Part shown: positions 1 through 23,666 of the stretch, piece by piece | Layout of the letters: each line of letters starts with the position of its first letter | Position numbering within the stretch: the stretch's first letter is position 1 | Sequence record: NC_074632.1 | Length of the DNA stretch: 23,666 nucleotides | Reading direction: 5' to 3' (one strand) | Notes under the pieces: generated by a model | The model's database searches: none | What the model saw: the letters and a program-made list of their open reading frames with translations, nothing else | What the model was told of the DNA's origin: nothing | Program-made: the position numbers and the translations under genes

Positions 1-1
1 T

Positions 2-212
2 ACTTTTTTTCATGATAAATGAAATATTTTGAATTACAAAATTACAATAAATCTCAGATTGTTGAGAAGTACTAATTAAGGGAGTAATATAGGAATATAT
101 AATATATAGCGAACGGTAGGAATTTAACGACGTTGAGAAAAATTCAAGACGTTAATTTTTCCTACCATTCGGCACCGAACTATCTGAGATATATAAATCT
201 TCATGAAAAAGT
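2..212. repeat. Nested imperfect inverted repeats at the left genome end
   Basis: TTTTTCATGA 6-15 / TCATGAAAAA 201-210; ATCTCAGAT 51-59 / ATCTGAGAT 182-190; GAACGGTAGGAA 111-122 / TTCCTACCATTC 159-170 (11/12); TTAACG 124-129 / CGTTAA 150-155. Confidence 0.6.
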
Positions 213-316
213 TTGAATATTTTCAGCGTATTATGTGTTATATTTCTGGTATTACGCAACACAACATTTAAATACTTTTGAATTTTTTGCGTTTGTTGTG
301 CAATTTAAGATTTAAG

Positions 317-470
317 ATTGAAGATTTGAGATTTACAATTATTTGTACATGTCTGACGTTTAAAATTGAAAATTTGAAACTTACAATTAATTGTACATTT
401 TTGCAGTAAAAAGTTTAGAAATTGAAGATTGTAAATATTGAAGATTTGAAGTTTACAATTATTTTATCAT
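317..470 (+). repeat. Three imperfect 34-bp direct repeats in the terminal non-coding region
   Basis: ATTGAARATTTGARxxTTACAATTAxTTxTxCAT at 317-350, 365-398 and 437-470. Confidence 0.8.
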
Positions 471-499
471 TTTTGCATTTGTTGTGAAATCAAGTTATC

Positions 500-520
500 G
501 AGACAGAAAGATTTATATAC
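500..520 (+). promoter_or_regulatory. Early-type BRE/TATA promoter with no downstream ORF
   Basis: GAGACAGAAAGATTTATATAC shares AGAAAGATTTA(A/T)A with the three promoters at 985, 1501 and 2113. Confidence 0.6.
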
Positions 521-838
521 CCTATCCAGCTACGTACTATCCCGATTTTCTAGTGGAGAAATATTTCTCAGTTGGAAGATTTTTGATTTCGAATTTGGAG
601 ATTTGAGATGAAAAATTTTCGATATGGTTTTATAAAGGTTTACAGCAAAGAATTAGTATAAGTAGTGTGGGGTATCTTTCTTATTCTATATGTATAAGAT
701 ATAATATATAATATAAAATATTAGATATAGGATATAGCGATATAATATATTAGATATTATATATTTTAGAGGCGTGTGGGGGTATAGTTTTTTTGCAGAA
801 TTTTACGATTTGGAAGGTGAGAGTAGGCGATTTTTGCA

Positions 839-868
839 ATGAATATTCCTAATATGCAGCATATGGAT
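839..868. promoter_or_regulatory. 30-bp pseudo-palindromic operator-like motif, degenerate copy
   Basis: ATGAATATTCCTAATATGCAGCATATGGAT; direct repeat of 935-964. Confidence 0.5.
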
Positions 869-905
869 ATTGGTATTGTTTTTGATAGGTGGCAGTCACA
901 TAGTA

Positions 906-931
906 ACTTCGTTCGGAACTACGTTCCTCAC
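906..931. repeat. Hairpin element copy 1
   Basis: ACTTCGTTC-GGAAC-TAC-GTTCC-TCAC. Confidence 0.9.
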
Positions 932-934
932 AGT

Positions 935-964
935 ATGAATATTCCTAATATTAATCATATGGAT
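935..964. promoter_or_regulatory. 30-bp pseudo-palindromic operator-like motif
   Basis: ATGAATATTCCTAATATTAATCATATGGAT; about 25/30 to consensus ACTCATATWCCTWATATTAATAATATGAAT. Confidence 0.6.
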
Positions 965-984
965 TGTGTAAGGGGGTTTGTTAT

Positions 985-1012
985 TGAAATCAAGATAGAA
1001 AGATTTAAATAG
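985..1012 (+). promoter_or_regulatory. Early promoter (purine-rich BRE + TATA)
   Basis: TGAAATCAAGATAGAAAGATTTAAATAG, just upstream of ORF 1039. Confidence 0.8.
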
Positions 1013-1038
1013 TGGTAATGAGAGATATATAATGAGAG

Positions 1039-1410
1039 GTGGAAAGGTTGGAATTAAACTTCATGTATGATGCAACACATAAGGCACAACAAGTAGAGAA
1101 TAAAGAAGATTTAAATTGGTTTATTGAAGATTTAAAAGATTTTATTTTGAATTATAATTATGTTTATATTGGAAAAATTGGAATTAAGAAGGTTATAAGG
1201 ATTTTCCCAGAGTATTCAGATTTATTTATTGATTTTAATTCAAAGATTGGGTATGTTTTTGTTCATCAAAATGACAGATTTAAACTAGAGTTAGTATTCT
1301 TCACAAGGAAGAACTTTACGTATTTGGGAGATGAGATAAGAGTCGAATTGACAAGTGATGATGAGCTCAAGAAGTTTTTAGGTGTTTTGTTAGGTATATC
1401 ACTTTCTTAA
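1039..1410 (+). CDS. Hypothetical early protein, candidate anti-defence gene
   Basis: 123-aa ORF with its own strong promoter and T-rich terminator. True start may be TTG 1048 (SD GAGGTG) or ATG 1063. No family recognised. Confidence 0.75.
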   Translation: MERLELNFMYDATHKAQQVENKEDLNWFIEDLKDFILNYNYVYIGKIGIKKVIRIFPEYSDLFIDFNSKIGYVFVHQNDRFKLELVFFTRKNFTYLGDEIRVELTSDDELKKFLGVLLGISLS

Positions 1411-1417
1411 GTTATAT

Positions 1418-1440
1418 TTATTTTTTATGCACTATTTTTC
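1418..1440 (+). terminator. T-rich terminator module, repeated at 2041-2064
   Basis: TTTTTATGCACTATTTTT identical at 1422-1439 and 2046-2063, each after a stop codon. Confidence 0.6.
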
Positions 1441-1500
1441 TCAGGTTACATATATTATTTCTATGATTTGAAAATTTTGGTTGCCAACCTGCAATTTGTT

Positions 1501-1528
1501 TGATTTCATGATAGAAAGATTTAAATAG
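1501..1528 (+). promoter_or_regulatory. Early promoter (BRE + TATA)
   Basis: TGATTTCATGATAGAAAGATTTAAATAG upstream of ATG 1562. Confidence 0.8.
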
Positions 1529-1561
1529 CTTGAGTGAGCAGTATATATTAGGGGAAGAAAA

Positions 1562-1792
1562 ATGATAAATCAAATCAAAATTAAAAATTTTGATGAGTGC
1601 ATAAAGTTTTTTGGTATACCAAATCTATCATACAGCCAACTAAGTGGTTCAGAGCAAATATTGTTTGGGGTTTGCAATAAGTTTTTCCGTCTGGGCAAAT
1701 TGGATTTTGACGATATAGACTACGATATTTTGGACATTCAAAACCGAAGTAAATTAGAAAAGTTAATTCTTGAATTATTAGGCAGTTTTTGA
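1562..1792 (+). CDS. Hypothetical early protein (76 aa), candidate anti-defence gene
   Basis: ATG start, purine-rich leader, dedicated promoter. Confidence 0.75.
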   Translation: MINQIKIKNFDECIKFFGIPNLSYSQLSGSEQILFGVCNKFFRLGKLDFDDIDYDILDIQNRSKLEKLILELLGSF

Positions 1793-1810
1793 TTTTTGGT
1801 GATGATAAGC

Positions 1811-1987
<177 letters not shown>

Positions 1988-2112
1988 GTTATTTATTTTT
2001 CTTTTTTTCTGTTTTTCTATTTCTTTCTTTGTTTTTTATTTTATTTTTTTATGCACTATTTTTTTCACATTTGTAATACTAATTGTAAAGTTAGAAATAG
2101 TCTGCTTAATTA

Positions 2113-2139
2113 TGATTTCAAGATAGAAAGATTTATAAG
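2113..2139 (+). promoter_or_regulatory. Early promoter (BRE + TATA)
   Basis: TGATTTCAAGATAGAAAGATTTATAAG upstream of ATG 2173. Confidence 0.8.
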
Positions 2140-2172
2140 TTTGAGATACGAAATATATAATGGGGAGAAAAG

Positions 2173-2478
2173 ATGAGTAAAAATGAATTGGAAATGTTAA
2201 ACGAAATAAATAACAAAATGGATGAGATAAACAAAAAATTAGATATAATTCTTCAGAAATTAGGATTTTCAAACGTGGATTTTGACAAGGTGTTTGAGGA
2301 AGTTAAAAATCCTATGGATATTGCAGTTTTGAAAGACATAAGGGAGAGAATGGGTTTACCAAAGGAAGAATTTTACTCTAAATATTCTTCTTACATTGAG
2401 TCACATTTCCAAATGTATAGGGGCGGAGACGAAGGAATAGTTAAGCATGGAGCGATTTTCGGAATAATAAAAAGGTAG
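2173..2478 (+). CDS. Early protein with N-terminal coiled coil and probable winged-helix-like C-terminal domain
   Basis: Heptad N-terminus (LNEINNKMDEINKKLDII). C-terminal LKDIRERMGLPKEEF...GGDEG...FGIIKR resembles small proteins of Sulfolobales viruses and plasmids (recalled, not searched). Confidence 0.7.
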   Translation: MSKNELEMLNEINNKMDEINKKLDIILQKLGFSNVDFDKVFEEVKNPMDIAVLKDIRERMGLPKEEFYSKYSSYIESHFQMYRGGDEGIVKHGAIFGIIKR

Positions 2479-2499
2479 CATTTTTAATTTCATTTTATA

Positions 2500-2543
2500 T
2501 TTTTTTATCAATAATTTTTCTCAGTTTTCACATAATATTACTA
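2500..2543. terminator. 44-bp T-rich terminator module, copy 1
   Basis: 40/44 identical to 4331-4374; lies between convergent genes. Confidence 0.6.
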
Positions 2544-2551
2544 ACATATTT

Positions 2552-3022
2552 CTATTTTTGATTTTCATCTTTTTTCTTCTTTTTGAACATGTATTCTATC
2601 ACTTTTTTTATTGTTTTATCGTCAAAATTTAATATCTCAAAATGTAAATAGTATGATTTTCTAAATTTTTTCTGTACTTCTTTGTAATCAATTCGTTGAT
2701 TTGTTGCAATTAAGCGGTGATAATGCAATTTATGTTTTTCTCCTTTTTCAGCAATTGAGAATATTTCGGCATTGTAATTTTTATGCAAATATTCTCTTGG
2801 TGGTAGATATATTTCGTCAGTATTTTCTGTGCTTATTTCGATTTTTTTTGTTGTTTCGTTCGGAGCTTCGCTCCTCACTTTAGGTTTTATTGTTTCTGTC
2901 ATAAAATAGAGATATTTATAATTTTCAGCTTTGCTAAGAAATTCTTTTAATTTTTTTGCAGTTGACGTTGAAATATTGTATTTCAGTAAAATCTCTGCGA
3001 TAATGATTTCTTGATTTAGCAT
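2552..3022 (-). CDS. rep: HUH-superfamily replication initiator (rudiviral Rep, SIRV1 ORF119-like)
   Basis: Motif I-like YFMT, HUH motif II LHYHRLI, motif III EYMFK (YxxK); sits near the RHH and SSB genes as in SIRVs. Confidence 0.8.
   Translation of the reverse strand: MLNQEIIIAEILLKYNISTSTAKKLKEFLSKAENYKYLYFMTETIKPKVRSEAPNETTKKIEISTENTDEIYLPPREYLHKNYNAEIFSIAEKGEKHKLHYHRLIATNQRIDYKEVQKKFRKSYYLHFEILNFDDKTIKKVIEYMFKKKKKDENQK
2853..2878. repeat. Hairpin element copy 2 (inside rep)
   Basis: GTTTCGTTC-GGAGC-TTC-GCTCC-TCAC. Confidence 0.9.
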
Positions 3023-3085
3023 GAGAAAAACAAGGAAGTTTACATAAAAAAATGTTATGACTTAATGGTTTTGTTTGTGGTTATG

Positions 3086-3241
3086 TCATTCGTTTTCAGG
3101 CAGTTTGTTTACAAAATCTCTAATTAAATCGTTTATTGTGATATCATTGTCTATGCAATATTTTTTCAATTTTTTGTGTTGCTGTTTTGTTAATCTTATC
3201 GTTATCAATATCTTTTTTTCTTCTTGGTTTTCTGTTTCCAT
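3086..3241 (-). CDS. 51-aa RHH regulator, SvtR-like (below the ORF-track cutoff)
   Basis: Manual translation METENQEEKKILITIRLTKQQHKKLKKYCIDNDITINDLIRDFVNKLPENE; SD GGTGA upstream; KLKKYCIDNDITINDLI resembles the helices of SIRV1 SvtR. Confidence 0.8.
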   Translation of the reverse strand: METENQEEKKILITIRLTKQQHKKLKKYCIDNDITINDLIRDFVNKLPENE

Positions 3242-3365
3242 TTTTTCACCAGTTTATGTATTATCTGTTTACATTTTTAAGAAATTTTGATTTCGATATT
3301 ACGCTATTTCAAGGTTGCAACATATAAAAATGTTGACATCCTATATTAAAAATAGGAGATATAAA

Positions 3366-3659
3366 ATGGAGCATATGTTAAAAACAATTTCAAAACCCGT
3401 TTCAATACGGGTAAGTAAAACTCAATATCAGTTTTTTTTAATGCGTAGACAAGAATTGAAAAGGAAATTACTAAAAAAGGTGATGGATATGGAAAATATA
3501 AAAATAGAAAATAAACCAGACCAAGATAAAGAGATTTACAGAGATACAATATCTTTCAGGTTACCTTATCAATATTACCAAAAGCTTGCTGAAATTGCTG
3601 AAGAAAATCAAGTTAAAGTAAGTGACATTATAAGAAATATTTTATTTGGAGGCGAGTAA
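3366..3659 (+). CDS. Tandem (double) RHH DNA-binding protein
   Basis: Two RHH-like units: PVSIRVSKTQYQFF and TISFRLPYQYYQKLAEIAEENQVKVSDIIRNIL. SD AGGAG favours ATG 3366 over the track start of 3315. Confidence 0.75.
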   Translation: MEHMLKTISKPVSIRVSKTQYQFFLMRRQELKRKLLKKVMDMENIKIENKPDQDKEIYRDTISFRLPYQYYQKLAEIAEENQVKVSDIIRNILFGGE

Positions 3660-3660
3660 G

Positions 3661-4053
3661 ATGGCGAGTTTACAAGAAATATTTAACGAACTGAAAGAGA
3701 AAGTTAAGGAAAGCGGTAAGCCGGCAAACAGAGTACTAAAAATTAAAGGTCTGAAAAGGCTAGTAATTCAATTAAATGCTGTCCCAGATGGAGATTCTGT
3801 AAGATTCAGTATGACAATTCATAGTTCTAGAAATTTCAAAAAACAGTTAGGAATTGTCGCTGACGATGCACAAGATTTCGAAACAATAGCAAATTTTCTA
3901 ACGAAATATAAAGATTATCTAAGCAAATATATCAAATTTAATATACAAGATAGGAGTAATGTCGAAGATATAGAAGATACTGAAGAAACAGAAAAACAAC
4001 AGCCAAAACAAAATAAATCAAAAAAAGAAAGAAATGTTGAAGATGAATTCTAA
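3661..4053 (+). CDS. Single-stranded DNA-binding protein (SIRV2 gp17 / ORF131-like)
   Basis: MASLQEIF...RVLKIKGLKRLVIQLNAVP...SMTIHS...KQLGI and acidic tail ending VEDEF match the recalled rudiviral SSB. Confidence 0.9.
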   Translation: MASLQEIFNELKEKVKESGKPANRVLKIKGLKRLVIQLNAVPDGDSVRFSMTIHSSRNFKKQLGIVADDAQDFETIANFLTKYKDYLSKYIKFNIQDRSNVEDIEDTEETEKQQPKQNKSKKERNVEDEF

Positions 4054-4068
4054 CGCTAGTGATAAAAA

Positions 4069-4323
4069 ATGGTAGTTGATTTGAAGAGAATACAAAAAAT
4101 AATAGAAGATCAGTTTATTTCATACACGGCGCCAAGGATTGATATCATACTGTTTCCTACCGACGAGACTAGCGGTCTTTTTTATGCAGTTTATATCGTT
4201 GAATTTACGGATATTCAATATTTTACATCGCAGAAAATAGCAGAGGGCAAATATATGGTATTTCCAGAACAGAATGTTCTTATTATTAAGATCGGAGATT
4301 CTGCAAAAATTGTAAAGTTATAA
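4069..4323 (+). CDS. Hypothetical protein (84 aa)
   Basis: ATG ORF co-directional with the SSB gene and followed by a terminator. Confidence 0.7.
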   Translation: MVVDLKRIQKIIEDQFISYTAPRIDIILFPTDETSGLFYAVYIVEFTDIQYFTSQKIAEGKYMVFPEQNVLIIKIGDSAKIVKL

Positions 4324-4330
4324 TTTTTTA

Positions 4331-4374
4331 TTTTTTTATCAATAATTTTTCTCACGTTTGCCATAATATTACTA
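4331..4374 (+). terminator. 44-bp T-rich terminator module, copy 2
   Basis: 40/44 identical to 2500-2543. Confidence 0.6.
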
Positions 4375-4388
4375 TTTGCCTATTTAAC

Positions 4389-4414
4389 ACTACGTTCGGA
4401 GCTTCGCTCCTCAC
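4389..4414. repeat. Hairpin element copy 3
   Basis: ACTACGTTC-GGAGC-TTC-GCTCC-TCAC. Confidence 0.9.
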
Positions 4415-4426
4415 TCAATTTTCAAT

Positions 4427-4456
4427 ACAAATATTCCTTATATTATTTATATGTAT
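4427..4456. promoter_or_regulatory. 30-bp operator-like motif upstream of the ATPase gene
   Basis: ACAAATATTCCTTATATTATTTATATGTAT, about 25/30 to consensus. Confidence 0.55.
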
Positions 4457-4517
4457 ATTTTCATTCAATTTTACGTGAAAGAGAAGCTTAAAATATGTTG
4501 ACTCCAACGATTTACGT

Positions 4518-5828
4518 ATGGCATATCCAGAAGAATTCAAAAAAGTTTTTGAAGAAAACTCATTTTTTTTCAATCCTAGAGATGAAAATAGAATTTTGTA
4601 TTATATTTTTAAAAATCCAAATGTTCCTGATGAAAAGAAAACTAACGCATTGAAGGCTTGGAAACTAGGCAACGATAACCAATATTTTGAAATGTACAAA
4701 GCGTTTTCTAATGAAATAAAATTTATATCTAAAATTGTAAAATTTAAAGAAAAAGATGGAGAGATTCTTGCTTATTTTCAAAATGGATTTGTTTCACGCT
4801 TTGATCCAAAAATGTTAGCGGACAACCCAGACGATGCCTACAATTTGCTTCAGTCATATCTTTTAATTAAAATCAAAAAATCTACTGACAGTTGGGAAAT
4901 TTGCGATATCATGCCAGTTGAACCCGCAAAAAATGTAGATATTGCAAAGCAATTGCTCCAATTTGCTGAGGCTGAACATACAACATATTCAGTTTTGCTT
5001 TATGCGTTTGGATATGATGTTGAAAAAATGAATGCTGACGATATTTTGGTTACAGTTCCTAGGTTTTTCCCACTTTTTGTTTCGCCATATTCAAAAAGGC
5101 GTTATAACGTTATTGAAATTTCAAACCCTGGCACCGGCAAGACATCAATTTTTACAATATTACAAGAAGTTTTTAATTTTAGATATTATACGGAACCGCC
5201 AACATATGCAAATTTGGTATACGATGCGAGAAATAATATATATGGTGCAGTGTATCTGTCAAAAGGTCTTATTTTCGATGAAATTCAAACTTGGAAAAAT
5301 AGTACAAATCAGAAAAATATGGAAGCAGTAAATTCTACGTTGTCAACTGGGATGGAAAACTGCATTTGGACAAGGGGAGCAGGGACAGAAAGCAAATCTG
5401 CCGTTCTCCACAGCTGTCTTCCAATTGTCTACGCAGGAAATCCATACACTGCCGTGTTAGACAAATATTCTGCAATGAATGTTGAAGATTATTTGCAACA
5501 ATATGAAATATTTACTCCTGCAATATTGGATAGAATTCATTTAATTCACATTTCGTTGAAAAAAACTTATGATCAGATTGGGAGTAAAAGGGTGCTTTAT
5601 CCTTCAGTTTTAAAGGCTCTTGTAGATTTATTACAAGAAAAACTAAATCAACAAAATCATTTTGTAGATTGTCAAAATTTCACATCAAGAAGGCATGAAC
5701 AATCGGTCGATATACAGTTATTGCTAAGGACGTTAGATTTACAAAATGATGAAATTGAAAAGAATCAAGATGAATTTTGTGCAAAACTTCAAGACTATAT
5801 GAGATTTATAAAACTGATGGGTGATTGA
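4518..5828 (+). CDS. AAA+ ATPase (SIRV2 gp18 / ORF436-like; Lon/MCM-clade ATPase domain)
   Basis: Walker A SNPGTGKTS, Walker B LIFDE, sensor AGNP, arginine-finger-like AILDRI; 436 aa; precedes the Cas4-like nuclease. Confidence 0.9.
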   Translation: MAYPEEFKKVFEENSFFFNPRDENRILYYIFKNPNVPDEKKTNALKAWKLGNDNQYFEMYKAFSNEIKFISKIVKFKEKDGEILAYFQNGFVSRFDPKMLADNPDDAYNLLQSYLLIKIKKSTDSWEICDIMPVEPAKNVDIAKQLLQFAEAEHTTYSVLLYAFGYDVEKMNADDILVTVPRFFPLFVSPYSKRRYNVIEISNPGTGKTSIFTILQEVFNFRYYTEPPTYANLVYDARNNIYGAVYLSKGLIFDEIQTWKNSTNQKNMEAVNSTLSTGMENCIWTRGAGTESKSAVLHSCLPIVYAGNPYTAVLDKYSAMNVEDYLQQYEIFTPAILDRIHLIHISLKKTYDQIGSKRVLYPSVLKALVDLLQEKLNQQNHFVDCQNFTSRRHEQSVDIQLLLRTLDLQNDEIEKNQDEFCAKLQDYMRFIKLMGD

Positions 5829-6457
5829 AAATGGTTTATGAGAATAAAATAAAAGAAAGCTTCAAGAAAATTTATCCAGAAGATACACTTTATCCGTCCG
5901 AAATTGGGCATTGCCTGCGAAAAACAATTTTGGCGAGAAGGATTGTCCATACAAAAAATCTTTCAAATGATTTCATGGATCTTGGCGTAATTATTCATGC
6001 TGACATTGAAAATTACCTAACGCAACAATTAGGTTGCGATGCAGAGAAAGCAATTGAATATCAAATAGAAGGTGTAAAAATATCTGCAAGAATAGATTTA
6101 CTTTGTCATGGCGACCTACTTGAATTGAAAACAGTTTCGCATTTTATTCGTCAACCTTATCAAAATCATATTGTTCAAGTATCTCTTTATTTACATATTT
6201 TATCACAGTTAGGATATAATGTTAATAATGTTTACATTATTTACGTAAATAGACAAAATTATGATGTACAAGAGTTTAAAATTCAAAAAGAACAACTAGA
6301 TGCTGGTTTAAAGCAAGCAATTAAATTTATAGAAGATTATAAGAAATACAAAAATGAGCAAAATATATTTAAAATTCCATTTGCGGATTTAGTTTTTTGC
6401 AAAACTTGCGAATTTAATAATATTTGCTATGGATCGATAACTAATTTTTTAAAATGA
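5825..6457 (+). CDS. Cas4-like (RecB-family, 4Fe-4S) nuclease (SIRV2 gp19-like)
   Basis: N-terminal YPSEIGHCLRK, RIDLL...LLELKT, QVSLY, C-terminal CKTCEFNNIC (1+3 Cys). Start is TTG 5825 or ATG 5831. Confidence 0.9.
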   Translation: MKMVYENKIKESFKKIYPEDTLYPSEIGHCLRKTILARRIVHTKNLSNDFMDLGVIIHADIENYLTQQLGCDAEKAIEYQIEGVKISARIDLLCHGDLLELKTVSHFIRQPYQNHIVQVSLYLHILSQLGYNVNNVYIIYVNRQNYDVQEFKIQKEQLDAGLKQAIKFIEDYKKYKNEQNIFKIPFADLVFCKTCEFNNICYGSITNFLK

Positions 6458-6549
6458 TTCGCCTTATCTGTGTTATTTTTATTGTATGACTCTCTGGTTC
6501 ACTCCGGGGGTTATATACTTTTAAATTATATATTATTAAGAATTATAAT

Positions 6550-6879
6550 ATGGAGAATAAATTCGCTGATTGGAATAAATATAGAAGGCAAGTTAATCAA
6601 GTTATTTTGGAATATTTCAACGAAACTGGTGTGCCGTTAGCGTTGAGATCTTTATATTTTTCATTTGGGCAAAAAATATTGTCAATTGTAAAAAGACAAA
6701 AAGATAAAAATATTATAGATAAATTAGTTGAGGCAAATATTTGCTATTTTTCAAAAGGTTTTGACGCAAATGAAAGAGTATTAAGAGATATTGTAAAAAT
6801 TATATTTTTAATGAAAATTGAGAATAAAAAACCAGATGAAGTTTTGAAAGAGATTTTTACGGATAAAGCTAACCACTAA
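6550..6879 (+). CDS. Probable truncated paralogue of the major capsid protein
   Basis: 16/59 ungapped identities to MCP residues 67-125 of this genome. Confidence 0.7.
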   Translation: MENKFADWNKYRRQVNQVILEYFNETGVPLALRSLYFSFGQKILSIVKRQKDKNIIDKLVEANICYFSKGFDANERVLRDIVKIIFLMKIENKKPDEVLKEIFTDKANH

Positions 6880-6980
6880 TATACCTTATATTAATAATAT
6901 GAATATTGTGTAATTTTGATGTTTTGTTGTAAACATGCATATACATAATATTAGGTATATGCAATTTTCGTATTCAATTT
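6875..6980 (+). promoter_or_regulatory. 106-bp late regulatory module upstream of MCP
   Basis: 30-mer 6875-6904, near-perfect palindrome GCATATACATAATATTAGGTATATGC 6937-6962, CGTATTCAATTT 6969-6980; colinear with 13211-13316. Confidence 0.75.
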
Positions 6981-7017
6981 TTATAAGCTTTTAAAAATAA
7001 TAATAAATTGACGAGAA

Positions 7018-7422
7018 ATGGCGAAAGGTCATACACCAAGGAGTTATTCCCAAAGGTATGCAAAATGGTCAGGGAAATTCACTGCATTTTCAAATCCAAC
7101 GGTAGCATCAACTATACTAACTAACGTTGATGAAGTTGCAAAAGAAAATTTCCAAACTAATGTGCCAAAATTTGCATCAGTTAATGATCAAGTTAGCGCA
7201 GTACTCACTCAGTATGGCGTAACTGGACCTAGCAGAGCGATATATCAAGGCTTCGGGTTAAAAATTGCTAGAGCCTTAAACAGAATTGGATCTGGACCTG
7301 CGTTAACCAATATGATTGCCGGTCTAAAAGCTTATTACATTTCAGCATTCAATGCAAATCCTACAATTTTAGACGCTGTAACTAATATAATTACTGGAAG
7401 TCCTAACGGGTACGTTAGCTAA
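7018..7422 (+). CDS. Rudivirus major capsid protein (SIRV P134 / gp26)
   Basis: MAKGHTPRSYSQRYAKW...RAIYQGFGLKIARALNRIGSGPAL...SAFNANP...GYVS is nearly identical to the recalled SIRV2 MCP. Confidence 0.97.
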   Translation: MAKGHTPRSYSQRYAKWSGKFTAFSNPTVASTILTNVDEVAKENFQTNVPKFASVNDQVSAVLTQYGVTGPSRAIYQGFGLKIARALNRIGSGPALTNMIAGLKAYYISAFNANPTILDAVTNIITGSPNGYVS

Positions 7423-7526
7423 CCTTAAAAGCTAATATATTGTTTTTTTATTTTTCTATTTTGCGTTTTAGTCCAATCTATATCTGAAAATTTTGTTTTA
7501 AAAATGTAAACATGAATAACTAAACC

Positions 7527-7751
7527 ATGATTGAAGAATATTTAAGACAAAAGGGCTTTGAGCCCCATTATATTTCAATTTTGAAAGAATTTCTGATTGA
7601 AATAAAAGAAGCATTAGATGAGAACGTTAGTAATTACGATTTAGACGAAATTATAAATTCTATCATCGAATATTTTGCAATAACATATAAATTACAAAAA
7701 ACAGATCTTTACCAACTTGTGAACGATGCGATACAAGACGGTGTTGTATGA
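7527..7751 (+). CDS. Acidic 74-aa protein, possible second truncated MCP-fold paralogue
   Basis: 15/68 ungapped identities to MCP 59-126 with conserved hydrophobic pattern. Confidence 0.6.
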   Translation: MIEEYLRQKGFEPHYISILKEFLIEIKEALDENVSNYDLDEIINSIIEYFAITYKLQKTDLYQLVNDAIQDGVV

Positions 7752-8771
7752 ATGGCAAAAACGCTTATCTTAACTATGGGCTATGCGTCTGTTAAGAATG
7801 TCGCTGAAGACATCGCAACAGTCGTGGGCAATGCAACTGTTGATGTTGAGCCTGCGTTGTATTTACAAAATATAAATAAATTTGATAAACTTATTGTTTT
7901 TGTTCCGTTTGTCCCCTCACTTTTAAACAATTATCTGTTGGTTTATAATAATTTTCAAGGCGAGAAATATTTCTACACAACCGCAGACGGCGTACCGTTG
8001 TTGAATGGCGTAAATGAATATATTGCAAGAAATATAAAATATATACCAAATTCTCAGTTTTCTGCAGAAAATCTAAAATCTGCCAATCTTGATGTGGATA
8101 TTCCAGTTTTTCATGGCGTAAACTTCGACATAGTGAAGAAGGCAGAAGAATTAGTTCCAAAAATGAGAGAAAAACTTGACCATGATTTTCCAGATAGTGT
8201 GAAAATCGGTATTGTTTCAGGTATGACGAGACGCAAAAACATCGATTTGTTTGTCGAAACAACCAGATTTCTGAACGAAAAAATGTCAGATATTGCGAAA
8301 AATATACATTTCTTTGTAATTTCGCATAAAGATTTTCAGAAATTGGACGTACCACAAAACGTTCATTTTGTTGCGCAATTTGGATATCAAAGTAGAGAAA
8401 AAGTATTTGCGTTTTACGGTGCGATGGACTATGTATTTGTTCCATCGGGATGTGAAGGATTTGGATTGCCAGTTCTAGAGGCGATGGCGATGGGCACTCC
8501 TGTAATTCACATGGCTATACCGCCATTCACTGAATTTACATCGTGGCAGTGGAATTTTCTGTTTAAAGATGAGGATGTGGAAAGATATTACGATAAGGAC
8601 CATGGTCAAACATGGAAAATCCATCGATTCACACCGGAAACTGGCGCACTAGCGATTTCGACGGCAGTGATGTCGGTTGATAGGGAGGAAAGAAGCAGGA
8701 GACTGAGAGATTTAGCTAAAAAATATGATATTAGGTTTTTATACAAGAGATTTTTAGAGAGTTTCGAATAG
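7752..8771 (+). CDS. GT-B (GT4-like) glycosyltransferase
   Basis: PSGCEGFGLPVLEAMAMGTPVI (Ex7E motif). Confidence 0.92.
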   Translation: MAKTLILTMGYASVKNVAEDIATVVGNATVDVEPALYLQNINKFDKLIVFVPFVPSLLNNYLLVYNNFQGEKYFYTTADGVPLLNGVNEYIARNIKYIPNSQFSAENLKSANLDVDIPVFHGVNFDIVKKAEELVPKMREKLDHDFPDSVKIGIVSGMTRRKNIDLFVETTRFLNEKMSDIAKNIHFFVISHKDFQKLDVPQNVHFVAQFGYQSREKVFAFYGAMDYVFVPSGCEGFGLPVLEAMAMGTPVIHMAIPPFTEFTSWQWNFLFKDEDVERYYDKDHGQTWKIHRFTPETGALAISTAVMSVDREERSRRLRDLAKKYDIRFLYKRFLESFE

Positions 8772-9698
8772 GGCATAGACCGTGCATGGACCTGTCGCCC
8801 ATGCGTAAATGTTAGATGGATTGTTAACTGAAAATTCCAAACTATCATTTGGCAAAATTGGAAAATTATTGTAAAGTTTGTTTCCAATATATACAATATA
8901 ATTAGAAAGATTTTGTAATATGATTTTTACAGTTTCTAGCGATGGACCTGAATAAATTGGTGACGGTGTTGTTGAAATTTGCAGTTGAAGACCTTGTATT
9001 GCAGGTGGGCTCATGTACATTGTCAATTTATTGATTGCGCTTGACAGTGAGTTCATGGATAAATAAATATACGCAAGTGCGTAAAGTAGGGCGTCAGTAA
9101 TCGTATAGATTGCCCCAGATAGCCCTGCCGATATCTGATTTGTTAATCTTGCAGTGACTAAATACACATTATTGTAAATATTTTGCAAAATTTCTGGCAC
9201 ATACAAAGTTGGCGATATTGCGGTTTTTATCTGATTGTCAACGCCAATTATAACCTGGTAAAGATTCTGGTAAACATTGTTTATTTCGCTTTGTAATGCA
9301 TTTTGTGTTTGTGTAACTGTTCCTGCGGTCAATTTGGCAATTGCGTTATAGACGTCAGATGGCATTTGAACAACTGCATTATACAATTGTGTTTGGCTGT
9401 TTACAATTGCTTGAATTTGTTGCGAAGCAGTTGCAATAAATCCTGCAATATAGATAGGATCTTGCTCTGTTATAACGGGCTGACCTGATACGTAAACTTC
9501 ATTGTAAAAATCTCCAACTTGTGCAGTAATATTGTTTGGAACGTAAAGATTACCGTTTTGAAATAATTGCCTGTCAATAAGTGTCCCAGCAAAATATATC
9601 TGGTTCAGTTTCAAAATTGCGGTATTCCACATCGCCGATGTCAATCTCTGAAACGGCTGTACGAATAAATCTGCAAAATTGGTATATTGAATACTCAT
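8754..9698 (-). CDS. Conserved rudiviral protein (SIRV ORF309-like), probably structural
   Basis: 314 aa, Q/N-rich helical middle, beta-rich C-terminus, N-terminal LTSAMWNTAILKL motif shared with fibre-like proteins. Confidence 0.65.
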   Translation of the reverse strand: MSIQYTNFADLFVQPFQRLTSAMWNTAILKLNQIYFAGTLIDRQLFQNGNLYVPNNITAQVGDFYNEVYVSGQPVITEQDPIYIAGFIATASQQIQAIVNSQTQLYNAVVQMPSDVYNAIAKLTAGTVTQTQNALQSEINNVYQNLYQVIIGVDNQIKTAISPTLYVPEILQNIYNNVYLVTARLTNQISAGLSGAIYTITDALLYALAYIYLSMNSLSSAINKLTMYMSPPAIQGLQLQISTTPSPIYSGPSLETVKIILQNLSNYIVYIGNKLYNNFPILPNDSLEFSVNNPSNIYAWATGPCTVYALFETL

Positions 9699-9736
9699 AA
9701 TTAAAAATGTTGTGTAATAGACTTATAAATGTCATC

Positions 9737-9786
9737 GTGATGCGCAAAGCGCAGAACGTAGTGAGGTGCGTAGCACCGAACGTAGT
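9737..9786. repeat. Hairpin element copies 4 and 5 in tandem (reverse orientation, 24-bp period)
   Basis: Reverse complement reads ACTACGTTC-GGTGC-TAC-GCACC-TC|ACTACGTTC-TGCGC-TTT-GCGCA-TCAC. Confidence 0.9.
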
Positions 9787-9873
9787 GCTAGTTAGGTCTT
9801 TTAAATTTCAGTGGAAATATATTTATTATGGTGAGACATTACGAGTTTTGATAATATTTTTGGACCGGTCAGA

Positions 9874-10191
9874 TTGATAATCGATAAATTGAAAGAATTG
9901 GAAATGAGGGGTGAGGCTTACGGTTTTTCCCAATATTTGTCACAGGCAATAATTTTATTCAGGACGACAGACAATGGCGCAATATACCAAATATTCATTC
10001 CTAATTTTAGTTATTATTTTGAATTTCTTGTTGAAAAAGATCCAAAAACAAAAGCGCCTATGGTTTCAGATTATAGAATTATTTATCCTGCGCCTGTGAA
10101 GATTTCAGATAGTCAAATTATGAAAGAATTAATACAAGATTATCTTCAATTTCAAGCGATGCAGATGCAGGGTAGCGGTCAAAATGAGTGA
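9874..10191 (+). CDS. Hypothetical protein
   Basis: 105-aa ORF (TTG start, or the internal ATG of MRGEAY); stop overlaps the next start. Confidence 0.7.
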   Translation: MIIDKLKELEMRGEAYGFSQYLSQAIILFRTTDNGAIYQIFIPNFSYYFEFLVEKDPKTKAPMVSDYRIIYPAPVKISDSQIMKELIQDYLQFQAMQMQGSGQNE

Positions 10192-10432
10192 AGCCACTCT
10201 TGTTCTTACAACACTTTCTACAACTGTGACTGTGTTATTGTCAATTATTACACTTTACTATAAGATAAAAACAATGTTTCGCAATGCAGTAAAGGATATT
10301 GTAAAACAAGAATTAGACAATTTGGTCAAAGAGATTTCAAAAATAAAGCAAAAACAAGACAAACAAGAAAACGATATTGAATATCTAAAACAAGAAATTG
10401 AAGAAATAAAAAAGAAAGTTGAAAAATTATAG
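10184..10432 (+). CDS. Small membrane protein: N-terminal TM helix plus coiled coil
   Basis: Hydrophobic residues 5-26 followed by K/E/Q heptads. Confidence 0.75.
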   Translation: MSEATLVLTTLSTTVTVLLSIITLYYKIKTMFRNAVKDIVKQELDNLVKEISKIKQKQDKQENDIEYLKQEIEEIKKKVEKL

Positions 10433-10639
10433 TTGTCTGTTGCTTTTTTCTCTTAATTCTTTCAATATTTTTATTACTTCTTGTGCTTTTTTGTATAAAT
10501 CTGACTTTCTAATATTTTCATCATCTACGGTTGCAAGTTCCATAGCCAAGTTGTCAAGCGCAACAAACAATTTTGCTGAAAATTCTTTATCTTGTTTTAT
10601 CTTTGGTTTTATTTCTTCTATTGTTTCTTTTTCACTCAT
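10427..10639 (-). CDS. Hypothetical helical protein (70 aa)
   Basis: ATG start coupled to the GNAT stop, SD AGGTGA, K/E-rich composition. Confidence 0.7.
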   Translation of the reverse strand: MSEKETIEEIKPKIKQDKEFSAKLFVALDNLAMELATVDDENIRKSDLYKKAQEVIKILKELREKSNRQL

Positions 10640-11153
10640 CTTTTTTCACCTCGTTTTTCGTTTTTTTGTCTTTTTCGTTTACTTCGTTCGGCACTACGTG
10701 CCTCACATTTAAATATTTTACAAAAACTGGCGTATTTGTTCTAGGCGTGTCTCCGACATATTCAAATCCTGAATTTTTATATAATGCATTTGAATGATTT
10801 GGAAAACCTAAAGTCCACAGCACTTCAATTTCATATGATTTCAGTAAATCAGATAATTTTTCAAGAAATTCTACAAGGTAATCGCCTGGGGCAGTTTTCG
10901 TAACCCTTCTAATAAAATACGATCTGTCAATTGGAATTTTGAATTTTTCTGCAACAAATCTGAATGGAATTGAATCGTTGATCCACGCAATTGCAACGAT
11001 GTAATTATCGCATTGATATGTAAAATATTTCTGGATTTTTGACGCTCCACCGCCTTGCGTTATGCCTTGAGCATGATATTTTGCAATTAGCAATCGTGAT
11101 AATTCAATATCTTTCTTATCCTGAAGTTCAACTATTTTGCATTCTTCCGCCAT
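10632..11153 (-). CDS. GNAT-family acetyltransferase
   Basis: FIRRVTK...YLVEFLEKL...EVLWTLG...NHSNALYKNSGFEYVG matches GNAT motifs A and B. Confidence 0.7.
   Translation of the reverse strand: MAEECKIVELQDKKDIELSRLLIAKYHAQGITQGGGASKIQKYFTYQCDNYIVAIAWINDSIPFRFVAEKFKIPIDRSYFIRRVTKTAPGDYLVEFLEKLSDLLKSYEIEVLWTLGFPNHSNALYKNSGFEYVGDTPRTNTPVFVKYLNVRHVVPNEVNEKDKKTKNEVKKDE
10681..10706. repeat. Hairpin element copy 6 (inside the GNAT 3-prime end)
   Basis: ACTTCGTTC-GGCAC-TAC-GTGCC-TCAC. Confidence 0.9.
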
Positions 11154-11194
11154 TTTCAGTATAATTATTCATAATATAACTTATAAGAATATAC

Positions 11195-11392
11195 CTAATG
11201 GTGAAAGCAGTGTGCCCAAAGATCTACGGAAACGCCAGTTGAAACAATAAGGACAATTATTGCAAATATTTTCTCTCCAGTGCTAACATTAGAAAAAATC
11301 AAAATTATAGATAAAACAATAAGAAGTAGCAAACCATACAAATCATGCATTTTTCCATGAGAAAAATAATAAAACATATCGCAGTTAGACAT
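11195..11392 (-). CDS. Small two-TM membrane protein
   Basis: LYGLLLLIVLSIILIFS and KIFAIIVLIVSTGVSV hydrophobic segments; ATG 11392 overlaps the hjc stop (alternative ATG 11350). Confidence 0.6.
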   Translation of the reverse strand: MSNCDMFYYFSHGKMHDLYGLLLLIVLSIILIFSNVSTGEKIFAIIVLIVSTGVSVDLWAHCFHH

Positions 11393-11732
11393 ATACAATT
11401 ACCTCTTTGTTGTTTTGTACAATTTCAAATTTCCATTCTTTCACTTTTTTGAAATAAACCAATACTGCAGGTTTACAATTGCAAAAAGAAAACATATCGC
11501 AAAATCGAAATAGTTTATCAATTTGGAATTTATCAACTCTCTGTGAAAGTTTTGACGTTGATTTTACTTCAATTGGAAAAATTGTGCTGTTGCGTGTTGC
11601 GATGATGTCTGGCAGTGGCTGAGAACCACTCCCAGAAACTGGAATTCTTGCAACCTTATATCCTTCATTTTTTAGAAAATCTAATGCTCTATATTCGTAG
11701 TATTTTCCCGAATTGTGGATATTAAATCTCAT
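11385..11732 (-). CDS. hjc: Holliday junction resolvase (Hjc/Hjr family)
   Basis: GKYYE...EGYKVARIPVSGSG...PDIIA...IEVKS (E-x-PD-(E)xK). SD GGTGA favours ATG 11732 over the track start of 11744. Confidence 0.93.
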   Translation of the reverse strand: MRFNIHNSGKYYEYRALDFLKNEGYKVARIPVSGSGSQPLPDIIATRNSTIFPIEVKSTSKLSQRVDKFQIDKLFRFCDMFSFCNCKPAVLVYFKKVKEWKFEIVQNNKEVIVYV

Positions 11733-11740
11733 GGTTTTCA

Positions 11741-13156
11741 TCACCTGTTGCCAACATTTTTATAATTTTTGTAGTAAAATACTGGTTTGTAGTTTTGTAA
11801 ATATACCTTTTTCTGTTCAAATTTTCTCTGTGATTGTATTTTGCCGACACCTTGTAATTGTTCCCCAAGTTGTTGCGCAAATTGAAGATCTGCGTCAGAA
11901 AGACCGTATTGTTTCCAATTTGATTTCCAATATTGCAAAAATTGGTCATACGGCAATGTCCTGGGACCTGCAGTATAGGAAAAGTTGCCGGTATATGTAT
12001 ATCTTGCGATCTGCATTATTGCGTCCGCTACCATTTTTGCGTACCAAATGTTGCTATATTTCTTATTTACAATTTTTTGTATTCTATAATACAGTTCGTA
12101 GTTTGAAATATACGTCTCGGCATAGCCAGAATTTGAAATATTTGTTGAACCTGGACCTAATTCTTGCATATGTTGTTCAAATATTTGTGCAAAAACTGAA
12201 ATTATTGCTCTTTCCGTTGACAATATTGCCGTTAATTGAATATCGTTCAGATTTTGGTCCTGTGGAAAGTCAGGCATTAAAATATTGAAATCCAGAGGCG
12301 TGATATCTAAGATTATGCCAAGTGCTTGTGAGAAATTTTGAATTTTTATATTATCGCCCAGAAGTTGGTAATTATTCTCTTCGGCAGAGAACGATGACCT
12401 GTCGAACCATGAAACGTCTAATGCCACGCCATTATCAATTATGTTATTCAGTAATGGCAAAAATGCTAACAAATATTTCGCTAAGTCTGGCAAAGAATTG
12501 AAATATTGTTGTGGTGTTGTATTTTGTTGCTGGGCTACCTTTGTCAAGGCATCAGACACCCCAGTATTTTGCGCCAAAGAATAAAGATAATTGTCAGATG
12601 TTGGAATTTGTATTTTTCCAACACCAAGATTTTCAAACGTCGTAACAGATGTTGACGTTGGTGGATTTTGGAAATAGGATTTTAATTTTTCACATGCTTC
12701 ATTATTGAAAAATGTACCAAATGCGGGAAAATAAACTGATCCATCGTAATATGTCACGTCGAATACTGCAATTTCATACAATTTTGAACAATTTTTGACA
12801 TATTGATCATAAAGAGCAGTATAATTGTTTATAGCATCTAATGTTGAAGGCGGAGATAATGTTGCTAAATTGAAAGTAAATGATTGTGTTGTGTTTGGTA
12901 TGAAATTGTTGAGAACTGATGCAGAAAAATTGTTTATTGCATTCAGAAAGTTTAGCACAATTTGTGCAAAAGCAACACCATAATTTGTATTTACGTAAGG
13001 CGGAACAACAACATTTTCAAGAGAAGATGGCAAAGTACTTGCAGTTCCGGCATTTGCCATTGCCTTAAACGCAGGAAAAGCTTTTTGTTTAAAAATCTTA
13101 TTGTAGAGATGATATTTCATTTGTGCTATTGATCTACTACCTTTTTTCTTTGTCAT
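11741..13156 (-). CDS. Minor virion protein (SIRV2 P488 / gp39-like)
   Basis: 471 aa, basic N-terminus MTKKKGSRSIAQMKYHLYNK, repeated FDVTYYD / LDVSWFD / LDITPLD motifs; next to hjc as in rudiviruses. Confidence 0.7.
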   Translation of the reverse strand: MTKKKGSRSIAQMKYHLYNKIFKQKAFPAFKAMANAGTASTLPSSLENVVVPPYVNTNYGVAFAQIVLNFLNAINNFSASVLNNFIPNTTQSFTFNLATLSPPSTLDAINNYTALYDQYVKNCSKLYEIAVFDVTYYDGSVYFPAFGTFFNNEACEKLKSYFQNPPTSTSVTTFENLGVGKIQIPTSDNYLYSLAQNTGVSDALTKVAQQQNTTPQQYFNSLPDLAKYLLAFLPLLNNIIDNGVALDVSWFDRSSFSAEENNYQLLGDNIKIQNFSQALGIILDITPLDFNILMPDFPQDQNLNDIQLTAILSTERAIISVFAQIFEQHMQELGPGSTNISNSGYAETYISNYELYYRIQKIVNKKYSNIWYAKMVADAIMQIARYTYTGNFSYTAGPRTLPYDQFLQYWKSNWKQYGLSDADLQFAQQLGEQLQGVGKIQSQRKFEQKKVYLQNYKPVFYYKNYKNVGNR

Positions 13157-13210
13157 TCTTCATCTATGTATTATTTCTCTTATTGCCACTTTTATTGCTC
13201 AATTTTCAAC

Positions 13211-13316
13211 ACTCATATTCCTTATATTAATAATATGAATGTTGCCGATACTTTTACGTGGTTTAGAAACATTATTATACCTAATATTAGGTATAATGAT
13301 ATTGCGTATTGAATTT
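13211..13316 (+). promoter_or_regulatory. 106-bp regulatory module between divergent genes
   Basis: 30-mer 13211-13240, perfect 24-bp palindrome ATTATACCTAATATTAGGTATAAT 13274-13297, CGTATTGAATTT 13305-13316. Confidence 0.75.
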
Positions 13317-13354
13317 ATTTTAATGTAGATCAATAAAATAAATGATGATAAAAA

Positions 13355-13594
13355 ATGTCAGCCAATCCGTCTGGACCTCACGGAAAGAAAGTGTCCGCTA
13401 GGATCATTAGAGCAATATTTGTTGGATCGACAATTGGAATATTTGGCGGTTTTGGATTATATTTACTTGCAGATGCAATAAACACATTATCCCACACTGC
13501 AATCGTAAGTCCTACTGGATTTTTATTACTAGGTTTTGGCGGAAGTATAGCAGGAGTAGTAGGAACAGAATTATCGAAAGATCTTGATGAATAA
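13355..13594 (+). CDS. Small Gly-rich two-TM membrane protein
   Basis: AIFVGSTIGIFGGFGLYLLA and TGFLLLGFGGSIAGVVG with GxxxG motifs. Confidence 0.75.
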   Translation: MSANPSGPHGKKVSARIIRAIFVGSTIGIFGGFGLYLLADAINTLSHTAIVSPTGFLLLGFGGSIAGVVGTELSKDLDE

Positions 13595-13639
13595 ATTCAA
13601 GTCATGCTTTTTTAAATCTTTTTCTCGAATATAACGATC

Positions 13640-15421
13640 ATGAGTAGTTTACCTTATCCTCTGAAATTCAAATTGCCACTCCAGTATCTTTCTTATCAGG
13701 ATTGGAATAATTTCGTAAATGATTTAAATACTGTTTATAATTCGCCAACTGGAGTTGCTTCTCAATATTACAGCAAAGGCAATTTGCAAAATTTAGATGA
13801 AGTTTTTGCAAAAACTCTCAATGTTGTGCAATTATACATAAATGGTTATGAAGCGCTATACAATTTGAAACAAGTACTTGCATATACTTTCGGAAATGCG
13901 TTCGCAGATTACAAACTTTACCCCCCGGTTAATTTTGCAAATATTGAGCAATTAACAAAATTACCAAGTTTTTATGTACAAAAATACAACATACCTACCG
14001 CAAAAATCCAACAAATTTCTCAGATATATAGTTTCATTTTTGAAAAAAATCTTCCATCTTTTACAAAAACAATACAAACGCTAATTCCAAAACTGACATA
14101 CAAATATTTACCTTCGGCAATTGCCGGTGGGATAACAACAATTTCAGGATCACAAACATTATCTCAAATTCTGCAAAACGAATTTGCAATTTCAAATTTT
14201 TCAACGTGGAAAGGGATAACAATTGAAAATCTAAGCAATAATAATGTTATTATTAATAATTCAGTTGTATTAATGCCAAAAAACTGTTTAAAGCTTAGTG
14301 CGTCCTCACCGTCAGAAGTTACAATTTCTGCTCAACAGCCTGCAGTAATTTCAACATTGTTAGAATTTGGAGGGATACCCGTGACCGCTTACGCAATTAC
14401 GATAACGAATAGCCAGTCTGATCCTACACCTTCCAATTTCCAACAATTATTGTCGCTTAATCTGTCAGGAATAATTTCATCATCATCACAATTACTCAAT
14501 TTAAAATTCTGCCAAGATATAAATTGCAATACACAATTATACGCATGGATTGAATATTATACCAGTGATTTGTCGACAGTATATGTTTGGGTATTGCTAC
14601 CTGGGGGTGTATCTGCAAATTCTTCAATTACGATATATATGCAAGTGGCAAATACAAATCAGTATCCTTACACTGGGATAAATTCATATTATAATACGTC
14701 ATACGATAACGGTGCGAATGTGTTTGACGCTTACATGAATTTTATGGGAACTTCACCGATACCTTCAAATTATAGCAAGTATACGAATCTTTCTACTCAT
14801 CCACAATTTGTCGCAGAAAGTGGAACAACTCCAGGATATCTTTTTACGTTTGACAATGAAGGCAGTAGTTATGATAACGTTTATATATCTGCACCAAATT
14901 CTGCTAGGACACCCGAAATATTTGAAGGTATGGCATATTACAACGGCAGTGCAGACCAGCAAGGTATTATGTTTTTCGGGGAGGAATCGTCAGGATGGTG
15001 CAATAATACTAATGAAGGAAATGCATACTATCTCTGCAACAGTTGGACAGCCGATTGGGATCCGTATGATGGAGATGCGTATATCTGGCAAGGGTCAAAT
15101 CAAGAGAATTCGTATAGCGAAAGTCTCTTTACATCTTCTGGCTACAATTTTTATCAAGTTATTGCAACCAGTGGCGAAATAATTTTCAATGGCGCAACAC
15201 CAAATAGTCCAACTACACCATACGCACAACTTGACATCCAAAATGTTTTCACTTACAGCGGAACAATTACAGTTTATGGAGATGTAGTAAGTACAATTGA
15301 AGATTCTGGCGGTGCCGATCATACGGGCTATTGGTATTATCTTAGAGCAAGAGCCTATCCGCCTAGCGGTGTAATGCCTTCTAATTCAAACCCACAGAAA
15401 GTCACCATGTATGTTGCATAA
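13640..15421 (+). CDS. Minor virion protein (SIRV2 P564 / gp33-like) with C-terminal DUF2341-like domain
   Basis: YAITITNSQ...LKF...LYAWIE...VYVWV..P.....ITIYM pattern typical of DUF2341; beta-rich C-terminus. Confidence 0.7.
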   Translation: MSSLPYPLKFKLPLQYLSYQDWNNFVNDLNTVYNSPTGVASQYYSKGNLQNLDEVFAKTLNVVQLYINGYEALYNLKQVLAYTFGNAFADYKLYPPVNFANIEQLTKLPSFYVQKYNIPTAKIQQISQIYSFIFEKNLPSFTKTIQTLIPKLTYKYLPSAIAGGITTISGSQTLSQILQNEFAISNFSTWKGITIENLSNNNVIINNSVVLMPKNCLKLSASSPSEVTISAQQPAVISTLLEFGGIPVTAYAITITNSQSDPTPSNFQQLLSLNLSGIISSSSQLLNLKFCQDINCNTQLYAWIEYYTSDLSTVYVWVLLPGGVSANSSITIYMQVANTNQYPYTGINSYYNTSYDNGANVFDAYMNFMGTSPIPSNYSKYTNLSTHPQFVAESGTTPGYLFTFDNEGSSYDNVYISAPNSARTPEIFEGMAYYNGSADQQGIMFFGEESSGWCNNTNEGNAYYLCNSWTADWDPYDGDAYIWQGSNQENSYSESLFTSSGYNFYQVIATSGEIIFNGATPNSPTTPYAQLDIQNVFTYSGTITVYGDVVSTIEDSGGADHTGYWYYLRARAYPPSGVMPSNSNPQKVTMYVA

Positions 15422-15427
15422 TGCAAT

Positions 15428-15457
15428 ATTCATATTATATATATAAGGTATATGAGT
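15428..15457. promoter_or_regulatory. 30-bp operator-like motif (reverse orientation) upstream of the largest structural gene
   Basis: ATTCATATTATATATATAAGGTATATGAGT, 27/30 to 20085-20114. Confidence 0.7.
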
Positions 15458-15517
15458 GTACTATTTTGTGCAATTGAATAAATAAGAATAATGTTTACAA
15501 ATAATGTATGATATAAT

Positions 15518-18500
15518 ATGAGTAGTATCATTTCAGGTCTAGAGGCAGTAGAGACATTCTTTTCAGATGAGCTCACAGCATTAGAGAATTTTACAAATTT
15601 TCTAGCATCTGATTTTGTATCGTTTTTCCAAACTATTTCTGGCGATTTTCAACATGCAATATCTTTCCTAGCAACTGCAATTAGCGATATTCCTACCTTC
15701 ATTCAGCAAGGCGTCTCCTACTTTGTTCAAGTATTGCAAAATGTATTTTCTAATGTTTCGTCTGCAATATCTGGATTTGTGCAGTATGTATCTAGTGCAT
15801 TTCAAGGATTTTTCCAAGATGCATCTGGTTTAATGCAAGGATTTTTAGACTCCATTTACGGATTTTTTGCAAATATTGCCAACGGTCTTGCAGGATTTGT
15901 AGCAGGAGCATTTGAAGATCTTATACAAGCGTTTGGATCAGTAGGAAAATATGTAGCATCTGCTGTCCCGCAAATCATTAACTCAGTTGCGCCGGTTTTC
16001 GGTCCCTACTTGCTAGCTAGAATTTTGCCAAATGCGGTTGACAGATTAGGAGAAATCTTGCCAGGAATTGAAATATCTTTAGCCCCAGTCGGGTTAGGTG
16101 GAAAATTCAATATTGAATTTGGTGAAATAGCAAAAATGATTGGTGAGCCAATTGCCGATTTGATGAGGGAAATCACTGACGAAATGATGAGCGACCTTAA
16201 GGAGTTTTTGAAAGAACCATTTATTTCAAATTTCAAAATCACAATAAGAGAAATTTTCAACAGTATTGGACTTGGCGACCTTCCATTTGCAGACCCATCA
16301 TATCGTGAGATCACATCATGGATTGGCGCAAGATCATTCTCAGAAATGAAAGATCATCTAAGAGAAACAGTTCTCCTCACCGGATATCCGGCATGGTTTA
16401 CCAATGCATTCCTTGAGCCTCCTGCTGACGATTATATACCTGGAAATCCATTGTTTAAACCAGTTGCAATTCGTGATGTGATTACGGCATCTGAATATGG
16501 ACTATTGCCTGTATCGGCTGTAGAGCAATATGCAGAAAATAATTTGATAACGAAAAAAACTGCAAAATTAATGTATGAAAACCAGAATTTGAAATTGTTC
16601 CAGCGTGTAGTAGAACAAGGTATCAGAGCATTTGTTGTTGAGCCTGACAAAGCTTATGACTTAATGTTGTCTGGCACTTCCTTATCAGGCAAAGATTTAT
16701 TTACAAAATATTTCGATATTGAGTATCAATTTGCGACACAGAGATTTGCAAAACAGGTACTTAGGGCGCTTTTGTCAAGGGCTCTTTCCAATTTTGGTAG
16801 ACCGTATGTAGATATAAAGTATTTGACTAAAACCACAGATGAAATATATAAACAACTAAAATTGCCAAAAGAAGTTGAAAAATTGTTTGAAGAAATGATC
16901 ACAGAATCTCAACTTGTTCAATACAACCAATTAATTTTCACATTTTTAAGATCGAAAGTTGAAAAAGGAATATTTGATCAAAAAGATGTCGAAAAATTGC
17001 TAAAAGATTACAATTTCAACGTTAATGAATCGCTTTATATTTTGCAAAATTATGTAGATCTTCTAATCACAGAGACAGAAATCCAATTAATCCAACAGAA
17101 ATTGCAAAATTTCTTTATTTCCGATAAAGATGCAACGCACGAATTGAAAAAATTGAAAATAGATGATAATTATGCAAATCTTTTGGTTGACAGATATTAT
17201 AATTTACCGTTGGCAAAAGAGAAAGCGAATGTGTATATCTCTTTGTTAAAAAAAGGATATTACAACAGTCACGAAGCAAAAACTGTATTTAAAGCACTTG
17301 GTTATTCGGCAAGTGTAATTGATGAATTATTGGATTTATATTCGCAAGAAATTGAGACAGAACTGCAGATAAAAACGATAGAACAAAAAGCCCAATTATT
17401 CCTTTTGGACGAACATGAAATCAGCACTGAACTGAAAGCGTTGCATGTATCAGATGCTCTTATCCAGGAAATTATTACAGAATATTTGCAAATTCCGTTT
17501 TTGAAGCAACAAGTTGCAATTTACGAATCCCTGATCAAAAAGGGATATTATAACAGTCATGAGGCAAAAAGACTGTTTTCGTCATTGGGTTATAAACAGA
17601 CGGCAGTTGAACAACTTATACCATTGTACTCACAAGAAATTGAAATTGAAACAACAATTTCAAAATATAAGGCGTTGTTGCAACATTTCCTAATCGACGA
17701 AAAAACTACTGAACAAGAATTGAAAAAATTGCATGTGTCTGACGCATTAATTGATGAATTATTGACAGAATATTATCAAGTTCCATTAGATGAAAAAATA
17801 TTCAATATTTATCTTACACTTTTAGAAAAAGGGTACATTACGGTAGATGCGATTAAAAAAATTTTGGGCGCAAAAAATGTTAATGCAACCGCTCTAAAAG
17901 AAATTTCAGATGCTTACAACTACGAAATCGAAATTGAAAATTCGATTAAATATATACAATCATTACTAAAGGCATTGATCATTGACGAAAAGACCGCAGA
18001 ACAGGAATTGAAAAAATTGAATATTTCTGATACATTAACAAAAGCGATAATTGCAGAATACACGCCGGTTTTAGTAAATGTAAAATCTGTTGCGCAAACA
18101 ATTATAGAAGGCGCAATATACAATGTCCAAAAAGTTCCAATTTCTGCATCTCATGTTGCAGGTGATTTGAAAAAATTGAACATTCCTGATAATCAAATAA
18201 ATGCGCTCGTAGACGAAATTGAATCGCAAGTTGCTTTGGAGATCTGGAGAAAATATTTGCCGTCATTGTCCGATATAAAAACCGCTTTGACATATGGTTA
18301 TCCAATTGACAAATTATTGCAATTATCTCTCATACCTGCAGAATTATACAACATACACGCAGATCTGACACAATATGAAATTGTCGCAAAAGAAGTGCAA
18401 AACTTAAAGACCACATATGCAAAATTGTTAACGTATAATGTAGTAAATTCACAATTAGAAACAATGTTGAGACAATATGGAATTAACGATCAATTGTTAC

Positions 18501-18865
18501 AAGTTTTACAATTACAAGCACAATTAGAAAAAATACTAACTGCTTATCAAGAATTATATCTCACACCGTCAAAAGCACTGTCGATTGCCGAATATGTTTC
18601 AAACCCAGATCAACTAATTCAAAAAGTATTCGCAGAGTACCAAGTACCGCCAGACTTACAACAAACTTATCTGGAATATACAAGGAATAGAAGACTGAAG
18701 TCCTACATCAGCGAAATAATATACACAATTTCAGATCTATTTGAAAGACATAAAATATCGTTAGACCAGGCAATGCAGTACTTGCTACAATTCAAAAAAT
18801 ATGGTCTCACAGATGAAGAAATTGAATTAATAAAATTAAATTGGCAATTAAGAGGGATGTACTGA
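15518..18865 (+). CDS. Large virion terminal-fibre protein (SIRV2 P1070 / gp38-like)
   Basis: 1115 aa, amphipathic F-periodic N-terminus, internal ~96-aa helical repeats; largest ORF, as in rudiviruses. Confidence 0.8.
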   Translation: MSSIISGLEAVETFFSDELTALENFTNFLASDFVSFFQTISGDFQHAISFLATAISDIPTFIQQGVSYFVQVLQNVFSNVSSAISGFVQYVSSAFQGFFQDASGLMQGFLDSIYGFFANIANGLAGFVAGAFEDLIQAFGSVGKYVASAVPQIINSVAPVFGPYLLARILPNAVDRLGEILPGIEISLAPVGLGGKFNIEFGEIAKMIGEPIADLMREITDEMMSDLKEFLKEPFISNFKITIREIFNSIGLGDLPFADPSYREITSWIGARSFSEMKDHLRETVLLTGYPAWFTNAFLEPPADDYIPGNPLFKPVAIRDVITASEYGLLPVSAVEQYAENNLITKKTAKLMYENQNLKLFQRVVEQGIRAFVVEPDKAYDLMLSGTSLSGKDLFTKYFDIEYQFATQRFAKQVLRALLSRALSNFGRPYVDIKYLTKTTDEIYKQLKLPKEVEKLFEEMITESQLVQYNQLIFTFLRSKVEKGIFDQKDVEKLLKDYNFNVNESLYILQNYVDLLITETEIQLIQQKLQNFFISDKDATHELKKLKIDDNYANLLVDRYYNLPLAKEKANVYISLLKKGYYNSHEAKTVFKALGYSASVIDELLDLYSQEIETELQIKTIEQKAQLFLLDEHEISTELKALHVSDALIQEIITEYLQIPFLKQQVAIYESLIKKGYYNSHEAKRLFSSLGYKQTAVEQLIPLYSQEIEIETTISKYKALLQHFLIDEKTTEQELKKLHVSDALIDELLTEYYQVPLDEKIFNIYLTLLEKGYITVDAIKKILGAKNVNATALKEISDAYNYEIEIENSIKYIQSLLKALIIDEKTAEQELKKLNISDTLTKAIIAEYTPVLVNVKSVAQTIIEGAIYNVQKVPISASHVAGDLKKLNIPDNQINALVDEIESQVALEIWRKYLPSLSDIKTALTYGYPIDKLLQLSLIPAELYNIHADLTQYEIVAKEVQNLKTTYAKLLTYNVVNSQLETMLRQYGINDQLLQVLQLQAQLEKILTAYQELYLTPSKALSIAEYVSNPDQLIQKVFAEYQVPPDLQQTYLEYTRNRRLKSYISEIIYTISDLFERHKISLDQAMQYLLQFKKYGLTDEEIELIKLNWQLRGMY

Positions 18866-18866
18866 C

Positions 18867-20078
18867 ATGGCAACACCTCTTAATCACGTATCGTCAAACA
18901 ACGTCATTTCGTCATCTGCATGGAACCAGGCAATCTCCGATTTGGAATATATTTATAGTGAATATCAAACAATTCTAAATACTATACAACAACTGCAAAA
19001 TATCAACAGCCAAATTACGGCATCAAATTATCAGACTGAGGCAACTGACGCATGTAACGCCATTCAAAATCTTTTCAATTATTTACAAAGCCCAACATTA
19101 TTATCATCTTTCCCTGATTATATTACAAATATCCCGCCTGCCGTTACTGGGGGCGTATTATTTGCGTCTATGATGAATTCTTTGACATATGCGGTAGAAA
19201 AATTGTATAATTCAATAATGCCAAAGCCCGCACCGCAAATTTCAACAGTTGCTGGCGGAGATATAGTAACTGCAAGACATTGGAATAAAATCGTGGATAC
19301 AATAAATACATTATTAAATTTATTTTCACCAACAATTTTTGCAAACAGATATACAACAATAAATGTAAATTTTCCTTTTATATTTCTATATTTGAATGAA
19401 TCTGGTGTATCGGTCAACACTGATGGTCCAATAAACACAATGTTCATCACTGGCGTAACACAACAAACATATCTAGAATATTATTTTTACGGTCCAAATC
19501 CAATTACAAATTTATTTTTATGCGCAGAAACAAGTGAGGGTGCGTCATACAACAATATGTTTATCCAAAACATATATATATATCAACAAAATACATATTA
19601 CTATTTTCTTGATAATTCTGTTACACAAAATGTATATGCATATAATGAGGATATATATTTGGTTGAAGAAAATAATGCATATGTACAAAATGCATATATA
19701 TACGGCGCTTATGCAGAAATTGAAACATATGACAATGCAATTGCAGACAATATATATACATACGGATACAAATCAGCCGTTTATGTAGAGAATTCCTCTA
19801 CGGTTAATAATATATATGTATATGCCGATTACGGATACCTATACGTCTACGATTACGCAACTGTGGAAAACATATATGTTTTCGGAAATGAAGGAATAGT
19901 TGAAGCATCTTCTCCAGCGATAGTTCAAAATTTATATTTATGTGGCGGAGATAATTCAATATTTCCATATAACGTAATAAATCTTTATTTATGCAATTCT
20001 AATAATTATATATCTGGAGGATCTCCAAATATAATAACTGATTCTTCTGTCTGCAACCAAATATGCGGTTCAAATTGA
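18867..20078 (+). CDS. Putative fibre/adhesin with C-terminal beta-solenoid
   Basis: N-terminal WN motifs; seven exact 20-aa-period xxNxYxY repeats (19563-19982). Confidence 0.65.
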   Translation: MATPLNHVSSNNVISSSAWNQAISDLEYIYSEYQTILNTIQQLQNINSQITASNYQTEATDACNAIQNLFNYLQSPTLLSSFPDYITNIPPAVTGGVLFASMMNSLTYAVEKLYNSIMPKPAPQISTVAGGDIVTARHWNKIVDTINTLLNLFSPTIFANRYTTINVNFPFIFLYLNESGVSVNTDGPINTMFITGVTQQTYLEYYFYGPNPITNLFLCAETSEGASYNNMFIQNIYIYQQNTYYYFLDNSVTQNVYAYNEDIYLVEENNAYVQNAYIYGAYAEIETYDNAIADNIYTYGYKSAVYVENSSTVNNIYVYADYGYLYVYDYATVENIYVFGNEGIVEASSPAIVQNLYLCGGDNSIFPYNVINLYLCNSNNYISGGSPNIITDSSVCNQICGSN

Positions 20079-20084
20079 TTAAGT

Positions 20085-20180
20085 ATTCATATTATTAATA
20101 TTAGGTATATGAGTACTGGATATTTTTCGCTCAGAATCAAAAAATTTGTCTGCAACATTCCTATATATTATATAAGGAAT
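20085..20180. promoter_or_regulatory. Paired operator-like motifs upstream of the methyltransferase-GT operon
   Basis: ATTCATATTATTAATATTAGGTATATGAGT 20085-20114 and near-palindrome ATTCCTATATATTATATAAGGAAT 20157-20180. Confidence 0.65.
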
Positions 20181-20241
20181 ATTAGCATTCAGAATTGTTA
20201 ATGAATTTGCTTTTTAAAATGTTTACACAAAGAATATCATT

Positions 20242-20712
20242 ATGCTGGGCAAATATTTTTACGACTTACAGTGTGACTATTGGAGAGAATATCCTTATGC
20301 CTACGGTCTTTTAAATCCTTACGGAAAGACAATACAAATTGTAGGTGCAGATTGCGGATCATCAGCTTTGTATTTCCTGTTGAGAGGCGCAAAATATATA
20401 ATTCAATACGAAAAAGAACAACATTTACGAGATAAATGGAAAGAAGTATGTGAAAAATTTTCAATTTGCCAAAAAGCAGAAATGAAACCAGAATGGAACG
20501 GACAGTATGACGACGTCAATATCTTCATTATGGATTGCGAAGGATGCGAAGAAAATTTACGGACGGATGAACTGAAAAAATATGAGCAATATTGTATTGC
20601 AGTCCACGATTGGACAAAAAACCGTGTAGAACTGTTGCGGAAACTTCAAGGTCTAACATTTACATATGTTACAGATGATGGTAAAGAAATTGTATTATGT
20701 AAATTGAGGTGA
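20242..20712 (+). CDS. SAM-dependent methyltransferase (FkbM-like; SIRV ORF158-like)
   Basis: Motif I IQIVGADCGSSALYF, then IIQYE and FIMDCEG. Confidence 0.8.
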   Translation: MLGKYFYDLQCDYWREYPYAYGLLNPYGKTIQIVGADCGSSALYFLLRGAKYIIQYEKEQHLRDKWKEVCEKFSICQKAEMKPEWNGQYDDVNIFIMDCEGCEENLRTDELKKYEQYCIAVHDWTKNRVELLRKLQGLTFTYVTDDGKEIVLCKLR

Positions 20713-20718
20713 TGCAAA

Positions 20719-21309
20719 ATGAAAATTTTCACATTTTGTGGCAATTGCAAACATTTAGGCGAATTGGATTTTGATTACGTAGTTGTAGACCAAACGTATA
20801 ATGATATTTTGCCAGAGCAGATTGAAAAATATAAAGATAAAATAATTTGGAATGAGACAAATTCATGGGATAGACAGATAAGAATCGCAAAAAATGTACT
20901 GAAGGCGTTGGAAGTTGCAAAAGGTCTAGGAGATGAAACGATCGCAATTATCGATAGCGACATTATTATTCCTAGGTTAAGAAATATTGTTATTAGTGAA
21001 ACAACGCTAACGCTTTGTTATCCACTTTTGTATCTTTGGGCTAACGAAATTAGACCGTTTTGTTCAGGAACAAATTATATTATTCCAAAACGAAAAATCT
21101 TTGCAGTTGAGCATGAACTACAATATTTTGTGGAACATAGAGACAAAATAGAAGAAAAAGTCGACATATTTGTTCACGACCACATCATGCACGTTAACGC
21201 CTTTATCCCGCCAGTTTCACATTATATTTACGGTGAAAAAGTAACATATACAGAAAATGATATCATACAGATTAGAAAACATATACCGGAATTAACACTA
21301 GTGTTTTAA
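20719..21309 (+). CDS. GT-A-like glycosyltransferase
   Basis: DxD motif IAIIDSDII; lies between the methyltransferase and the GT-B gene. Confidence 0.65.
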   Translation: MKIFTFCGNCKHLGELDFDYVVVDQTYNDILPEQIEKYKDKIIWNETNSWDRQIRIAKNVLKALEVAKGLGDETIAIIDSDIIIPRLRNIVISETTLTLCYPLLYLWANEIRPFCSGTNYIIPKRKIFAVEHELQYFVEHRDKIEEKVDIFVHDHIMHVNAFIPPVSHYIYGEKVTYTENDIIQIRKHIPELTLVF

Positions 21310-21310
21310 A

Positions 21311-22372
21311 ATGCTCATTTACTACGTTTACCCAATGCACCATGACGTTAGTTTCAAATTTGTTGCACTAGAACATATCAAAATGCTAAAAAGCGAATAT
21401 ACTGTCTACGATATTCCAGAATTGAATTTTTATCAGTTTACACCATATGGGAAACCGCTAACATTTATCCATCCATTCTTTTACGGCATGGTAAATTGGA
21501 ATGATGTACAATGGTCATTTTTCAAAATGTACAGATCAAAAGTATCAAAAATAATTGGAATAGAAGTTGCAGACAGTGATAAAATTGCAGAAAAATACAT
21601 CGATATCGCAAACTCATGGGCGGATGCTCTTATTGTAAATTCCAAATGGTCTTACAACGCATATATAAATTCAGGCTTGAAAATTCCAATTTTTGTAGTC
21701 CCCCACAATTACGATCCAAAGCTTGAAGTCTCAGATGATCAACTTAAAGTTTCACCAGAAATCAAAAAAATTGAAGAAATAAAAAACGAAAAGAAAATCA
21801 AAATCATACTATTTTTCGCATGGCATTCAGCGTATAGAAAAGGTGACGATTTATTTCAAAAAATAGCAAGACAAATACAAAAAGAACGGAATGACATTTA
21901 CTTTATTGTAAAATCTCCAATGCCACGCCAAGATTTGAATGACCTAAAGCTTTTTAATATTACTGGCGTCATACCGTTTGACGATATCGTCAAGATGTAT
22001 CGTATCGCAGACGTATTGCTTTTGCCTTCACGTGGCGGATCATTTGAATTGAACGGTCTTGAGGCTTTGGTTAGCGGGACACCAGTTATTGCGCCTGATG
22101 AAGGACCTTGGACTGAATATTTCCCACCGTCACTGAAGTATTTACTAGCAAAAACTGTAAATCATCCAATCGTTTTGCCTGGTAATCCAATTCATATCGG
22201 ACAGGGAGTAGAAATTTCAATAGATGATGCAGTAGAGAAAACACTAAAAATTCTAGATAATATTGAAGAAGAAAAAGCAAAAGTAAAAAATGAAATTGAT
22301 TTCTTCCACAAAAATTACAGTTTTGATGCAGTAAAAAGGAAATTACTAGACGTAACATCTACCTTCGTCTAG
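21311..22372 (+). CDS. GT-B (GT4-like) glycosyltransferase
   Basis: YRKGDD and LLPSRGGSFELNGLEALVSGTPVI. Confidence 0.9.
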   Translation: MLIYYVYPMHHDVSFKFVALEHIKMLKSEYTVYDIPELNFYQFTPYGKPLTFIHPFFYGMVNWNDVQWSFFKMYRSKVSKIIGIEVADSDKIAEKYIDIANSWADALIVNSKWSYNAYINSGLKIPIFVVPHNYDPKLEVSDDQLKVSPEIKKIEEIKNEKKIKIILFFAWHSAYRKGDDLFQKIARQIQKERNDIYFIVKSPMPRQDLNDLKLFNITGVIPFDDIVKMYRIADVLLLPSRGGSFELNGLEALVSGTPVIAPDEGPWTEYFPPSLKYLLAKTVNHPIVLPGNPIHIGQGVEISIDDAVEKTLKILDNIEEEKAKVKNEIDFFHKNYSFDAVKRKLLDVTSTFV

Positions 22373-23191
22373 AACTTTTTTTACATATTTTATTTGTTCT
22401 CTTAACCCAATCACTGTAACATTGCATTTTGTTGCAATTTCATATTGATAAATTGGATATTTCATATTGCTAGCAACATAATACAATATTGCGCCCGCAA
22501 ATATTCTTCTGGACCTACCGCTTATGTCAATTTTTTGAGATAGTTCGATAGCTTTTTGAATTATTTCAATTGGCAAACCAAGTCTTTGTCCGCATTCCTT
22601 TATTGCAACATCAGTTGCTAATACTGGAATTTTTTCATCAAGATGTTTTAAAACCTTAAAATATACATGCTTTAGCTCAGATTTCAAAATTCCTGTTAAG
22701 TCAAAAACTTTTCTAGAATATTCCTCAAAAGAAATATCAATTTGAAATTTCCTAAATGCGACATAAATACACGCTAGCGCAACAATTTCGTAGCCATAAT
22801 GTCTTAGGAATTTTGCCTTCCATACTTTTTGCAACAATCTACCTGCCTCCTCTTCCACAAAAGCCGGCGCATCCAATTTTGGCGCCATTGTCCGTAAATA
22901 TTTCAATGCCTGTATTAAAACCCTATCATCGCCTGGATATATCGCACCTATCGTAGATTTTTTTGGTTTTGGTTGGGTAGTCGGCAAAAATCCAGAATTT
23001 GTATATAAAGTTGGCTTTATTGTTTTCGCTCTAGATTTTTCATCTCTGTCTTCTTGCGTATATGCCTTCCATTCTGGACCTTGATCTACAACTCTATCTT
23101 CTATTACTTCGCCAGTCTCTGTGCAGATGTACTCTCCTCTTTCTGCATCAAAAATTATTTTATTTGAAGGACAAATAATTTCGCTTTCCAT
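22346..23191 (-). CDS. tfb: Transcription initiation factor B (TFB/TFIIB) homologue
   Basis: [35 protein letters not shown] (Sulfolobales-type B-ribbon and start of B-reader), two cyclin-fold repeats, C-terminal HTH. Confidence 0.92.
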   Translation of the reverse strand: [281 protein letters not shown]

Positions 23192-23325
23192 GTGAAAATC
23201 TAAAAATGACTACATTTTTATAACTTGATGAAAATAGATGTATGATTATGTACTGTTAGTTCAAATTTTAAAATCATAGAAATAATATGGCAAACTTGAA
23301 AAAAATAGCAGACAAAAAAAGAAAA

Positions 23326-23550
23326 TTAATCAATAACCTGATCTAAAATTGCCCCAAGATATGGTGGCAAAAACAAATGTGATACGCCGTCCAAACATTG
23401 ATGACAAGTATCAACATCAGCAATAATAATTATTGGCAAAACCCCTGGATATTTCTTAGCAAATCTCATAGCCTTTTCCGCAACGCTTGCGCTTTGATGC
23501 TTTAGCCATTCTTTATATTCTTTTTCATTTGCGAATCTCAAAATTTCCAT
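23326..23550 (-). CDS. Hypothetical protein (74 aa, CxxC)
   Basis: ATG with SD GGAG; contains CHQC. Confidence 0.65.
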   Translation of the reverse strand: MEILRFANEKEYKEWLKHQSASVAEKAMRFAKKYPGVLPIIIIADVDTCHQCLDGVSHLFLPPYLGAILDQVID

Positions 23551-23556
23551 CTTTGA

Positions 23557-23664
23557 TCATACTCCATATTGTAATTCTAATAACATTAAAAATAGTTTGC
23601 AAACCTCTAACGATCCATCGCCATGAGAAGTTTTCAAATGATGTATGATATCGTCATTATATTT
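23557..23664 (-). CDS. 3-prime end of a gene cut by the window edge (possibly C2H2 zinc-finger-like)
   Basis: Open frame runs to the edge: KYNDDIIHHLKTSHGDGSLEVCKLFLMLLELQYGV-stop; its end carries the SD of the next gene. Confidence 0.45.
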   Translation of the reverse strand, partial: KYNDDIIHHLKTSHGDGSLEVCKLFLMLLELQYGV

Positions 23665-23666
23665 CG

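Follow-up and report, generated by a model that had tools for sequence, protein, structure and literature searches.

A 24-nucleotide hairpin unit of the rudivirus ARV3 with features of a miniature palindromic insertion module

The genome of the rudivirus ARV3 contains the same short hairpin at six places, which raises the question whether these copies are signals used in replication or small pieces of DNA that have been inserted. The window analysed here is a stretch of 23,666 nucleotides from the ARV3 record NC_074632.1. The original prediction described 24/26-bp elements with co-varying, GC-rich stems and regarded them as single-stranded DNA (ssDNA) signals, e.g., for internal nicking, priming or packaging, or as a tiny mobile element. 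All six copies were found again at the same positions with the same stems and loops. The unit is 24 nt long and consists of GTGA, a 5-bp stem enclosing a GNA or AAA loop, GAAC and GWA; the tandem copies 4 and 5 have a 2-nt GT in common. The copies and the two features that carry some of them are as follows.

Copy 1, positions 906 to 931, minus strand: GTGA, stem GGAAC/GTTCC with loop GTA, GAAC, GAAGT; 41.3 bits.
gp06, positions 2552 to 3022, minus strand: gene annotated as hypothetical, corresponding to the rudiviral HUH Rep; host of copy 2.
Copy 2, positions 2853 to 2878, minus strand: GTGA, stem GGAGC/GCTCC with loop GAA, GAAC, GAAAC.
Copy 3, positions 4389 to 4414, minus strand: GTGA, stem GGAGC/GCTCC with loop GAA, GAAC, GTAGT; 43.2 bits.
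ARV3-specific intergenic insertion, positions 9701 to 9799, plus strand: net ~96 nt (8 x 12) between the divergent genes gp17 and gp18, carrying copies 4 and 5.
Copy 4, positions 9737 to 9762, plus strand: GTGA, stem TGCGC/GCGCA with loop AAA, GAAC, GTAGT; first of a head-to-tail pair with a 24-nt period.
Copy 5, positions 9761 to 9786, plus strand: GTGA, stem GGTGC/GCACC with loop GTA, GAAC, GTAGT; second of the pair; 41.3 bits.
Copy 6, positions 10681 to 10706, minus strand: GTGA, stem GGCAC/GTGCC with loop GTA, GAAC, GAAGT; 42.3 bits.

Both strands are represented, with GTGA on the minus strand for the copies at 906, 2853, 4389 and 10681 and on the plus strand for those at 9737 and 9761. 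On the GTGA strand, the loop is C-GNA-G in five of the six copies (two of which contain GCGAAGC exactly) and C-AAA-G in one, and a second C-GWA-G follows the loop after 12 nt, as had been noticed before. The unit has an internal 12-nt period, N6-CGWAGT occurring twice. The tetranucleotide after GAAC is GTAG in copies 3, 4 and 5, GAAG in copies 1 and 6 and GAAA in copy 2, whose 3' flank is degenerate (GAACGAAAC). The strict pattern TGA-N5-N3-revcomp(N5)-GAAC matches six times, versus a mean of 0.017 and a maximum of one in 300 dinucleotide shuffles. The flank-only pattern GTGA-N13-GAACGWAGT with up to two mismatches matches seven times, versus 0.63 expected, a number reached in none of 100 shuffles; the seventh match (21321-21346) lacks a stem and was rejected as a chance hit.

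The stems were compared in 16 copies from ARV3, MRV1 and hot-spring rudivirus contigs, which comprise 80 inner stem pairs. Watson-Crick pairing is present in 79 of these, with 26 two-sided changes and without a single G-U pair, and the observed score was reached in none of 500 shuffles. Orthologous sites show compensatory single-pair changes (ATCGC/ACCGC and CGAGC/CAAGC), which suggests that the hairpin is kept after insertion. In contig L385, the outer GTGA/GAAC has turned into a fully paired GTGA/TCAC, resulting in a perfect 9-bp palindrome. The view that selection or mechanism acts on structure and not on a dsDNA binding sequence is therefore well founded. GC-richness of the stems, in contrast, holds for the six ARV3 copies and is not universal, since TGAAC/GTTCA occurs and there is a possible CAATT/AATTG relative. 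Maintenance of the hairpin counts against a dead selfish insert, which would not need it, unless mismatches are corrected or converted within the hairpin. Chance or base composition, a dsDNA operator bound by a dimeric regulator, or an error of sequencing or assembly, for which nothing but the small size of the motif speaks, have a negligible probability: six copies stand against 0.017 expected, the stem sequence changes while complementarity stays, which is the opposite of operator behaviour, and the unit is not an artefact because it is also found in the independently sequenced MRV1 and in JGI/ENA hot-spring metagenome contigs, with reading frames preserved.

The distribution of the unit is patchy. 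ARV3 has six copies, MRV1 two, and six hot-spring rudivirus contigs (L274, L384, L385, L425, L426 and L411) one each; L427 and L428 contain a variant unit, which is not scored by the model. Zero canonical copies were scored in the sister viruses SSRV1 and ARV2 and in ARV1, SIRV1/2-like contigs, SBRV1, ATV2, ASV1 and ABV. Different loci carry identical or nearly identical units, the same unit being found in different genes and different viruses, and stems recur across loci (GGCAC in copy 6, MRV1_a and L274; GGAGC in copies 2 and 3). Look-alike GTGA-hairpin-GAACG-NAG cores are present in many bacterial and archaeal repeat families, and 42 of 128 such hits have inner triplets that are fully complementary (about two expected).

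Close rudiviruses differ in the presence or absence of units at precise positions, where these occur singly or head to tail. Exact in-frame inserts of 24, 48 or 60 nt were found in the Rep gene gp06, the acetyltransferase gene gp21, MRV1 gp19, a methyltransferase gene (two sites) and a small ORF, and close orthologues of these genes lack them. Copy 2 is an in-frame 24-nt insertion in gp06 encoding VRSEAPNE, a peptide that falls in a low-confidence linker of the gp06 structure model, with an exact 24-nt gap in SSRV1, MRV1 and ARV2; copy 6 adds exactly 24 nt in frame (RHVVPNEV) close to the 3' end of gp21, again with a 24-nt gap in these three viruses. MRV1 gp19 contains a 48-nt insert of two units that is absent from ARV3, ARV2, SSRV1 and ARV1. 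The methyltransferase has lengths of 158, 170 and 178/180 amino acids, corresponding to no insert, to 36 additional nt with the solo junction motif GAACGWAGTGA, and to 36 plus 24 nt; one unit is positioned exactly at this pre-existing motif, and four different stems, each complementary, occur at one site. The insert-bearing alleles are polyphyletic, and the starred branches of the tree force at least two changes; a second 24-nt site in the same gene is present in L427 and L428. The 24-nt insert in the small ORF of L411 is identical to the L274 unit in 22 of 24 bases and is decaying, with an A.C mismatch in its stem. At the insertion sites in gp06, gp21 and L411, neither a target-site duplication nor a strong consensus of the target was seen beyond an ambiguous GT.

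Half of the ARV3 copies lie in genes, two of them clearly so (gp06 and gp21). Copy 1 is located within the annotated but doubtful gene gp01, between two promoter-like repeats spaced 96 nt (839-887 and 935-983). Copy 3 is located between gp10 and gp11, flanked by a T-rich terminator-like repeat (4323-4374) and a promoter-like repeat (4414-4459). At the orthologous site, MRV1, ARV2 and SSRV1 have a possible AT-rich hairpin, which hints at a conserved local function. The head-to-tail copies 4 and 5 are the only dimer in ARV3, inverted doublets being absent; the insertion of ~96 nt that carries them creates an ORF (9707-9877) that reads the units in the V-R frame. At three of the six ARV3 sites, the closest relatives lack the insert (at two of these it is in frame in a conserved gene), so that in its behaviour the unit resembles a miniature REP-type mobile element more than a fixed signal of replication. 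The exact presence or absence of multiples of 24 nt favours the mobile element that had been offered as an alternative.

The purine-rich strand is the better hairpin, in agreement with the original prediction, and is more stable than its complement by 2.5 kcal/mol (RNA parameters, 37 C); nearest-neighbour energies are ~0 kcal/mol at 80 C in a model without a special stability bonus for triloops. C-GNA-G loops with tandem G.A pairs form a class of unusually stable DNA mini-hairpins. The assumption that rudiviruses make abundant ssDNA also proved correct for SIRV2 replication (PMC5062984), and the module probably acts as ssDNA. The hairpins might therefore be selected cis-acting signals in strand-displacement replication, used for lagging-strand priming (cf. 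plasmid single-strand origins and the phage G4 origin) or as secondary sites of Rep nicking and re-initiation. C-GNA-G loops and tandem G.A on the purine strand, 80 stem cells without G-U, the compensatory changes, the ssDNA of SIRV2, a virus-encoded HUH Rep and a possible conserved hairpin upstream of the ATPase gene in four of four Hoswirudiviruses would fit this role. However, SSRV1, ARV2, ARV1 and SIRV-like viruses have the same replication genes without a scored canonical copy, the positions in ARV3, MRV1 and the hot-spring viruses are non-orthologous with half of the copies intragenic, and the L411 copy is decaying. Furthermore, orientation obeys neither a simple left-half/right-half rule nor GC skew, the flanks seem unlike the motif of the inverted terminal repeats (ITRs), and the energy of ~0 at 80 C (triloop bonus not in the model) is unfavourable. 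Such a signal is possible but rather unlikely, the fixed internal nick, priming or packaging site of the original prediction was not borne out, and an essential replication signal is unlikely.

Alternatively, RNA could be the functional form: in mRNAs or 5' leaders, a GUGA-stem-GAAC hairpin that contains tandem sheared G.A pairs would bind proteins or stabilise the transcript, e.g., by shielding it from 5'-3' decay, by offering L7Ae a K-turn-like site or by serving as a decoy for a host RNA-guided defence. All six independent insertions into coding sequence have the purine strand in the sense direction; a TATA-like TTATAAAT box lies 6 nt upstream of copy 4, and copies 4 and 5 point toward gp18. 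RNA folding gives -9.5 kcal/mol for the extended helix, a conserved putative small RNA of a metagenomic family with more than 50 contigs starts with the same GUGAGGCGCGAAGCGCCGAACG hairpin, and ARV3 and MRV1 have no recognisable anti-CRISPR genes (bioRxiv 10.1101/2020.01.16.907410). A K-turn can be drawn for copy 5 together with the tail of copy 4 (C-stem ACGU/ACGU, bulge AGU, G.A and A.G). However, RNA helices normally tolerate wobble pairs, of which the 80 stem cells contain none, copies 1 and 3 run antisense to the plus-strand genes that flank them, and the hydrophilic peptides encoded in the sense frames can account for the bias toward the sense strand. Kink-turn or box C/D RNA was rejected, as tandem G.A and an NC-stem are present while the C-stem and bulge can be drawn for the tandem copy 5 only, and Rfam gave no match, including K-turn, C/D box and CRISPR direct repeats (E<=1 for the latter); units that abut without spacers do not look like a mini-CRISPR array. 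An RNA function is accordingly considered unlikely.

All inserts are multiples of 12 nt (24, 36, 48, 60 and ~96), and because intragenic units come in multiples of 24 nt with accompanying multiples of 12, the reading frame is kept. Six plain 12-nt indels that are unrelated to the unit and have no motif in common with it were found among ARV3, SSRV1, MRV1 and ARV2, and 11 of 31 indels are multiples of four amino acids, a modest excess. It is conceivable that the units are functionless by-products of an indel process quantised in 12 bp. Their palindromy would come with their birth, from stalled 3' ends extended by fold-back or snap-back copying, and would be kept by mismatch correction in transient hairpins, with neither mobility nor selection involved. 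The 12-nt multiples, the internal 12-nt period, the plain indels in the same four viruses, the 12 bp bound per capsid-protein dimer in virions (PMC5517147) and the palindrome of L385, as expected from fold-back copying, agree with this. De novo fold-back, however, would not repeat 11-nt flanks and exactly 5+3+5 nt in Italian and unrelated hot-spring viruses, nor does it account for identical or near-identical units at different loci next to plain indels without the motif; together with the modest excess, this makes by-products very unlikely.

We consider it about an even chance that the copies are REP-like miniature palindromic insertion modules with a fixed quantum of 24 nt, a sequence-defined case of the rudiviral 12-bp indels. 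Low copy number, gains and losses that are deduced from comparison only, the failure to find a Y1 transposase in the scanned ARV3 proteins and the failure to find a target-site duplication count against this. In the literature searched, no description of the module was found; on the sequence evidence, its recognition as an insertion is new here. REP elements consist of a tag, extra bases, a stem-loop and a 3-bp tail, have intragenic copies and are cleaved as ssDNA by RAYT (PMC3733652). Like REPs and REPINs, the unit is a short (20-40 bp), GC-rich stem-loop with complementary stem variants in sub-families (16 family copies here), a few bases left unpaired at one side of the stem and a tail of 3 bp at the opposite side. 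GWAG may be the counterpart of the GTAG tag that REPs have beyond these unpaired bases. Both form head-to-tail arrays, are patchy among strains and have some in-frame copies in genes, including replication genes, and the ssDNA form of REPs is the substrate of an HUH enzyme (PMC3733652). In contrast to REPs, which number tens to thousands per genome, usually flank a cognate RAYT and are mainly extragenic, the unit has two to six copies, no RAYT among the 20 of 33 ARV3 proteins scanned and about half of its copies in genes, and it forms no inverted doublets. On the purine strand, its putative tag is found 3' of the hairpin (and also 5' of the next unit in arrays), its length is strictly 24 nt, its carrier is an archaeal virus, and the G-T pairing frequent in REPs does not occur.

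According to PMC4390879, which summarises Peng 2004 and Vestergaard 2008, indels of 12 bp are a known trait of rudiviruses and lipothrixviruses. The units share with them the n x 12 bp size, the location generally in ORFs, the preserved frame and the variability among close variants, but are defined by their sequence and have a hairpin as well as a junction motif. To our knowledge, the described rudiviral indels have no shared sequence. Rickettsia palindromic elements (RPEs) and the GC clusters of yeast mitochondria are likewise palindromic, relatively GC-rich selfish elements of AT-rich genomes. They insert in frame into protein genes, where they are tolerated as an extra peptide; however, they are much longer (roughly 30-150 bp) and belong to other lineages (RPEs are also treated in PMC3733652). 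IS200/IS605 elements, which move by peel-and-paste, are strand-specific, are recognised as hairpins in ssDNA and insert 3' of a short target without duplication; they are abundant in Sulfolobales and occur in co-occurring viruses, e.g., as OrfB elements in ATV2. In contrast to the unit, which has no conserved tetranucleotide target, they require a Y1 transposase as well as two subterminal hairpins that differ from each other, and they measure at least ~100 bp. The mini-hairpin d(GCGAAGC) and the single-strand origins of plasmids and phages resemble the unit in the C-GNA-G triloop closed by a sheared G.A pair and in a function that would depend on the strand, but the distribution of the unit argues against an essential role. 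A MITE was rejected, since the unit has 24 nt versus 50-500 bp and no duplication is discernible beyond the ambiguous GT.

For the insertion module, the active form would be the purine-rich strand as ssDNA, exposed in strand-displacement replication and folded into a nine-pair hairpin of GU/AC pairs, two sheared G.A pairs, the 5-bp stem and a GNA triloop. Since GAAC-GWA-GTGA can close the other end, the 24 nt amount to 18 paired bases and two triloops, a potential dumbbell. New copies would arise beside GT (in many cases ATGT or AAGT) or at junction motifs already present, either by a cut-and-join enzyme of the HUH type (the viral Rep or a host IS200/IS605-type transposase) or by hairpin-provoked template switching with gene conversion, and inserts would survive where a hydrophilic peptide (VRxxxPN or EARSAERS) lands in a tolerant loop. 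The product of gp06 matches PF21578 (E=1e-6) and PDB 2X3G, i.e., SIRV1 ORF119 (E=1.8e-6 and 4.7e-8), which is also the top Foldseek hit; it weakly resembles other Rep domains, and not TnpA/RAYT. As the only HUH nuclease found in ARV3, it is a candidate enzyme acting on the ssDNA hairpins; no Y1 transposase of the IS200/IS605 type was detected in the scanned proteins. An ITR palindrome conserved in ARV3 and ARV1 contains GGTAGGAATTT, and the SIRV2 ITR has repeats of TAGGAATTT, which we take to be the Rep nick region; the element flanks GAACGWAGTGA have only TAG in common with these motifs.

Taken to its limit, the unit would be the smallest mobile DNA yet seen, a cassette that the HUH Rep of rudiviruses or a Y1 transposase of the host cuts and rejoins at GAACGWAG/TGA on ssDNA and that could exist as a closed 24-nt dumbbell (nine pairs and two GNA triloops) and be the agent of the 12-bp indels of Ligamenvirales; as a whole, this proposal seems quite doubtful. 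If true, the closed dumbbell would be a miniature of a hairpin-ended viral genome, and in-frame insertion of such cassettes may be favoured because it breaks CRISPR protospacers.

The 24-nt hairpin units are insertions, and this is the main new result of the analysis. A check of the ARV3 sequence recovered all six copies, with the stems and loops that the original prediction had listed. Their starts, the strand reading GTGA (the purine strand) and their contexts are as follows, together with a tandem pair from the relative MRV1 (L003):

906, minus strand, copy 1, between two promoter-like repeats spaced 96 nt
2853, minus strand, copy 2, an exact 24-nt insert in gp06
4389, minus strand, copy 3, flanked by a terminator-like repeat and a promoter-like repeat
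9737 and 9761, plus strand, copies 4 and 5, head to tail with a period of 24 nt, inside an ARV3-only insertion of ~96 nt between gp17 and gp18
10681, minus strand, copy 6, an exact 24-nt insert (RHVVPNEV) in the acetyltransferase gene gp21
L003 9371-9420, MRV1 tandem pair, a 48-nt, 16-residue in-frame insert in gp19

The MRV1 insert is missing from the gp19 orthologues of ARV3, ARV2, SSRV1 and ARV1, and the gp06 insert falls in a low-confidence linker of the predicted model. The purine strand is the sense strand at 6 of 6 independent coding sites; three of these are read as GTG AGG... (V R x x x P N), the other three as A GT GAG... (E A R S A E R S type), and the third sense frame of the unit contains TGA. 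Selection on tolerability may explain this strand bias, since the peptides encoded by the sense frames are hydrophilic. Conserved viral genes that tolerate hairpin-encoded peptide inserts are those for Rep (the HUH replication initiator), the acetyltransferase, a methyltransferase and a large conserved hypothetical protein (gp24 family). Target-site duplications and a target consensus were ambiguous at the inserts, GT alone being constant, often after A-W, and no rule was found that links copy orientation to genome half or GC skew.

In hot-spring (SIRV-like) rudiviruses, the homologue of ARV3 gp29, a methyltransferase, occurs in three forms:

158 aa, without insert
170 aa, lengthened by 36 nt that encode AKLLEVKAERSE and include a solo junction motif, either GAACGAAGTGA or GAACGTAGTGAGG
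178-180 aa, carrying these 36 nt and, in addition, one 24-nt hairpin unit

The unit of the longest form is placed exactly at the solo junction motif of the 170-aa form. On the metagenome contigs, the following stems and variant units were found:

Site 1, L274, GGCAC/GTGCC
Site 1, L425, ATCGC/GCGAT
Site 1, L426 and L384, ACCGC/GCGGT, with differing loops
Site 1, L385, TGAAC/GTTCA
Site 2, L427, variant unit GTGT CGAGC AAA GCTCG CCAC
Site 2, L428, variant unit GTGT CAAGC AAA GCTTG CCAC

The 36 nt around the site 1 units are nearly identical among alleles; the ATCGC and ACCGC stems differ in one pair changed on both sides by two transitions, and the two variant units differ in a single compensatory pair. 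In a tree of the remainder of the gene, the insert-bearing alleles are not monophyletic; therefore, the module was either shifted between backgrounds by recombination or repeatedly gained and lost. The contig L411 carries, in a small Cys-rich ORF, a 24-nt insert that matches the L274 unit at 22 of 24 bases but has an A.C mismatch; it is a decaying copy at yet another locus.

On the purine-rich strand, the unit consists of GTGA, N5, GNA or AAA, the complementary N5', GAAC and GWA, 24 nt in all, with GT coming next. Pairing is possible between G1 and C21 and between U2 and A20, and a tandem sheared-G.A arrangement is formed by G3.A19 with A4.G18; the helix is therefore nine positions long in RNA folding. 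The 3' flank of L385 reads TCAC, which makes all nine positions Watson-Crick and supports a continuous helix. The GAAC-GWA-GTGA junction between units could itself close as a mini-hairpin, so that 24 nt would correspond to two times nine paired bases plus two triloops. An inner 12-nt period is also visible (GAGGCA-CGWAGT, then GCCGAA-CGWAGT). In RNA folding at 37 C, the purine strand reaches -9.5 kcal/mol and its complement -7.0. At 80 C, nearest-neighbour models, which omit the known extra stability of C-GNA-G loops, put the energy at about zero.

That the units arose by chance or as an artefact is hardly credible. ARV3 has a G+C content of 32%, and in the window the flank-only pattern with up to two mismatches matched 7 times against 0.63 expected; the seventh match, at 21321, was rejected as a hairpin copy since it has no stem. 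The pattern TGA-N5-N3-complement-GAAC occurs six times, whereas 300 dinucleotide shuffles averaged 0.017 occurrences and never exceeded 1. The claimed co-variation of the stems was borne out: 79 of 80 inner-stem cells in 16 copies are Watson-Crick, both sides vary in four of the five inner pairs, and mismatches were far from being as frequent as compensation (26 two-sided cells against 0 one-sided changes). The observed covariation score, which was also computed on a 10-copy set, was reached by none of 500 shuffles, and slid registers gave 12-40% pairing.

A covariance model from 10 copies was scanned against ~0.9 Mb of Sulfolobales virus sequence. It was positive in ARV3, MRV1 and six hot-spring rudivirus contigs (L274, L384, L385, L425, L426 and L411); the variant units of L427 and L428 received no score and were recognised by sequence. 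The scan detected none in SSRV1, ARV2, ARV1, SIRV1/2-like contigs, SBRV1, lipothrixvirus segments, ATV2, ASV1 or ABV. A BLAST search of 50,697 phage and archaeal-virus records with the tandem pair as query returned ARV3 itself only, the method being too insensitive. At the site orthologous to copy 3, after the terminator-like repeat, MRV1 (L003 1940-1965) and ARV2 carry the AT-rich hairpin CTTCT CAATT TAC AATTG TCAT, and SSRV1 carries CAATT TGC AGTTG with one G.T; the other two locations are L004 ~4183-4208 and L002 ~2296-2320. This hairpin may be a diverged or ancestral relative of the unit, which is uncertain.

The reading that we favour, with moderate confidence, is that the unit is a miniature palindromic insertion module. 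It would be copied at the DNA level from locus to locus and between co-infecting rudiviruses, and the ssDNA hairpin of the purine strand would be required in cis. The agent might be the Rep of the virus, a Y1 transposase of the host, or template switching by the polymerase together with conversion. Compensatory change at orthologous sites shows that something keeps the hairpin after insertion, and this upkeep is the main point that a selfish module leaves not fully explained. A functional ssDNA signal is an unlikely alternative. Replication of SIRV2 proceeds mostly by strand displacement that starts at termini nicked by Rep, and it yields long ssDNA, as had been stated for rudiviruses (PMC5062984). 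Mimicry of the putative Rep nick site of the terminal repeats appears unlikely: the unit has TAG alone in common with it, and a 9-mer match (GCACCGAAC, ~196-204) is within chance.

That the unit is an RNA element is distinctly improbable. G-U pairs are absent from the inner stems of the 16 copies, which leans toward DNA over RNA, only modestly because the copies are related. Rfam returned no family at the elements in the window and 37 look-alike loci. A K-turn or C/D box fits the tandem copy only; a BHB mini-intron is contradicted by bulges that are not on opposite strands and a stem of 5 bp instead of 4; SECIS or recoding at GTGA fails because no coding copy has the UGA in frame; and a mini-CRISPR array is contradicted by the lack of spacers.

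Indels in multiples of 12 bp have been known in rudiviruses and lipothrixviruses since 2004 and, to our knowledge, their origin is unexplained. They are a recognised feature within ORFs of both groups (PMC4390879), and the virion packs 12 bp per capsid dimer (PMC5517147). It is very unlikely that the unit is a functionless by-product of this process. The four Hoswirudiviruses (ARV3, MRV1, SSRV1 and ARV2) show six plain 12-nt (4-aa) indels, located in gp07, gp09, gp21, gp28 and gp32 (e.g., DKKT in gp21, QEEK in gp07), whose sequence is unrelated to the unit and which have neither a hairpin nor a shared motif. Multiples of 12 nt make up 11 of 31 indel lengths, a modest excess only. The gp30 orthologue of ARV2 has an insert of 108 nt (9 x 12).

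The gene hit by copy 2, gp06 (2552-3022, minus strand), is annotated as a hypothetical protein and matches PF21578 as well as SIRV1 ORF119 (PDB 2X3G); it is the rudiviral Rep. Its N-terminal extension of ~65 residues is absent from the 119-aa SIRV1 protein. In a low-confidence single-sequence model (pLDDT 68), Foldseek gives Rep 2X3G and weak Rep domains, not TnpA, and a RAYT-like nature of gp06 (RAYT being the Y1 transposase of bacterial REPs) was rejected. In ATV2, a co-occurring Italian virus, two IS605-family OrfB elements are located at L429 16328-20175, so that IS200/IS605 machinery is in circulation among the viruses of this community.

Bacterial REPs are stem-loops of 20-40 bp with a GTAG tag, few unpaired bases and a 3-bp tail; their sub-families differ through complementary stem changes, they form tandem arrays of strain-specific abundance with occasional in-frame intragenic copies, often in replication or repair genes, and their ssDNA is cleaved by RAYT, an HUH Y1 transposase (PMC3733652). 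The unit is built alike, from a tag-like GWAG, TGA, a stem-loop and GAA. It differs in copy number, in tag position, in the absence of inverted doublets and in that no RAYT was found among the 20 of 33 ARV3 proteins scanned, so we call it REP-like, not REP. Genome and metagenome pattern scans found the GTGA-hairpin-GAACG-NAG core in many unrelated bacterial and archaeal repeat families. Complementary inner triplets were present in 42 of the 128 matches listed, against ~2 expected. Among the matches listed by the two scans were bacterial REP-like families and a family on AT-rich contigs (three of them Nanoarchaeota MAGs). Matches in IMG/VR were mostly chance. One IMG/VR contig (L048, 46% GC) has four look-alike hairpins and ATTGCC-GNA-GGCAAT hairpins (107-197, 1867-1909, 5598-5625) in a Hep_Hag-like protein repeat (IAxGNKVRAxGxN, V-R frame); its stems co-vary (GGGCC/GGCCC and GAGCC/GGCTC), and these look-alikes are probably a coincidence. 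A conserved block of ~120 nt, AAAAATAGCCACAATAA-N-GTGAGGCGCGAAGCGCCGAACGCGCCCGGCAT...AAAAGGGCGnTTAAnGGTGATTAAACGAA, occurs once per contig in L237-L356 (>50 metagenome contigs, 30-40% GC) and in the Nanoarchaeota MAGs L137, L201 and L209, the other source organisms being mostly unidentified. It opens with the same GUGA-hairpin-GAAC module as the unit, has no Rfam match and resembles a small structured RNA, or the end of an element, that is as yet undescribed. In a gammaproteobacterial MAG (L162 6779-6803, 6868-6892), a tRNA-like 5' half, GCGCCCGTAGCTCAGCTGG, is twice directly followed by GTGAGTGGCGAAGCCACGAACGAAGT, possibly a hairpin unit that entered a tRNA-like sequence or became fused to it.

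Further repeats were observed in the window and in ARV1 (L005):

1412-1463, 2036-2087, 2492-2543 and 4323-4374, plus strand, 52-nt T-rich repeat TTTTTTTATC.ATAATTTTTCTCA...ATAATATTACTA, directly downstream of gp02, gp04, gp05 and gp10
Near 23263-23345, other strand, inverted 52-nt T-rich repeat near gp33
839-887, 935-983, 4414-4475, 6862-6974, 11148-11200, 13194-13310, 15423-15474 and 20070-20197, palindromic AT-rich repeat ATATTCCTTATATTAATAATATGAAT
314-479, left-terminal repeats of ~24-44 nt, ATTTGAGATTTACAATTATTTGTA
109-207, imperfect ~50-nt palindrome GGTAGGAATTTAACGACGTTGAG...CGTTAATTTTTCCTACC
L005 ~290-380 and a right-end copy, the same palindrome in both ARV1 terminal repeats

The T-rich repeat is also present in MRV1, SSRV1 and ARV2 and looks like a shared terminator or 3'-end module. 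The AT-rich repeat lies upstream of many genes, also forms inverted pairs of up to 91% complementarity and is probably a shared promoter or operator. The left-terminal repeats start 48 and 72 nt from one another; these distances, too, are multiples of 12 or 24. The palindrome contains TAGGAATTT, as in SIRV2 terminal repeats, and is a likely candidate for a Rep or resolvase site. The ARV3 record starts inside the terminal region, so the true end is missing; the paper describing ARV3 mentions no hairpins or palindromes and found no terminal repeats (bioRxiv 10.1101/2020.01.16.907410).

For the annotation of ARV3, the analysis brings the identification of gp06 as Rep and a warning that gp01 and the ORF at 9707-9877 may be by-products. 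Annotated gp01 (839-1012) begins within the promoter-like repeat, whose two copies lie 96 nt from each other on either side of copy 1, and is probably not a real gene. In the gp18 region (9699-9903), ARV3 has ACG where the orthologues have their ATG start, and the annotated start lies further downstream; the stop of the new ORF 9707-9877, which contains copies 4 and 5, overlaps with a TTG at 9874 (TTGA). As far as the literature search showed, no archaeal virus had previously been reported to carry a REP-like palindromic element. The unit provides a case of 12-bp indels that is defined by sequence and structure and has a recognisable junction motif, so the indel process becomes testable.

Follow-up and report, generated by a model that had tools for sequence, protein, structure and literature searches.

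The DNA analysed here (the window) is the complete 23,666-nt genome of Acidianus rod-shaped virus 3 (ARV3), an archaeal rod-shaped virus. A pattern scan of both strands gave six exact matches to GTGA-N13-GAACG, compared to an expectation of 1.2e-4 copies from base composition, and no match was obtained in 20 shuffles of the genome, relaxed criteria included. Each 24-bp unit consists of GTGA, a 5-bp stem, a triloop that is mostly GNA, the complementary stem, GAACG and two variable bases. The features discussed below are the following.

908–931, minus strand: unit 1, GTGA-GGAAC-GTA-GTTCC-GAACG-AA (22-mer 910–931).
2552–3022, minus strand: ORF06-156, the gene that carries unit 2; its product is homologous to the HUH Rep SIRV1 ORF119.
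2855–2878, minus strand: unit 2, GTGA-GGAGC-GAA-GCTCC-GAACG-AA (22-mer 2857–2878); encodes Rep V49–E56.
4391–4414, minus strand: unit 3, with the same 22-mer as unit 2 (4393–4414); intergenic, gp10/gp11.
9701–9800, plus strand: ARV3-specific insertion of approximately 95–100 bp in the gp17/gp18 divergent spacer; holds units 4 and 5.
9737–9760, plus strand: unit 4, GTGA-TGCGC-AAA-GCGCA-GAACG-TA (22-mer 9737–9758); first of a tandem pair.
9761–9784, plus strand: unit 5, GTGA-GGTGC-GTA-GCACC-GAACG-TA (22-mer 9761–9782); second of the tandem pair.
10632–11153, minus strand: ORF21-173, a putative acetyltransferase by record annotation; host gene of unit 6.
10659–10670, minus strand: 12-bp indel (DKKT) of the acetyltransferase tail, with no hairpin inside.
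10683–10706, minus strand: unit 6, GTGA-GGCAC-GTA-GTGCC-GAACG-AA (22-mer 10685–10706); encodes acetyltransferase V150–E157.

The product of the ORF at 2552–3022 matches the Rep protein SIRV1 ORF119 (PDB 2x3g, E 1.8e-6; Pfam PF21578). The GTG of unit 2, at 2878–2876, is codon V49, and the encoded peptide is VRSEAPNE. An AlphaFold model of Rep predicts a strand at residues 37–45, disorder at 50–69 and an H100-Y-H102 motif on a strand at 99–107, with the insert in a low-confidence linker (pLDDT <50); this fits the placement of this copy between motif I and the HUH motif in a preliminary description of the locus. A homologue search in 5.8 billion proteins returned only four Rep sequences, and thus no additional alleles. 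For the ORF at 10632–11153 there was no Pfam match. Here the GTG of unit 6 (10706–10704) is codon V150, and the peptide VRHVVPNE sits in a Lys/Glu-rich C-terminal tail. As had been proposed, both proteins carry the hairpin in-frame; the two copies lie in sense orientation and share one frame, with GTG read as a codon. This does not extend to all six copies, as units 3 and 4/5 are intergenic and unit 1 lies antisense within an annotated but doubtful ORF (ORF01, 839–1012, plus strand) that has no homologue in relatives.

In all six ARV3 copies the 5-bp stem is perfect and the loop is 3 nt, and a plain stem-loop of these dimensions was the predicted fold for all eight units that were folded. The ARV3 stems vary between copies by double, compensatory changes. 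In the stem covariation, Watson-Crick pairing is seen in 50 of 50 stem cells, both sides are changed in four of five pairs, and there are no G-T pairs. The nine flanking bases, GTGA and GAACG, are invariant at non-homologous sites and across different viruses, and an identical 22-mer recurs at unrelated positions (ARV3 2857 and ARV3 4393; MRV1 9399 and L217 1043, the latter being a metagenomic rudivirus). The tandem pair at 9737–9784 has a period of 24 bp and its units abut without a spacer, which bears out the repeat length given previously. The AC boundary that had been described is GT on the motif strand, and GT is the base pair following the unit at five of eight independent junctions (p ~1e-5), the sole candidate for a target duplication, at 2 bp. 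No conserved upstream target sequence was seen, the upstream flanks differing at all eight sites, and GTAG stands before the motif only in tandem units and in part of the bacterial copies. Virus-borne CRISPR repeats were also considered for comparison; the adjoining tandem units leave no spacer-sized interval, and Sulfolobales CRISPR repeats are AT-rich and end in GAAAG.

Filled and empty sites were then compared among relatives. The acetyltransferase orthologues of ARV2, SSRV1 and MRV1 lack exactly eight codons (24 bp) at the hairpin. In the Rep orthologues nine residues are missing at the hairpin and one is gained nearby, a net difference of 24 bp relative to ARV2 and MRV1. A comparison of orthologue lengths had been suggested as a check for insertion, and both proteins give the outcome that insertion predicts. 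In other genes and viruses, MRV1 gp19 is longer by exactly 48 bp, corresponding to a tandem pair of units; SSRV1 gp04 is longer by exactly 24 bp, corresponding to a degenerate unit that shares its stem with one MRV1 unit; and the methyltransferase of L217 is longer by 60 bp, made up of a 36-bp and a 24-bp unit, one L217 unit having a 17-nt loop that makes it 12 bp longer than the standard form. Two intergenic ARV3 copies do not present as clean 24-bp insertions. The stretch around unit 3 does not align to relatives, and the larger gp17/gp18 spacer insertion is missing from ARV2, SSRV1 and MRV1. Unit positions differ between ARV3, MRV1 and L217.

Judged from these alignments, the units are true insertions when set against close relatives, and they come in steps of 24 bp. 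At least four rudiviruses carry them, at sites that are not homologous and at times in tandem. Because exactly those 24 bases are missing in close relatives, the hairpin module would appear to act as an insertion element, among the smallest on record. That the resemblance arose by chance or by convergent substitution, with no insertion, has next to no probability: it has the small size of the motif in its favour, but the copy number exceeds expectation by orders of magnitude, and the exact 24-, 48- and 24-bp differences at three cleanly alignable sites refute such a reading.

The reading frame remains open in Rep, the acetyltransferase, MRV1 gp19, SSRV1 gp04 and the L217 methyltransferase despite the inserts, and all coding copies keep frame and avoid the frame in which TGA would be read. 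As one sense frame contains TGA, and as lengths that are not multiples of three break the frame, gene-internal units persist as inserts of eight codons, placed in disordered linkers or tails. The preliminary description pointed to the frame shared by the two proteins. The shared frame itself is present, but it is not intrinsic to the element, since the L217 methyltransferase copy is read as xGT GAG, a different frame. Frame would be irrelevant if the unit were removed from RNA as a mini-intron or a self-cleaving motif. By inspection, the UGA/GAA flanks, set around a helix closed by G-C, are similar to the hammerhead core on its stem II side, and the motif is found across all domains of life. 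Keeping the frame and avoiding TGA would, however, be needless in a spliced sequence, and essential hammerhead positions differ (GUGA in place of CUGANGA, GAAC in place of GAAA), with helices I and III absent and a single helix present. Rfam gave no match over the motif, either at gathering score (window and 10 loci) or at E values up to 10 (eight loci), which covers hammerhead and other self-cleaving ribozymes. A 5-bp stem with a 3-nt loop also cannot form the archaeal bulge-helix-bulge, which has two 3-nt bulges and a 4-bp helix. We regard removal from RNA as very improbable. K-turns or K-loops, the sarcin-ricin loop and SECIS elements were set aside as well, since the flanks fail at a defining position of each, judged by inspection.

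Insert lengths of 24, 48, 24 and 60 bp are all multiples of 12 bp, and indels of 12 bp are known from rudiviruses and lipothrixviruses (Peng et al. 2004 and Vestergaard et al. 2008, as summarised in PMC4390879). Among ARV3, ARV2, SSRV1 and MRV1, four Italian rudiviruses, 17 of the 35 internal indels measure a multiple of four codons (12 bp), with sizes clustering at 4, 8, 12, 16 and 36 codons. The tie to the 12-bp indel mechanism that had been put forward is consistent with these numbers. It had further been suggested that the unit is an insertion of 2x12 bp tolerated in protein loops; the 24-bp insertions and their position in disordered segments agree with this, whereas an internal 2x12 substructure is unsupported. 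The published indels keep the frame, mark presence or absence between closely related linear archaeal viruses in steps of 12 bp and fall mostly within ORFs, and the ARV3 group has the same spectrum. To our knowledge, the published 12-bp indels were described without a conserved sequence. The 24-bp units differ from them in having nine invariant flanking bases and a covarying hairpin, in recurring at unrelated sites and in being present outside Ligamenvirales.

These size data also bear on the reading that the units are by-products of a general 12-bp-quantum indel process of Ligamenvirales, and not discrete mobile elements. The process, for example template switching or slippage during strand-displacement replication, would then by chance have fixed 24-mers able to form a hairpin, and template switching within the strand (quasipalindrome correction) would have perfected the hairpins. 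Such a process would account for the clustering of indel sizes, for the existing record of 12-bp indels in both virus families (PMC4390879), for the 60-bp L217 insert with its 12-bp-longer loop, and for stem changes that are fully Watson-Crick with no wobble intermediates, as templated correction predicts. The remaining 12n-bp indels in the same alignments, however, are of unrelated sequence and contain no hairpin. One of these is the DKKT indel, which ARV3 and SSRV1 have and ARV2 and MRV1 lack. Identical flanks and 22-mers at unrelated sites go beyond what local slippage would give, and the same motif occurs in unrelated organisms, so that we find this explanation possible but rather unlikely. 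The 12-bp indels of rudiviruses and lipothrixviruses have been known for twenty years without a sequence signature or a mechanism. A subset of indels of this type now has a defined sequence, a fold, recurrence at unrelated sites and clean empty sites, and the hairpin units give experimenters a concrete substrate.

The distribution of the motif beyond ARV3 is patchy. It was not found in ARV1 or ARV2, and there were no copies in 17 rudivirus contigs obtained via the capsid protein (197 kb) or in the four other Acidianus viruses ASV1, ATV2, AFV2 and ABV (130 kb). Approximately 60 kb of non-redundant Sulfolobales chromosome (TFB neighbourhoods) also gave no copies, a sample too small to exclude a host origin. 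A pattern scan of IMG/VR returned 90 loci, about the number expected by chance, none of which are from rudiviruses. When nine concatenated units were used as a BLAST query against GenBank phage and archaeal-virus records, the archaeal-virus matches were to ARV3 and MRV1 only. Other matches were to bacteriophage records, mainly Mycobacterium abscessus prophages (E ~2, with a perfect stem in an IMG/VR relative) plus two at E = 8. Against plasmids the same query gave marginal matches only (E 0.05–8), and the two inspected, from Lactiplantibacillus and Bacillus thuringiensis, are not hairpin units.

Among the genome matches listed, dispersed copies of the 22-nt motif come from phages, from several phyla of bacteria and from DPANN archaea. 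With a covarying stem it also occurs in haloarchaea, Kiritimatiellaeota, spirochaetes, Bacteroidota and gammaproteobacteria, and is thus not specific to rudiviruses. Both free stem pairs are complementary in 95 of 123 distinct genome matches listed, compared to an expectation of 6%. In phages the motif is also seen in-frame within a long ORF; a census of its ORF frames in GC-rich genomes was uninformative due to the abundance of long spurious ORFs there. The DPANN copies have an invariant stem and stand 15–20 nt upstream of TATA-like boxes.

The DPANN arrangement raises the question of whether the hairpin is a recruited functional cis-element, with the coding copies as tolerated side effects. 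It could serve as a single-stranded DNA hairpin for priming or protein loading on displaced strands, as a promoter-proximal protein-binding site, or as an RNA stem-loop. Strict conservation of flanks and fold would agree with a function of this kind, as would the position of the tandem pair, unit 5 lying approximately 20 nt upstream of the conserved TATA-like TTTAAATTT box of gp18, and the sense orientation of all five independent coding insertions (p ~0.01–0.03). C-GNA-G triloops also belong to a very stable type of DNA mini-hairpin, reportedly exemplified by the d(GCGAAGC) of Hirao and co-workers. Nevertheless, ARV2 has no copy and SSRV1 a decayed one, although these closest relatives share the genes and lifestyle of ARV3. 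Unit positions also shift from ARV3 to MRV1 and L217, two copies lie antisense to local genes, and no Rfam family matches. In our view a recruited cis-element is decidedly unlikely.

Overall, we lean towards reading the six ARV3 copies as members of one family of GC-rich insertion modules, each a very small hairpin, comparable to REP or MITE elements, and consider this probable. The units would then lack autonomy and be either selfish or neutral. A trans-acting factor would copy them, folded as single-stranded DNA, while the virus replicates by strand displacement; candidates for this factor are the HUH Rep of the virus, a Y1/HUH nuclease of the host and the replication machinery itself. Stems that stay perfect while differing between copies might reflect selection for the fold or templating of one arm by the other, and the 12-bp-quantum indels of rudiviruses and lipothrixviruses may stem from the same process. 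Counting against a mobile module is the low copy number; simple copy-and-paste fails to predict stems that differ between copies; and the invariant DPANN stem upstream of TATA-like boxes points to a functional site more than to a selfish element. No transposase-like partner was seen among the 33 annotated ARV3 ORFs, where the sole HUH protein is the Rep homologue.

Several known elements invite comparison with such a module. REP and REPIN sequences are likewise short, GC-rich, dispersed and non-autonomous hairpins with a conserved unpaired head beside the stem, often in tandem or clustered, and are thought to move as folded single-stranded DNA via RAYT (Y1 HUH) transposases; ARV3 for its part encodes an HUH Rep. 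However, REPs lie outside genes in hundreds of copies, flank a RAYT gene and have GTAG or GTGG as their head, whereas the ARV3 units have a GTGA head and six copies, two of them translated in-frame, with no RAYT among the annotated ORFs. Rickettsia palindromic elements, reportedly described by Ogata et al. in 2000, are palindromic selfish DNA lying in-frame in coding genes, where they are translated as an extra surface or loop peptide; they are 100–150 bp long and confined to Rickettsia, unlike the 24-bp units of an archaeal virus. The small dispersed repeats of cyanobacteria, 'very small mobile repeated elements' reportedly described by Elhai et al. in 2008, are similar by description, being apparently mobile, 21–27 nt long, sometimes hairpin-forming, nested or tandem, with no obvious transposase or target duplication, although their sequences and hosts differ. 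MITEs and the IS200/IS605-derived PATEs share non-autonomy, structure and presence/absence polymorphism, but are tens to hundreds of bp long, carry either inverted repeats at their ends or a pair of unlike subterminal hairpins, and are tied to a specific 4–5-nt target. Neither class fits: a MITE has ~50–500 bp, terminal inverted repeats and a target-site duplication, and the only inverted repeat of the 24-bp unit is its 5-bp stem; for a PATE, the upstream flanks differ at every site and each unit has one hairpin in place of a distinct left/right pair.

A wider reading is that GTGA-hairpin-GAACG represents a cross-domain class of ultra-small (22–24 bp) mobile DNA. Its spread would use a universal route through single-stranded DNA, for instance template switching directed by the hairpin or the action of an HUH nuclease. 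We consider this unlikely. If true, it would make the module a sequence-defined agent of part of the 12-bp indel phenomenon. The inserts show how viral proteins can gain 8-residue peptides at no cost. The hairpin is in any case an uncurated motif common to domains of life, and in one Kiritimatiellaeota MAG it stands at the apex of a palindromic unit of approximately 80 nt found on many contigs.

The pattern GTGA-N13-GAACG matches at exactly six sites in the window, which is identical (100% over 23,666 bases) to the complete genome MN876842.1 of Acidianus rod-shaped virus 3 (ARV3), a member of the Rudiviridae (Hoswirudivirus) with the host Acidianus brierleyi, from Pozzuoli, Italy. The matches are numbered here in genome order.

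Hairpin units in the ARV3 genome
910-931, minus strand: unit 1, loop GTA
2857-2878, minus strand: unit 2, loop GAA
4393-4414, minus strand: unit 3, loop GAA
9737-9758, plus strand: unit 4, loop AAA
9761-9782, plus strand: unit 5, loop GTA
10685-10706, minus strand: unit 6, loop GTA

Base composition predicts 1.2e-4 such sites for the window, and 20 shuffles gave no match even under relaxed criteria. All six units have a perfect 5-bp stem with a 3-nt loop in their 13 inner bases, and five of the six GC-rich hairpins of this geometry in the 32%-GC genome belong to the GTGA...GAACG motif. One abutting pair (9737-9784) shows that the unit, including two bases past GAACG, is 24 bp. Single-strand folding gave an identical stem-loop in eight of eight units (six from ARV3, two from MRV1). 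When ten rudiviral units were aligned, 50 of 50 stem cells were Watson-Crick; four of the five stem pairs vary on both sides, with no one-sided changes and no G-T pairs. For such differing perfect stems, lacking wobble intermediates, arm-to-arm templating in DNA (quasipalindrome correction) is at least as good an explanation as selection on an RNA fold. The C-GNA-G loop is a classic DNA mini-hairpin of very high stability, and in single strands the flanks could lengthen the helix by G1-C21 and U/T2-A20, followed by tandem sheared G3.A19 and A4.G18.

Two units lie within genes, on the sense strand and with GTG read as a codon, as the preliminary description had stated. Unit 2 starts at codon V49 of ORF 2552-3022 (minus strand) and translates as VRSEAPNE; the record annotates this ORF only as 'hypothetical', and its product is similar to the rudiviral HUH Rep, SIRV1 ORF119 (PDB 2x3g, E 1.8e-6), and hits Pfam PF21578. 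Unit 6 starts at codon V150 of ORF 10632-11153 (minus strand), annotated as an acetyltransferase, and translates as VRHVVPNE. The nearest relatives in the collection are SSRV1, MRV1 and ARV2 (~77-80% nucleotide identity over aligning parts), with ARV1 farther away. Their acetyltransferases align residue for residue (ARV2, SSRV1 and MRV1) to ...KYLNV and resume at (S/N)EK..., with exactly 8 residues absent; the DNA reads TTTAAAT-[GTGAGGCACGTAGTGCCGAACGAA]-GTAAACGAAAAA in ARV3 and TTTAAAT-GTAAGCGAAAAA in ARV2. In Rep, SSRV1, MRV1, ARV2 and ARV1 all lack 9 residues at the hairpin and have 1 extra residue 14 positions later, so that the protein has 156 aa in ARV3 vs 148 aa in ARV2 and MRV1 (net 8 codons), although divergence of the Lys-rich linker around this hairpin is too high for a base-exact insert boundary. 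The orthologues are thus not of the equal length that would speak for substitution, and on these alignments the reading that the hairpins arrived by insertion holds.

The acetyltransferase insert lies past the last conserved residue, at the beginning of a Lys/Glu-rich tail. An AlphaFold model of Rep, made from only 5 sequences (mean pLDDT 73), has a strand at 37-45, pLDDT <50 at 50-69 and the H100-Y-H102 triad on strand 99-107. This would place the insert at the beginning of a linker, probably disordered, from the first strand to the HUH strand, in line with the earlier placement of unit 2 between motif I and the HUH motif.

Further inserts were seen in related viruses. A scan of the relatives located a tandem pair in MRV1 gp19 at 9375-9420 (minus strand), read PDFPE-VRHEVPND-VSGEATNG-DQNLN in the frame of the ARV3 coding copies; exactly 16 residues (48 bp) are missing there from ARV3, ARV2, SSRV1 and ARV1. 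The C-terminus of SSRV1 gp04 (~1003-1026, minus strand) holds a degenerate unit, ATGG-GTGGC-AAA-GCCAC-GGATG-AA, read as MGGKATDE. This is an exact 24-bp insertion compared to ARV2, with decayed flanks and a stem identical to that of the MRV1 unit at 9375. In a metagenomic rudivirus contig from one metagenome scan (L217, Ga0080003_1008541), the methyltransferase carries a 20-residue (60-bp) insertion after DCEGC, made of a 36-bp unit (GTGA-GGCC, 17-nt loop, GGCC-GAACG-AA) and then a canonical 24-bp unit. Several related viruses thus carry a 24-bp hairpin module as an insertion at sites that differ and are not homologous, with clean empty sites, and tolerate it as 8 extra residues in disordered protein segments.

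The shared frame described for units 2 and 6 is also that of the MRV1 gp19 pair, but L217 uses the other open sense frame (read ...AERSEARSAERS...). One sense frame of the unit contains TGA and two are open, both of them in use, which makes the shared frame a tendency rather than a rule. Each of the five independent coding insertions has the sense orientation (probability 0.01-0.03 under simple priors), which could come from selection, from a link to transcription or from a link to the replication strand. These causes are inseparable, because the minus strand in the left half of the genome holds six of the seven rudiviral sites with known genome orientation.

Frame-preserving indels of 12n bp are already known, 12-bp indels having been reported for rudiviruses and lipothrixviruses (PMC4390879), and the main rival reading is that the units are products of this general process rather than discrete elements. 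All ARV3 proteins were aligned with their best ARV2, SSRV1 and MRV1 counterparts, and internal indels were counted.

Internal indels by length in residues
1, n = 7; 2, n = 5; 4, n = 7; 5, n = 1
6, n = 1; 7, n = 2; 8, n = 6; 9, n = 1
12, n = 1; 16, n = 2; 36, n = 1; 54, n = 1

Multiples of 4 residues (12 bp) account for 17 of the 35 internal indels among these four Italian rudiviruses, a spectrum that agrees with the reported 12-bp indels and is consistent with the link suggested earlier. Hairpin units make up 3 of the 8 indels of 8 and 16 residues (acetyltransferase, SSRV1 gp04, MRV1 gp19), and a fourth is the 9-residue gap in Rep. Other 12n-bp indels (DKKT at window 10659-10670, minus strand, MQMQ, DYIT and others) have no hairpin, so the hairpin units are a sequence-defined subset of the phenomenon and not the whole. 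A general 12-bp process also leaves unexplained the identical flanks and the identical 22-mers at unrelated sites: those of units 2 and 3 are the same, as are those at MRV1 9399 and L217 1043, in different genes of different viruses. In AFV1 there are 12 bp of A-form DNA per capsid dimer repeat (PMC5517147); a causal tie between this quantum and the indels is speculation.

At 5 of 8 independent junctions the 24-bp unit is followed by GT (p ~1e-5), and the 'AC' boundary described before is the other strand of this GT. It could reflect a 2-bp duplication or a preference to insert before GT; since all units begin with GT, it would account for tandem pile-ups. No target sequence longer than GT is common to the insertion sites.

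The non-coding copies are less tidy than the coding ones. Unit 3 lies in the gp10-gp11 spacer, in part not alignable with relatives. Unit 1 is antisense in ORF01, an ORF made of two imperfect direct repeats of 96 bp (window 839-1034; 839-887 and 935-983 are 76% identical), and stands at the end of the first repeat. ORF01 has no homologue in ARV1, ARV2, SSRV1 and MRV1 and might therefore not be a real gene. Units 4 and 5 are part of an ARV3-specific insertion of ~95-100 bp, with the gp17 start codon on one side and the conserved TTTAAATTT box of gp18 on the other. In this region (window 9846-9910), the gp18 start codon conserved in ARV2, SSRV1 and MRV1 (ATGAGTCTTGAC...) is ACG in ARV3, so the record annotates a shorter protein from 9904. 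An upstream ORF (9707-9877) reads through units 4 and 5 in a frame different from that of gp18.

The promoter-proximal position of units 4 and 5 suggests that the unit is possibly a functional cis-element, and a pattern in DPANN archaea points the same way. When GTGAGG-NN-CGNAG-NN-CCGAACG was scanned in one genome per prokaryotic species, at least 120 loci were found (L096-L215).

Example motif loci
L100, 1083-1104: one copy
L152, 5855-5876 and 6430-6451: two copies

Both free stem pairs are complementary in 95 of the 123 distinct matches listed (6% expected), with at least 12 different stem variants among them. All matches listed from DPANN (Woese-, Pace- and Nanoarchaeota) have the stem GGCGC/GCGCC and the loop GAA, and two copies within 8 kb are common. 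On inspection of these sequences, the motif often lies 15-20 nt upstream of a TATA-like box (TTAAATA); in loci such as L104, L119, L127 and L152 it follows an A-rich 'AATAGCCACAAT' stretch, with ATG ~45 nt downstream. From sequence context, the DPANN motif looks like a promoter-proximal site or mobile promoter cassette. A cis-element is, however, hard to square with the units missing from the closest relatives of ARV3.

Elsewhere, the motif caps a palindromic repeat unit of ~80 nt found on 15 or more contigs of one Kiritimatiellaeota MAG, lies within multi-hairpin mosaics in Treponema and Prevotella, is intergenic in both gammaproteobacterial loci inspected (n = 2), and is present in haloarchaea. 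Phage contig L040 (IMGVR_UViG_3300025897_000953) has it three times at two sites (60-200 and 1860-1910), in-frame as VRAYGPN and VRAEGSN within open frames of 335 and 441 codons; a second in-frame hairpin, ATTGCC-GNA-GGCAAT (IAEGN), precedes it, and the pair recurs at two places. In Treponema locus L109, too, the ATTGCCGAAGGCAAT hairpin adjoins the motif. In an IMG/VR scan with the loop unconstrained, GNA loops occurred in 8 of 14 perfect-stem matches vs 6 of 59 imperfect ones. IMG/VR loci L013, L015 and L028 (contigs of ~54-64 kb) hold a perfect-stem copy, GTGAGGTACGAAGTACCGAACG, within GAGTGA...GAACGACGA. From contig size we infer kinship with Mycobacterium abscessus prophages, several of whose ~54-kb records (e.g. 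MW314854.1:423-465) give a weak match (E ~2) in an unannotated stretch.

When nine units were concatenated and searched by BLAST against GenBank records of phages and archaeal viruses, the only archaeal viruses to match were ARV3 and MRV1. The motif is absent from ARV1 and ARV2, from 17 IMG/VR rudivirus contigs (197 kb in total), and from ASV1, ATV2 (first 50 kb), AFV2 and ABV. There is no copy in ~60 kb of non-redundant Sulfolobales chromosome (reached via TFB genes), a small sample with the real hosts outside it. Three IMG/VR rudivirus contigs (L233:5721-5742, L237:421-442, L241:3177-3198) carry a palindrome, GTGACGAAC-TAT-GTTCGGCAC, whose arms are the two ARV3 motif flanks joined without the hairpin (GTGA+CGAAC). 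The paper describing ARV3 makes no mention of hairpins, palindromes or indels, and no Rfam family covers the motif. As far as searched, neither the recurrent, sequence-defined, hairpin-bearing 24-bp unit nor the cross-domain motif is described in the literature and collections.

Taken as an inserted module, the unit would be a non-autonomous, selfish or neutral element. It resembles Rickettsia palindromic elements in its consequences, being likewise translated in-frame, and bacterial REP/REPIN sequences in its proposed spread as folded single-stranded DNA. Membership of the REP family as defined was rejected, since the head is GTGA, no RAYT is among the 33 annotated ARV3 ORFs, copies are few and some of them lie inside genes; a MITE, a PATE, a ribozyme and a bulge-helix-bulge intron were rejected as well. 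Rudivirus replication proceeds by strand displacement and leaves much DNA single-stranded, and ARV3 has a gene for an HUH nicking-joining enzyme, which makes Rep an obvious candidate mobilising enzyme, although Rep is also encoded by ARV2 and SSRV1, neither of which has an intact unit. Only 4 Rep homologues were found in a collection of 5.8 billion proteins.

Short ARV3 segments at window 2204-2483 and 1811-1956 share 90% identity with Acidianus two-tailed virus 2 and 85% with Acidianus spindle-shaped virus 1, a similarity that indicates probable gene exchange between unrelated virus families with common hosts. The left terminal region (window 108-180) holds a long inverted repeat, GAACGGTAGGAATTTAACG ... 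CGTTAATTTTTCCTACCATTC, then TTCGGCACCGAAC, with a TAGGAATTT core that we take to resemble the SIRV1 Rep nick region.

What the first reader, a model, noticed from the sequence alone, without database searches (positions are those of the whole stretch)
2552..3022. HUH Rep plus dispersed hairpins: a possible REP/RAYT-like system in an archaeal virus
Seen: a single-Tyr HUH protein (LHYH, YMFK) of 156 aa, longer than the ~119-aa SIRV Rep. It has an N-terminal extension of about 35 aa and carries one of the hairpins in its own gene. Established: rudiviral Rep is structurally akin to IS200/IS605 TnpA. Those enzymes and TnpA-REP (RAYT) recognise short ssDNA hairpins with fixed flanking tetranucleotides. 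Here the hairpin has fixed flanks (GTGA on one side, GAACGWAGT on the other, containing GTAG in some copies). Inference: Rep may recognise and spread these hairpins, or use them as internal origins.
Basis: inference. Interest (0 to 1): 0.62.

Follow-up and report, generated by a model that had tools for sequence, protein, structure and literature searches.

The report
Tiny hairpin inserts in rudivirus genes
The replication-starter gene of an archaeal rod-shaped virus carries, without being broken, one copy of a 24-letter heat-stable DNA hairpin that has been inserted at several places in this virus and a few relatives; it looks like an undescribed, extremely small insertion element, and whether this replication protein moves it is untested.

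Summary
The window is the complete genome of Acidianus rod-shaped virus 3. ORF 2552-3022(-) is a genuine rudiviral HUH Rep of the SIRV1 ORF119 family. The record annotates it only as "hypothetical".

The hairpins are real. There are six copies of a 24-nt cassette, GTGA-5 nt-GNA/AAA-5 nt'-GAAC-GNN. All are perfectly paired and the stems covary.

New here: the cassettes are insertion polymorphisms.
- They are exact 24-nt in-frame insertions in Rep and in the acetyltransferase, compared with the closest relatives.
- Similar insertions of 48, 60 and 24 nt sit in other conserved genes of MRV1 and of SIRV-like metagenomic rudiviruses.
- They are absent from most rudiviruses, and from 47 Sulfolobaceae and 121 Sulfolobales genomes searched.
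- The unit equals two quanta of the known, unexplained rudiviral "12-bp indels".
- The N-terminal "extension" of Rep is shared with hairpin-free relatives.

The "spreading hairpins" idea is therefore supported. Rep as the mover, a REP/RAYT relationship and internal origins remain untested inference, and the defining REP/RAYT features are not met.

I found no note of them on other DNA.

The parts
2552..3022 (-). ARV3_gp06, a rudiviral HUH Rep (156 aa; HUH at residues 100-102, Tyr144)
   Evidence: (PF21578)
2855..2878 (-). Hairpin cassette hp2 (stem GGAGC, loop GAA) inside Rep, on the sense strand. It encodes about 8 extra residues in a disordered linker.
   Evidence: Exact 24-nt insertion compared with ARV2, SSRV1 and MRV1. 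9-aa gap in the protein alignment. AF2 pLDDT is below 50 for residues 50-69.
908..931 (-). Hairpin cassette hp1 (stem GGAAC, loop GTA), between two operator-like AT-rich palindromes upstream of gp02. It lies inside the doubtful ORF gp01.
4391..4414 (-). Hairpin cassette hp3 (identical core to hp2), intergenic between gp10 and gp11. It abuts the operator-like repeat upstream of gp11.
   Evidence: Absent at this place in ARV2, SSRV1 and MRV1.
9737..9760 (+). Hairpin cassette hp4a (stem TGCGC, loop AAA), the first of a tandem pair between the divergent gp17 and gp18 promoters.
   Evidence: A hot-spring metagenome variant replaces 9730-9815 with 38 unrelated nt.
9761..9784 (+). Hairpin cassette hp4b (stem GGTGC, loop GTA), the second tandem unit (period 24 nt).
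10683..10706 (-). Hairpin cassette hp5 (stem GGCAC, loop GTA) inside gp21 acetyltransferase, on the sense strand. It encodes RHVVPNEV in the C-terminal tail.
   Evidence: Exact 24-nt insertion compared with ARV2, SSRV1 and MRV1. Metagenome contigs break at 10706 and lack it.

Best explanation
gp06 is the virus's ordinary HUH replication initiator. The hairpin in it is one of six copies of a 24-nt cassette.

On one strand only, the cassette folds into a 9-bp DNA hairpin. This consists of a 5-bp Watson-Crick stem, a C-GNA-G 'mini-hairpin' tip, and the GTGA/GAAC flanks pairing as G-C, T-A plus two sheared G.A pairs.

The cassette behaves as a minute non-autonomous insertion element of rudiviruses. 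It has been pasted, singly or in tandem, into promoter-upstream spacers and, in frame, into disordered or terminal parts of conserved proteins.

Shown: its structure, covariation, insertion polymorphism, virus-restricted distribution and fit to the 12-bp indel quantum.

Inferred (about 0.55 that it is an actively moved or copied cassette):
- It moves through the abundant single-stranded replication intermediates of rudiviruses, where only such a heat-stable hairpin would stay folded at 75-80 C.
- Copies survive only if they keep the reading frame and the 12-bp register.

Inferred more weakly (about 0.2): the nick-and-join activity of Rep cuts at the cassette borders and reinserts it, in the manner of IS200/IS605 or REP/RAYT enzymes.
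For: Rep identity.

Hairpin statistics:
- 6/6 paired in the window; 5 pattern matches against 0 in shuffles.
- ARV3 has 10 GC-rich 5-bp/3-nt hairpins against 2.1 expected.
- Across 11 units, 55/55 cells are paired. Four of five pairs change on both sides, there are no wobble pairs, and 0/500 shuffles reach this.

Flanks are part of the helix: one allele has GTGA...TCAC, fully paired.

Insertions:
- Rep and acetyltransferase carry exactly 24 nt.
- MRV1 gp19 carries 48 nt, i.e. two units.
- A methyltransferase-like gene of three SIRV-like contigs carries 60 nt (36+24), against 9 aligned relatives without it; about 30 further homologues in IMG/VR have match lengths with no room for it.
- A second acetyltransferase site carries 24 nt.
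- An SSRV1 gp04 variant exists.

Signs of copying:
- The same stem recurs at different loci and in different viruses. GGCAC is found in ARV3 gp21, MRV1 gp19 and L265; GGAGC occurs twice in ARV3.
- Three different stems sit at one orthologous site with identical flanks.

Distribution:
- No paired copy in 47 Sulfolobaceae or 121 Sulfolobales genomes.
- Only one of about 25 other rudiviral loci had a copy by the strict pattern.

Context:
- Indel lengths in this clade are quantised: 12 x30, 24 x10, 36 x6, 48 x4, 60 x6, against 15 x3 and 18/27/30/33 x0. 12-bp indels are a known rudiviral feature (PMC4390879).
- ssDNA intermediates in rudiviruses: PMC5062984.
- d(GCGNAGC) has a Tm of 76.5 C: PMC13037366.
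Against: - There is no conserved target sequence and no target-site duplication at the insertion points.
- Only about 16 units are known in all, and no insertion or excision has been observed directly.
- Rep is present in many rudiviruses without any cassette, so Rep alone does not generate them.
- Flank microhomology could move stems by recombination without a dedicated enzyme.
- The same flank-hairpin-flank motif recurs in unrelated bacteria and DPANN archaea. The conserved letters may therefore reflect thermodynamic optimisation rather than common descent.
- One copy (L311) has an unpaired stem position.
Confidence: 0.55

Rival explanations
1. The cassettes are functional cis-elements of replication. 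They would be single-strand initiation signals where second-strand priming starts on displaced ssDNA, or secondary Rep entry sites, spread by recombination because they are useful.
For: GCGNAGC mini-hairpins mark priming sites of G4/St-1/alpha3 phages, ssiA of RSF1010 and N4 hairpin promoters, and they exclude SSB (PMC13037366). Rudiviruses make long ssDNA intermediates whose conversion to duplex is unexplained (PMC5062984). The strand asymmetry of the fold (GNA loop and G.A pairs on one strand only) fits a single-strand signal.
Against: They are absent from most rudiviruses, including ARV2, the SIRVs and ARV1, so they are not required. Positions inside protein-coding loops and the variable copy number look accidental. 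The strand of the motif is not uniform along the genome (-,-,-,+,+,-). A 3-nt loop has no room for a nick site.
Confidence: 0.15
2. There is no dedicated mobility. The hairpins are one sequence class within the general, mechanistically unknown 12-bp-quantised indel process of rudiviruses. They are shuffled between sites by microhomology recombination and retained because they are harmless.
For: There is a strong excess of 12/24/36/48/60-nt gaps among ARV3, ARV2, SSRV1 and MRV1, and most of these are not hairpins. A plain 12-nt indel lies 8 nt from hp5. Units share 11-nt identical junctions that could support ectopic conversion.
Against: This does not explain why a specific 24-nt sequence with fixed termini recurs at unrelated sites that contain neither arm beforehand. 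It also does not explain tandem arrays at three loci, or a perfect palindrome being kept through 15 double changes.
Confidence: 0.15
3. The hairpin acts at the RNA level, for example in mRNA stabilisation, processing or termination.
For: All coding-region copies (Rep, gp21, MRV1 gp19, SSRV1 gp04, the methyltransferase and second acetyltransferase sites) are on the sense strand. Tandem G.A plus a triloop is also a stable RNA motif.
Against: No G-U pair occurs among 15 covarying cells. hp1 and hp3 lie upstream of promoters on the strand not expected to be transcribed. No Rfam family matches. No RNA run holding this sequence was found.
Confidence: 0.05

Closest known systems
SIRV1 ORF119 Rep (PDB 2X3G; Pfam PF21578), the rudiviral HUH initiator
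   Same: HUH motif, a single Tyr on the last helix, and the fold (Z 11.8, 110 residues aligned). It sits in a syntenic position next to small RHH regulators in the Italian rudiviruses.
   Different: It is about 37 aa longer. There is an extra N-terminal helix and a basic linker, both shared with ARV1, ARV2, SSRV1 and MRV1. An ARV3-only 8-9 aa segment is encoded by the hairpin cassette.
Bacterial REP elements and their RAYT (TnpA-REP) transposases
   Same: A short palindromic unit has a fixed 5' tetranucleotide beginning GT (GTGA here, GTAG/GTGG in REPs), it is dispersed, and an HUH single-Tyr enzyme is encoded in the same genome.
   Different: The enzyme is not an IS200/TnpA relative by sequence. 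There are six copies rather than hundreds. Some copies are intragenic and in frame. Arrays are direct tandems rather than inverted doublets. The gene is not bracketed by the repeats. Stems vary between copies.
IS200/IS605 peel-and-paste transposition
   Same: It is a conceivable mode of action: ssDNA hairpins cut at their feet by an HUH enzyme, with no terminal inverted repeats and no target duplication.
   Different: There is no transposase inside the unit, no left/right end pair, and no fixed target tetranucleotide at the six-plus insertion sites.
12-bp indels of rudiviruses and lipothrixviruses (reviewed in PMC4390879)
   Same: The length is a multiple of 12, the indels lie within ORFs without breaking the frame, and they vary between close relatives. 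The quantisation was confirmed in this clade.
   Different: Those indels are described there only by length and location. Here a defined 24-nt hairpin sequence recurs at unrelated sites.
d(GCGNAGC) mini-hairpin DNA and single-strand initiation signals (PMC13037366)
   Same: The exact GCGAAGC/GCGTAGC core occurs in hp2, hp3 and hp4b, with the C-GNA-G tip in two more. The ssDNA-rich replication mode also matches.
   Different: No priming function is shown. Here the hairpin is extended by flanks with tandem G.A pairs and behaves as an indel.

Membership tests
Rudiviral Rep (SIRV1 ORF119 family, PF21578) | HUH metal-binding motif on the central strand | tested here: met
   H100-Y-H102 aligns with the HYH of 2x3g and is invariant in 6 homologues. 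It lies on strand 99-107 of the model.
Rudiviral Rep (SIRV1 ORF119 family, PF21578) | Single catalytic Tyr on the C-terminal helix | tested here: met
   Y144 aligns with chain residue 108 of 2x3g, is invariant, and lies on helix 135-145. That Tyr108 is the catalytic residue is from my own knowledge of Oke et al. 2011.
Rudiviral Rep (SIRV1 ORF119 family, PF21578) | Fold match to the solved structure | tested here: met
   Foldseek E=1.6e-6, prob 1.0. VIA-align Z=11.8, rmsd 3.6 A over 110 residues; the next hit has Z 6.9.
Rudiviral Rep (SIRV1 ORF119 family, PF21578) | Site-specific ssDNA nicking and joining | not testable with these tools
   This needs biochemistry. The primary paper was not held.
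REP/RAYT system | Enzyme is an IS200/IS605-TnpA-type Y1 transposase | tested here: not met
   No NCBIfam hit to transpos_IS200 or any transposase at E<=1. No TnpA or RAYT among the top 50 structural neighbours in two searches, although an unlisted family is not excluded.
REP/RAYT system | Palindrome preceded by a conserved GTAG/GTGG tetranucleotide | tested here: inconclusive
   An invariant GTGA precedes every stem. GTAG itself occurs only in the 3' flank (GAACGTAGT) of 3 of the 6 units.
REP/RAYT system | Many extragenic copies, typically as inverted pairs, with the transposase gene flanked by them | tested here: not met
   There are six copies, two inside genes. The only array is a direct tandem. 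The nearest copies outside the Rep gene lie about 1.6 kb beyond one end and about 1.4 kb beyond the other, in the same orientation.
IS200/IS605-like element | Insertion next to a fixed tetra- or pentanucleotide target; distinct left and right end hairpins | tested here: not met
   The 8 nt upstream of the units share no motif. There is a single symmetric hairpin per unit.
MITE | Terminal inverted repeats plus target-site duplication | tested here: not met
   Filled and empty sites were compared in Rep, gp21 and MRV1 gp19. There is no duplication beyond an ambiguous GT.
Rudiviral 12-bp indels | Indel length a multiple of 12 bp, in frame within ORFs | tested here: met
   Insertions of 24, 24, 48, 60 and 24 nt. 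Clade-wide gap spectrum.
d(GCGNAGC) mini-hairpin DNA | GC-closed GNA triloop sequence | tested here: met
   Exact in hp2, hp3, hp4b and MRV1 unit b. There is an A-T second pair in hp1 and hp5, and an AAA loop in hp4a.
d(GCGNAGC) mini-hairpin DNA | Exceptional thermal stability | not testable with these tools
   The nearest-neighbour model gives only -3.1 to -4.5 kcal/mol at 37 C and does not include the special loop or G.A terms. Melting curves are needed.

The most novel reading that the evidence does not exclude
A virus-encoded ssDNA nick-and-join enzyme (Rep is the obvious candidate) cuts and pastes 24-nt heat-stable mini-hairpin cassettes in rudivirus genomes. This would be the smallest transposable unit described. 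The activity would also be one source of the 12-bp-quantised indels of rudi- and lipothrixviruses, which have gone unexplained for two decades. Their quantum matches the 12 bp of DNA held by each capsid-protein dimer.
Probability: 0.15. Interest if true: 0.85.

Novelty: new variant of a known kind. Interest (0 to 1): 0.6.

Why it matters
Rudiviruses are the model for archaeal virus replication. Their genomes change by peculiar 12-bp-step indels whose mechanism has never been found.

A defined, recurrent 24-nt hairpin that appears as such an indel gives that question a concrete substrate to test. Does Rep, or another viral nuclease, cut and rejoin it?

It also shows that conserved viral proteins, including the replication initiator itself, tolerate in-frame invasion by a DNA structural element. 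It offers a natural thermostable DNA hairpin module for study at 80 C.

For annotation: gp06 should be named Rep, and gp01 is probably not a gene.

Tried and rejected
- **Known RNA family:** none found over the units in the window or in 15 other motif-bearing loci, at Rfam gathering and E<=1 thresholds.
- **Host repeat:** rejected. Pattern matches in one Acidianus genome, 121 genomes of the order and all 47 genomes of the family stay at control level, and none is a paired hairpin.
- **Fold-back or local duplication origin:** rejected. Empty sites in relatives contain neither arm.
- **Target-site duplication or fixed target:** none found.
- **Co-occurrence with the long Rep form:** rejected.
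- **Special TnpA likeness of the Rep fold:** not recovered. After 2x3g, the neighbours are generic ferredoxin-like folds and CRESS or plasmid Rep domains at Z about 5.
- **Short-query BLAST of the tandem unit against 50,697 phage records:** only ARV3 itself.
- **IMG/VR pattern scan:** only singletons in unrelated phages.
- **Comparison with the mapped SIRV1 Rep nick site:** not possible, because the paper is not held. The ARV1 terminus shows no obvious likeness to the unit, and ARV3 lacks its terminal repeats.
- **IS200-type transposase in five unrelated genomes that carry the motif:** none above cut-off.
- **Reads:** only assembled contigs of three metagenome runs were available, so rare alleles could not be counted.

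Full report
**What the window and the ORF are.** The 23,666-nt window is identical to the complete genome record of Acidianus rod-shaped virus 3 (ARV3, Rudiviridae, Hoswirudivirus). The ORF at 2552-3022(-) is ARV3_gp06, annotated "hypothetical protein".
- It matches SIRV1 ORF119, the structurally solved rudiviral Rep. The phmmer E-value against PDB 2x3g is 1.8e-6, with the query's HYH on the chain's HYH and Y144 on chain residue 108.
- It matches phrog_7769 at E=7e-38 and carries Pfam PF21578.
- An AlphaFold2 model has mean pLDDT 80. It shows helices 4-14 and 19-32, strand 37-45 and a disordered stretch (pLDDT below 50 at residues 50-69). A ferredoxin-like HUH core follows, with HUH on strand 99-107 and Tyr144 on helix 135-145.
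- The best structural neighbour is 2x3g: Foldseek E=1.6e-6 and VIA-align Z=11.8 over 110 residues.
- After that come generic ferredoxin-like folds and CRESS or plasmid Rep domains at Z about 5. No IS200/IS605 TnpA or RAYT is in the top 50 of either search. NCBIfam gives no transposase hit at E<=1.

The protein is therefore a normal member of the rudiviral Rep family. The N-terminal helices and linker that make it longer than the 119-aa SIRV protein are shared with ARV1, ARV2, SSRV1 and MRV1.

**The hairpins.** Every occurrence of GTGA-N13-GAAC in the window (six, both strands) has a perfectly paired 5-bp stem and a 3-nt loop. A stricter 21-nt pattern finds five copies, against none in 100 shuffles.
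- The unit is 24 nt, GTGA-stem-loop-stem'-GAAC-GNN. This is shown by the tandem pair at 9737-9784 and by a tandem pair in MRV1, both with period 24.
- ARV3 has ten GC-rich 5-bp/3-nt hairpins where a first-order model gives 2.1. Six of them are this element.
- I aligned eleven units from ARV3, MRV1, SSRV1 and two metagenomic contigs. All 55 stem cells pair. Four of five pairs show changes on both sides (15 cells). No wobble pair occurs. None of 500 column shuffles reaches this, and slid registers fall to 25-44% paired.
- The flanks extend the helix as G-C, T-A and then two G.A/A.G oppositions. In one allele (L250) the 3' flank is TCAC, which makes all four positions Watson-Crick.
- The loops are mostly GNA closed by C-G, and three ARV3 units contain the exact heptamer GCGAAGC or GCGTAGC. 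This is the "mini-hairpin DNA" reviewed in PMC13037366. [quoted passage not shown]
- The stabilising features (GNA loop, G.A pairs in a pyrimidine-GA-purine context) exist on one strand only. That context rule is from my own knowledge.
- The standard nearest-neighbour model, which lacks these terms, gives only -3 to -4.5 kcal/mol.
- The absence of any wobble pair, together with these DNA-typical features, points to a DNA-level rather than an RNA-level structure. This is inference.

**They are insertions.** The evidence comes from several genes and several viruses.
- Rep: ARV3 has exactly 24 extra nucleotides compared with ARV2, SSRV1 and MRV1. These appear as a 9-residue gap in the protein alignment, inside the disordered linker.
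- Acetyltransferase gp21 (85-89% identical to its homologues): the C-terminal tail has exactly 24 extra nucleotides encoding RHVVPNEV.
- MRV1 gp19: two tandem units (48 nt, 16 residues) are absent from the ARV3, SSRV1, ARV2 and ARV1 orthologues.
- SSRV1 gp04: a variant unit with different flanks appears as a 24/36-nt indel.
- A methyltransferase-like gene of SIRV-like viruses: three contigs (L262, L250, L265) carry a 60-nt insertion. It consists of a 36-nt unit with the same termini plus a 24-nt unit, and nine aligned relatives lack it. About 30 further homologues in IMG/VR have match lengths that leave no room for it.
- At that one site the 24-nt unit has three different stems, while the flanks are identical. 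The 36-nt unit shows an A-T to G-C swap of its closing pair.
- A second acetyltransferase site in two metagenomic alleles holds another 24-nt hairpin. One of these has an unpaired stem position.
- The same stem recurs at unrelated places. GGCAC is found in ARV3 gp21, MRV1 gp19 and L265. GGAGC occurs in ARV3 Rep and in the gp10/gp11 spacer.
- Empty sites contain neither arm, so the units were imported rather than made by local fold-back.
- Contigs of a hot-spring metagenome show further variation. One relative replaces both hp4 units with 38 other letters. Other relatives lack hp5. One junction places a unit start after position 10169 (these are contigs only, so weak evidence).

**Distribution.**
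- ARV2 and ARV1 have none, and SSRV1 has only the variant.
- About 25 further rudiviral loci totalling 435 kb, including SIRV1, SIRV2 and SIRV3-11, gave a single copy by the strict pattern.
- The units are not a host repeat. One Acidianus genome, 121 genomes of the host order and all 47 genomes held for the host family gave pattern matches at control level, and none was a paired hairpin.
- Rep is present in every rudiviral locus that covers its region, and most of those have no hairpin.

**Link to the 12-bp indels.** Pairwise alignments among ARV3, ARV2, SSRV1 and MRV1 give gap lengths of 12 (30 times), 24 (10), 36 (6), 48 (4) and 60 (6). By contrast, 15 occurs 3 times, 21 occurs 7 times, and 18, 27, 30 and 33 never occur.
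- This is the "12 bp indel" behaviour reported for rudiviruses and lipothrixviruses (PMC4390879).
- Most such indels here are not hairpins. The cassette (2x12; one 3x12 unit) obeys the same quantum.
- In the related lipothrixvirus AFV1, each capsid-protein dimer repeat holds 12 bp of DNA (PMC5517147).
- That the quantum reflects the capsid register is my speculation.

**Placement.** All coding copies lie on the sense strand and in disordered, terminal or loop regions. The three intergenic sites sit just upstream of promoter modules.
- hp4 lies between the TATA-like boxes of the divergent gp17 and gp18 genes.
- hp1 and hp3 abut an AT-rich palindromic repeat that precedes many ARV3 genes.
- The strand of the motif along the genome is -,-,-,+,+,-.

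**Most likely mechanism.**
- Shown: a strand-asymmetric, covarying, heat-stable hairpin cassette that is an insertion polymorphism restricted (within this host-virus system) to rudiviruses.
- Inferred: it is copied or moved via the long ssDNA intermediates of rudiviral strand-displacement replication (PMC5062984). Survivors are those that preserve the frame and the 12-bp step.
- The mover is unknown. Rep is the only HUH-type nick-and-join enzyme that I recognise among the proteins common to these viruses, and it acts on ssDNA. I give it about 0.2.
- Ectopic conversion through the 11-nt identical junctions, or the general indel machinery, are live alternatives.
- A role as priming signals is attractive by analogy with G4/ssiA mini-hairpins, but it is hard to square with their absence from most rudiviruses.

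**Comparison with known systems.** The anatomy recalls REP elements: a fixed GT-tetranucleotide, a palindrome, and an HUH enzyme in the same genome. It also recalls IS200/IS605 chemistry. The defining features of both were tested and are not met (see the membership table). The unit fits the definition of rudiviral 12-bp-multiple indels and of mini-hairpin DNA. The ARV3 description paper does not mention hairpins (0 occurrences), and my literature searches found no description of such an element.

**A wider observation, only partly followed up.** Of 127 matches, 108 were fully paired.
- DPANN archaea: the motif lies upstream of genes, between a TATA-like box and the start codon, with several copies per contig.
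- One Kiritimatiellaeota genome: 42 copies at the tip of a longer palindrome.
- It also occurs in gammaproteobacteria, haloarchaea and spirochaetes.
- Five such genomes have no IS200-type transposase above cut-off, and Rfam has no family for it.

Either this exact flank-hairpin-flank is a physically optimal module found repeatedly, or it is a widespread mobile unit. This cuts both ways for the rudiviral case.

**Verdict.** The element appears undescribed. It is best classed as a new variant of small palindromic insertion elements and of the rudiviral 12-bp indels.

Noticed in passing
L117-L236 (genome-contig hits), G155-G159: The same GTGAGG-NNC-GNA-GNN-CCGAACG hairpin recurs across unrelated prokaryotes; 108 of 127 matches are fully paired. 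In DPANN archaea it lies between a TATA-like box and gene starts. In one Kiritimatiellaeota MAG there are 42 copies at the tip of a roughly 70-nt palindrome. It also occurs in gammaproteobacteria, haloarchaea and Treponema/Prevotella. There is no Rfam family for it and no IS200 transposase in five such genomes.
   Followed up: partly
ARV3/ARV2/SSRV1/MRV1 whole genomes (L001-L004): Indel lengths are strongly quantised in multiples of 12 nt: 12 x30, 24 x10, 36 x6, 48 x4, 60 x6, against almost no other multiples of 3 at or above 15. The quantum equals the 12 bp of DNA per capsid-protein dimer reported for AFV1 (PMC5517147). A causal link is my speculation.
   Followed up: partly
window 839-1012 (+): The annotated ORF gp01 (57 aa) consists of two copies of the AT-rich operator-like palindrome with hairpin hp1 between them, so it is probably not a gene.
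   Followed up: no
window 839-983, 4416-4459, 6862-6980, 13194-13316, 15423-15474, 20070-20197: A family of AT-rich pseudo-palindromic repeats (core ATATTCCTWATATTA...CATATG) precedes many genes. It is a likely operator or promoter module, and hp1 and hp3 sit directly beside copies.
   Followed up: no
window 108-182: There is a long inverted repeat (GAACGGTAGGAA ... TTCCTACCATTC) near the left end, followed by GGCACCGAAC. That sequence resembles half of a hairpin unit joined to its 3' flank, so it may be a remnant, or it may be chance.
   Followed up: no
window 2855-2900 (Rep residues 45-66) and homologues P0002-P0005: The relatives' Rep linker is strongly basic (runs of K/R). In ARV3 it is interrupted by the hairpin-encoded segment and is much less basic. 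The effect on DNA binding is unknown.
   Followed up: no
L128:6340-6515, L219:2650-2828: In two gammaproteobacterial genomes the hairpin is preceded by a sequence that looks like the reverse complement of a tRNA 3' end, and a tRNA gene lies about 60 nt away. This hints at attachment-site scars of integrative elements.
   Followed up: no
window 10659-10670: A plain 12-nt indel is present in ARV3 and SSRV1 and absent from ARV2 and MRV1. It lies in an A-rich, locally repetitive stretch and sits 8 nt from hairpin hp5 in the acetyltransferase tail.
   Followed up: partly

Follow-up and report, generated by a model that had tools for sequence, protein, structure and literature searches.

The window analysed here, 23,666 nt in length, corresponds to the whole genome of Acidianus rod-shaped virus 3 (ARV3; Rudiviridae, Hoswirudivirus; MN876842 / NC_074632), whose host is Acidianus brierleyi and whose source is Pozzuoli, Italy. 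The locus of interest runs from a Cas4-like nuclease gene through gp13 and gp14 to gp15 (Table 1). The product of gp13 is named 'putative coat protein' in GenBank, a label also used in MRV1 and SSRV1, and that of gp14 'putative major capsid protein' (MCP). The MCP matches Pfam PF12193 with 249 bits over residues 1-134, and is 78-87% identical to most other rudivirus MCPs and 64% identical to that of the Mexican SMRV1 by tblastn. Between the Cas4-like gene and gp13 lies a gap of 92 bp in ARV3, and of 68-356 bp across the gp13 family. A read-through fusion of gp13 and the MCP was considered and rejected: the two genes have a common frame, yet the spacer between them contains several in-frame stops.

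Table 1. Features of the ARV3 genome referred to in the text, with positions in the window
Feature	Position	Strand	Description
27-nt GC-rich hairpin-like element (D10)	906-932, 2853-2879, 4389-4415, 10681-10707		Four dispersed copies
Other operator-like repeats	4414-4475, 11148-11200, 13198-13316, 20085-20124
Cas4-like nuclease gene (ARV3_gp12)	5831-6457	+	GenBank annotation
T5 run	6476-6480	+	19 nt 3' of the Cas4 stop codon
23-nt element 5' of the gp13 promoter	6483-6505	+	Kept in four hoswirudiviruses
TATA-like box TTTTAAAT	6519-6526	+	Centre ~27 nt 5' of the gp13 ATG; kept in four viruses
gp13 (ARV3_gp13, ORF13-109, QJF12326.1)	6550-6879	+	109 aa, pI 9.4
Predicted four-helix bundle, gp13 residues 4-89	6559-6816	+	Equivalent to the MCP C-terminal bundle, residues ~41-128
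Predicted fifth C-terminal helix, gp13 residues 95-107	6832-6870	+	AlphaFold2 model and family alignment
AT-rich operator-like repeats, gp13-MCP spacer	6862-6974	+	Families D2, D3, D8, D11 and D16
gp14 (MCP)	7018-7422	+	134 aa
gp15 (ORF15-74)	7527-7751	+	74 aa, pI 4.2; directly 3' of the MCP gene
Internal direct repeats (D5, D6, D14)	17102-18205		288- and 576-nt spacing

Apart from the features of this locus, the dispersed D10 element and a set of internal direct repeats were observed in the window. From their sequence, the direct repeats point to a repeated protein module in a large ORF.

Sequence relationship of gp13 to the MCP

An earlier note on this DNA had aligned gp13 residues 27-85 to MCP residues 67-125 without gaps. 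Its count of 16 identities in 59 positions was exact, and the alignment has a BLOSUM62 score of 62. When gp13 was shuffled 2000 times, the best 59-residue diagonal scored -2.6 on average (SD 7.5, maximum 39), and none reached 62. By BLASTP, gp13 and the MCP matched with an E value of 7e-9 and 24/82 identities. gp13 belongs to Pfam PF12193 (Sulf_coat_C), with a score of 71.7 bits (E 8.4e-20) against a gathering cut-off of 25.2 bits; residues 13-87 were aligned to profile positions 53-127 of 134. The Pfam match of gp13 to SFV1_VP4 was far weaker (E 0.029, versus 8e-20 for PF12193), and the sole PHROG match was PHROG 7510, a coat family. Searching PDB sequences with phmmer placed SIRV2 3j9x, 3f2e and SSRV1 6wq0 at the top ranks, though weakly. 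A profile of the gp13 family, compared with a profile of eleven rudivirus MCPs, gave a probability of 96.3% (E 1.5e-9) over 73 columns, and residues invariant in both groups include the equivalents of MCP G67, K82, Y106 and L118. gp13 is only ~22% identical to the MCP, whereas pairs of rudivirus MCPs mostly share about 80-87% identity (64% for SMRV1). At the level of sequence, these comparisons confirm that the resemblance is not due to chance, and we hold with high confidence that gp13 is an MCP-derived paralogue.

Predicted structure of gp13

For structure prediction, AlphaFold2 was given an alignment of paralogues only, which comprised gp13, its MRV1 orthologue and a metagenomic relative, P0004, but no MCP rows. 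The resulting model had a pLDDT of 91.6 and a pTM of 0.85, with helices at residues 4-26, 30-49, 53-71, 75-89 and 95-107. Foldseek searches of the PDB returned SIRV2 3j9x (probability 0.99), SSRV1 6wq0 (0.98), AFV1 3fbl (0.96), 3fbz (0.91) and 3f2e (0.85), with weak E values, as is usual for small helical bundles. The SIRV-type four-helix bundle that the earlier note had expected is present in the predicted structure, the SIRV2 and SSRV1 MCPs being the best Foldseek matches. As modelled, gp13 has the SIRV2-type C-terminal four-helix bundle of Adnaviria.

The absence of the N-terminal arm, also put forward in the earlier note, is borne out. In the structural alignment, model residues 1-88/91 correspond to MCP residues 41-128/134, so that gp13 residue 1 lies at about MCP residue 41, and the frame has no upstream extension. 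No start codon was found further 5' in the gp13 frame of the ARV3 sequence; the gap after Cas4 is too small for the ~40 codons of an arm, and hence arm remnants cannot fit there. gp13 lacks the DNA-wrapping arm, which is the defining feature of a functional Adnaviria capsid subunit.

The MCP has no equivalent of the fifth predicted helix, which is preceded by a conserved P-D-[DE] turn. This helix is kept in ARV1 ORF124 and in P0004, and can thus be taken as a hallmark of the gp13 family. Among predicted viral structures, the gp13 model matched the SSRV1 orthologue with a TM score of 0.96 and the BFVD model of ARV1 Q50I53 (ORF124) with a TM score of 0.86 (E 5.7e-5). As the latter match spans 110 columns, helix 5 is included in it.

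Selection on gp13 and its regulatory signals

Values of dN/dS for gp13 (Nei-Gojobori) were 0.05-0.10 among MRV1, ARV2 and SSRV1, and 0.26-0.30 for ARV3 versus each of these; for comparison, the MCP and Cas4 gave 0.06-0.13 by the same method. The gp13 frame is intact in six genomes or contigs, namely four isolates, ARV1 and one metagenomic contig. Hot-spring metagenome contigs, which are short pieces of related variants, had no indels listed within gp13. One such contig departs from ARV3 at position 6552, just past the gp13 ATG, and codes for another gp13-like N-terminus (..DKFEEWNEY); this divergence indicates that further alleles of the fast-evolving gp13 exist in nature. The GC and GC3 of gp13 track each genome that carries it, including the GC-richer ARV1. 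Recent horizontal acquisition was rejected, the GC3 being in line with that of neighbouring genes in every genome.

The 70 nt 5' of the gp13 ATG are kept in all four hoswirudiviruses, and contain a TATA-like box, read as such by the Sulfolobales promoter spacing rule. This arrangement suggests that gp13 has its own promoter and a leaderless or near-leaderless mRNA. The 23-nt element upstream of this promoter had one match in the ARV3 genome at up to 3 mismatches and none in 100 shuffles, which makes it a candidate gene-specific regulatory site. Further upstream, the T5 run is a possible archaeal terminator that would divide an ATPase-Cas4 unit from gp13. Operator-like repeats are found before the ATPase gene, the MCP gene and other genes (Table 1); the MCP spacer contains two copies and the region upstream of gp13 none. 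Those in the spacer belong to the regulatory region of the MCP and have repeat families in common with the other sites. Because gp13 has conserved signals of its own and the repeats are absent before it, the gene appears to be a separate transcription unit, regulated unlike the MCP; with a promoter that is free of the operator-like repeats of the MCP, co-regulation of the two genes is not indicated. Among RNA-seq runs, none was found that contains the gp13 region.

A functionless, decaying duplicate, or a similarity due to chance, might be suspected of a short, truncated gene that evolves fast and that most rudiviruses lack. Purifying selection, a frame kept intact in six independent genomes or contigs and a conserved promoter speak against this, as do the confident, compact fold with its conserved extra helix and a similarity far above that of the shuffles (Pfam E 8e-20). 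This explanation is effectively refuted and we consider it highly improbable. The evidence shows that gp13 arose by duplication of a rudivirus MCP gene and is a functional gene.

Members of the gp13 family

Orthologues of 107-108 residues occupy the same place in MRV1 (gp09), ARV2 (ALG96882) and SSRV1 (gp10), with 59-61% identity. An exhaustive phmmer search of 1.84 billion representative proteins returned only two relatives of gp13, the MRV1 protein and metagenomic P0004 (121 residues; E 1e-6, 26% identity). P0004 in turn matched ARV1 ORF124 by tblastn (E 1e-9). This ORF (Q50I53; AJ875026, 6315-6689) is annotated as hypothetical and scores 17.6 bits with PF12193, under the cut-off; it follows Cas4, with the MCP ~3 kb away on the opposite strand. 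Sequence and predicted structure together place ORF124 in the gp13 family. gp13 is 21-26% identical to ORF124 and P0004, and residues W8, G27, K42, Y66, L78, K89, E101 and K106, along with the P-D-[DE] turn, are invariant in six of six members. Net charge varies within the family, with a pI of 9.4 for gp13 and 5.2 for P0004.

A family HMM was then applied to 40 IMG/VR rudivirus loci, with flanks of up to 10 kb, and to the complete SMRV1 and SBRV1 genomes. Family members were matched only in ARV1, ARV2, ARV3, MRV1, SSRV1 and the metagenomic contig L005; outside these six, the HMM in the same scan scored only the MCP itself, with E values of 1e-8 to 1e-10. A word-indexed protein search with gp13 or a three-sequence profile found nothing beyond the query, MRV1 and P0004. 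IMG/VR scans gave no match with gp13 peptides and only ARV2 with the family alignment, and a scan of JGI metagenomes for the family gave no match. At the SIRV2 loci (L007 and L035), no ORF but the MCP was matched by the family HMM. SIRV2 gp20 (ORF84a), which occupies the slot after Cas4, was considered as a distant member and set aside, having neither a Pfam match nor a match to the family HMM.

L005 (Logan contig of ERR14373517, 1-1944) is a metagenomic rudivirus fragment with an ARV1-like gene order and mosaic similarity; relative to ARV3, its Cas4 is 47% identical and the C-terminal part of its ORF314-like protein 84% identical. From the sequence, this mosaic pattern suggests recombination among Italian-type rudiviruses.

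Gene order and origin of the family

In a synteny comparison of 49 loci, the gp13-family gene was found directly 3' of the Cas4-like gene and on the same strand in all six of its carriers (ARV3, MRV1, ARV2, SSRV1, ARV1 and L005). It adjoins the MCP only in the four hoswirudiviruses, and not in ARV1 or L005. The slot after Cas4 is the only synteny that holds family-wide, and it might reflect an adaptor function in the SSB / annealing-ATPase / Cas4-nuclease cassette, in which gp13 would pass genome ends to the MCP after their replication or processing and so couple maturation to encapsidation. The same linkage is explained equally well as the relic of a tandem duplication, with the MCP block inverted afterwards in ARV1. 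The gene also stands 68-356 bp from Cas4, with a T-run and promoter-like signals of its own, and the cassette works in other rudiviruses without gp13. We regard such an adaptor as quite improbable.

The Italian rudiviruses form a monophyletic clade in which ARV1 is the sister branch; ARV1 carries segment inversions, and host switching has been noted for the clade (Baquero et al. preprint). The gp13 family is confined to this clade, that is, to ARV1 and Hoswirudivirus. In a maximum-likelihood tree the paralogues form one clade (support 100/100), with branches 10-40 times the length of MCP branches, and this clade joins the MCP tree at a polytomy. The timing of the duplication therefore rests on the parsimony of the distribution and not on the tree. 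Most likely, the ancestor of the Italian clade underwent a single tandem duplication at a site between the Cas4 and MCP genes, and the MCP block would later have been moved off by inversion in ARV1-type genomes. Between ARV1 and ARV3, the MCPs are 87% identical and the gp13-type proteins 21%.

A candidate third MCP-fold protein

The family of gp15 matched the gp13 family with an E value of 1.8e-5, and the register of this match agrees with that of the gp13-MCP alignment; the SSRV1 orthologue of gp15 was also among the BFVD matches of the gp13 model (probability 0.84). gp15 is probably a third, still shorter MCP-fold protein. It was found only in the four hoswirudiviruses; ARV1 ORF74b and a 74/82-aa ORF of L005 were considered as homologues and rejected, with gappy alignments at 16-20% identity and no match to the ORF74 HMM.

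It is conceivable, although rather unlikely, that three MCP-fold genes stand in a tandem array in the hoswirudiviruses, namely a basic, armless gp13, a full gp14 and an acidic, shorter, armless gp15, and that the armless copies serve specifically to regulate the A-DNA nucleoprotein helix or to form its end-pieces. For example, they would cap the polymer of MCP, or nucleate it, at the ends of the genome, and might do so as a gp13-gp15 pair mimicking an arm-free MCP dimer. Such an array, if real, would be a living case of capsid-gene duplication and subfunctionalisation in a family supposed to have a single homodimeric MCP.

Possible functions of gp13

The earlier note had suggested that gp13 could serve as an assembly initiator or terminator, an end cap or a chaperone. 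The reading that we favour, tentatively and at less than even confidence, is that gp13 plays an accessory part in nucleocapsid assembly, contacting the MCP or its lattice and modulating the process as a chaperone or a polymer-end factor. The bundle domain is the part of the MCP that makes the subunit and lattice contacts on the exterior of the nucleoprotein helix. Since gp13 keeps this domain, it would most likely bind the MCP, whether free or assembled into the lattice, but would be unable to clamp DNA. It could then keep the MCP soluble, or fill the positions where the DNA-bound polymer must end, at the ends of the virion. An accessory rather than a core role follows from the fact that most rudiviruses build the same virion without gp13. 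Indirect points for an assembly role are its position beside the MCP in four viruses, the residues that stay invariant in both families and the wrapping of DNA by the N-terminal tail in SIRV2.

Several observations weigh against this role. gp13 diverges far faster than the MCP, which would be unexpected for the partner of a near-invariant surface; its charge is not kept in the family, it appears to be regulated separately, and adjacency to the MCP is lost in ARV1 and L005. Complex prediction for the MCP with gp13 gave an ipSAE of 0.00 in both runs, which were made without controls, and counts neither for nor against binding. For the SSRV1 helical reconstruction (6wq0), one structural protein is listed, and this neither supports nor excludes copies located at the ends. 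No proteomic data on gp13 in virions were found in the searchable literature.

The points against an assembly role lend themselves to the main rival reading, in which gp13 has been neofunctionalised and has no part in the particle. The MCP bundle would then be exapted as a small soluble scaffold with a host-facing or regulatory task; it might bind a host factor, for instance, or be a decoy for some component of the host by which the capsid protein is recognised. Across genera, gp13 is 21-26% identical, as against 87% for the MCP, 63% for the ATPase, 46% for Cas4 and 51% for ORF314, and along the ARV3 branch its dN/dS is elevated. The gene has the clade-restricted distribution of variable rudivirus genes, in this case in a clade noted for host switching; its promoter region differs from that of the MCP, and W8 and the fifth helix are conserved in the family and absent from the MCP. 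On the other side, Pfam and PHROGs match gp13 to the coat family only and to no known anti-defence or regulatory family, and gp13 accessions occurred 0 times in the supplementary files of a regulatory-motif screen for archaeal anti-defence genes. The gene also lies in the conserved core block, whereas rudiviral anti-defence genes cluster at the genome ends (PMC11065993). On this evidence we hold a non-structural function of this kind to be only slightly less likely than the assembly role.

Should the armless copies touch the MCP, as in the assembly role that we favour, they would offer a handle on how assembly of the A-DNA rod starts and stops and on the make-up of the virion ends; should they not, a capsid fold has been exapted for another task. 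Direct testing is feasible, since SSRV1 infects the tractable Saccharolobus solfataricus.

Comparison with known systems

The earlier note had described gp13 as a hidden second MCP-fold protein. It cannot be called hidden: besides the GenBank label in ARV3, MRV1 and SSRV1, PF12193 is stored for the MRV1 orthologue, and the homology of gp13 to coat proteins was already public in both GenBank and Pfam. The preprint describing these viruses mentions no paralogue, duplication or truncated coat protein, and a full-text literature search returned no paper discussing a gp13-type coat paralogue. What is new here is the explicit armless architecture, the fifth helix and the evidence of selection, together with the inclusion of ARV1 ORF124 and a metagenomic protein in the family, its clade-restricted distribution and a candidate third copy.

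The standard example of a filamentous archaeal virion with a single, homodimeric capsid protein comes from the rudiviruses, while their enveloped relatives use two diverged paralogues. The background given in the earlier note agrees with the literature on this point, in that the rudivirus MCP is a homodimer and lipothrixviruses and tristromaviruses have paralogous, heterodimeric MCPs (PMC7189273). The extra MCP-fold genes, gp13 and probably gp15, indicate that capsid-gene duplication has occurred within Rudiviridae too. Its outcome there differs, the DNA-wrapping arm having been lost rather than a second DNA-binding subunit gained.

In the SIRV2 MCP, the N-terminal tail is a long kinked helix that wraps A-form DNA in the dimer cleft (PMC5517147, PMC7189273). 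Relative to the rudivirus MCP (SIRV2 P134 / SSRV1 MCP; 3J9X, 6WQ0, 3F2E), gp13 is without residues 1 to ~40, adds a C-terminal helix, sits in one clade only and has an unlike regulatory region. In Lipothrixviridae and Tristromaviridae, each paralogue has a helical arm at its N-terminus, and the two wrap DNA together as a heterodimer (PMC7189273, PMC5517147). The members of these MCP1/MCP2 pairs (AFV1 ORF132/ORF140, 3FBL, 3FBZ, 5W7G; PFV2) are armed, whereas gp13 is armless, and for this reason it cannot be the equivalent half of a DNA-wrapping dimer of the MCP1/MCP2 type; its sequence, moreover, derives from the rudiviral MCP, as seen in the match to PF12193 over SFV1_VP4. ARV1 ORF124 and P0004 resemble gp13 in design, sharing the five-helix armless architecture and the slot after Cas4, but unlike gp13 they have a C-terminus that is 12-15 residues longer and do not lie beside the MCP.

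Follow-up and report, generated by a model that had tools for sequence, protein, structure and literature searches.

A conserved 38-bp pseudo-palindrome as a putative upstream control site at core and structural gene promoters of Acidianus rod-shaped virus 3

Transcriptional control in archaeal viruses is known through a handful of regulators, including SvtR, AvtR, F55 and Sta1. Sta1, a host Lrs14-type wHTH protein, is described in the accessible part of its report as a dimer that acts on imperfect inverted repeats and is activating in vitro, with a footprint on the SIRV1 ORF134 (MCP) promoter "about 30 nt upstream of the core promoter" (PMC1635249). The same portion of that text describes Ptr2 of Methanocaldococcus jannaschii, a dimeric regulator that occupies two upstream sites and activates via TBP recruitment (PMC1635249). 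AvtR, encoded by the lipothrixvirus AFV6, is a tandem ribbon-helix-helix (RHH) protein with about eight imperfect inverted-repeat sites in the genome; these are conserved at homologous genes within the genus, and AvtR acts from upstream, gives long protection and serves as both activator and repressor (PMC5569661). SvtR of SIRV1 is a rudiviral RHH regulator whose binding site is far upstream of a structural gene's TATA box and which spreads along the DNA, while F55, the RHH protein of fusellovirus SSV1, has repeated sites at several promoters, two or one at each (PMC5569661). SvtR, AvtR, F55 and Sta1 leave the coordination of rudivirus core and structural genes unexplained.

The window analyzed here, 23,666 nt of NC_074632.1, spans the whole genome of Acidianus rod-shaped virus 3 (ARV3). 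An earlier note on this sequence described two 106-bp stretches, 6875-6980 and 13211-13316, as a duplicated regulatory module upstream of the MCP gene and of a gene for a 79-aa membrane protein. The two loci contain the following features.

6875..6909, + strand: distal site A of the MCP promoter, 31 bits, corresponding to the 30-mer singled out in the earlier note; an ARV3-specific extra copy that overlaps the gp13 stop codon
6935..6969, + strand: proximal site B of the MCP promoter, a near-perfect palindrome; ancestral, aligning with the SIRV1/2/9 palindrome
6969..6987, + strand: putative core promoter of gp14 (MCP), BRE plus TATA box (TTTTTATAAG at 6978-6987), assigned by sequence and position only
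7018..7422, + strand: gp14, major capsid protein (Pfam Sulf_coat_C, E 1.4e-74; annotation)
11741..13156, - strand: gp24, homologue of SIRV2 ORF488 (P488-like), a structural protein according to the SRV and SMRV1 annotation
13189..13198, - strand: putative gp24 TATA box of the divergent promoter, inferred from sequence; block TTTTATTGCTCAAT is conserved in all four relatives
13211..13245, + strand: site A of the gp24/gp25 intergenic region, nearest the gp24 promoter, 33.6 bits
13271..13305, + strand: site B before gp25, a 22-bp perfect palindrome at the ancestral position
13305..13323, + strand: putative gp25 core promoter, BRE plus TATA box (TTTATTTTAA at 13314-13323), conserved through to the ATG in all four relatives
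13355..13594, + strand: gp25, 79 aa, two predicted membrane helices (phrog_22428)

The stretches aligned without gaps, as the note had stated, with 76 of 106 positions identical, and at both loci the second site began exactly 60 bp past the first (6875 to 6935; 13211 to 13271). Identity between the loci was 31/35 for the 35-mer of site A (28/30 within the 30-mer), 25/35 for that of site B, 10/25 for the spacer and 11/12 for CGTATT(C/G)AATTT, which by its sequence and position represents the first 12 bases of the putative core promoter (BRE plus the first bases of the TATA box). The note was also right that the spacers had diverged without changing in length: their identity does not differ from background (P=0.25), and the distance is 60 bp in both cases. 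Since the spacers are unrelated, the copying of a 106-bp block is not evidenced. Furthermore, the 30-mer and the palindrome, which had been taken for two different operators followed by a third box, are two versions of a single ~38-bp pseudo-palindrome, and the third box belongs to the BRE/TATA core promoter. What survives of the proposed two-operator architecture is a pair of dyad-symmetric sites per promoter at a constrained spacing, but not two different operators.

The motif consists of three ATAT boxes at a 9-bp period with symmetric CAA...TTG arms on either side, and its symmetric information profile shows dyad symmetry across ~38 bp. The B copies are near-perfect palindromes over 22-24 bp, whereas the A-type copies are poor palindromes. 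When we searched ARV3 for the core ATATWCCTWATAT with up to one mismatch, 13 matches were found versus 0.53 expected, and none of 100 shuffles reached 13. A weight-matrix scan returned exactly 11 sites, at 21-36 bits, leaving the interval from 5 to 21 bits empty. Together, the excess of matches and the bimodal scan indicate that the recurrence exceeds chance. All 11 sites are in intergenic or operon-boundary DNA; those outside the two loci are as follows.

839-873 and 935-969, + strand: two sites, 96 bp apart, within annotated ORF gp01 and upstream of an early-type promoter
4427..4461, + strand: single site before gp11 (ATPase) and gp12 (Cas4-like), from the matrix scan, with orthologous sites in ARV2, MRV1 and SSRV1
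11161..11195, + strand: weaker site (21 bits), 8 nt upstream of the minus-strand gp21 start codon, kept in ARV2 and SSRV1
15423..15457, - strand: single site before gp27 (tail-fibre protein), from the matrix scan and comparison with relatives
20080-20114 and 20152-20186, - strand: paired sites, 72 bp apart, before gp29 (methyltransferase), from the matrix scan

The motif therefore is not particular to the two loci first noticed, and the suggestion that MCP is co-regulated specifically with the 79-aa gene does not hold, because the motif marks most ARV3 core operons: ATPase/Cas4, MCP, P488-like, gp25-gp26, tail fibre and methyltransferase. ARV3 promoters fall into two classes, i.e., those of early, anti-defence-type cassettes versus those of palindrome-bearing core operons.

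At each matching promoter, ARV2, MRV1 and SSRV1 carry a single copy, located ~33 bp before the TATA box. Of the two ARV3 copies, the one closer to the promoter is therefore ancestral, and the 30-mer represents an additional copy further upstream. Orthologous single sites were found at five promoters in these three genomes against a null of 0.01 hits per genome. Among the four hoswirudiviruses, the distance from the start of the site to the ATG is fixed at 83-84 bp for MCP and gp25 (83 bp for MCP in ARV3, ARV2 and MRV1; 84 bp for gp25 in ARV3, ARV2, MRV1 and SSRV1). The putative gp14 core promoter is kept in all four and aligns with the SIRV core promoter, which served as oligo Reg2 in Kessler 2006. 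When the MCP promoters of three genera were aligned, ATAT..C..ATAT..TATA.G was invariant and adjoined a conserved TATA box and leader. One site in ARV2, MRV1 and SSRV1 sits halfway between two TATA boxes of divergent promoters, at distances of 32 and 33 bp; in ARV3, 32 bp separate the putative gp24 TATA box from the midpoint of site A. Beyond the hoswirudiviruses, SIRV1 and SIRV2 each have 7 sites versus a null of 0.18, and the motif is present in SIRV9, SRV and SBRV1; scans of the ARV1 and SMRV1 genomes did not find it. The site is common to most rudivirus genera, and its distance to the TATA box varies by genus, from ~33 bp in hoswirudiviruses to ~24 bp, i.e., 9 bp closer, in SIRV1/2/9.

Two copies per promoter occur in ARV3 at MCP, gp24/25, the methyltransferase gene and the left end, and paired copies are also found in SIRV1/2/3/9 and in contigs L074, L153, L178 and L213. 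A centre-to-centre distance of 60 bp recurs in five contexts whose spacers are unrelated or diverged. For example, it is present at usarudivirus MCP promoters, where spacers differ by substitutions only, with no indels, at a different promoter in another lineage (L153/L213), and in contig L074, where three sites form an array. Because pairs at 60 bp are thus seen in further rudivirus lineages and at additional promoters, the spacing is constrained. When spacings of 45-75 bp were searched for, only 58, 60 and 72 bp came up in rudiviral DNA, while unrelated AT-rich DNA gave a broad distribution with 12.5% at these three values. Multiples of 12 bp (60, 72, 84 and 96) account for most spacings; the icerudiviruses (SIRV1/2/3) show 58 and 114 bp. 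A whole number of helical turns does not account for these values, since 60 bp is 5.7 turns of B-DNA (60/10.5) and the steps are of 12 rather than 10.5 bp; plain same-face cooperativity therefore fails as an explanation.

We consider it probable (roughly 70%) that the 106-bp stretches contain upstream sites, paired at some promoters, through which a multimeric protein with sequence specificity regulates core and structural genes. Each stretch would be a promoter-upstream control region that presents the ~38-bp site twice, 60 bp apart, followed by an archaeal BRE/TATA core promoter ~33 bp beyond the midpoint of the proximal copy. Most likely, a dyad-symmetric, multimeric DNA-binding protein would dock near -60 relative to the presumed transcription start and from there control recruitment of TBP and TFB. 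Such a position is typical of archaeal activators, although RHH regulators can also repress from it by spreading along DNA. Where a promoter has a second site, its constant distance of 60 bp (or 60+12k) might serve to strengthen or sharpen occupancy. It is a long shot that the palindromes instead dock a 12-bp-repeat lattice, either a filament of a viral RHH master regulator or the capsid protein, with 60+12k spacing letting assemblies meet in register. If true, this would amount to an enhancer-like switch with quantised spacing and could tie late rudivirus transcription to the level of the regulator or capsid protein.

ARV3 encodes three RHH proteins, and two are candidate binders.

3086..3241, - strand: gp07, SvtR-like RHH protein (best PDB match 2KEL, SvtR, E 0.14; phmmer match to SIRV ORF56b, 2e-5)
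3366..3659, + strand: gp08, predicted single-chain tandem RHH protein (fold pLDDT 76.7, beta-alpha-alpha twice)

As a first guess, the binder is a virus-encoded RHH protein, either gp08 or gp07, and a host Sta1/Lrs14-type factor ranks behind these. The predicted gp08 fold matched 9F0X_E (Z 8.7), single-chain Arc (Z 6.1) and, weakly, AvtR (Z 3.9). The presence of gp08 across lineages tracks that of the motif; against it as the binder, its beta-strand residues differ among lineages that have the motif in common. The matrix scan found no palindrome of at least 5 bits between gp07 and gp08, which would be unusual if either were an autoregulated binder. The SvtR operator was considered and set aside as the identity of the motif: its published consensus, ATnnTTCAAnAnnnnnAAAATG, does not overlap the ARV3 palindrome sites. 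With 2 mismatches it gave 5 matches in ARV3 versus 3 expected, and with up to 1 mismatch it was not found in SIRV1. Viral TFB, which the earlier note had listed among candidate binders, can be ruled out as the conserved one, since its gene occurs only in the four hoswirudiviruses and the motif is also found in SIRV1/2/9, SRV and SBRV1, genera that do not have the gene.

Although we favor a docking site for a regulator that controls TBP/TFB recruitment, it is possible, if not what we expect, that a viral RHH protein of the SvtR/AvtR type nucleates repression at the palindromes and spreads into BRE/TATA, holding core and structural genes off early or shutting them late, with filaments from 60+12k pairs merging in register. 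SvtR has a site ~80 nt upstream of TATA, and AvtR covers ~100 nt while both activating and repressing (PMC5569661). The number of RHH proteins in ARV3, the predicted resemblance of gp08 to TraY as well as single-chain Arc and AvtR, an ATAT period of 9 bp that suits several RHH modules, and the 12-bp steps in spacing all fit nucleated repression. However, the published SvtR consensus mismatches the palindrome and its positions, the gp07 and gp08 promoters do not carry the palindrome, and the site lies upstream of BRE, a location more typical in archaea of activators such as Ptr2 and TFB-RF1. We are more doubtful that the virus borrows host activation through docking sites for an Lrs14/Sta1-type or other host regulator. 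Retention of the motif across viruses whose own small regulators differ would agree with this, as would Sta1 itself, which, according to the available portion of its report, footprints the SIRV1 MCP promoter, at the core as well as ~30 nt further upstream, and has a stimulating effect there in vitro (PMC1635249). Against a host binder, Sta1 is now seen as a low-specificity, AT-preferring chromatin protein (PMC11841832), and its stimulation extends to promoter 56, where the palindrome is missing. Moreover, a search of 185,579 species with the strict consensus gave 6 hits, all bacterial and none in an archaeal genome, suggesting that no host regulon uses the motif, and the concerted change of CAT to CCT at nearly all ARV3 sites fits a co-evolving, dedicated binder.

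It is improbable that the distal copies are functionless leftovers of local duplication with equal spacing arising from descent or chance. In ARV3, the sequence to the left of A (at MCP, orthologous to what lies left of the lone MRV1/SSRV1 site) and that to the right of B correspond to the single-site flanks of relatives, the signature of an in-place 60-bp insertion or duplication, and the 60-bp units of a triple array in contig L074 resemble one another. Yet conservation of the motif is highest in the distal copies, with 27-28 of 30 positions identical among the A-type copies at four ARV3 loci. Unrelated spacers of the same length at two loci, indel-free divergence of the usarudivirus spacers and recurrence of 60 bp at other promoters and in other genera likewise speak against mere relics. 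A structural role, in which the palindromes form hairpins or cruciforms in replication or are points at which the MCP lattice is phased or nucleated, seems to us very improbable. The 24-bp core and the prevalence of 12-bp multiples recall the 12 bp per MCP dimer in SIRV2 (PMC5517147), but SIRV1/2/3, the source of that measurement, are those with spacings of 58 and 114 bp. Similarly, although the B-type copies are near-perfect palindromes (z -3.9 to -4.8), the A-type copies are not, and hairpin energies of just -2.3 to -7.4 kcal/mol at 37 C are too weak for a host that grows at ~70 C or above. Packaging would also leave the fixed place beside TATA boxes unexplained.

The egress role that the note had proposed for the 79-aa protein gains independent support from the comparison of genomes. 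Although no similarity was found between gp25 and the P98 pyramid protein, gp25 fills the SSRV1 gp21 slot, the place of the P98-type pyramid (egress) protein in that virus, and shares its promoter and 5' leader; gp26, a structural protein of 593 aa, starts 45 nt after gp25. Therefore, gp25 is a candidate to stand in for the pyramid egress protein, reported missing from these viruses.

A conserved 38-bp site at most core promoters offers a concrete handle on the missing rudivirus regulator, and SIRV2, which is genetically editable, has the same site at its capsid promoter. Compared with Sta1, the likeness lies in the orthologous MCP promoter, where the SIRV palindrome seems to occupy the place of the footprint as worded in the available text (PMC1635249). 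By eye, the Sta1 consensus, ATNT-N8-(A/T)NAT, would accommodate the SIRV palindrome, with the ARV3 B copies one base off. As differences, that consensus is highly permissive, Sta1 is currently considered a non-specific binder (PMC11841832), and the accessible portions of the Sta1 literature do not describe the 38-bp motif, its regulon-wide spread or the paired spacing. SvtR has its nearest ARV3 relative in gp07, but its consensus is unlike the palindrome, which is absent from the SIRV2 ORF1070 and gp07 promoters. F55 resembles the present case in having repeated viral-RHH sites at several promoters, although these are direct repeats over BRE and the transcription start, a repressor position, whereas ARV3 sites are palindromic and upstream of BRE. 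Ptr2 shares the layout of two upstream sites for one dimeric regulator; it differs as a cellular Lrp-family protein with another motif and tighter site spacing, with no link by descent. As for AvtR, its motif, ATnnTnnTAnnACnTT, is a different one and the match of gp08 to it is weak, but ARV3 gp08 is likewise predicted to be a tandem RHH protein in a single chain.

The sequence of 23,666 nt gave a 100% match over the query to the complete genome of Acidianus rod-shaped virus 3 (ARV3, MN876842.1; Rudiviridae, Hoswirudivirus; host Acidianus brierleyi), whose record carries annotation. One of the two stretches lies in the promoter of gp14, the major capsid protein (MCP) gene by its Pfam match to Sulf_coat_C (E 1.4e-74), and the other in the divergent intergenic region between gp24, a homolog of SIRV2 ORF488, and gp25, which encodes 79 aa. 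An earlier note had described colinear, gap-free stretches of equal spacing, and this was borne out: 6875-6980 and 13211-13316 align without gaps, 76 of 106 positions are identical overall, and the second site begins exactly 60 bp past the first at both loci. Identity by segment was 31/35 in the first (distal) site, 10/25 in the 25-nt spacer, 25/35 in the second (proximal) site and 11/12 in CGTATT(C/G)AATTT; the spacers have indeed diverged in sequence while keeping their length.

The proposed anatomy of two different operators plus a box did not survive, since a repeat finder grouped the 30-mer and the palindrome in a single family, other members of which occur on either strand. Scanning ARV3 with a weight matrix derived from the copies returned exactly 11 sites with scores of 21-36 bits and none between 5 and 21 bits, and a 13-base core with one mismatch allowed occurred 13 times against 0.53 expected. 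Profiling 41 sites from seven rudiviruses resolved a pseudo-palindrome of ~38 bp in which three ATAT boxes, set at 9-bp intervals, are invariant, as are one C and one G, and the outer arms are symmetric. The supposed third element corresponds to a BRE plus the first bases of a TATA box; all four hoswirudiviruses conserve this block, which can be aligned to the SIRV core promoter, and on these grounds of sequence and homology the BRE, TATA and transcription-start assignments are putative, with starts predicted ~10 nt upstream of the ATGs at 7018, 13355 and 13156. Hairpin energies of the palindromes were too weak for a hairpin function, and the spacer string TTTTACGYG, with 2 matches against 0.47 expected, was not significant. 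Searching the full-text literature (figures and subscription papers outside its scope, so that novelty is not proven thereby) for the motif strings returned no relevant paper. The element is a putative regulator-binding motif common to most rudivirus genera and set in spaced pairs at selected promoters.

Features of the ARV3 genome discussed here (strand or orientation where noted)
839 and 935; 6875 and 6935; 13211 and 13271; 20080 and 20152: paired palindrome sites
11161-11195: weaker palindrome copy
839-1012: gp01, annotated ORF
985-1034, 1501-1550, 2113-2162: repeated cassette (GATAGAAAGATTTAAATAG-type), ~30 nt upstream of gp02, gp03 and gp05
1412-1463, 2036-2087, 2492-2543, 4323-4374, and inverted at 23276-23329: T-rich block (TTTTTTAT..ACTATTTTTCTCA)
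906-932, 2853-2879, 4389-4415, 10681-10707, and minus strand 9760-9796: dispersed GC-rich hairpin
3366-3659: gp08, predicted single-chain tandem ribbon-helix-helix (RHH) protein
13355-13594: gp25, 79 aa, two predicted membrane helices, phrog_22428 (uncharacterized family)

Palindromes stand upstream of the ATPase/Cas4, MCP-glycosyltransferase, P488-like, gp25-gp26, tail-fiber and methyltransferase operons, and a coupling specific to the MCP and the 79-aa gene, as originally proposed, is therefore wrong. The left-terminal small genes are preceded not by the palindrome but by a different repeated promoter cassette; this separate promoter class is probably the early/anti-defense regulatory sequence described for ARV2 and ARV3 (PMC11065993). 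The T-rich block, lying directly 3' of the gp02, gp04, gp05 and gp10 stop codons, is likely a shared terminator module. The dispersed GC-rich hairpin varies in its stem by compensatory pairs (GGAAC/GTTCC, GGAGC/GCTCC, GGCAC/GTGCC, GGTGC/GCACC), and two of its copies closely precede palindrome sites, those at 935 and 4427. As a separate observation, the ORF annotated as gp01 starts on an ATG inside a palindrome site, and a further site as well as a copy of the hairpin fall within it; its sole relative, weakly matched, is located toward the opposite end of ARV2, and gp01 may not be a gene. The weaker copy at 11161-11195 lies 8 nt upstream of the codon at which gp21 (acetyltransferase) starts, within a minus-strand gene string, and is conserved in ARV2 and SSRV1; unlike the other sites, it would overlap a core promoter or fall within an operon.

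To compare spacings, metagenome contigs of IMG/VR and JGI were searched with a gapped pattern of two sites that permitted 45-75 bp. Only 58, 60 and 72 bp were returned in DNA encoding rudiviral proteins, whereas ~340 matches in unrelated AT-rich DNA were spread across all values, with 12.5% at 58/60/72. With the two contexts of the original finding left out, 3 of 6 independent pairs are at exactly 60 bp (~7e-4 under a uniform 31-value window).

Spacing of paired sites in rudiviral DNA (L numbers are handles for other rudivirus genomes or metagenome contigs)
60 bp: usarudivirus MCP promoter (SIRV4, 5, 9, 11 and several contigs); two spacer types, many substitutions, no indels
60 bp: lineage L153/L213, upstream of a gp18-like gene
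60 bp, twice: contig L074, triple array upstream of the MCP gene
72 bp: ARV3 methyltransferase; L178
84 bp: L153/L213
96 bp: ARV3 left end; L153/L213
58 and 114 bp: SIRV1/2/3

With the Icelandic SIRVs set aside, spacings almost always follow 60+12k (60, 72, 84, 96), the exception being a gap of 129 bp in L153/L213 between sites that belong to two divergent promoters. The 12-bp step is inconsistent with B-DNA phasing; in SIRV2, each capsid-protein dimer covers 12 bp of DNA (PMC5517147), but SIRV1/2/3 do not follow the 60+12k series. Taken comparatively, these data support the proposal of a spacing-constrained paired-site architecture. In contig L074 (1-245), whose MCP is 89% identical to that of ARV3, three sites are centered at 61, 121 and 181, and the MCP start codon is at 241.

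Two other readings of the pairs were weighed against paired sites of constrained spacing. Under a tandem-promoter reading, 60 bp would be the distance from a site to its transcription start; it fails in SIRV9, in which the site lies 9 bp nearer the TATA box. The earlier note regarded the 106-bp stretch as a duplicated module, and such a copied block was rejected. The spacers resemble each other no more than random intergenic 25-mers do (10/25, P=0.25), the proximal pair agrees at 22/30, no closer than any two sites, and the likeness of the distal copies (27-28/30) is common to four loci, including the tail-fiber and methyltransferase sites. At the MCP locus, moreover, the sequence to the left of the distal copy, where gp13 ends, is orthologous to that on the left of the single MRV1/SSRV1 site, and the proximal copy is flanked on its right by the orthologous core promoter. 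We conclude that the second copy was gained in place at each locus.

Comparison with relatives indicated which copy is the older. Over a 7.5-kb query (6500-14000), ARV2, MRV1 and SSRV1 share 75-77% identity with ARV3, and they carry one copy per orthologous promoter (ATPase, MCP, gp24/gp25, tail-fiber, methyltransferase), with a chance expectation of ~0.01 hits per genome. From site start to ATG their copies measure 83-84 bp for MCP and gp25 in ARV2 and MRV1, and for gp25 also in SSRV1. Since the ARV3 proximal copies show the same distance, the proximal palindromes are the ancestral ones, and the 30-mers are additional copies specific to ARV3. Both intergenic regions are correspondingly larger in ARV3: the one upstream of MCP exceeds that of the relatives by 42-57 bp, and the gp24/gp25 one by 60-93 bp. 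The relatives' single gp24/gp25 site is placed halfway between a divergent pair of TATA-like boxes, at distances of 32 and 33 bp; in ARV3 a separate copy stands at that distance from each of the divergent promoters. Metagenome contigs aligned to 6300-12299 were diverse relatives, and one that spans the distal MCP site carries offsetting 1-nt indels at 6892, 6896 and 6912.

Beyond these genomes, SIRV2 and SIRV1 have 7 sites each (null 0.18), SRV 3-4, SBRV1 4 weaker sites, SIRV9 5-9 depending on threshold, and ARV1 1 weak site; the motif scan found no palindrome site in SMRV1. When MCP promoters of Hoswi-, Ice- and Usarudivirus were aligned, the palindrome, TATA box and leader formed conserved islands, the palindrome being 9 bp nearer the TATA box in SIRVs. 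A host regulon was rejected: a TFB protein search across prokaryote genomes found nothing, and the strict consensus gave 6 matches, all bacterial and near chance level, and 0 in archaea among genomes of 185,579 species, and the motif is therefore viral. Most ARV3 sites read ..ATATWCCT.., and those of ARV2, MRV1, SSRV1 and the SIRVs ..ATATTCAT.. or ..ATATACAT.., the change being concerted across most sites of one genome; the CCT form also occurs in lineage L153/L213. This pattern suggests a binder that shifted in specificity together with its sites.

Several proteins were considered as that binder. Viral TFB, suggested in the earlier note, is excluded as the common binder by phyletic spread, as its gene is limited to hoswirudiviruses and the motif occurs in other genera too. 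At SIRV1 ORF134, the published text describes protection by the host protein Sta1 of the core promoter and a region ~30 nt upstream (PMC1635249), and the SIRV1 palindrome is located where that text places the upstream protection. Sta1 is now held to be a low-specificity chromatin protein (PMC11841832), and it stimulates promoter 56, which is without the palindrome. Among the RHH proteins of ARV3, gp04 falls in the aCcr1/ORF59b clade (52-67% identity), whose known box is AGTATTA (PMC9976892); by eye the ARV3 sites lack this box, and GTATT(C/G)A within the BRE comes closest to it. The published consensus of SvtR, which gp07 resembles, is without a match to the palindrome.

For gp08, the predicted fold is beta-alpha-alpha twice (pLDDT 76.7). 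Its top structural match was chain E of 9F0X, an F-plasmid relaxosome (Z 8.7 over 88 residues), which we take to be TraY, a tandem RHH protein; single-chain Arc (Z 6.1) and AvtR (Z 3.9) also matched. Homologs occur in lineages carrying the motif, with no full-length one in ARV1 and none at all in SMRV1. This co-occurrence is suggestive only as a pointer to gp08: the acetyltransferase gp21 has the same phyletic pattern, the beta-strand residues of gp08 vary among lineages with a common motif, and the ARV3 site scan found no palindrome at the gp07 or gp08 promoters. In SIRV1 and SIRV2 (L005, 9468-9740; L007, 6048-6320), a gp08-homologous frame of ~90 codons, unannotated in those records, lies between the genes for Rep and SSB; no ATG/GTG/TTG start precedes its first beta-strand.

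The egress role guessed for the small membrane protein gained support independent of co-regulation. ARV3, MRV1, ARV1 and ARV2 are without a P98 homolog and must use another release mechanism (Baquero et al.). In ARV3, ARV2 and MRV1 (and as ARV1 ORF77), the two-helix 79-aa protein occupies exactly the slot of the P98-type pyramid-forming protein of SSRV1 (gp21; L004, 11024-11320). The two proteins are unrelated, and the SSRV1 gene shares with gp25 the palindrome and core promoter ahead of it, together with a leader that is almost identical. gp25 is a positional candidate for the egress function of the viruses without a P98 homolog.

Follow-up and report, generated by a model that had tools for sequence, protein, structure and literature searches.

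ARV3_gp32, a rudiviral TFB-family protein with a host-like ribbon and a trimmed linker, probably helps the virus to steer host transcription

To our knowledge, archaeal viruses have no RNA polymerase of their own, and their full dependence on the host TBP and TFB had been assumed. The TFB2 of P. furiosus, with its divergent reader and linker, still initiates transcription, and its defect in promoter opening is partly rescued by TFE (PMC13502027). In P. furiosus TFB1, the B-reader is made of a helix (residues 40–47), a loop (48–58) and a strand (59–64), and the B-linker of a strand (71–76) and a helix (84–98) (PMC13502027). Mutations in M. jannaschii TFB defined two clusters of sensitive positions, EWR and RxRVG, with V93 and G94 among the residues worst affected for recruitment (PMC3025549). 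The UV-induced TFB3 of Sulfolobus possesses a ribbon, lacks the B-finger and activates only together with TFB1 (PMC7289017). On the viral side, the paper describing ARV3 goes no further than naming a “transcription initiation factor” found exclusively in the Italian rudiviruses (bioRxiv 10.1101/2020.01.16.907410). A 2022 review gives the name vTFB and states that a preference for viral promoters is not established and that the function is untested (PMC9501531).

The DNA analyzed here, a window of 23,666 bases, represents the whole genome of Acidianus rod-shaped virus 3 (ARV3, MN876842.1), with which it agrees in length and gene coordinates and, over the 3.7 kb compared, at 100% identity. According to its record, this virus belongs to the genus Hoswirudivirus of the Rudiviridae, infects A. 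brierleyi and originates from Pozzuoli, Italy. The vTFB coding sequence, ARV3_gp32, is an intact open reading frame on the minus strand (22346–23191; 281 aa, P0001), and it shares its last 27 nt with gp31, a convergent glycosyltransferase gene. An earlier note on this DNA had presumed that the gene was annotated before; it is indeed recorded in MN876842.1 as “putative transcription initiation factor B”, and its vTFB type was flagged in PMC9501531. To this known gene we add a domain-by-domain anatomy, a selection analysis and a negative promoter comparison. The family is known, and the trimmed-linker architecture of gp32 is a variant of it that had not been described.

Pfam matches the TFIIB zinc ribbon (PF08271) to residues 6–43 with 42.6 bits (cut-off 29) and the TFIIB cyclin repeat (PF00382) to two stretches of the protein with 49.2 bits (cut-off 23.6). 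Residues 6–267 match human TFIIB (E = 2e-18), and the whole-protein score against NCBIfam PRK00423 is 118.8 bits, below the cut-off of 384. Judged by these profile scores, vTFB lies within the TFB/TFIIB family, yet at a considerable distance from the standard TFBs. The AlphaFold2 model (mean pLDDT 79) predicts three ribbon strands, a helix at residues 46–52, a disordered stretch at 55–85 and two five-helix bundles, mostly with pLDDT > 90. A Foldseek search with this model returned TFIIB chains of pre-initiation complexes among its matches, and the P. woesei TFB core (1D3U_B) with E = 1e-7 and a TM of 0.61 by target. The first cyclin-like repeat (22643..22927, minus strand; residues 89–183) has five helices with pLDDT > 90, a 4-residue insertion and a net charge of +4. 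The second repeat, together with the C-terminal helix-turn-helix (22364..22615, minus strand; residues 193–276), carries a net charge of +6, and both repeats thus keep the net positive charge found in cellular TFBs. A complex prediction for the vTFB core and an Acidianus TBP scored 0.01, which counts neither way on binding. No viral TBP-like partner was found by a Pfam scan of eight ARV3 proteins (gp33, gp30, gp28, gp06, gp09, gp10, gp17, and gp24).

We compared vTFB with a set composed of TFB1, TFB1b (our name for the second TFB1-like paralogue) and TFB2 from Acidianus, Metallosphaera, Saccharolobus and Stygiolobus genomes, viral homologues and metagenomic relatives. The four rudiviral proteins, from ARV3, SSRV1, MRV1, and ARV2, group into a single clade (100/100), whose stem measures 1.78 substitutions per site. 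This clade falls inside the Sulfolobales TFBs and outside the TFB1 clade (99/94), within a bush of accessory paralogues that lacks a resolved branching order. A tree constrained to join vTFB with TFB1 is worse by 14.6 log-likelihood units (AU p = 0.005), a value to be read with the long branches in mind and with the fact that the constrained group was named after the tree was seen. A virus-carried TFB-family gene of Sulfolobales origin, as claimed in the earlier note, is supported; given the position of vTFB in the tree, the source was probably not a canonical TFB1. The two-cysteine type of the ribbon points to a TFB1-like source rather than a TFB2- or TFB3-like one. Our best guess from these sequences is that gp32 was taken long ago from a TFB1-like accessory paralogue of Sulfolobales.

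The gene is retained by four hoswirudiviruses from Pozzuoli and absent from most rudiviruses, SIRV2, ARV1, and SRV included. Searching IMG/VR with vTFB returned ARV2 itself only, JGI metagenomes gave nothing above 35% identity, and a scan of genome contigs with the single vTFB protein gave no match. A word-based protein search found SSRV1 as the sole close relative and missed MRV1 and ARV2, so that absence from that search is weak evidence. The restricted distribution of the clade is provisional.

The part of vTFB closest to the host is the B-ribbon (23060..23176, minus strand; residues 6–44), which is of the TFB1 type with two cysteines only (C7 and C23). It is identical to A. hospitalis TFB1, our identity reference for all domains, at 28 of 35 positions (80%), against 60 of 237 (25%) outside the ribbon. 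Given this 25% elsewhere, the ribbon count has a binomial probability of 1.9e-11. Both the N-terminal closeness to Sulfolobales TFB1 and the asymmetric divergence pointed out in the earlier note are thus confirmed by the per-domain check. Cellular TFB2 is 54% identical to the same reference in the ribbon. In the other domains, the identities for vTFB and cellular TFB2, respectively, are 23% and 33% in the B-reader, 16% (plus a 20-residue gap) and 42% in the B-linker, 27% and 29% in cyclin 1, 23% and 32% in cyclin 2, and 30% and 65% in the helix-turn-helix. In the two regions of greatest importance, cellular TFB2 is biased in the opposite direction from vTFB.

At the codon level, the ribbons of vTFB and host TFB1 differ with a pN of 0.08–0.12 and a pS of 0.61–0.77, which means that synonymous sites are saturated. 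Recent gene conversion or recombination is ruled out by this saturation as the source of the ribbon likeness, and we attribute the conservation to selection. When the four viral genes are compared with one another, dN/dS in the ribbon is 0.04–0.09. Between MRV1, ARV2, and SSRV1, it is 0.14–0.29 for the linker and cyclin repeats and 0.19–0.55 for the helix-turn-helix. The helix-turn-helix, at 0.19–0.98 overall, exceeds the ribbon in every informative pair and has the highest value of all domains in the ARV3–SSRV1, SSRV1–MRV1, and SSRV1–ARV2 pairs. Purifying selection acts on the whole vTFB gene, and very strongly on the ribbon.

Downstream of the ribbon, the spacer leading to the first cyclin repeat counts 46 residues in vTFB and 66 in TFB1. 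We placed the P. furiosus landmarks on the Sulfolobales alignment in part through what we take to be the P. furiosus sequence. In the B-reader remnant (23018..23059, minus strand; residues 45–58), the helix EWKAY and the loop arginine R54 are retained and the loop VG is changed to AK. The M. jannaschii clusters EWR and RxRVG correspond to EWK and to R54, which is invariant in the viruses; the loop V is replaced with A and the G with K in ARV3, the G with F in MRV1 and ARV2. Because the V and G of RxRVG are sensitive in M. jannaschii and yet altered here, the B-reader loop is, by alignment, only partly intact.

The remodelled linker (22928..23017, minus strand; residues 59–88) is predicted to be disordered. 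It reads NSGFLPT in place of the HD.GLST strand (TNSGFLPT when aligned with that motif), followed by PKPKK, and residues 55–88, 34 in all, include 5 K, 5 P, and 6 T. The basic B-linker helix of TFB1 (..RLEVLRWRKWQIRAR..) is absent, with PKPKK and a short spacer instead. As a control, AlphaFold2, given host TFB1 with the same set of sequences, predicted a helix at 93–110, just before cyclin 1; none was predicted in residues 55–85 of vTFB. Residues N65–T71 and K75–K77 are invariant in all four viruses, and, on this alignment, the segment is conserved and not decaying. The earlier note had seen the reader and linker as swapped for a shorter K/P/T-rich segment. This description holds for the linker, shortened by 20 residues and rich in K, P, and T, and for the loss of the loop VG, the strand HD..ST, and the whole B-linker helix; it does not hold for the helix EWKAY and R54, which remain.

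The recognition helix (22382..22420, minus strand; residues 258–270) is rewritten: the canonical TFB1 helix VTEVTVRNRY is altered at 7 of its 10 positions, with the arginine retained. The string given for it in the earlier note was correct. In the alignment with human TFIIB, R264 and I261 correspond to R286 and V283, which we take to be the two base-contacting residues of the TFIIB–BRE structure. The R264 equivalent is invariant in 32 of 32 aligned TFBs. At the V283 equivalent, the four viruses have I, A, S or T, and the remaining residues of the helix vary too. Orthologous promoters, such as those of the MCP and vTFB genes, are nearly identical between these viruses. An invariant arginine in a variable helix, together with conserved promoters, suggests relaxed base reading rather than a new specificity, and we read the high rank of the helix-turn-helix in dN/dS in the same way. 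Of the rewired BRE recognition that had been claimed, the rewriting therefore stands, and re-aiming fits less well than relaxation.

The likely promoter of gp32 (23208..23227, minus strand) consists of CAAG, a TATA box TTATAAAA (23216–23223) and then ATGTAGTC, and is conserved in all four viruses. It belongs to an ordinary TATA class in which the TATA box is followed by TGT..C. Two other promoter classes are visible in ARV3: a purine-BRE class (AGAAAGATTTAAATA) before gp02, gp03, and gp05, and a class of structural genes with an upstream TATTAGGTATA-like box and ATTSAAT adjoining the TATA box. The MCP promoter has ATTCAATT at 6972–6979, abutting TTTTTATAAG at 6978–6987, and this box is conserved in SSRV1, MRV1, and ARV2. 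What had been said of the MCP promoter, that it has this sequence and not a purine run before its TATA box, is correct (6972–6987).

The proposal built on it, a factor for BRE-poor late promoters, finds no comparative support. The fraction of purines between positions −7 and −2 relative to the best TATA box was 0.61 in the four vTFB-carrying viruses (n = 53) and 0.67 in SIRV2, ARV1, and SRV, which lack vTFB (n = 53); the difference is not significant (Mann–Whitney p = 0.18) in what is a crude comparison, with TATA boxes picked automatically, no TSS data and related viruses that are not independent samples. Purine-BRE terminal promoters and BRE-poor internal promoters were present in all seven viruses compared, and among these seven we found no promoter class specific to the vTFB carriers. 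Since the same classes occur in viruses without vTFB, the one comparative argument in favour of a dedicated BRE-poor class falls away. ATTSAAT lies beside TATA boxes 16 times in ARV3 (8.2 expected) and 16 times in SSRV1 (8.1 expected), a count reached by 5 of 100 shuffles in each case, with no enrichment in SIRV2. We do not claim it as a vTFB site, because most matches lie within genes and the MCP promoter of SIRV2 has GTGAAT adjoining its TATA box.

Taken together, these features suggest that vTFB probably serves the virus in directing the transcription machinery of its host. The reading that we prefer, with a probability of roughly 0.45, is that gp32 acts as an alternative initiation factor, recruiting the host polymerase, reading the BRE weakly and opening promoters poorly. 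It would be made from its canonical TATA promoter in the right-terminal block, and since this block is transcribed inward, its expression is probably early. The ribbon, at 80% identity to TFB1, would dock on the dock domain of RNA polymerase, and the two basic cyclin folds would sit on TBP-bent DNA. The helix-turn-helix would contact DNA mostly non-specifically through its retained arginine. In this manner, host polymerase could reach TATA promoters largely independently of a purine-rich BRE. With no B-linker helix, vTFB alone should open promoters poorly, like P. furiosus TFB2, and opening would then depend on TFE, high temperature, and start regions rich in A and T. The conserved NSGFLPT..KPKK segment may assume part of the promoter-opening role. 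The virus could benefit from more polymerase on its templates, or from transcription that continues when host TFB1 is limiting. Points against this reading are the changed V and G of the RxRVG cluster, the finding that no promoter class sets the vTFB carriers apart, and the absence of the gene from most rudiviruses.

A bolder version, which we regard as decidedly unlikely, is that vTFB is a naturally minimised initiation factor without a B-linker helix, in which NSGFLPT..KPKK would engage the polymerase cleft or upstream fork anew and a relaxed helix-turn-helix would fire TATA promoters regardless of BRE. If true, it would give the virus a private route to the polymerase, proof against host regulation, for example, when TFB1 is lowered in stress or dormancy.

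Without its B-linker helix, vTFB could also be inactive in initiation. It might then be a competitive inhibitor or decoy that binds the polymerase dock, and perhaps TBP–DNA, and either traps the polymerase closed or titrates it from TFB1, leading to host shut-off. No other part of vTFB comes close to the ribbon in constraint, and the elements lost or altered here (the B-linker helix, the loop VG, and the strand HD..ST) are among those required for promoter opening in the TFBs of P. furiosus and M. jannaschii (PMC13502027, PMC3025549). Inhibitors that bind RNA polymerase are known in Sulfolobales, namely the viral RIP and the host TFS4 (PMC9501531). However, a pure sink needs neither two well-kept basic cyclin folds nor a helix-turn-helix with an invariant arginine, and the remodelled linker is conserved rather than decaying. 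Moreover, since ARV3 lacks a polymerase of its own and its promoters are host-like, a general blocker would harm the virus too. We consider such an inhibitory role rather doubtful.

The degenerate reader and linker would also be compatible with a TFB3-like co-activator that stimulates TFB1-dependent initiation in trans on selected promoters without replacing TFB1, as Sulfolobus TFB3 is without the B-finger and is active only alongside TFB1 (PMC7289017). Acidianus TFB3, however, is a protein of about 180 aa with a four-cysteine ribbon and without the EW reader helix, the second cyclin repeat or the helix-turn-helix, all three of which vTFB has. The two align poorly, and on alignment with the Acidianus TFB3 candidates (182 and 183 aa) vTFB does not fit a TFB3-type paralogue, which makes such a role distinctly improbable. 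That gp32 is a decaying passenger gene without present function is scarcely credible. Its core is only 26% identical to TFB1, its stem branch is long (1.78 substitutions per site) and most rudiviruses lack it; on the other side, the frame is intact in four viruses whose synonymous sites are saturated, most domains, in most pairs, have a dN/dS far under 1, the promoter is conserved, and the fold is confidently predicted.

A general initiation factor owned by a virus would, if true, be the archaeal counterpart of phage sigma factors. vTFB can also be viewed as a natural mutant in which the docking ribbon is retained, the opening helix is gone, and the DNA-reading helix is loosened, and it could reveal which parts of TFB/TFIIB are truly required when initiation takes place at high temperature. 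This question lends itself to direct testing, since Sulfolobus transcription can be reconstituted in vitro.

Compared with known systems, vTFB shares with Sulfolobales TFB1 the order of its parts (ribbon, B-reader helix, two cyclin repeats and C-terminal helix-turn-helix), the two-cysteine ribbon (80% identical) and the BRE-contacting arginine. It differs by a 20-residue deletion that removes the B-linker helix, by the replacement of the loop VG and the strand HD..ST, by a core that is only 26% identical, and by a helix-turn-helix at 30% identity, although this is normally the best-conserved part of the core (65% even in TFB2). Sulfolobus TFB3 is likewise a TFB paralogue without a functional B-finger, working with the same polymerase, but it is half as long, its ribbon has four cysteines, and neither the second cyclin repeat nor the helix-turn-helix is present. 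The best functional analogy is P. furiosus TFB2, which is also a full-length TFB whose ribbon and core are intact and whose reader and linker are degenerate, and which is active, a poor opener, and helped by TFE. Unlike vTFB, it is a cellular protein from a different phylum and of independent origin. Its linker is divergent, whereas that of vTFB is shortened by a clean helix deletion, and its recognition helix is not reported as rewritten.

Among viruses, the vTFBs of SSRV1, MRV1, and ARV2, all of the genus Hoswirudivirus, are orthologues of gp32 (45–52% identical) and share with it the deletion, the NSGFLPT..KPK motif, the near-terminal position, and the promoter. ARV3 vTFB is the most divergent of the four, differing in the recognition helix and the C-terminal tail. 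The Sulfolobales viruses YNP1 and YNP2 encode TFB-family proteins as well, which represent an independent capture, nested in the cellular TFB2 clade (100/100). In contrast to vTFB, these proteins retain the linker helix, and their recognition helix is close to canonical, while both ribbon cysteines are missing and an extra four-cysteine ribbon is present at the C-terminus.

The TFBs of Sulfolobales viruses YNP2 (locus L084:1498-2520) and YNP1 (L085:1498-2502; protein P0015) are placed in the tree inside the cellular TFB2 clade (100/100), and they therefore represent an independent capture. Their N-terminus is a half ribbon that lacks the cysteines and looks closer to the TFB1/TFB1b type than to TFB2, and their C-terminus carries an additional CxxC..CxxC ribbon. 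A 2026 preprint reports TFB2 as the driver of the wave of transcription at the division phase in Sulfolobus, so YNP1 and YNP2 might act on the host cell cycle.

On the cellular side, the Acidianus genomes L092 (an A. hospitalis MAG) and L093 (Ca. A. copahuensis) encode one more full-length TFB, a third paralogue with a length of about 290 aa. This protein shares about 61% identity with TFB1 and has a TFB1-type ribbon, a linker shorter by 10 residues, and RSRAG or RSRAS in place of RSRVG. For the Acidianus TBP reading frame (L100:1459-2049, minus strand; also present in L101), we found no ATG, GTG or TTG upstream of the first TBP repeat in either locus, and translation therefore probably starts at ATT or ATA. 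The distance between the TBP and TFB2 genes is about 2.7 kb in both genomes.

At the vTFB locus of ARV3, gp32 and the glycosyltransferase gene gp31 converge, and their 3' ends share 27 nt (22346-22372); the same arrangement is seen in MRV1.

The MCP promoter region (6950-6987) belongs to a group that includes the upstream regions of gp11, gp21, gp24, gp25, gp27 and gp29. In most members of this group, a TATTAGGTATA- or TATAAGGAATAT-like box is located around 60-70 nt upstream, which is clearest at gp14, gp21, gp24, gp25 and gp29. In addition, ATTSAAT lies immediately 5' of the TATA box in several of them (gp11, gp14, gp25 and gp27). In SSRV1, TATGAATATG-like boxes occupy corresponding places, including the region upstream of its vTFB gene. 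These elements are probably sites for a regulator. A box analogous to the upstream ones, ATACATTATATAATGTAT, is present in SIRV2.

A common promoter, GATAGAAAGATTTAAATAG/GATAGAAAGATTTATAAG, precedes gp02, gp03 and gp05 (about 990-1035, 1515-1560 and 2125-2170), combining a purine-rich BRE with a TATA box and followed by a leader that bears a GGGG/GAGG site. Its core, AGAAAGA|TTTAAATA, is also found 5' of terminal genes in SSRV1, ARV2, SIRV2 and SRV, and ARV1 has the near variants AGAAAGT|TTTAAATA and AGAAAGC|TTTATATA. This promoter matches the motif described for early anti-defence genes (PMC11065993).
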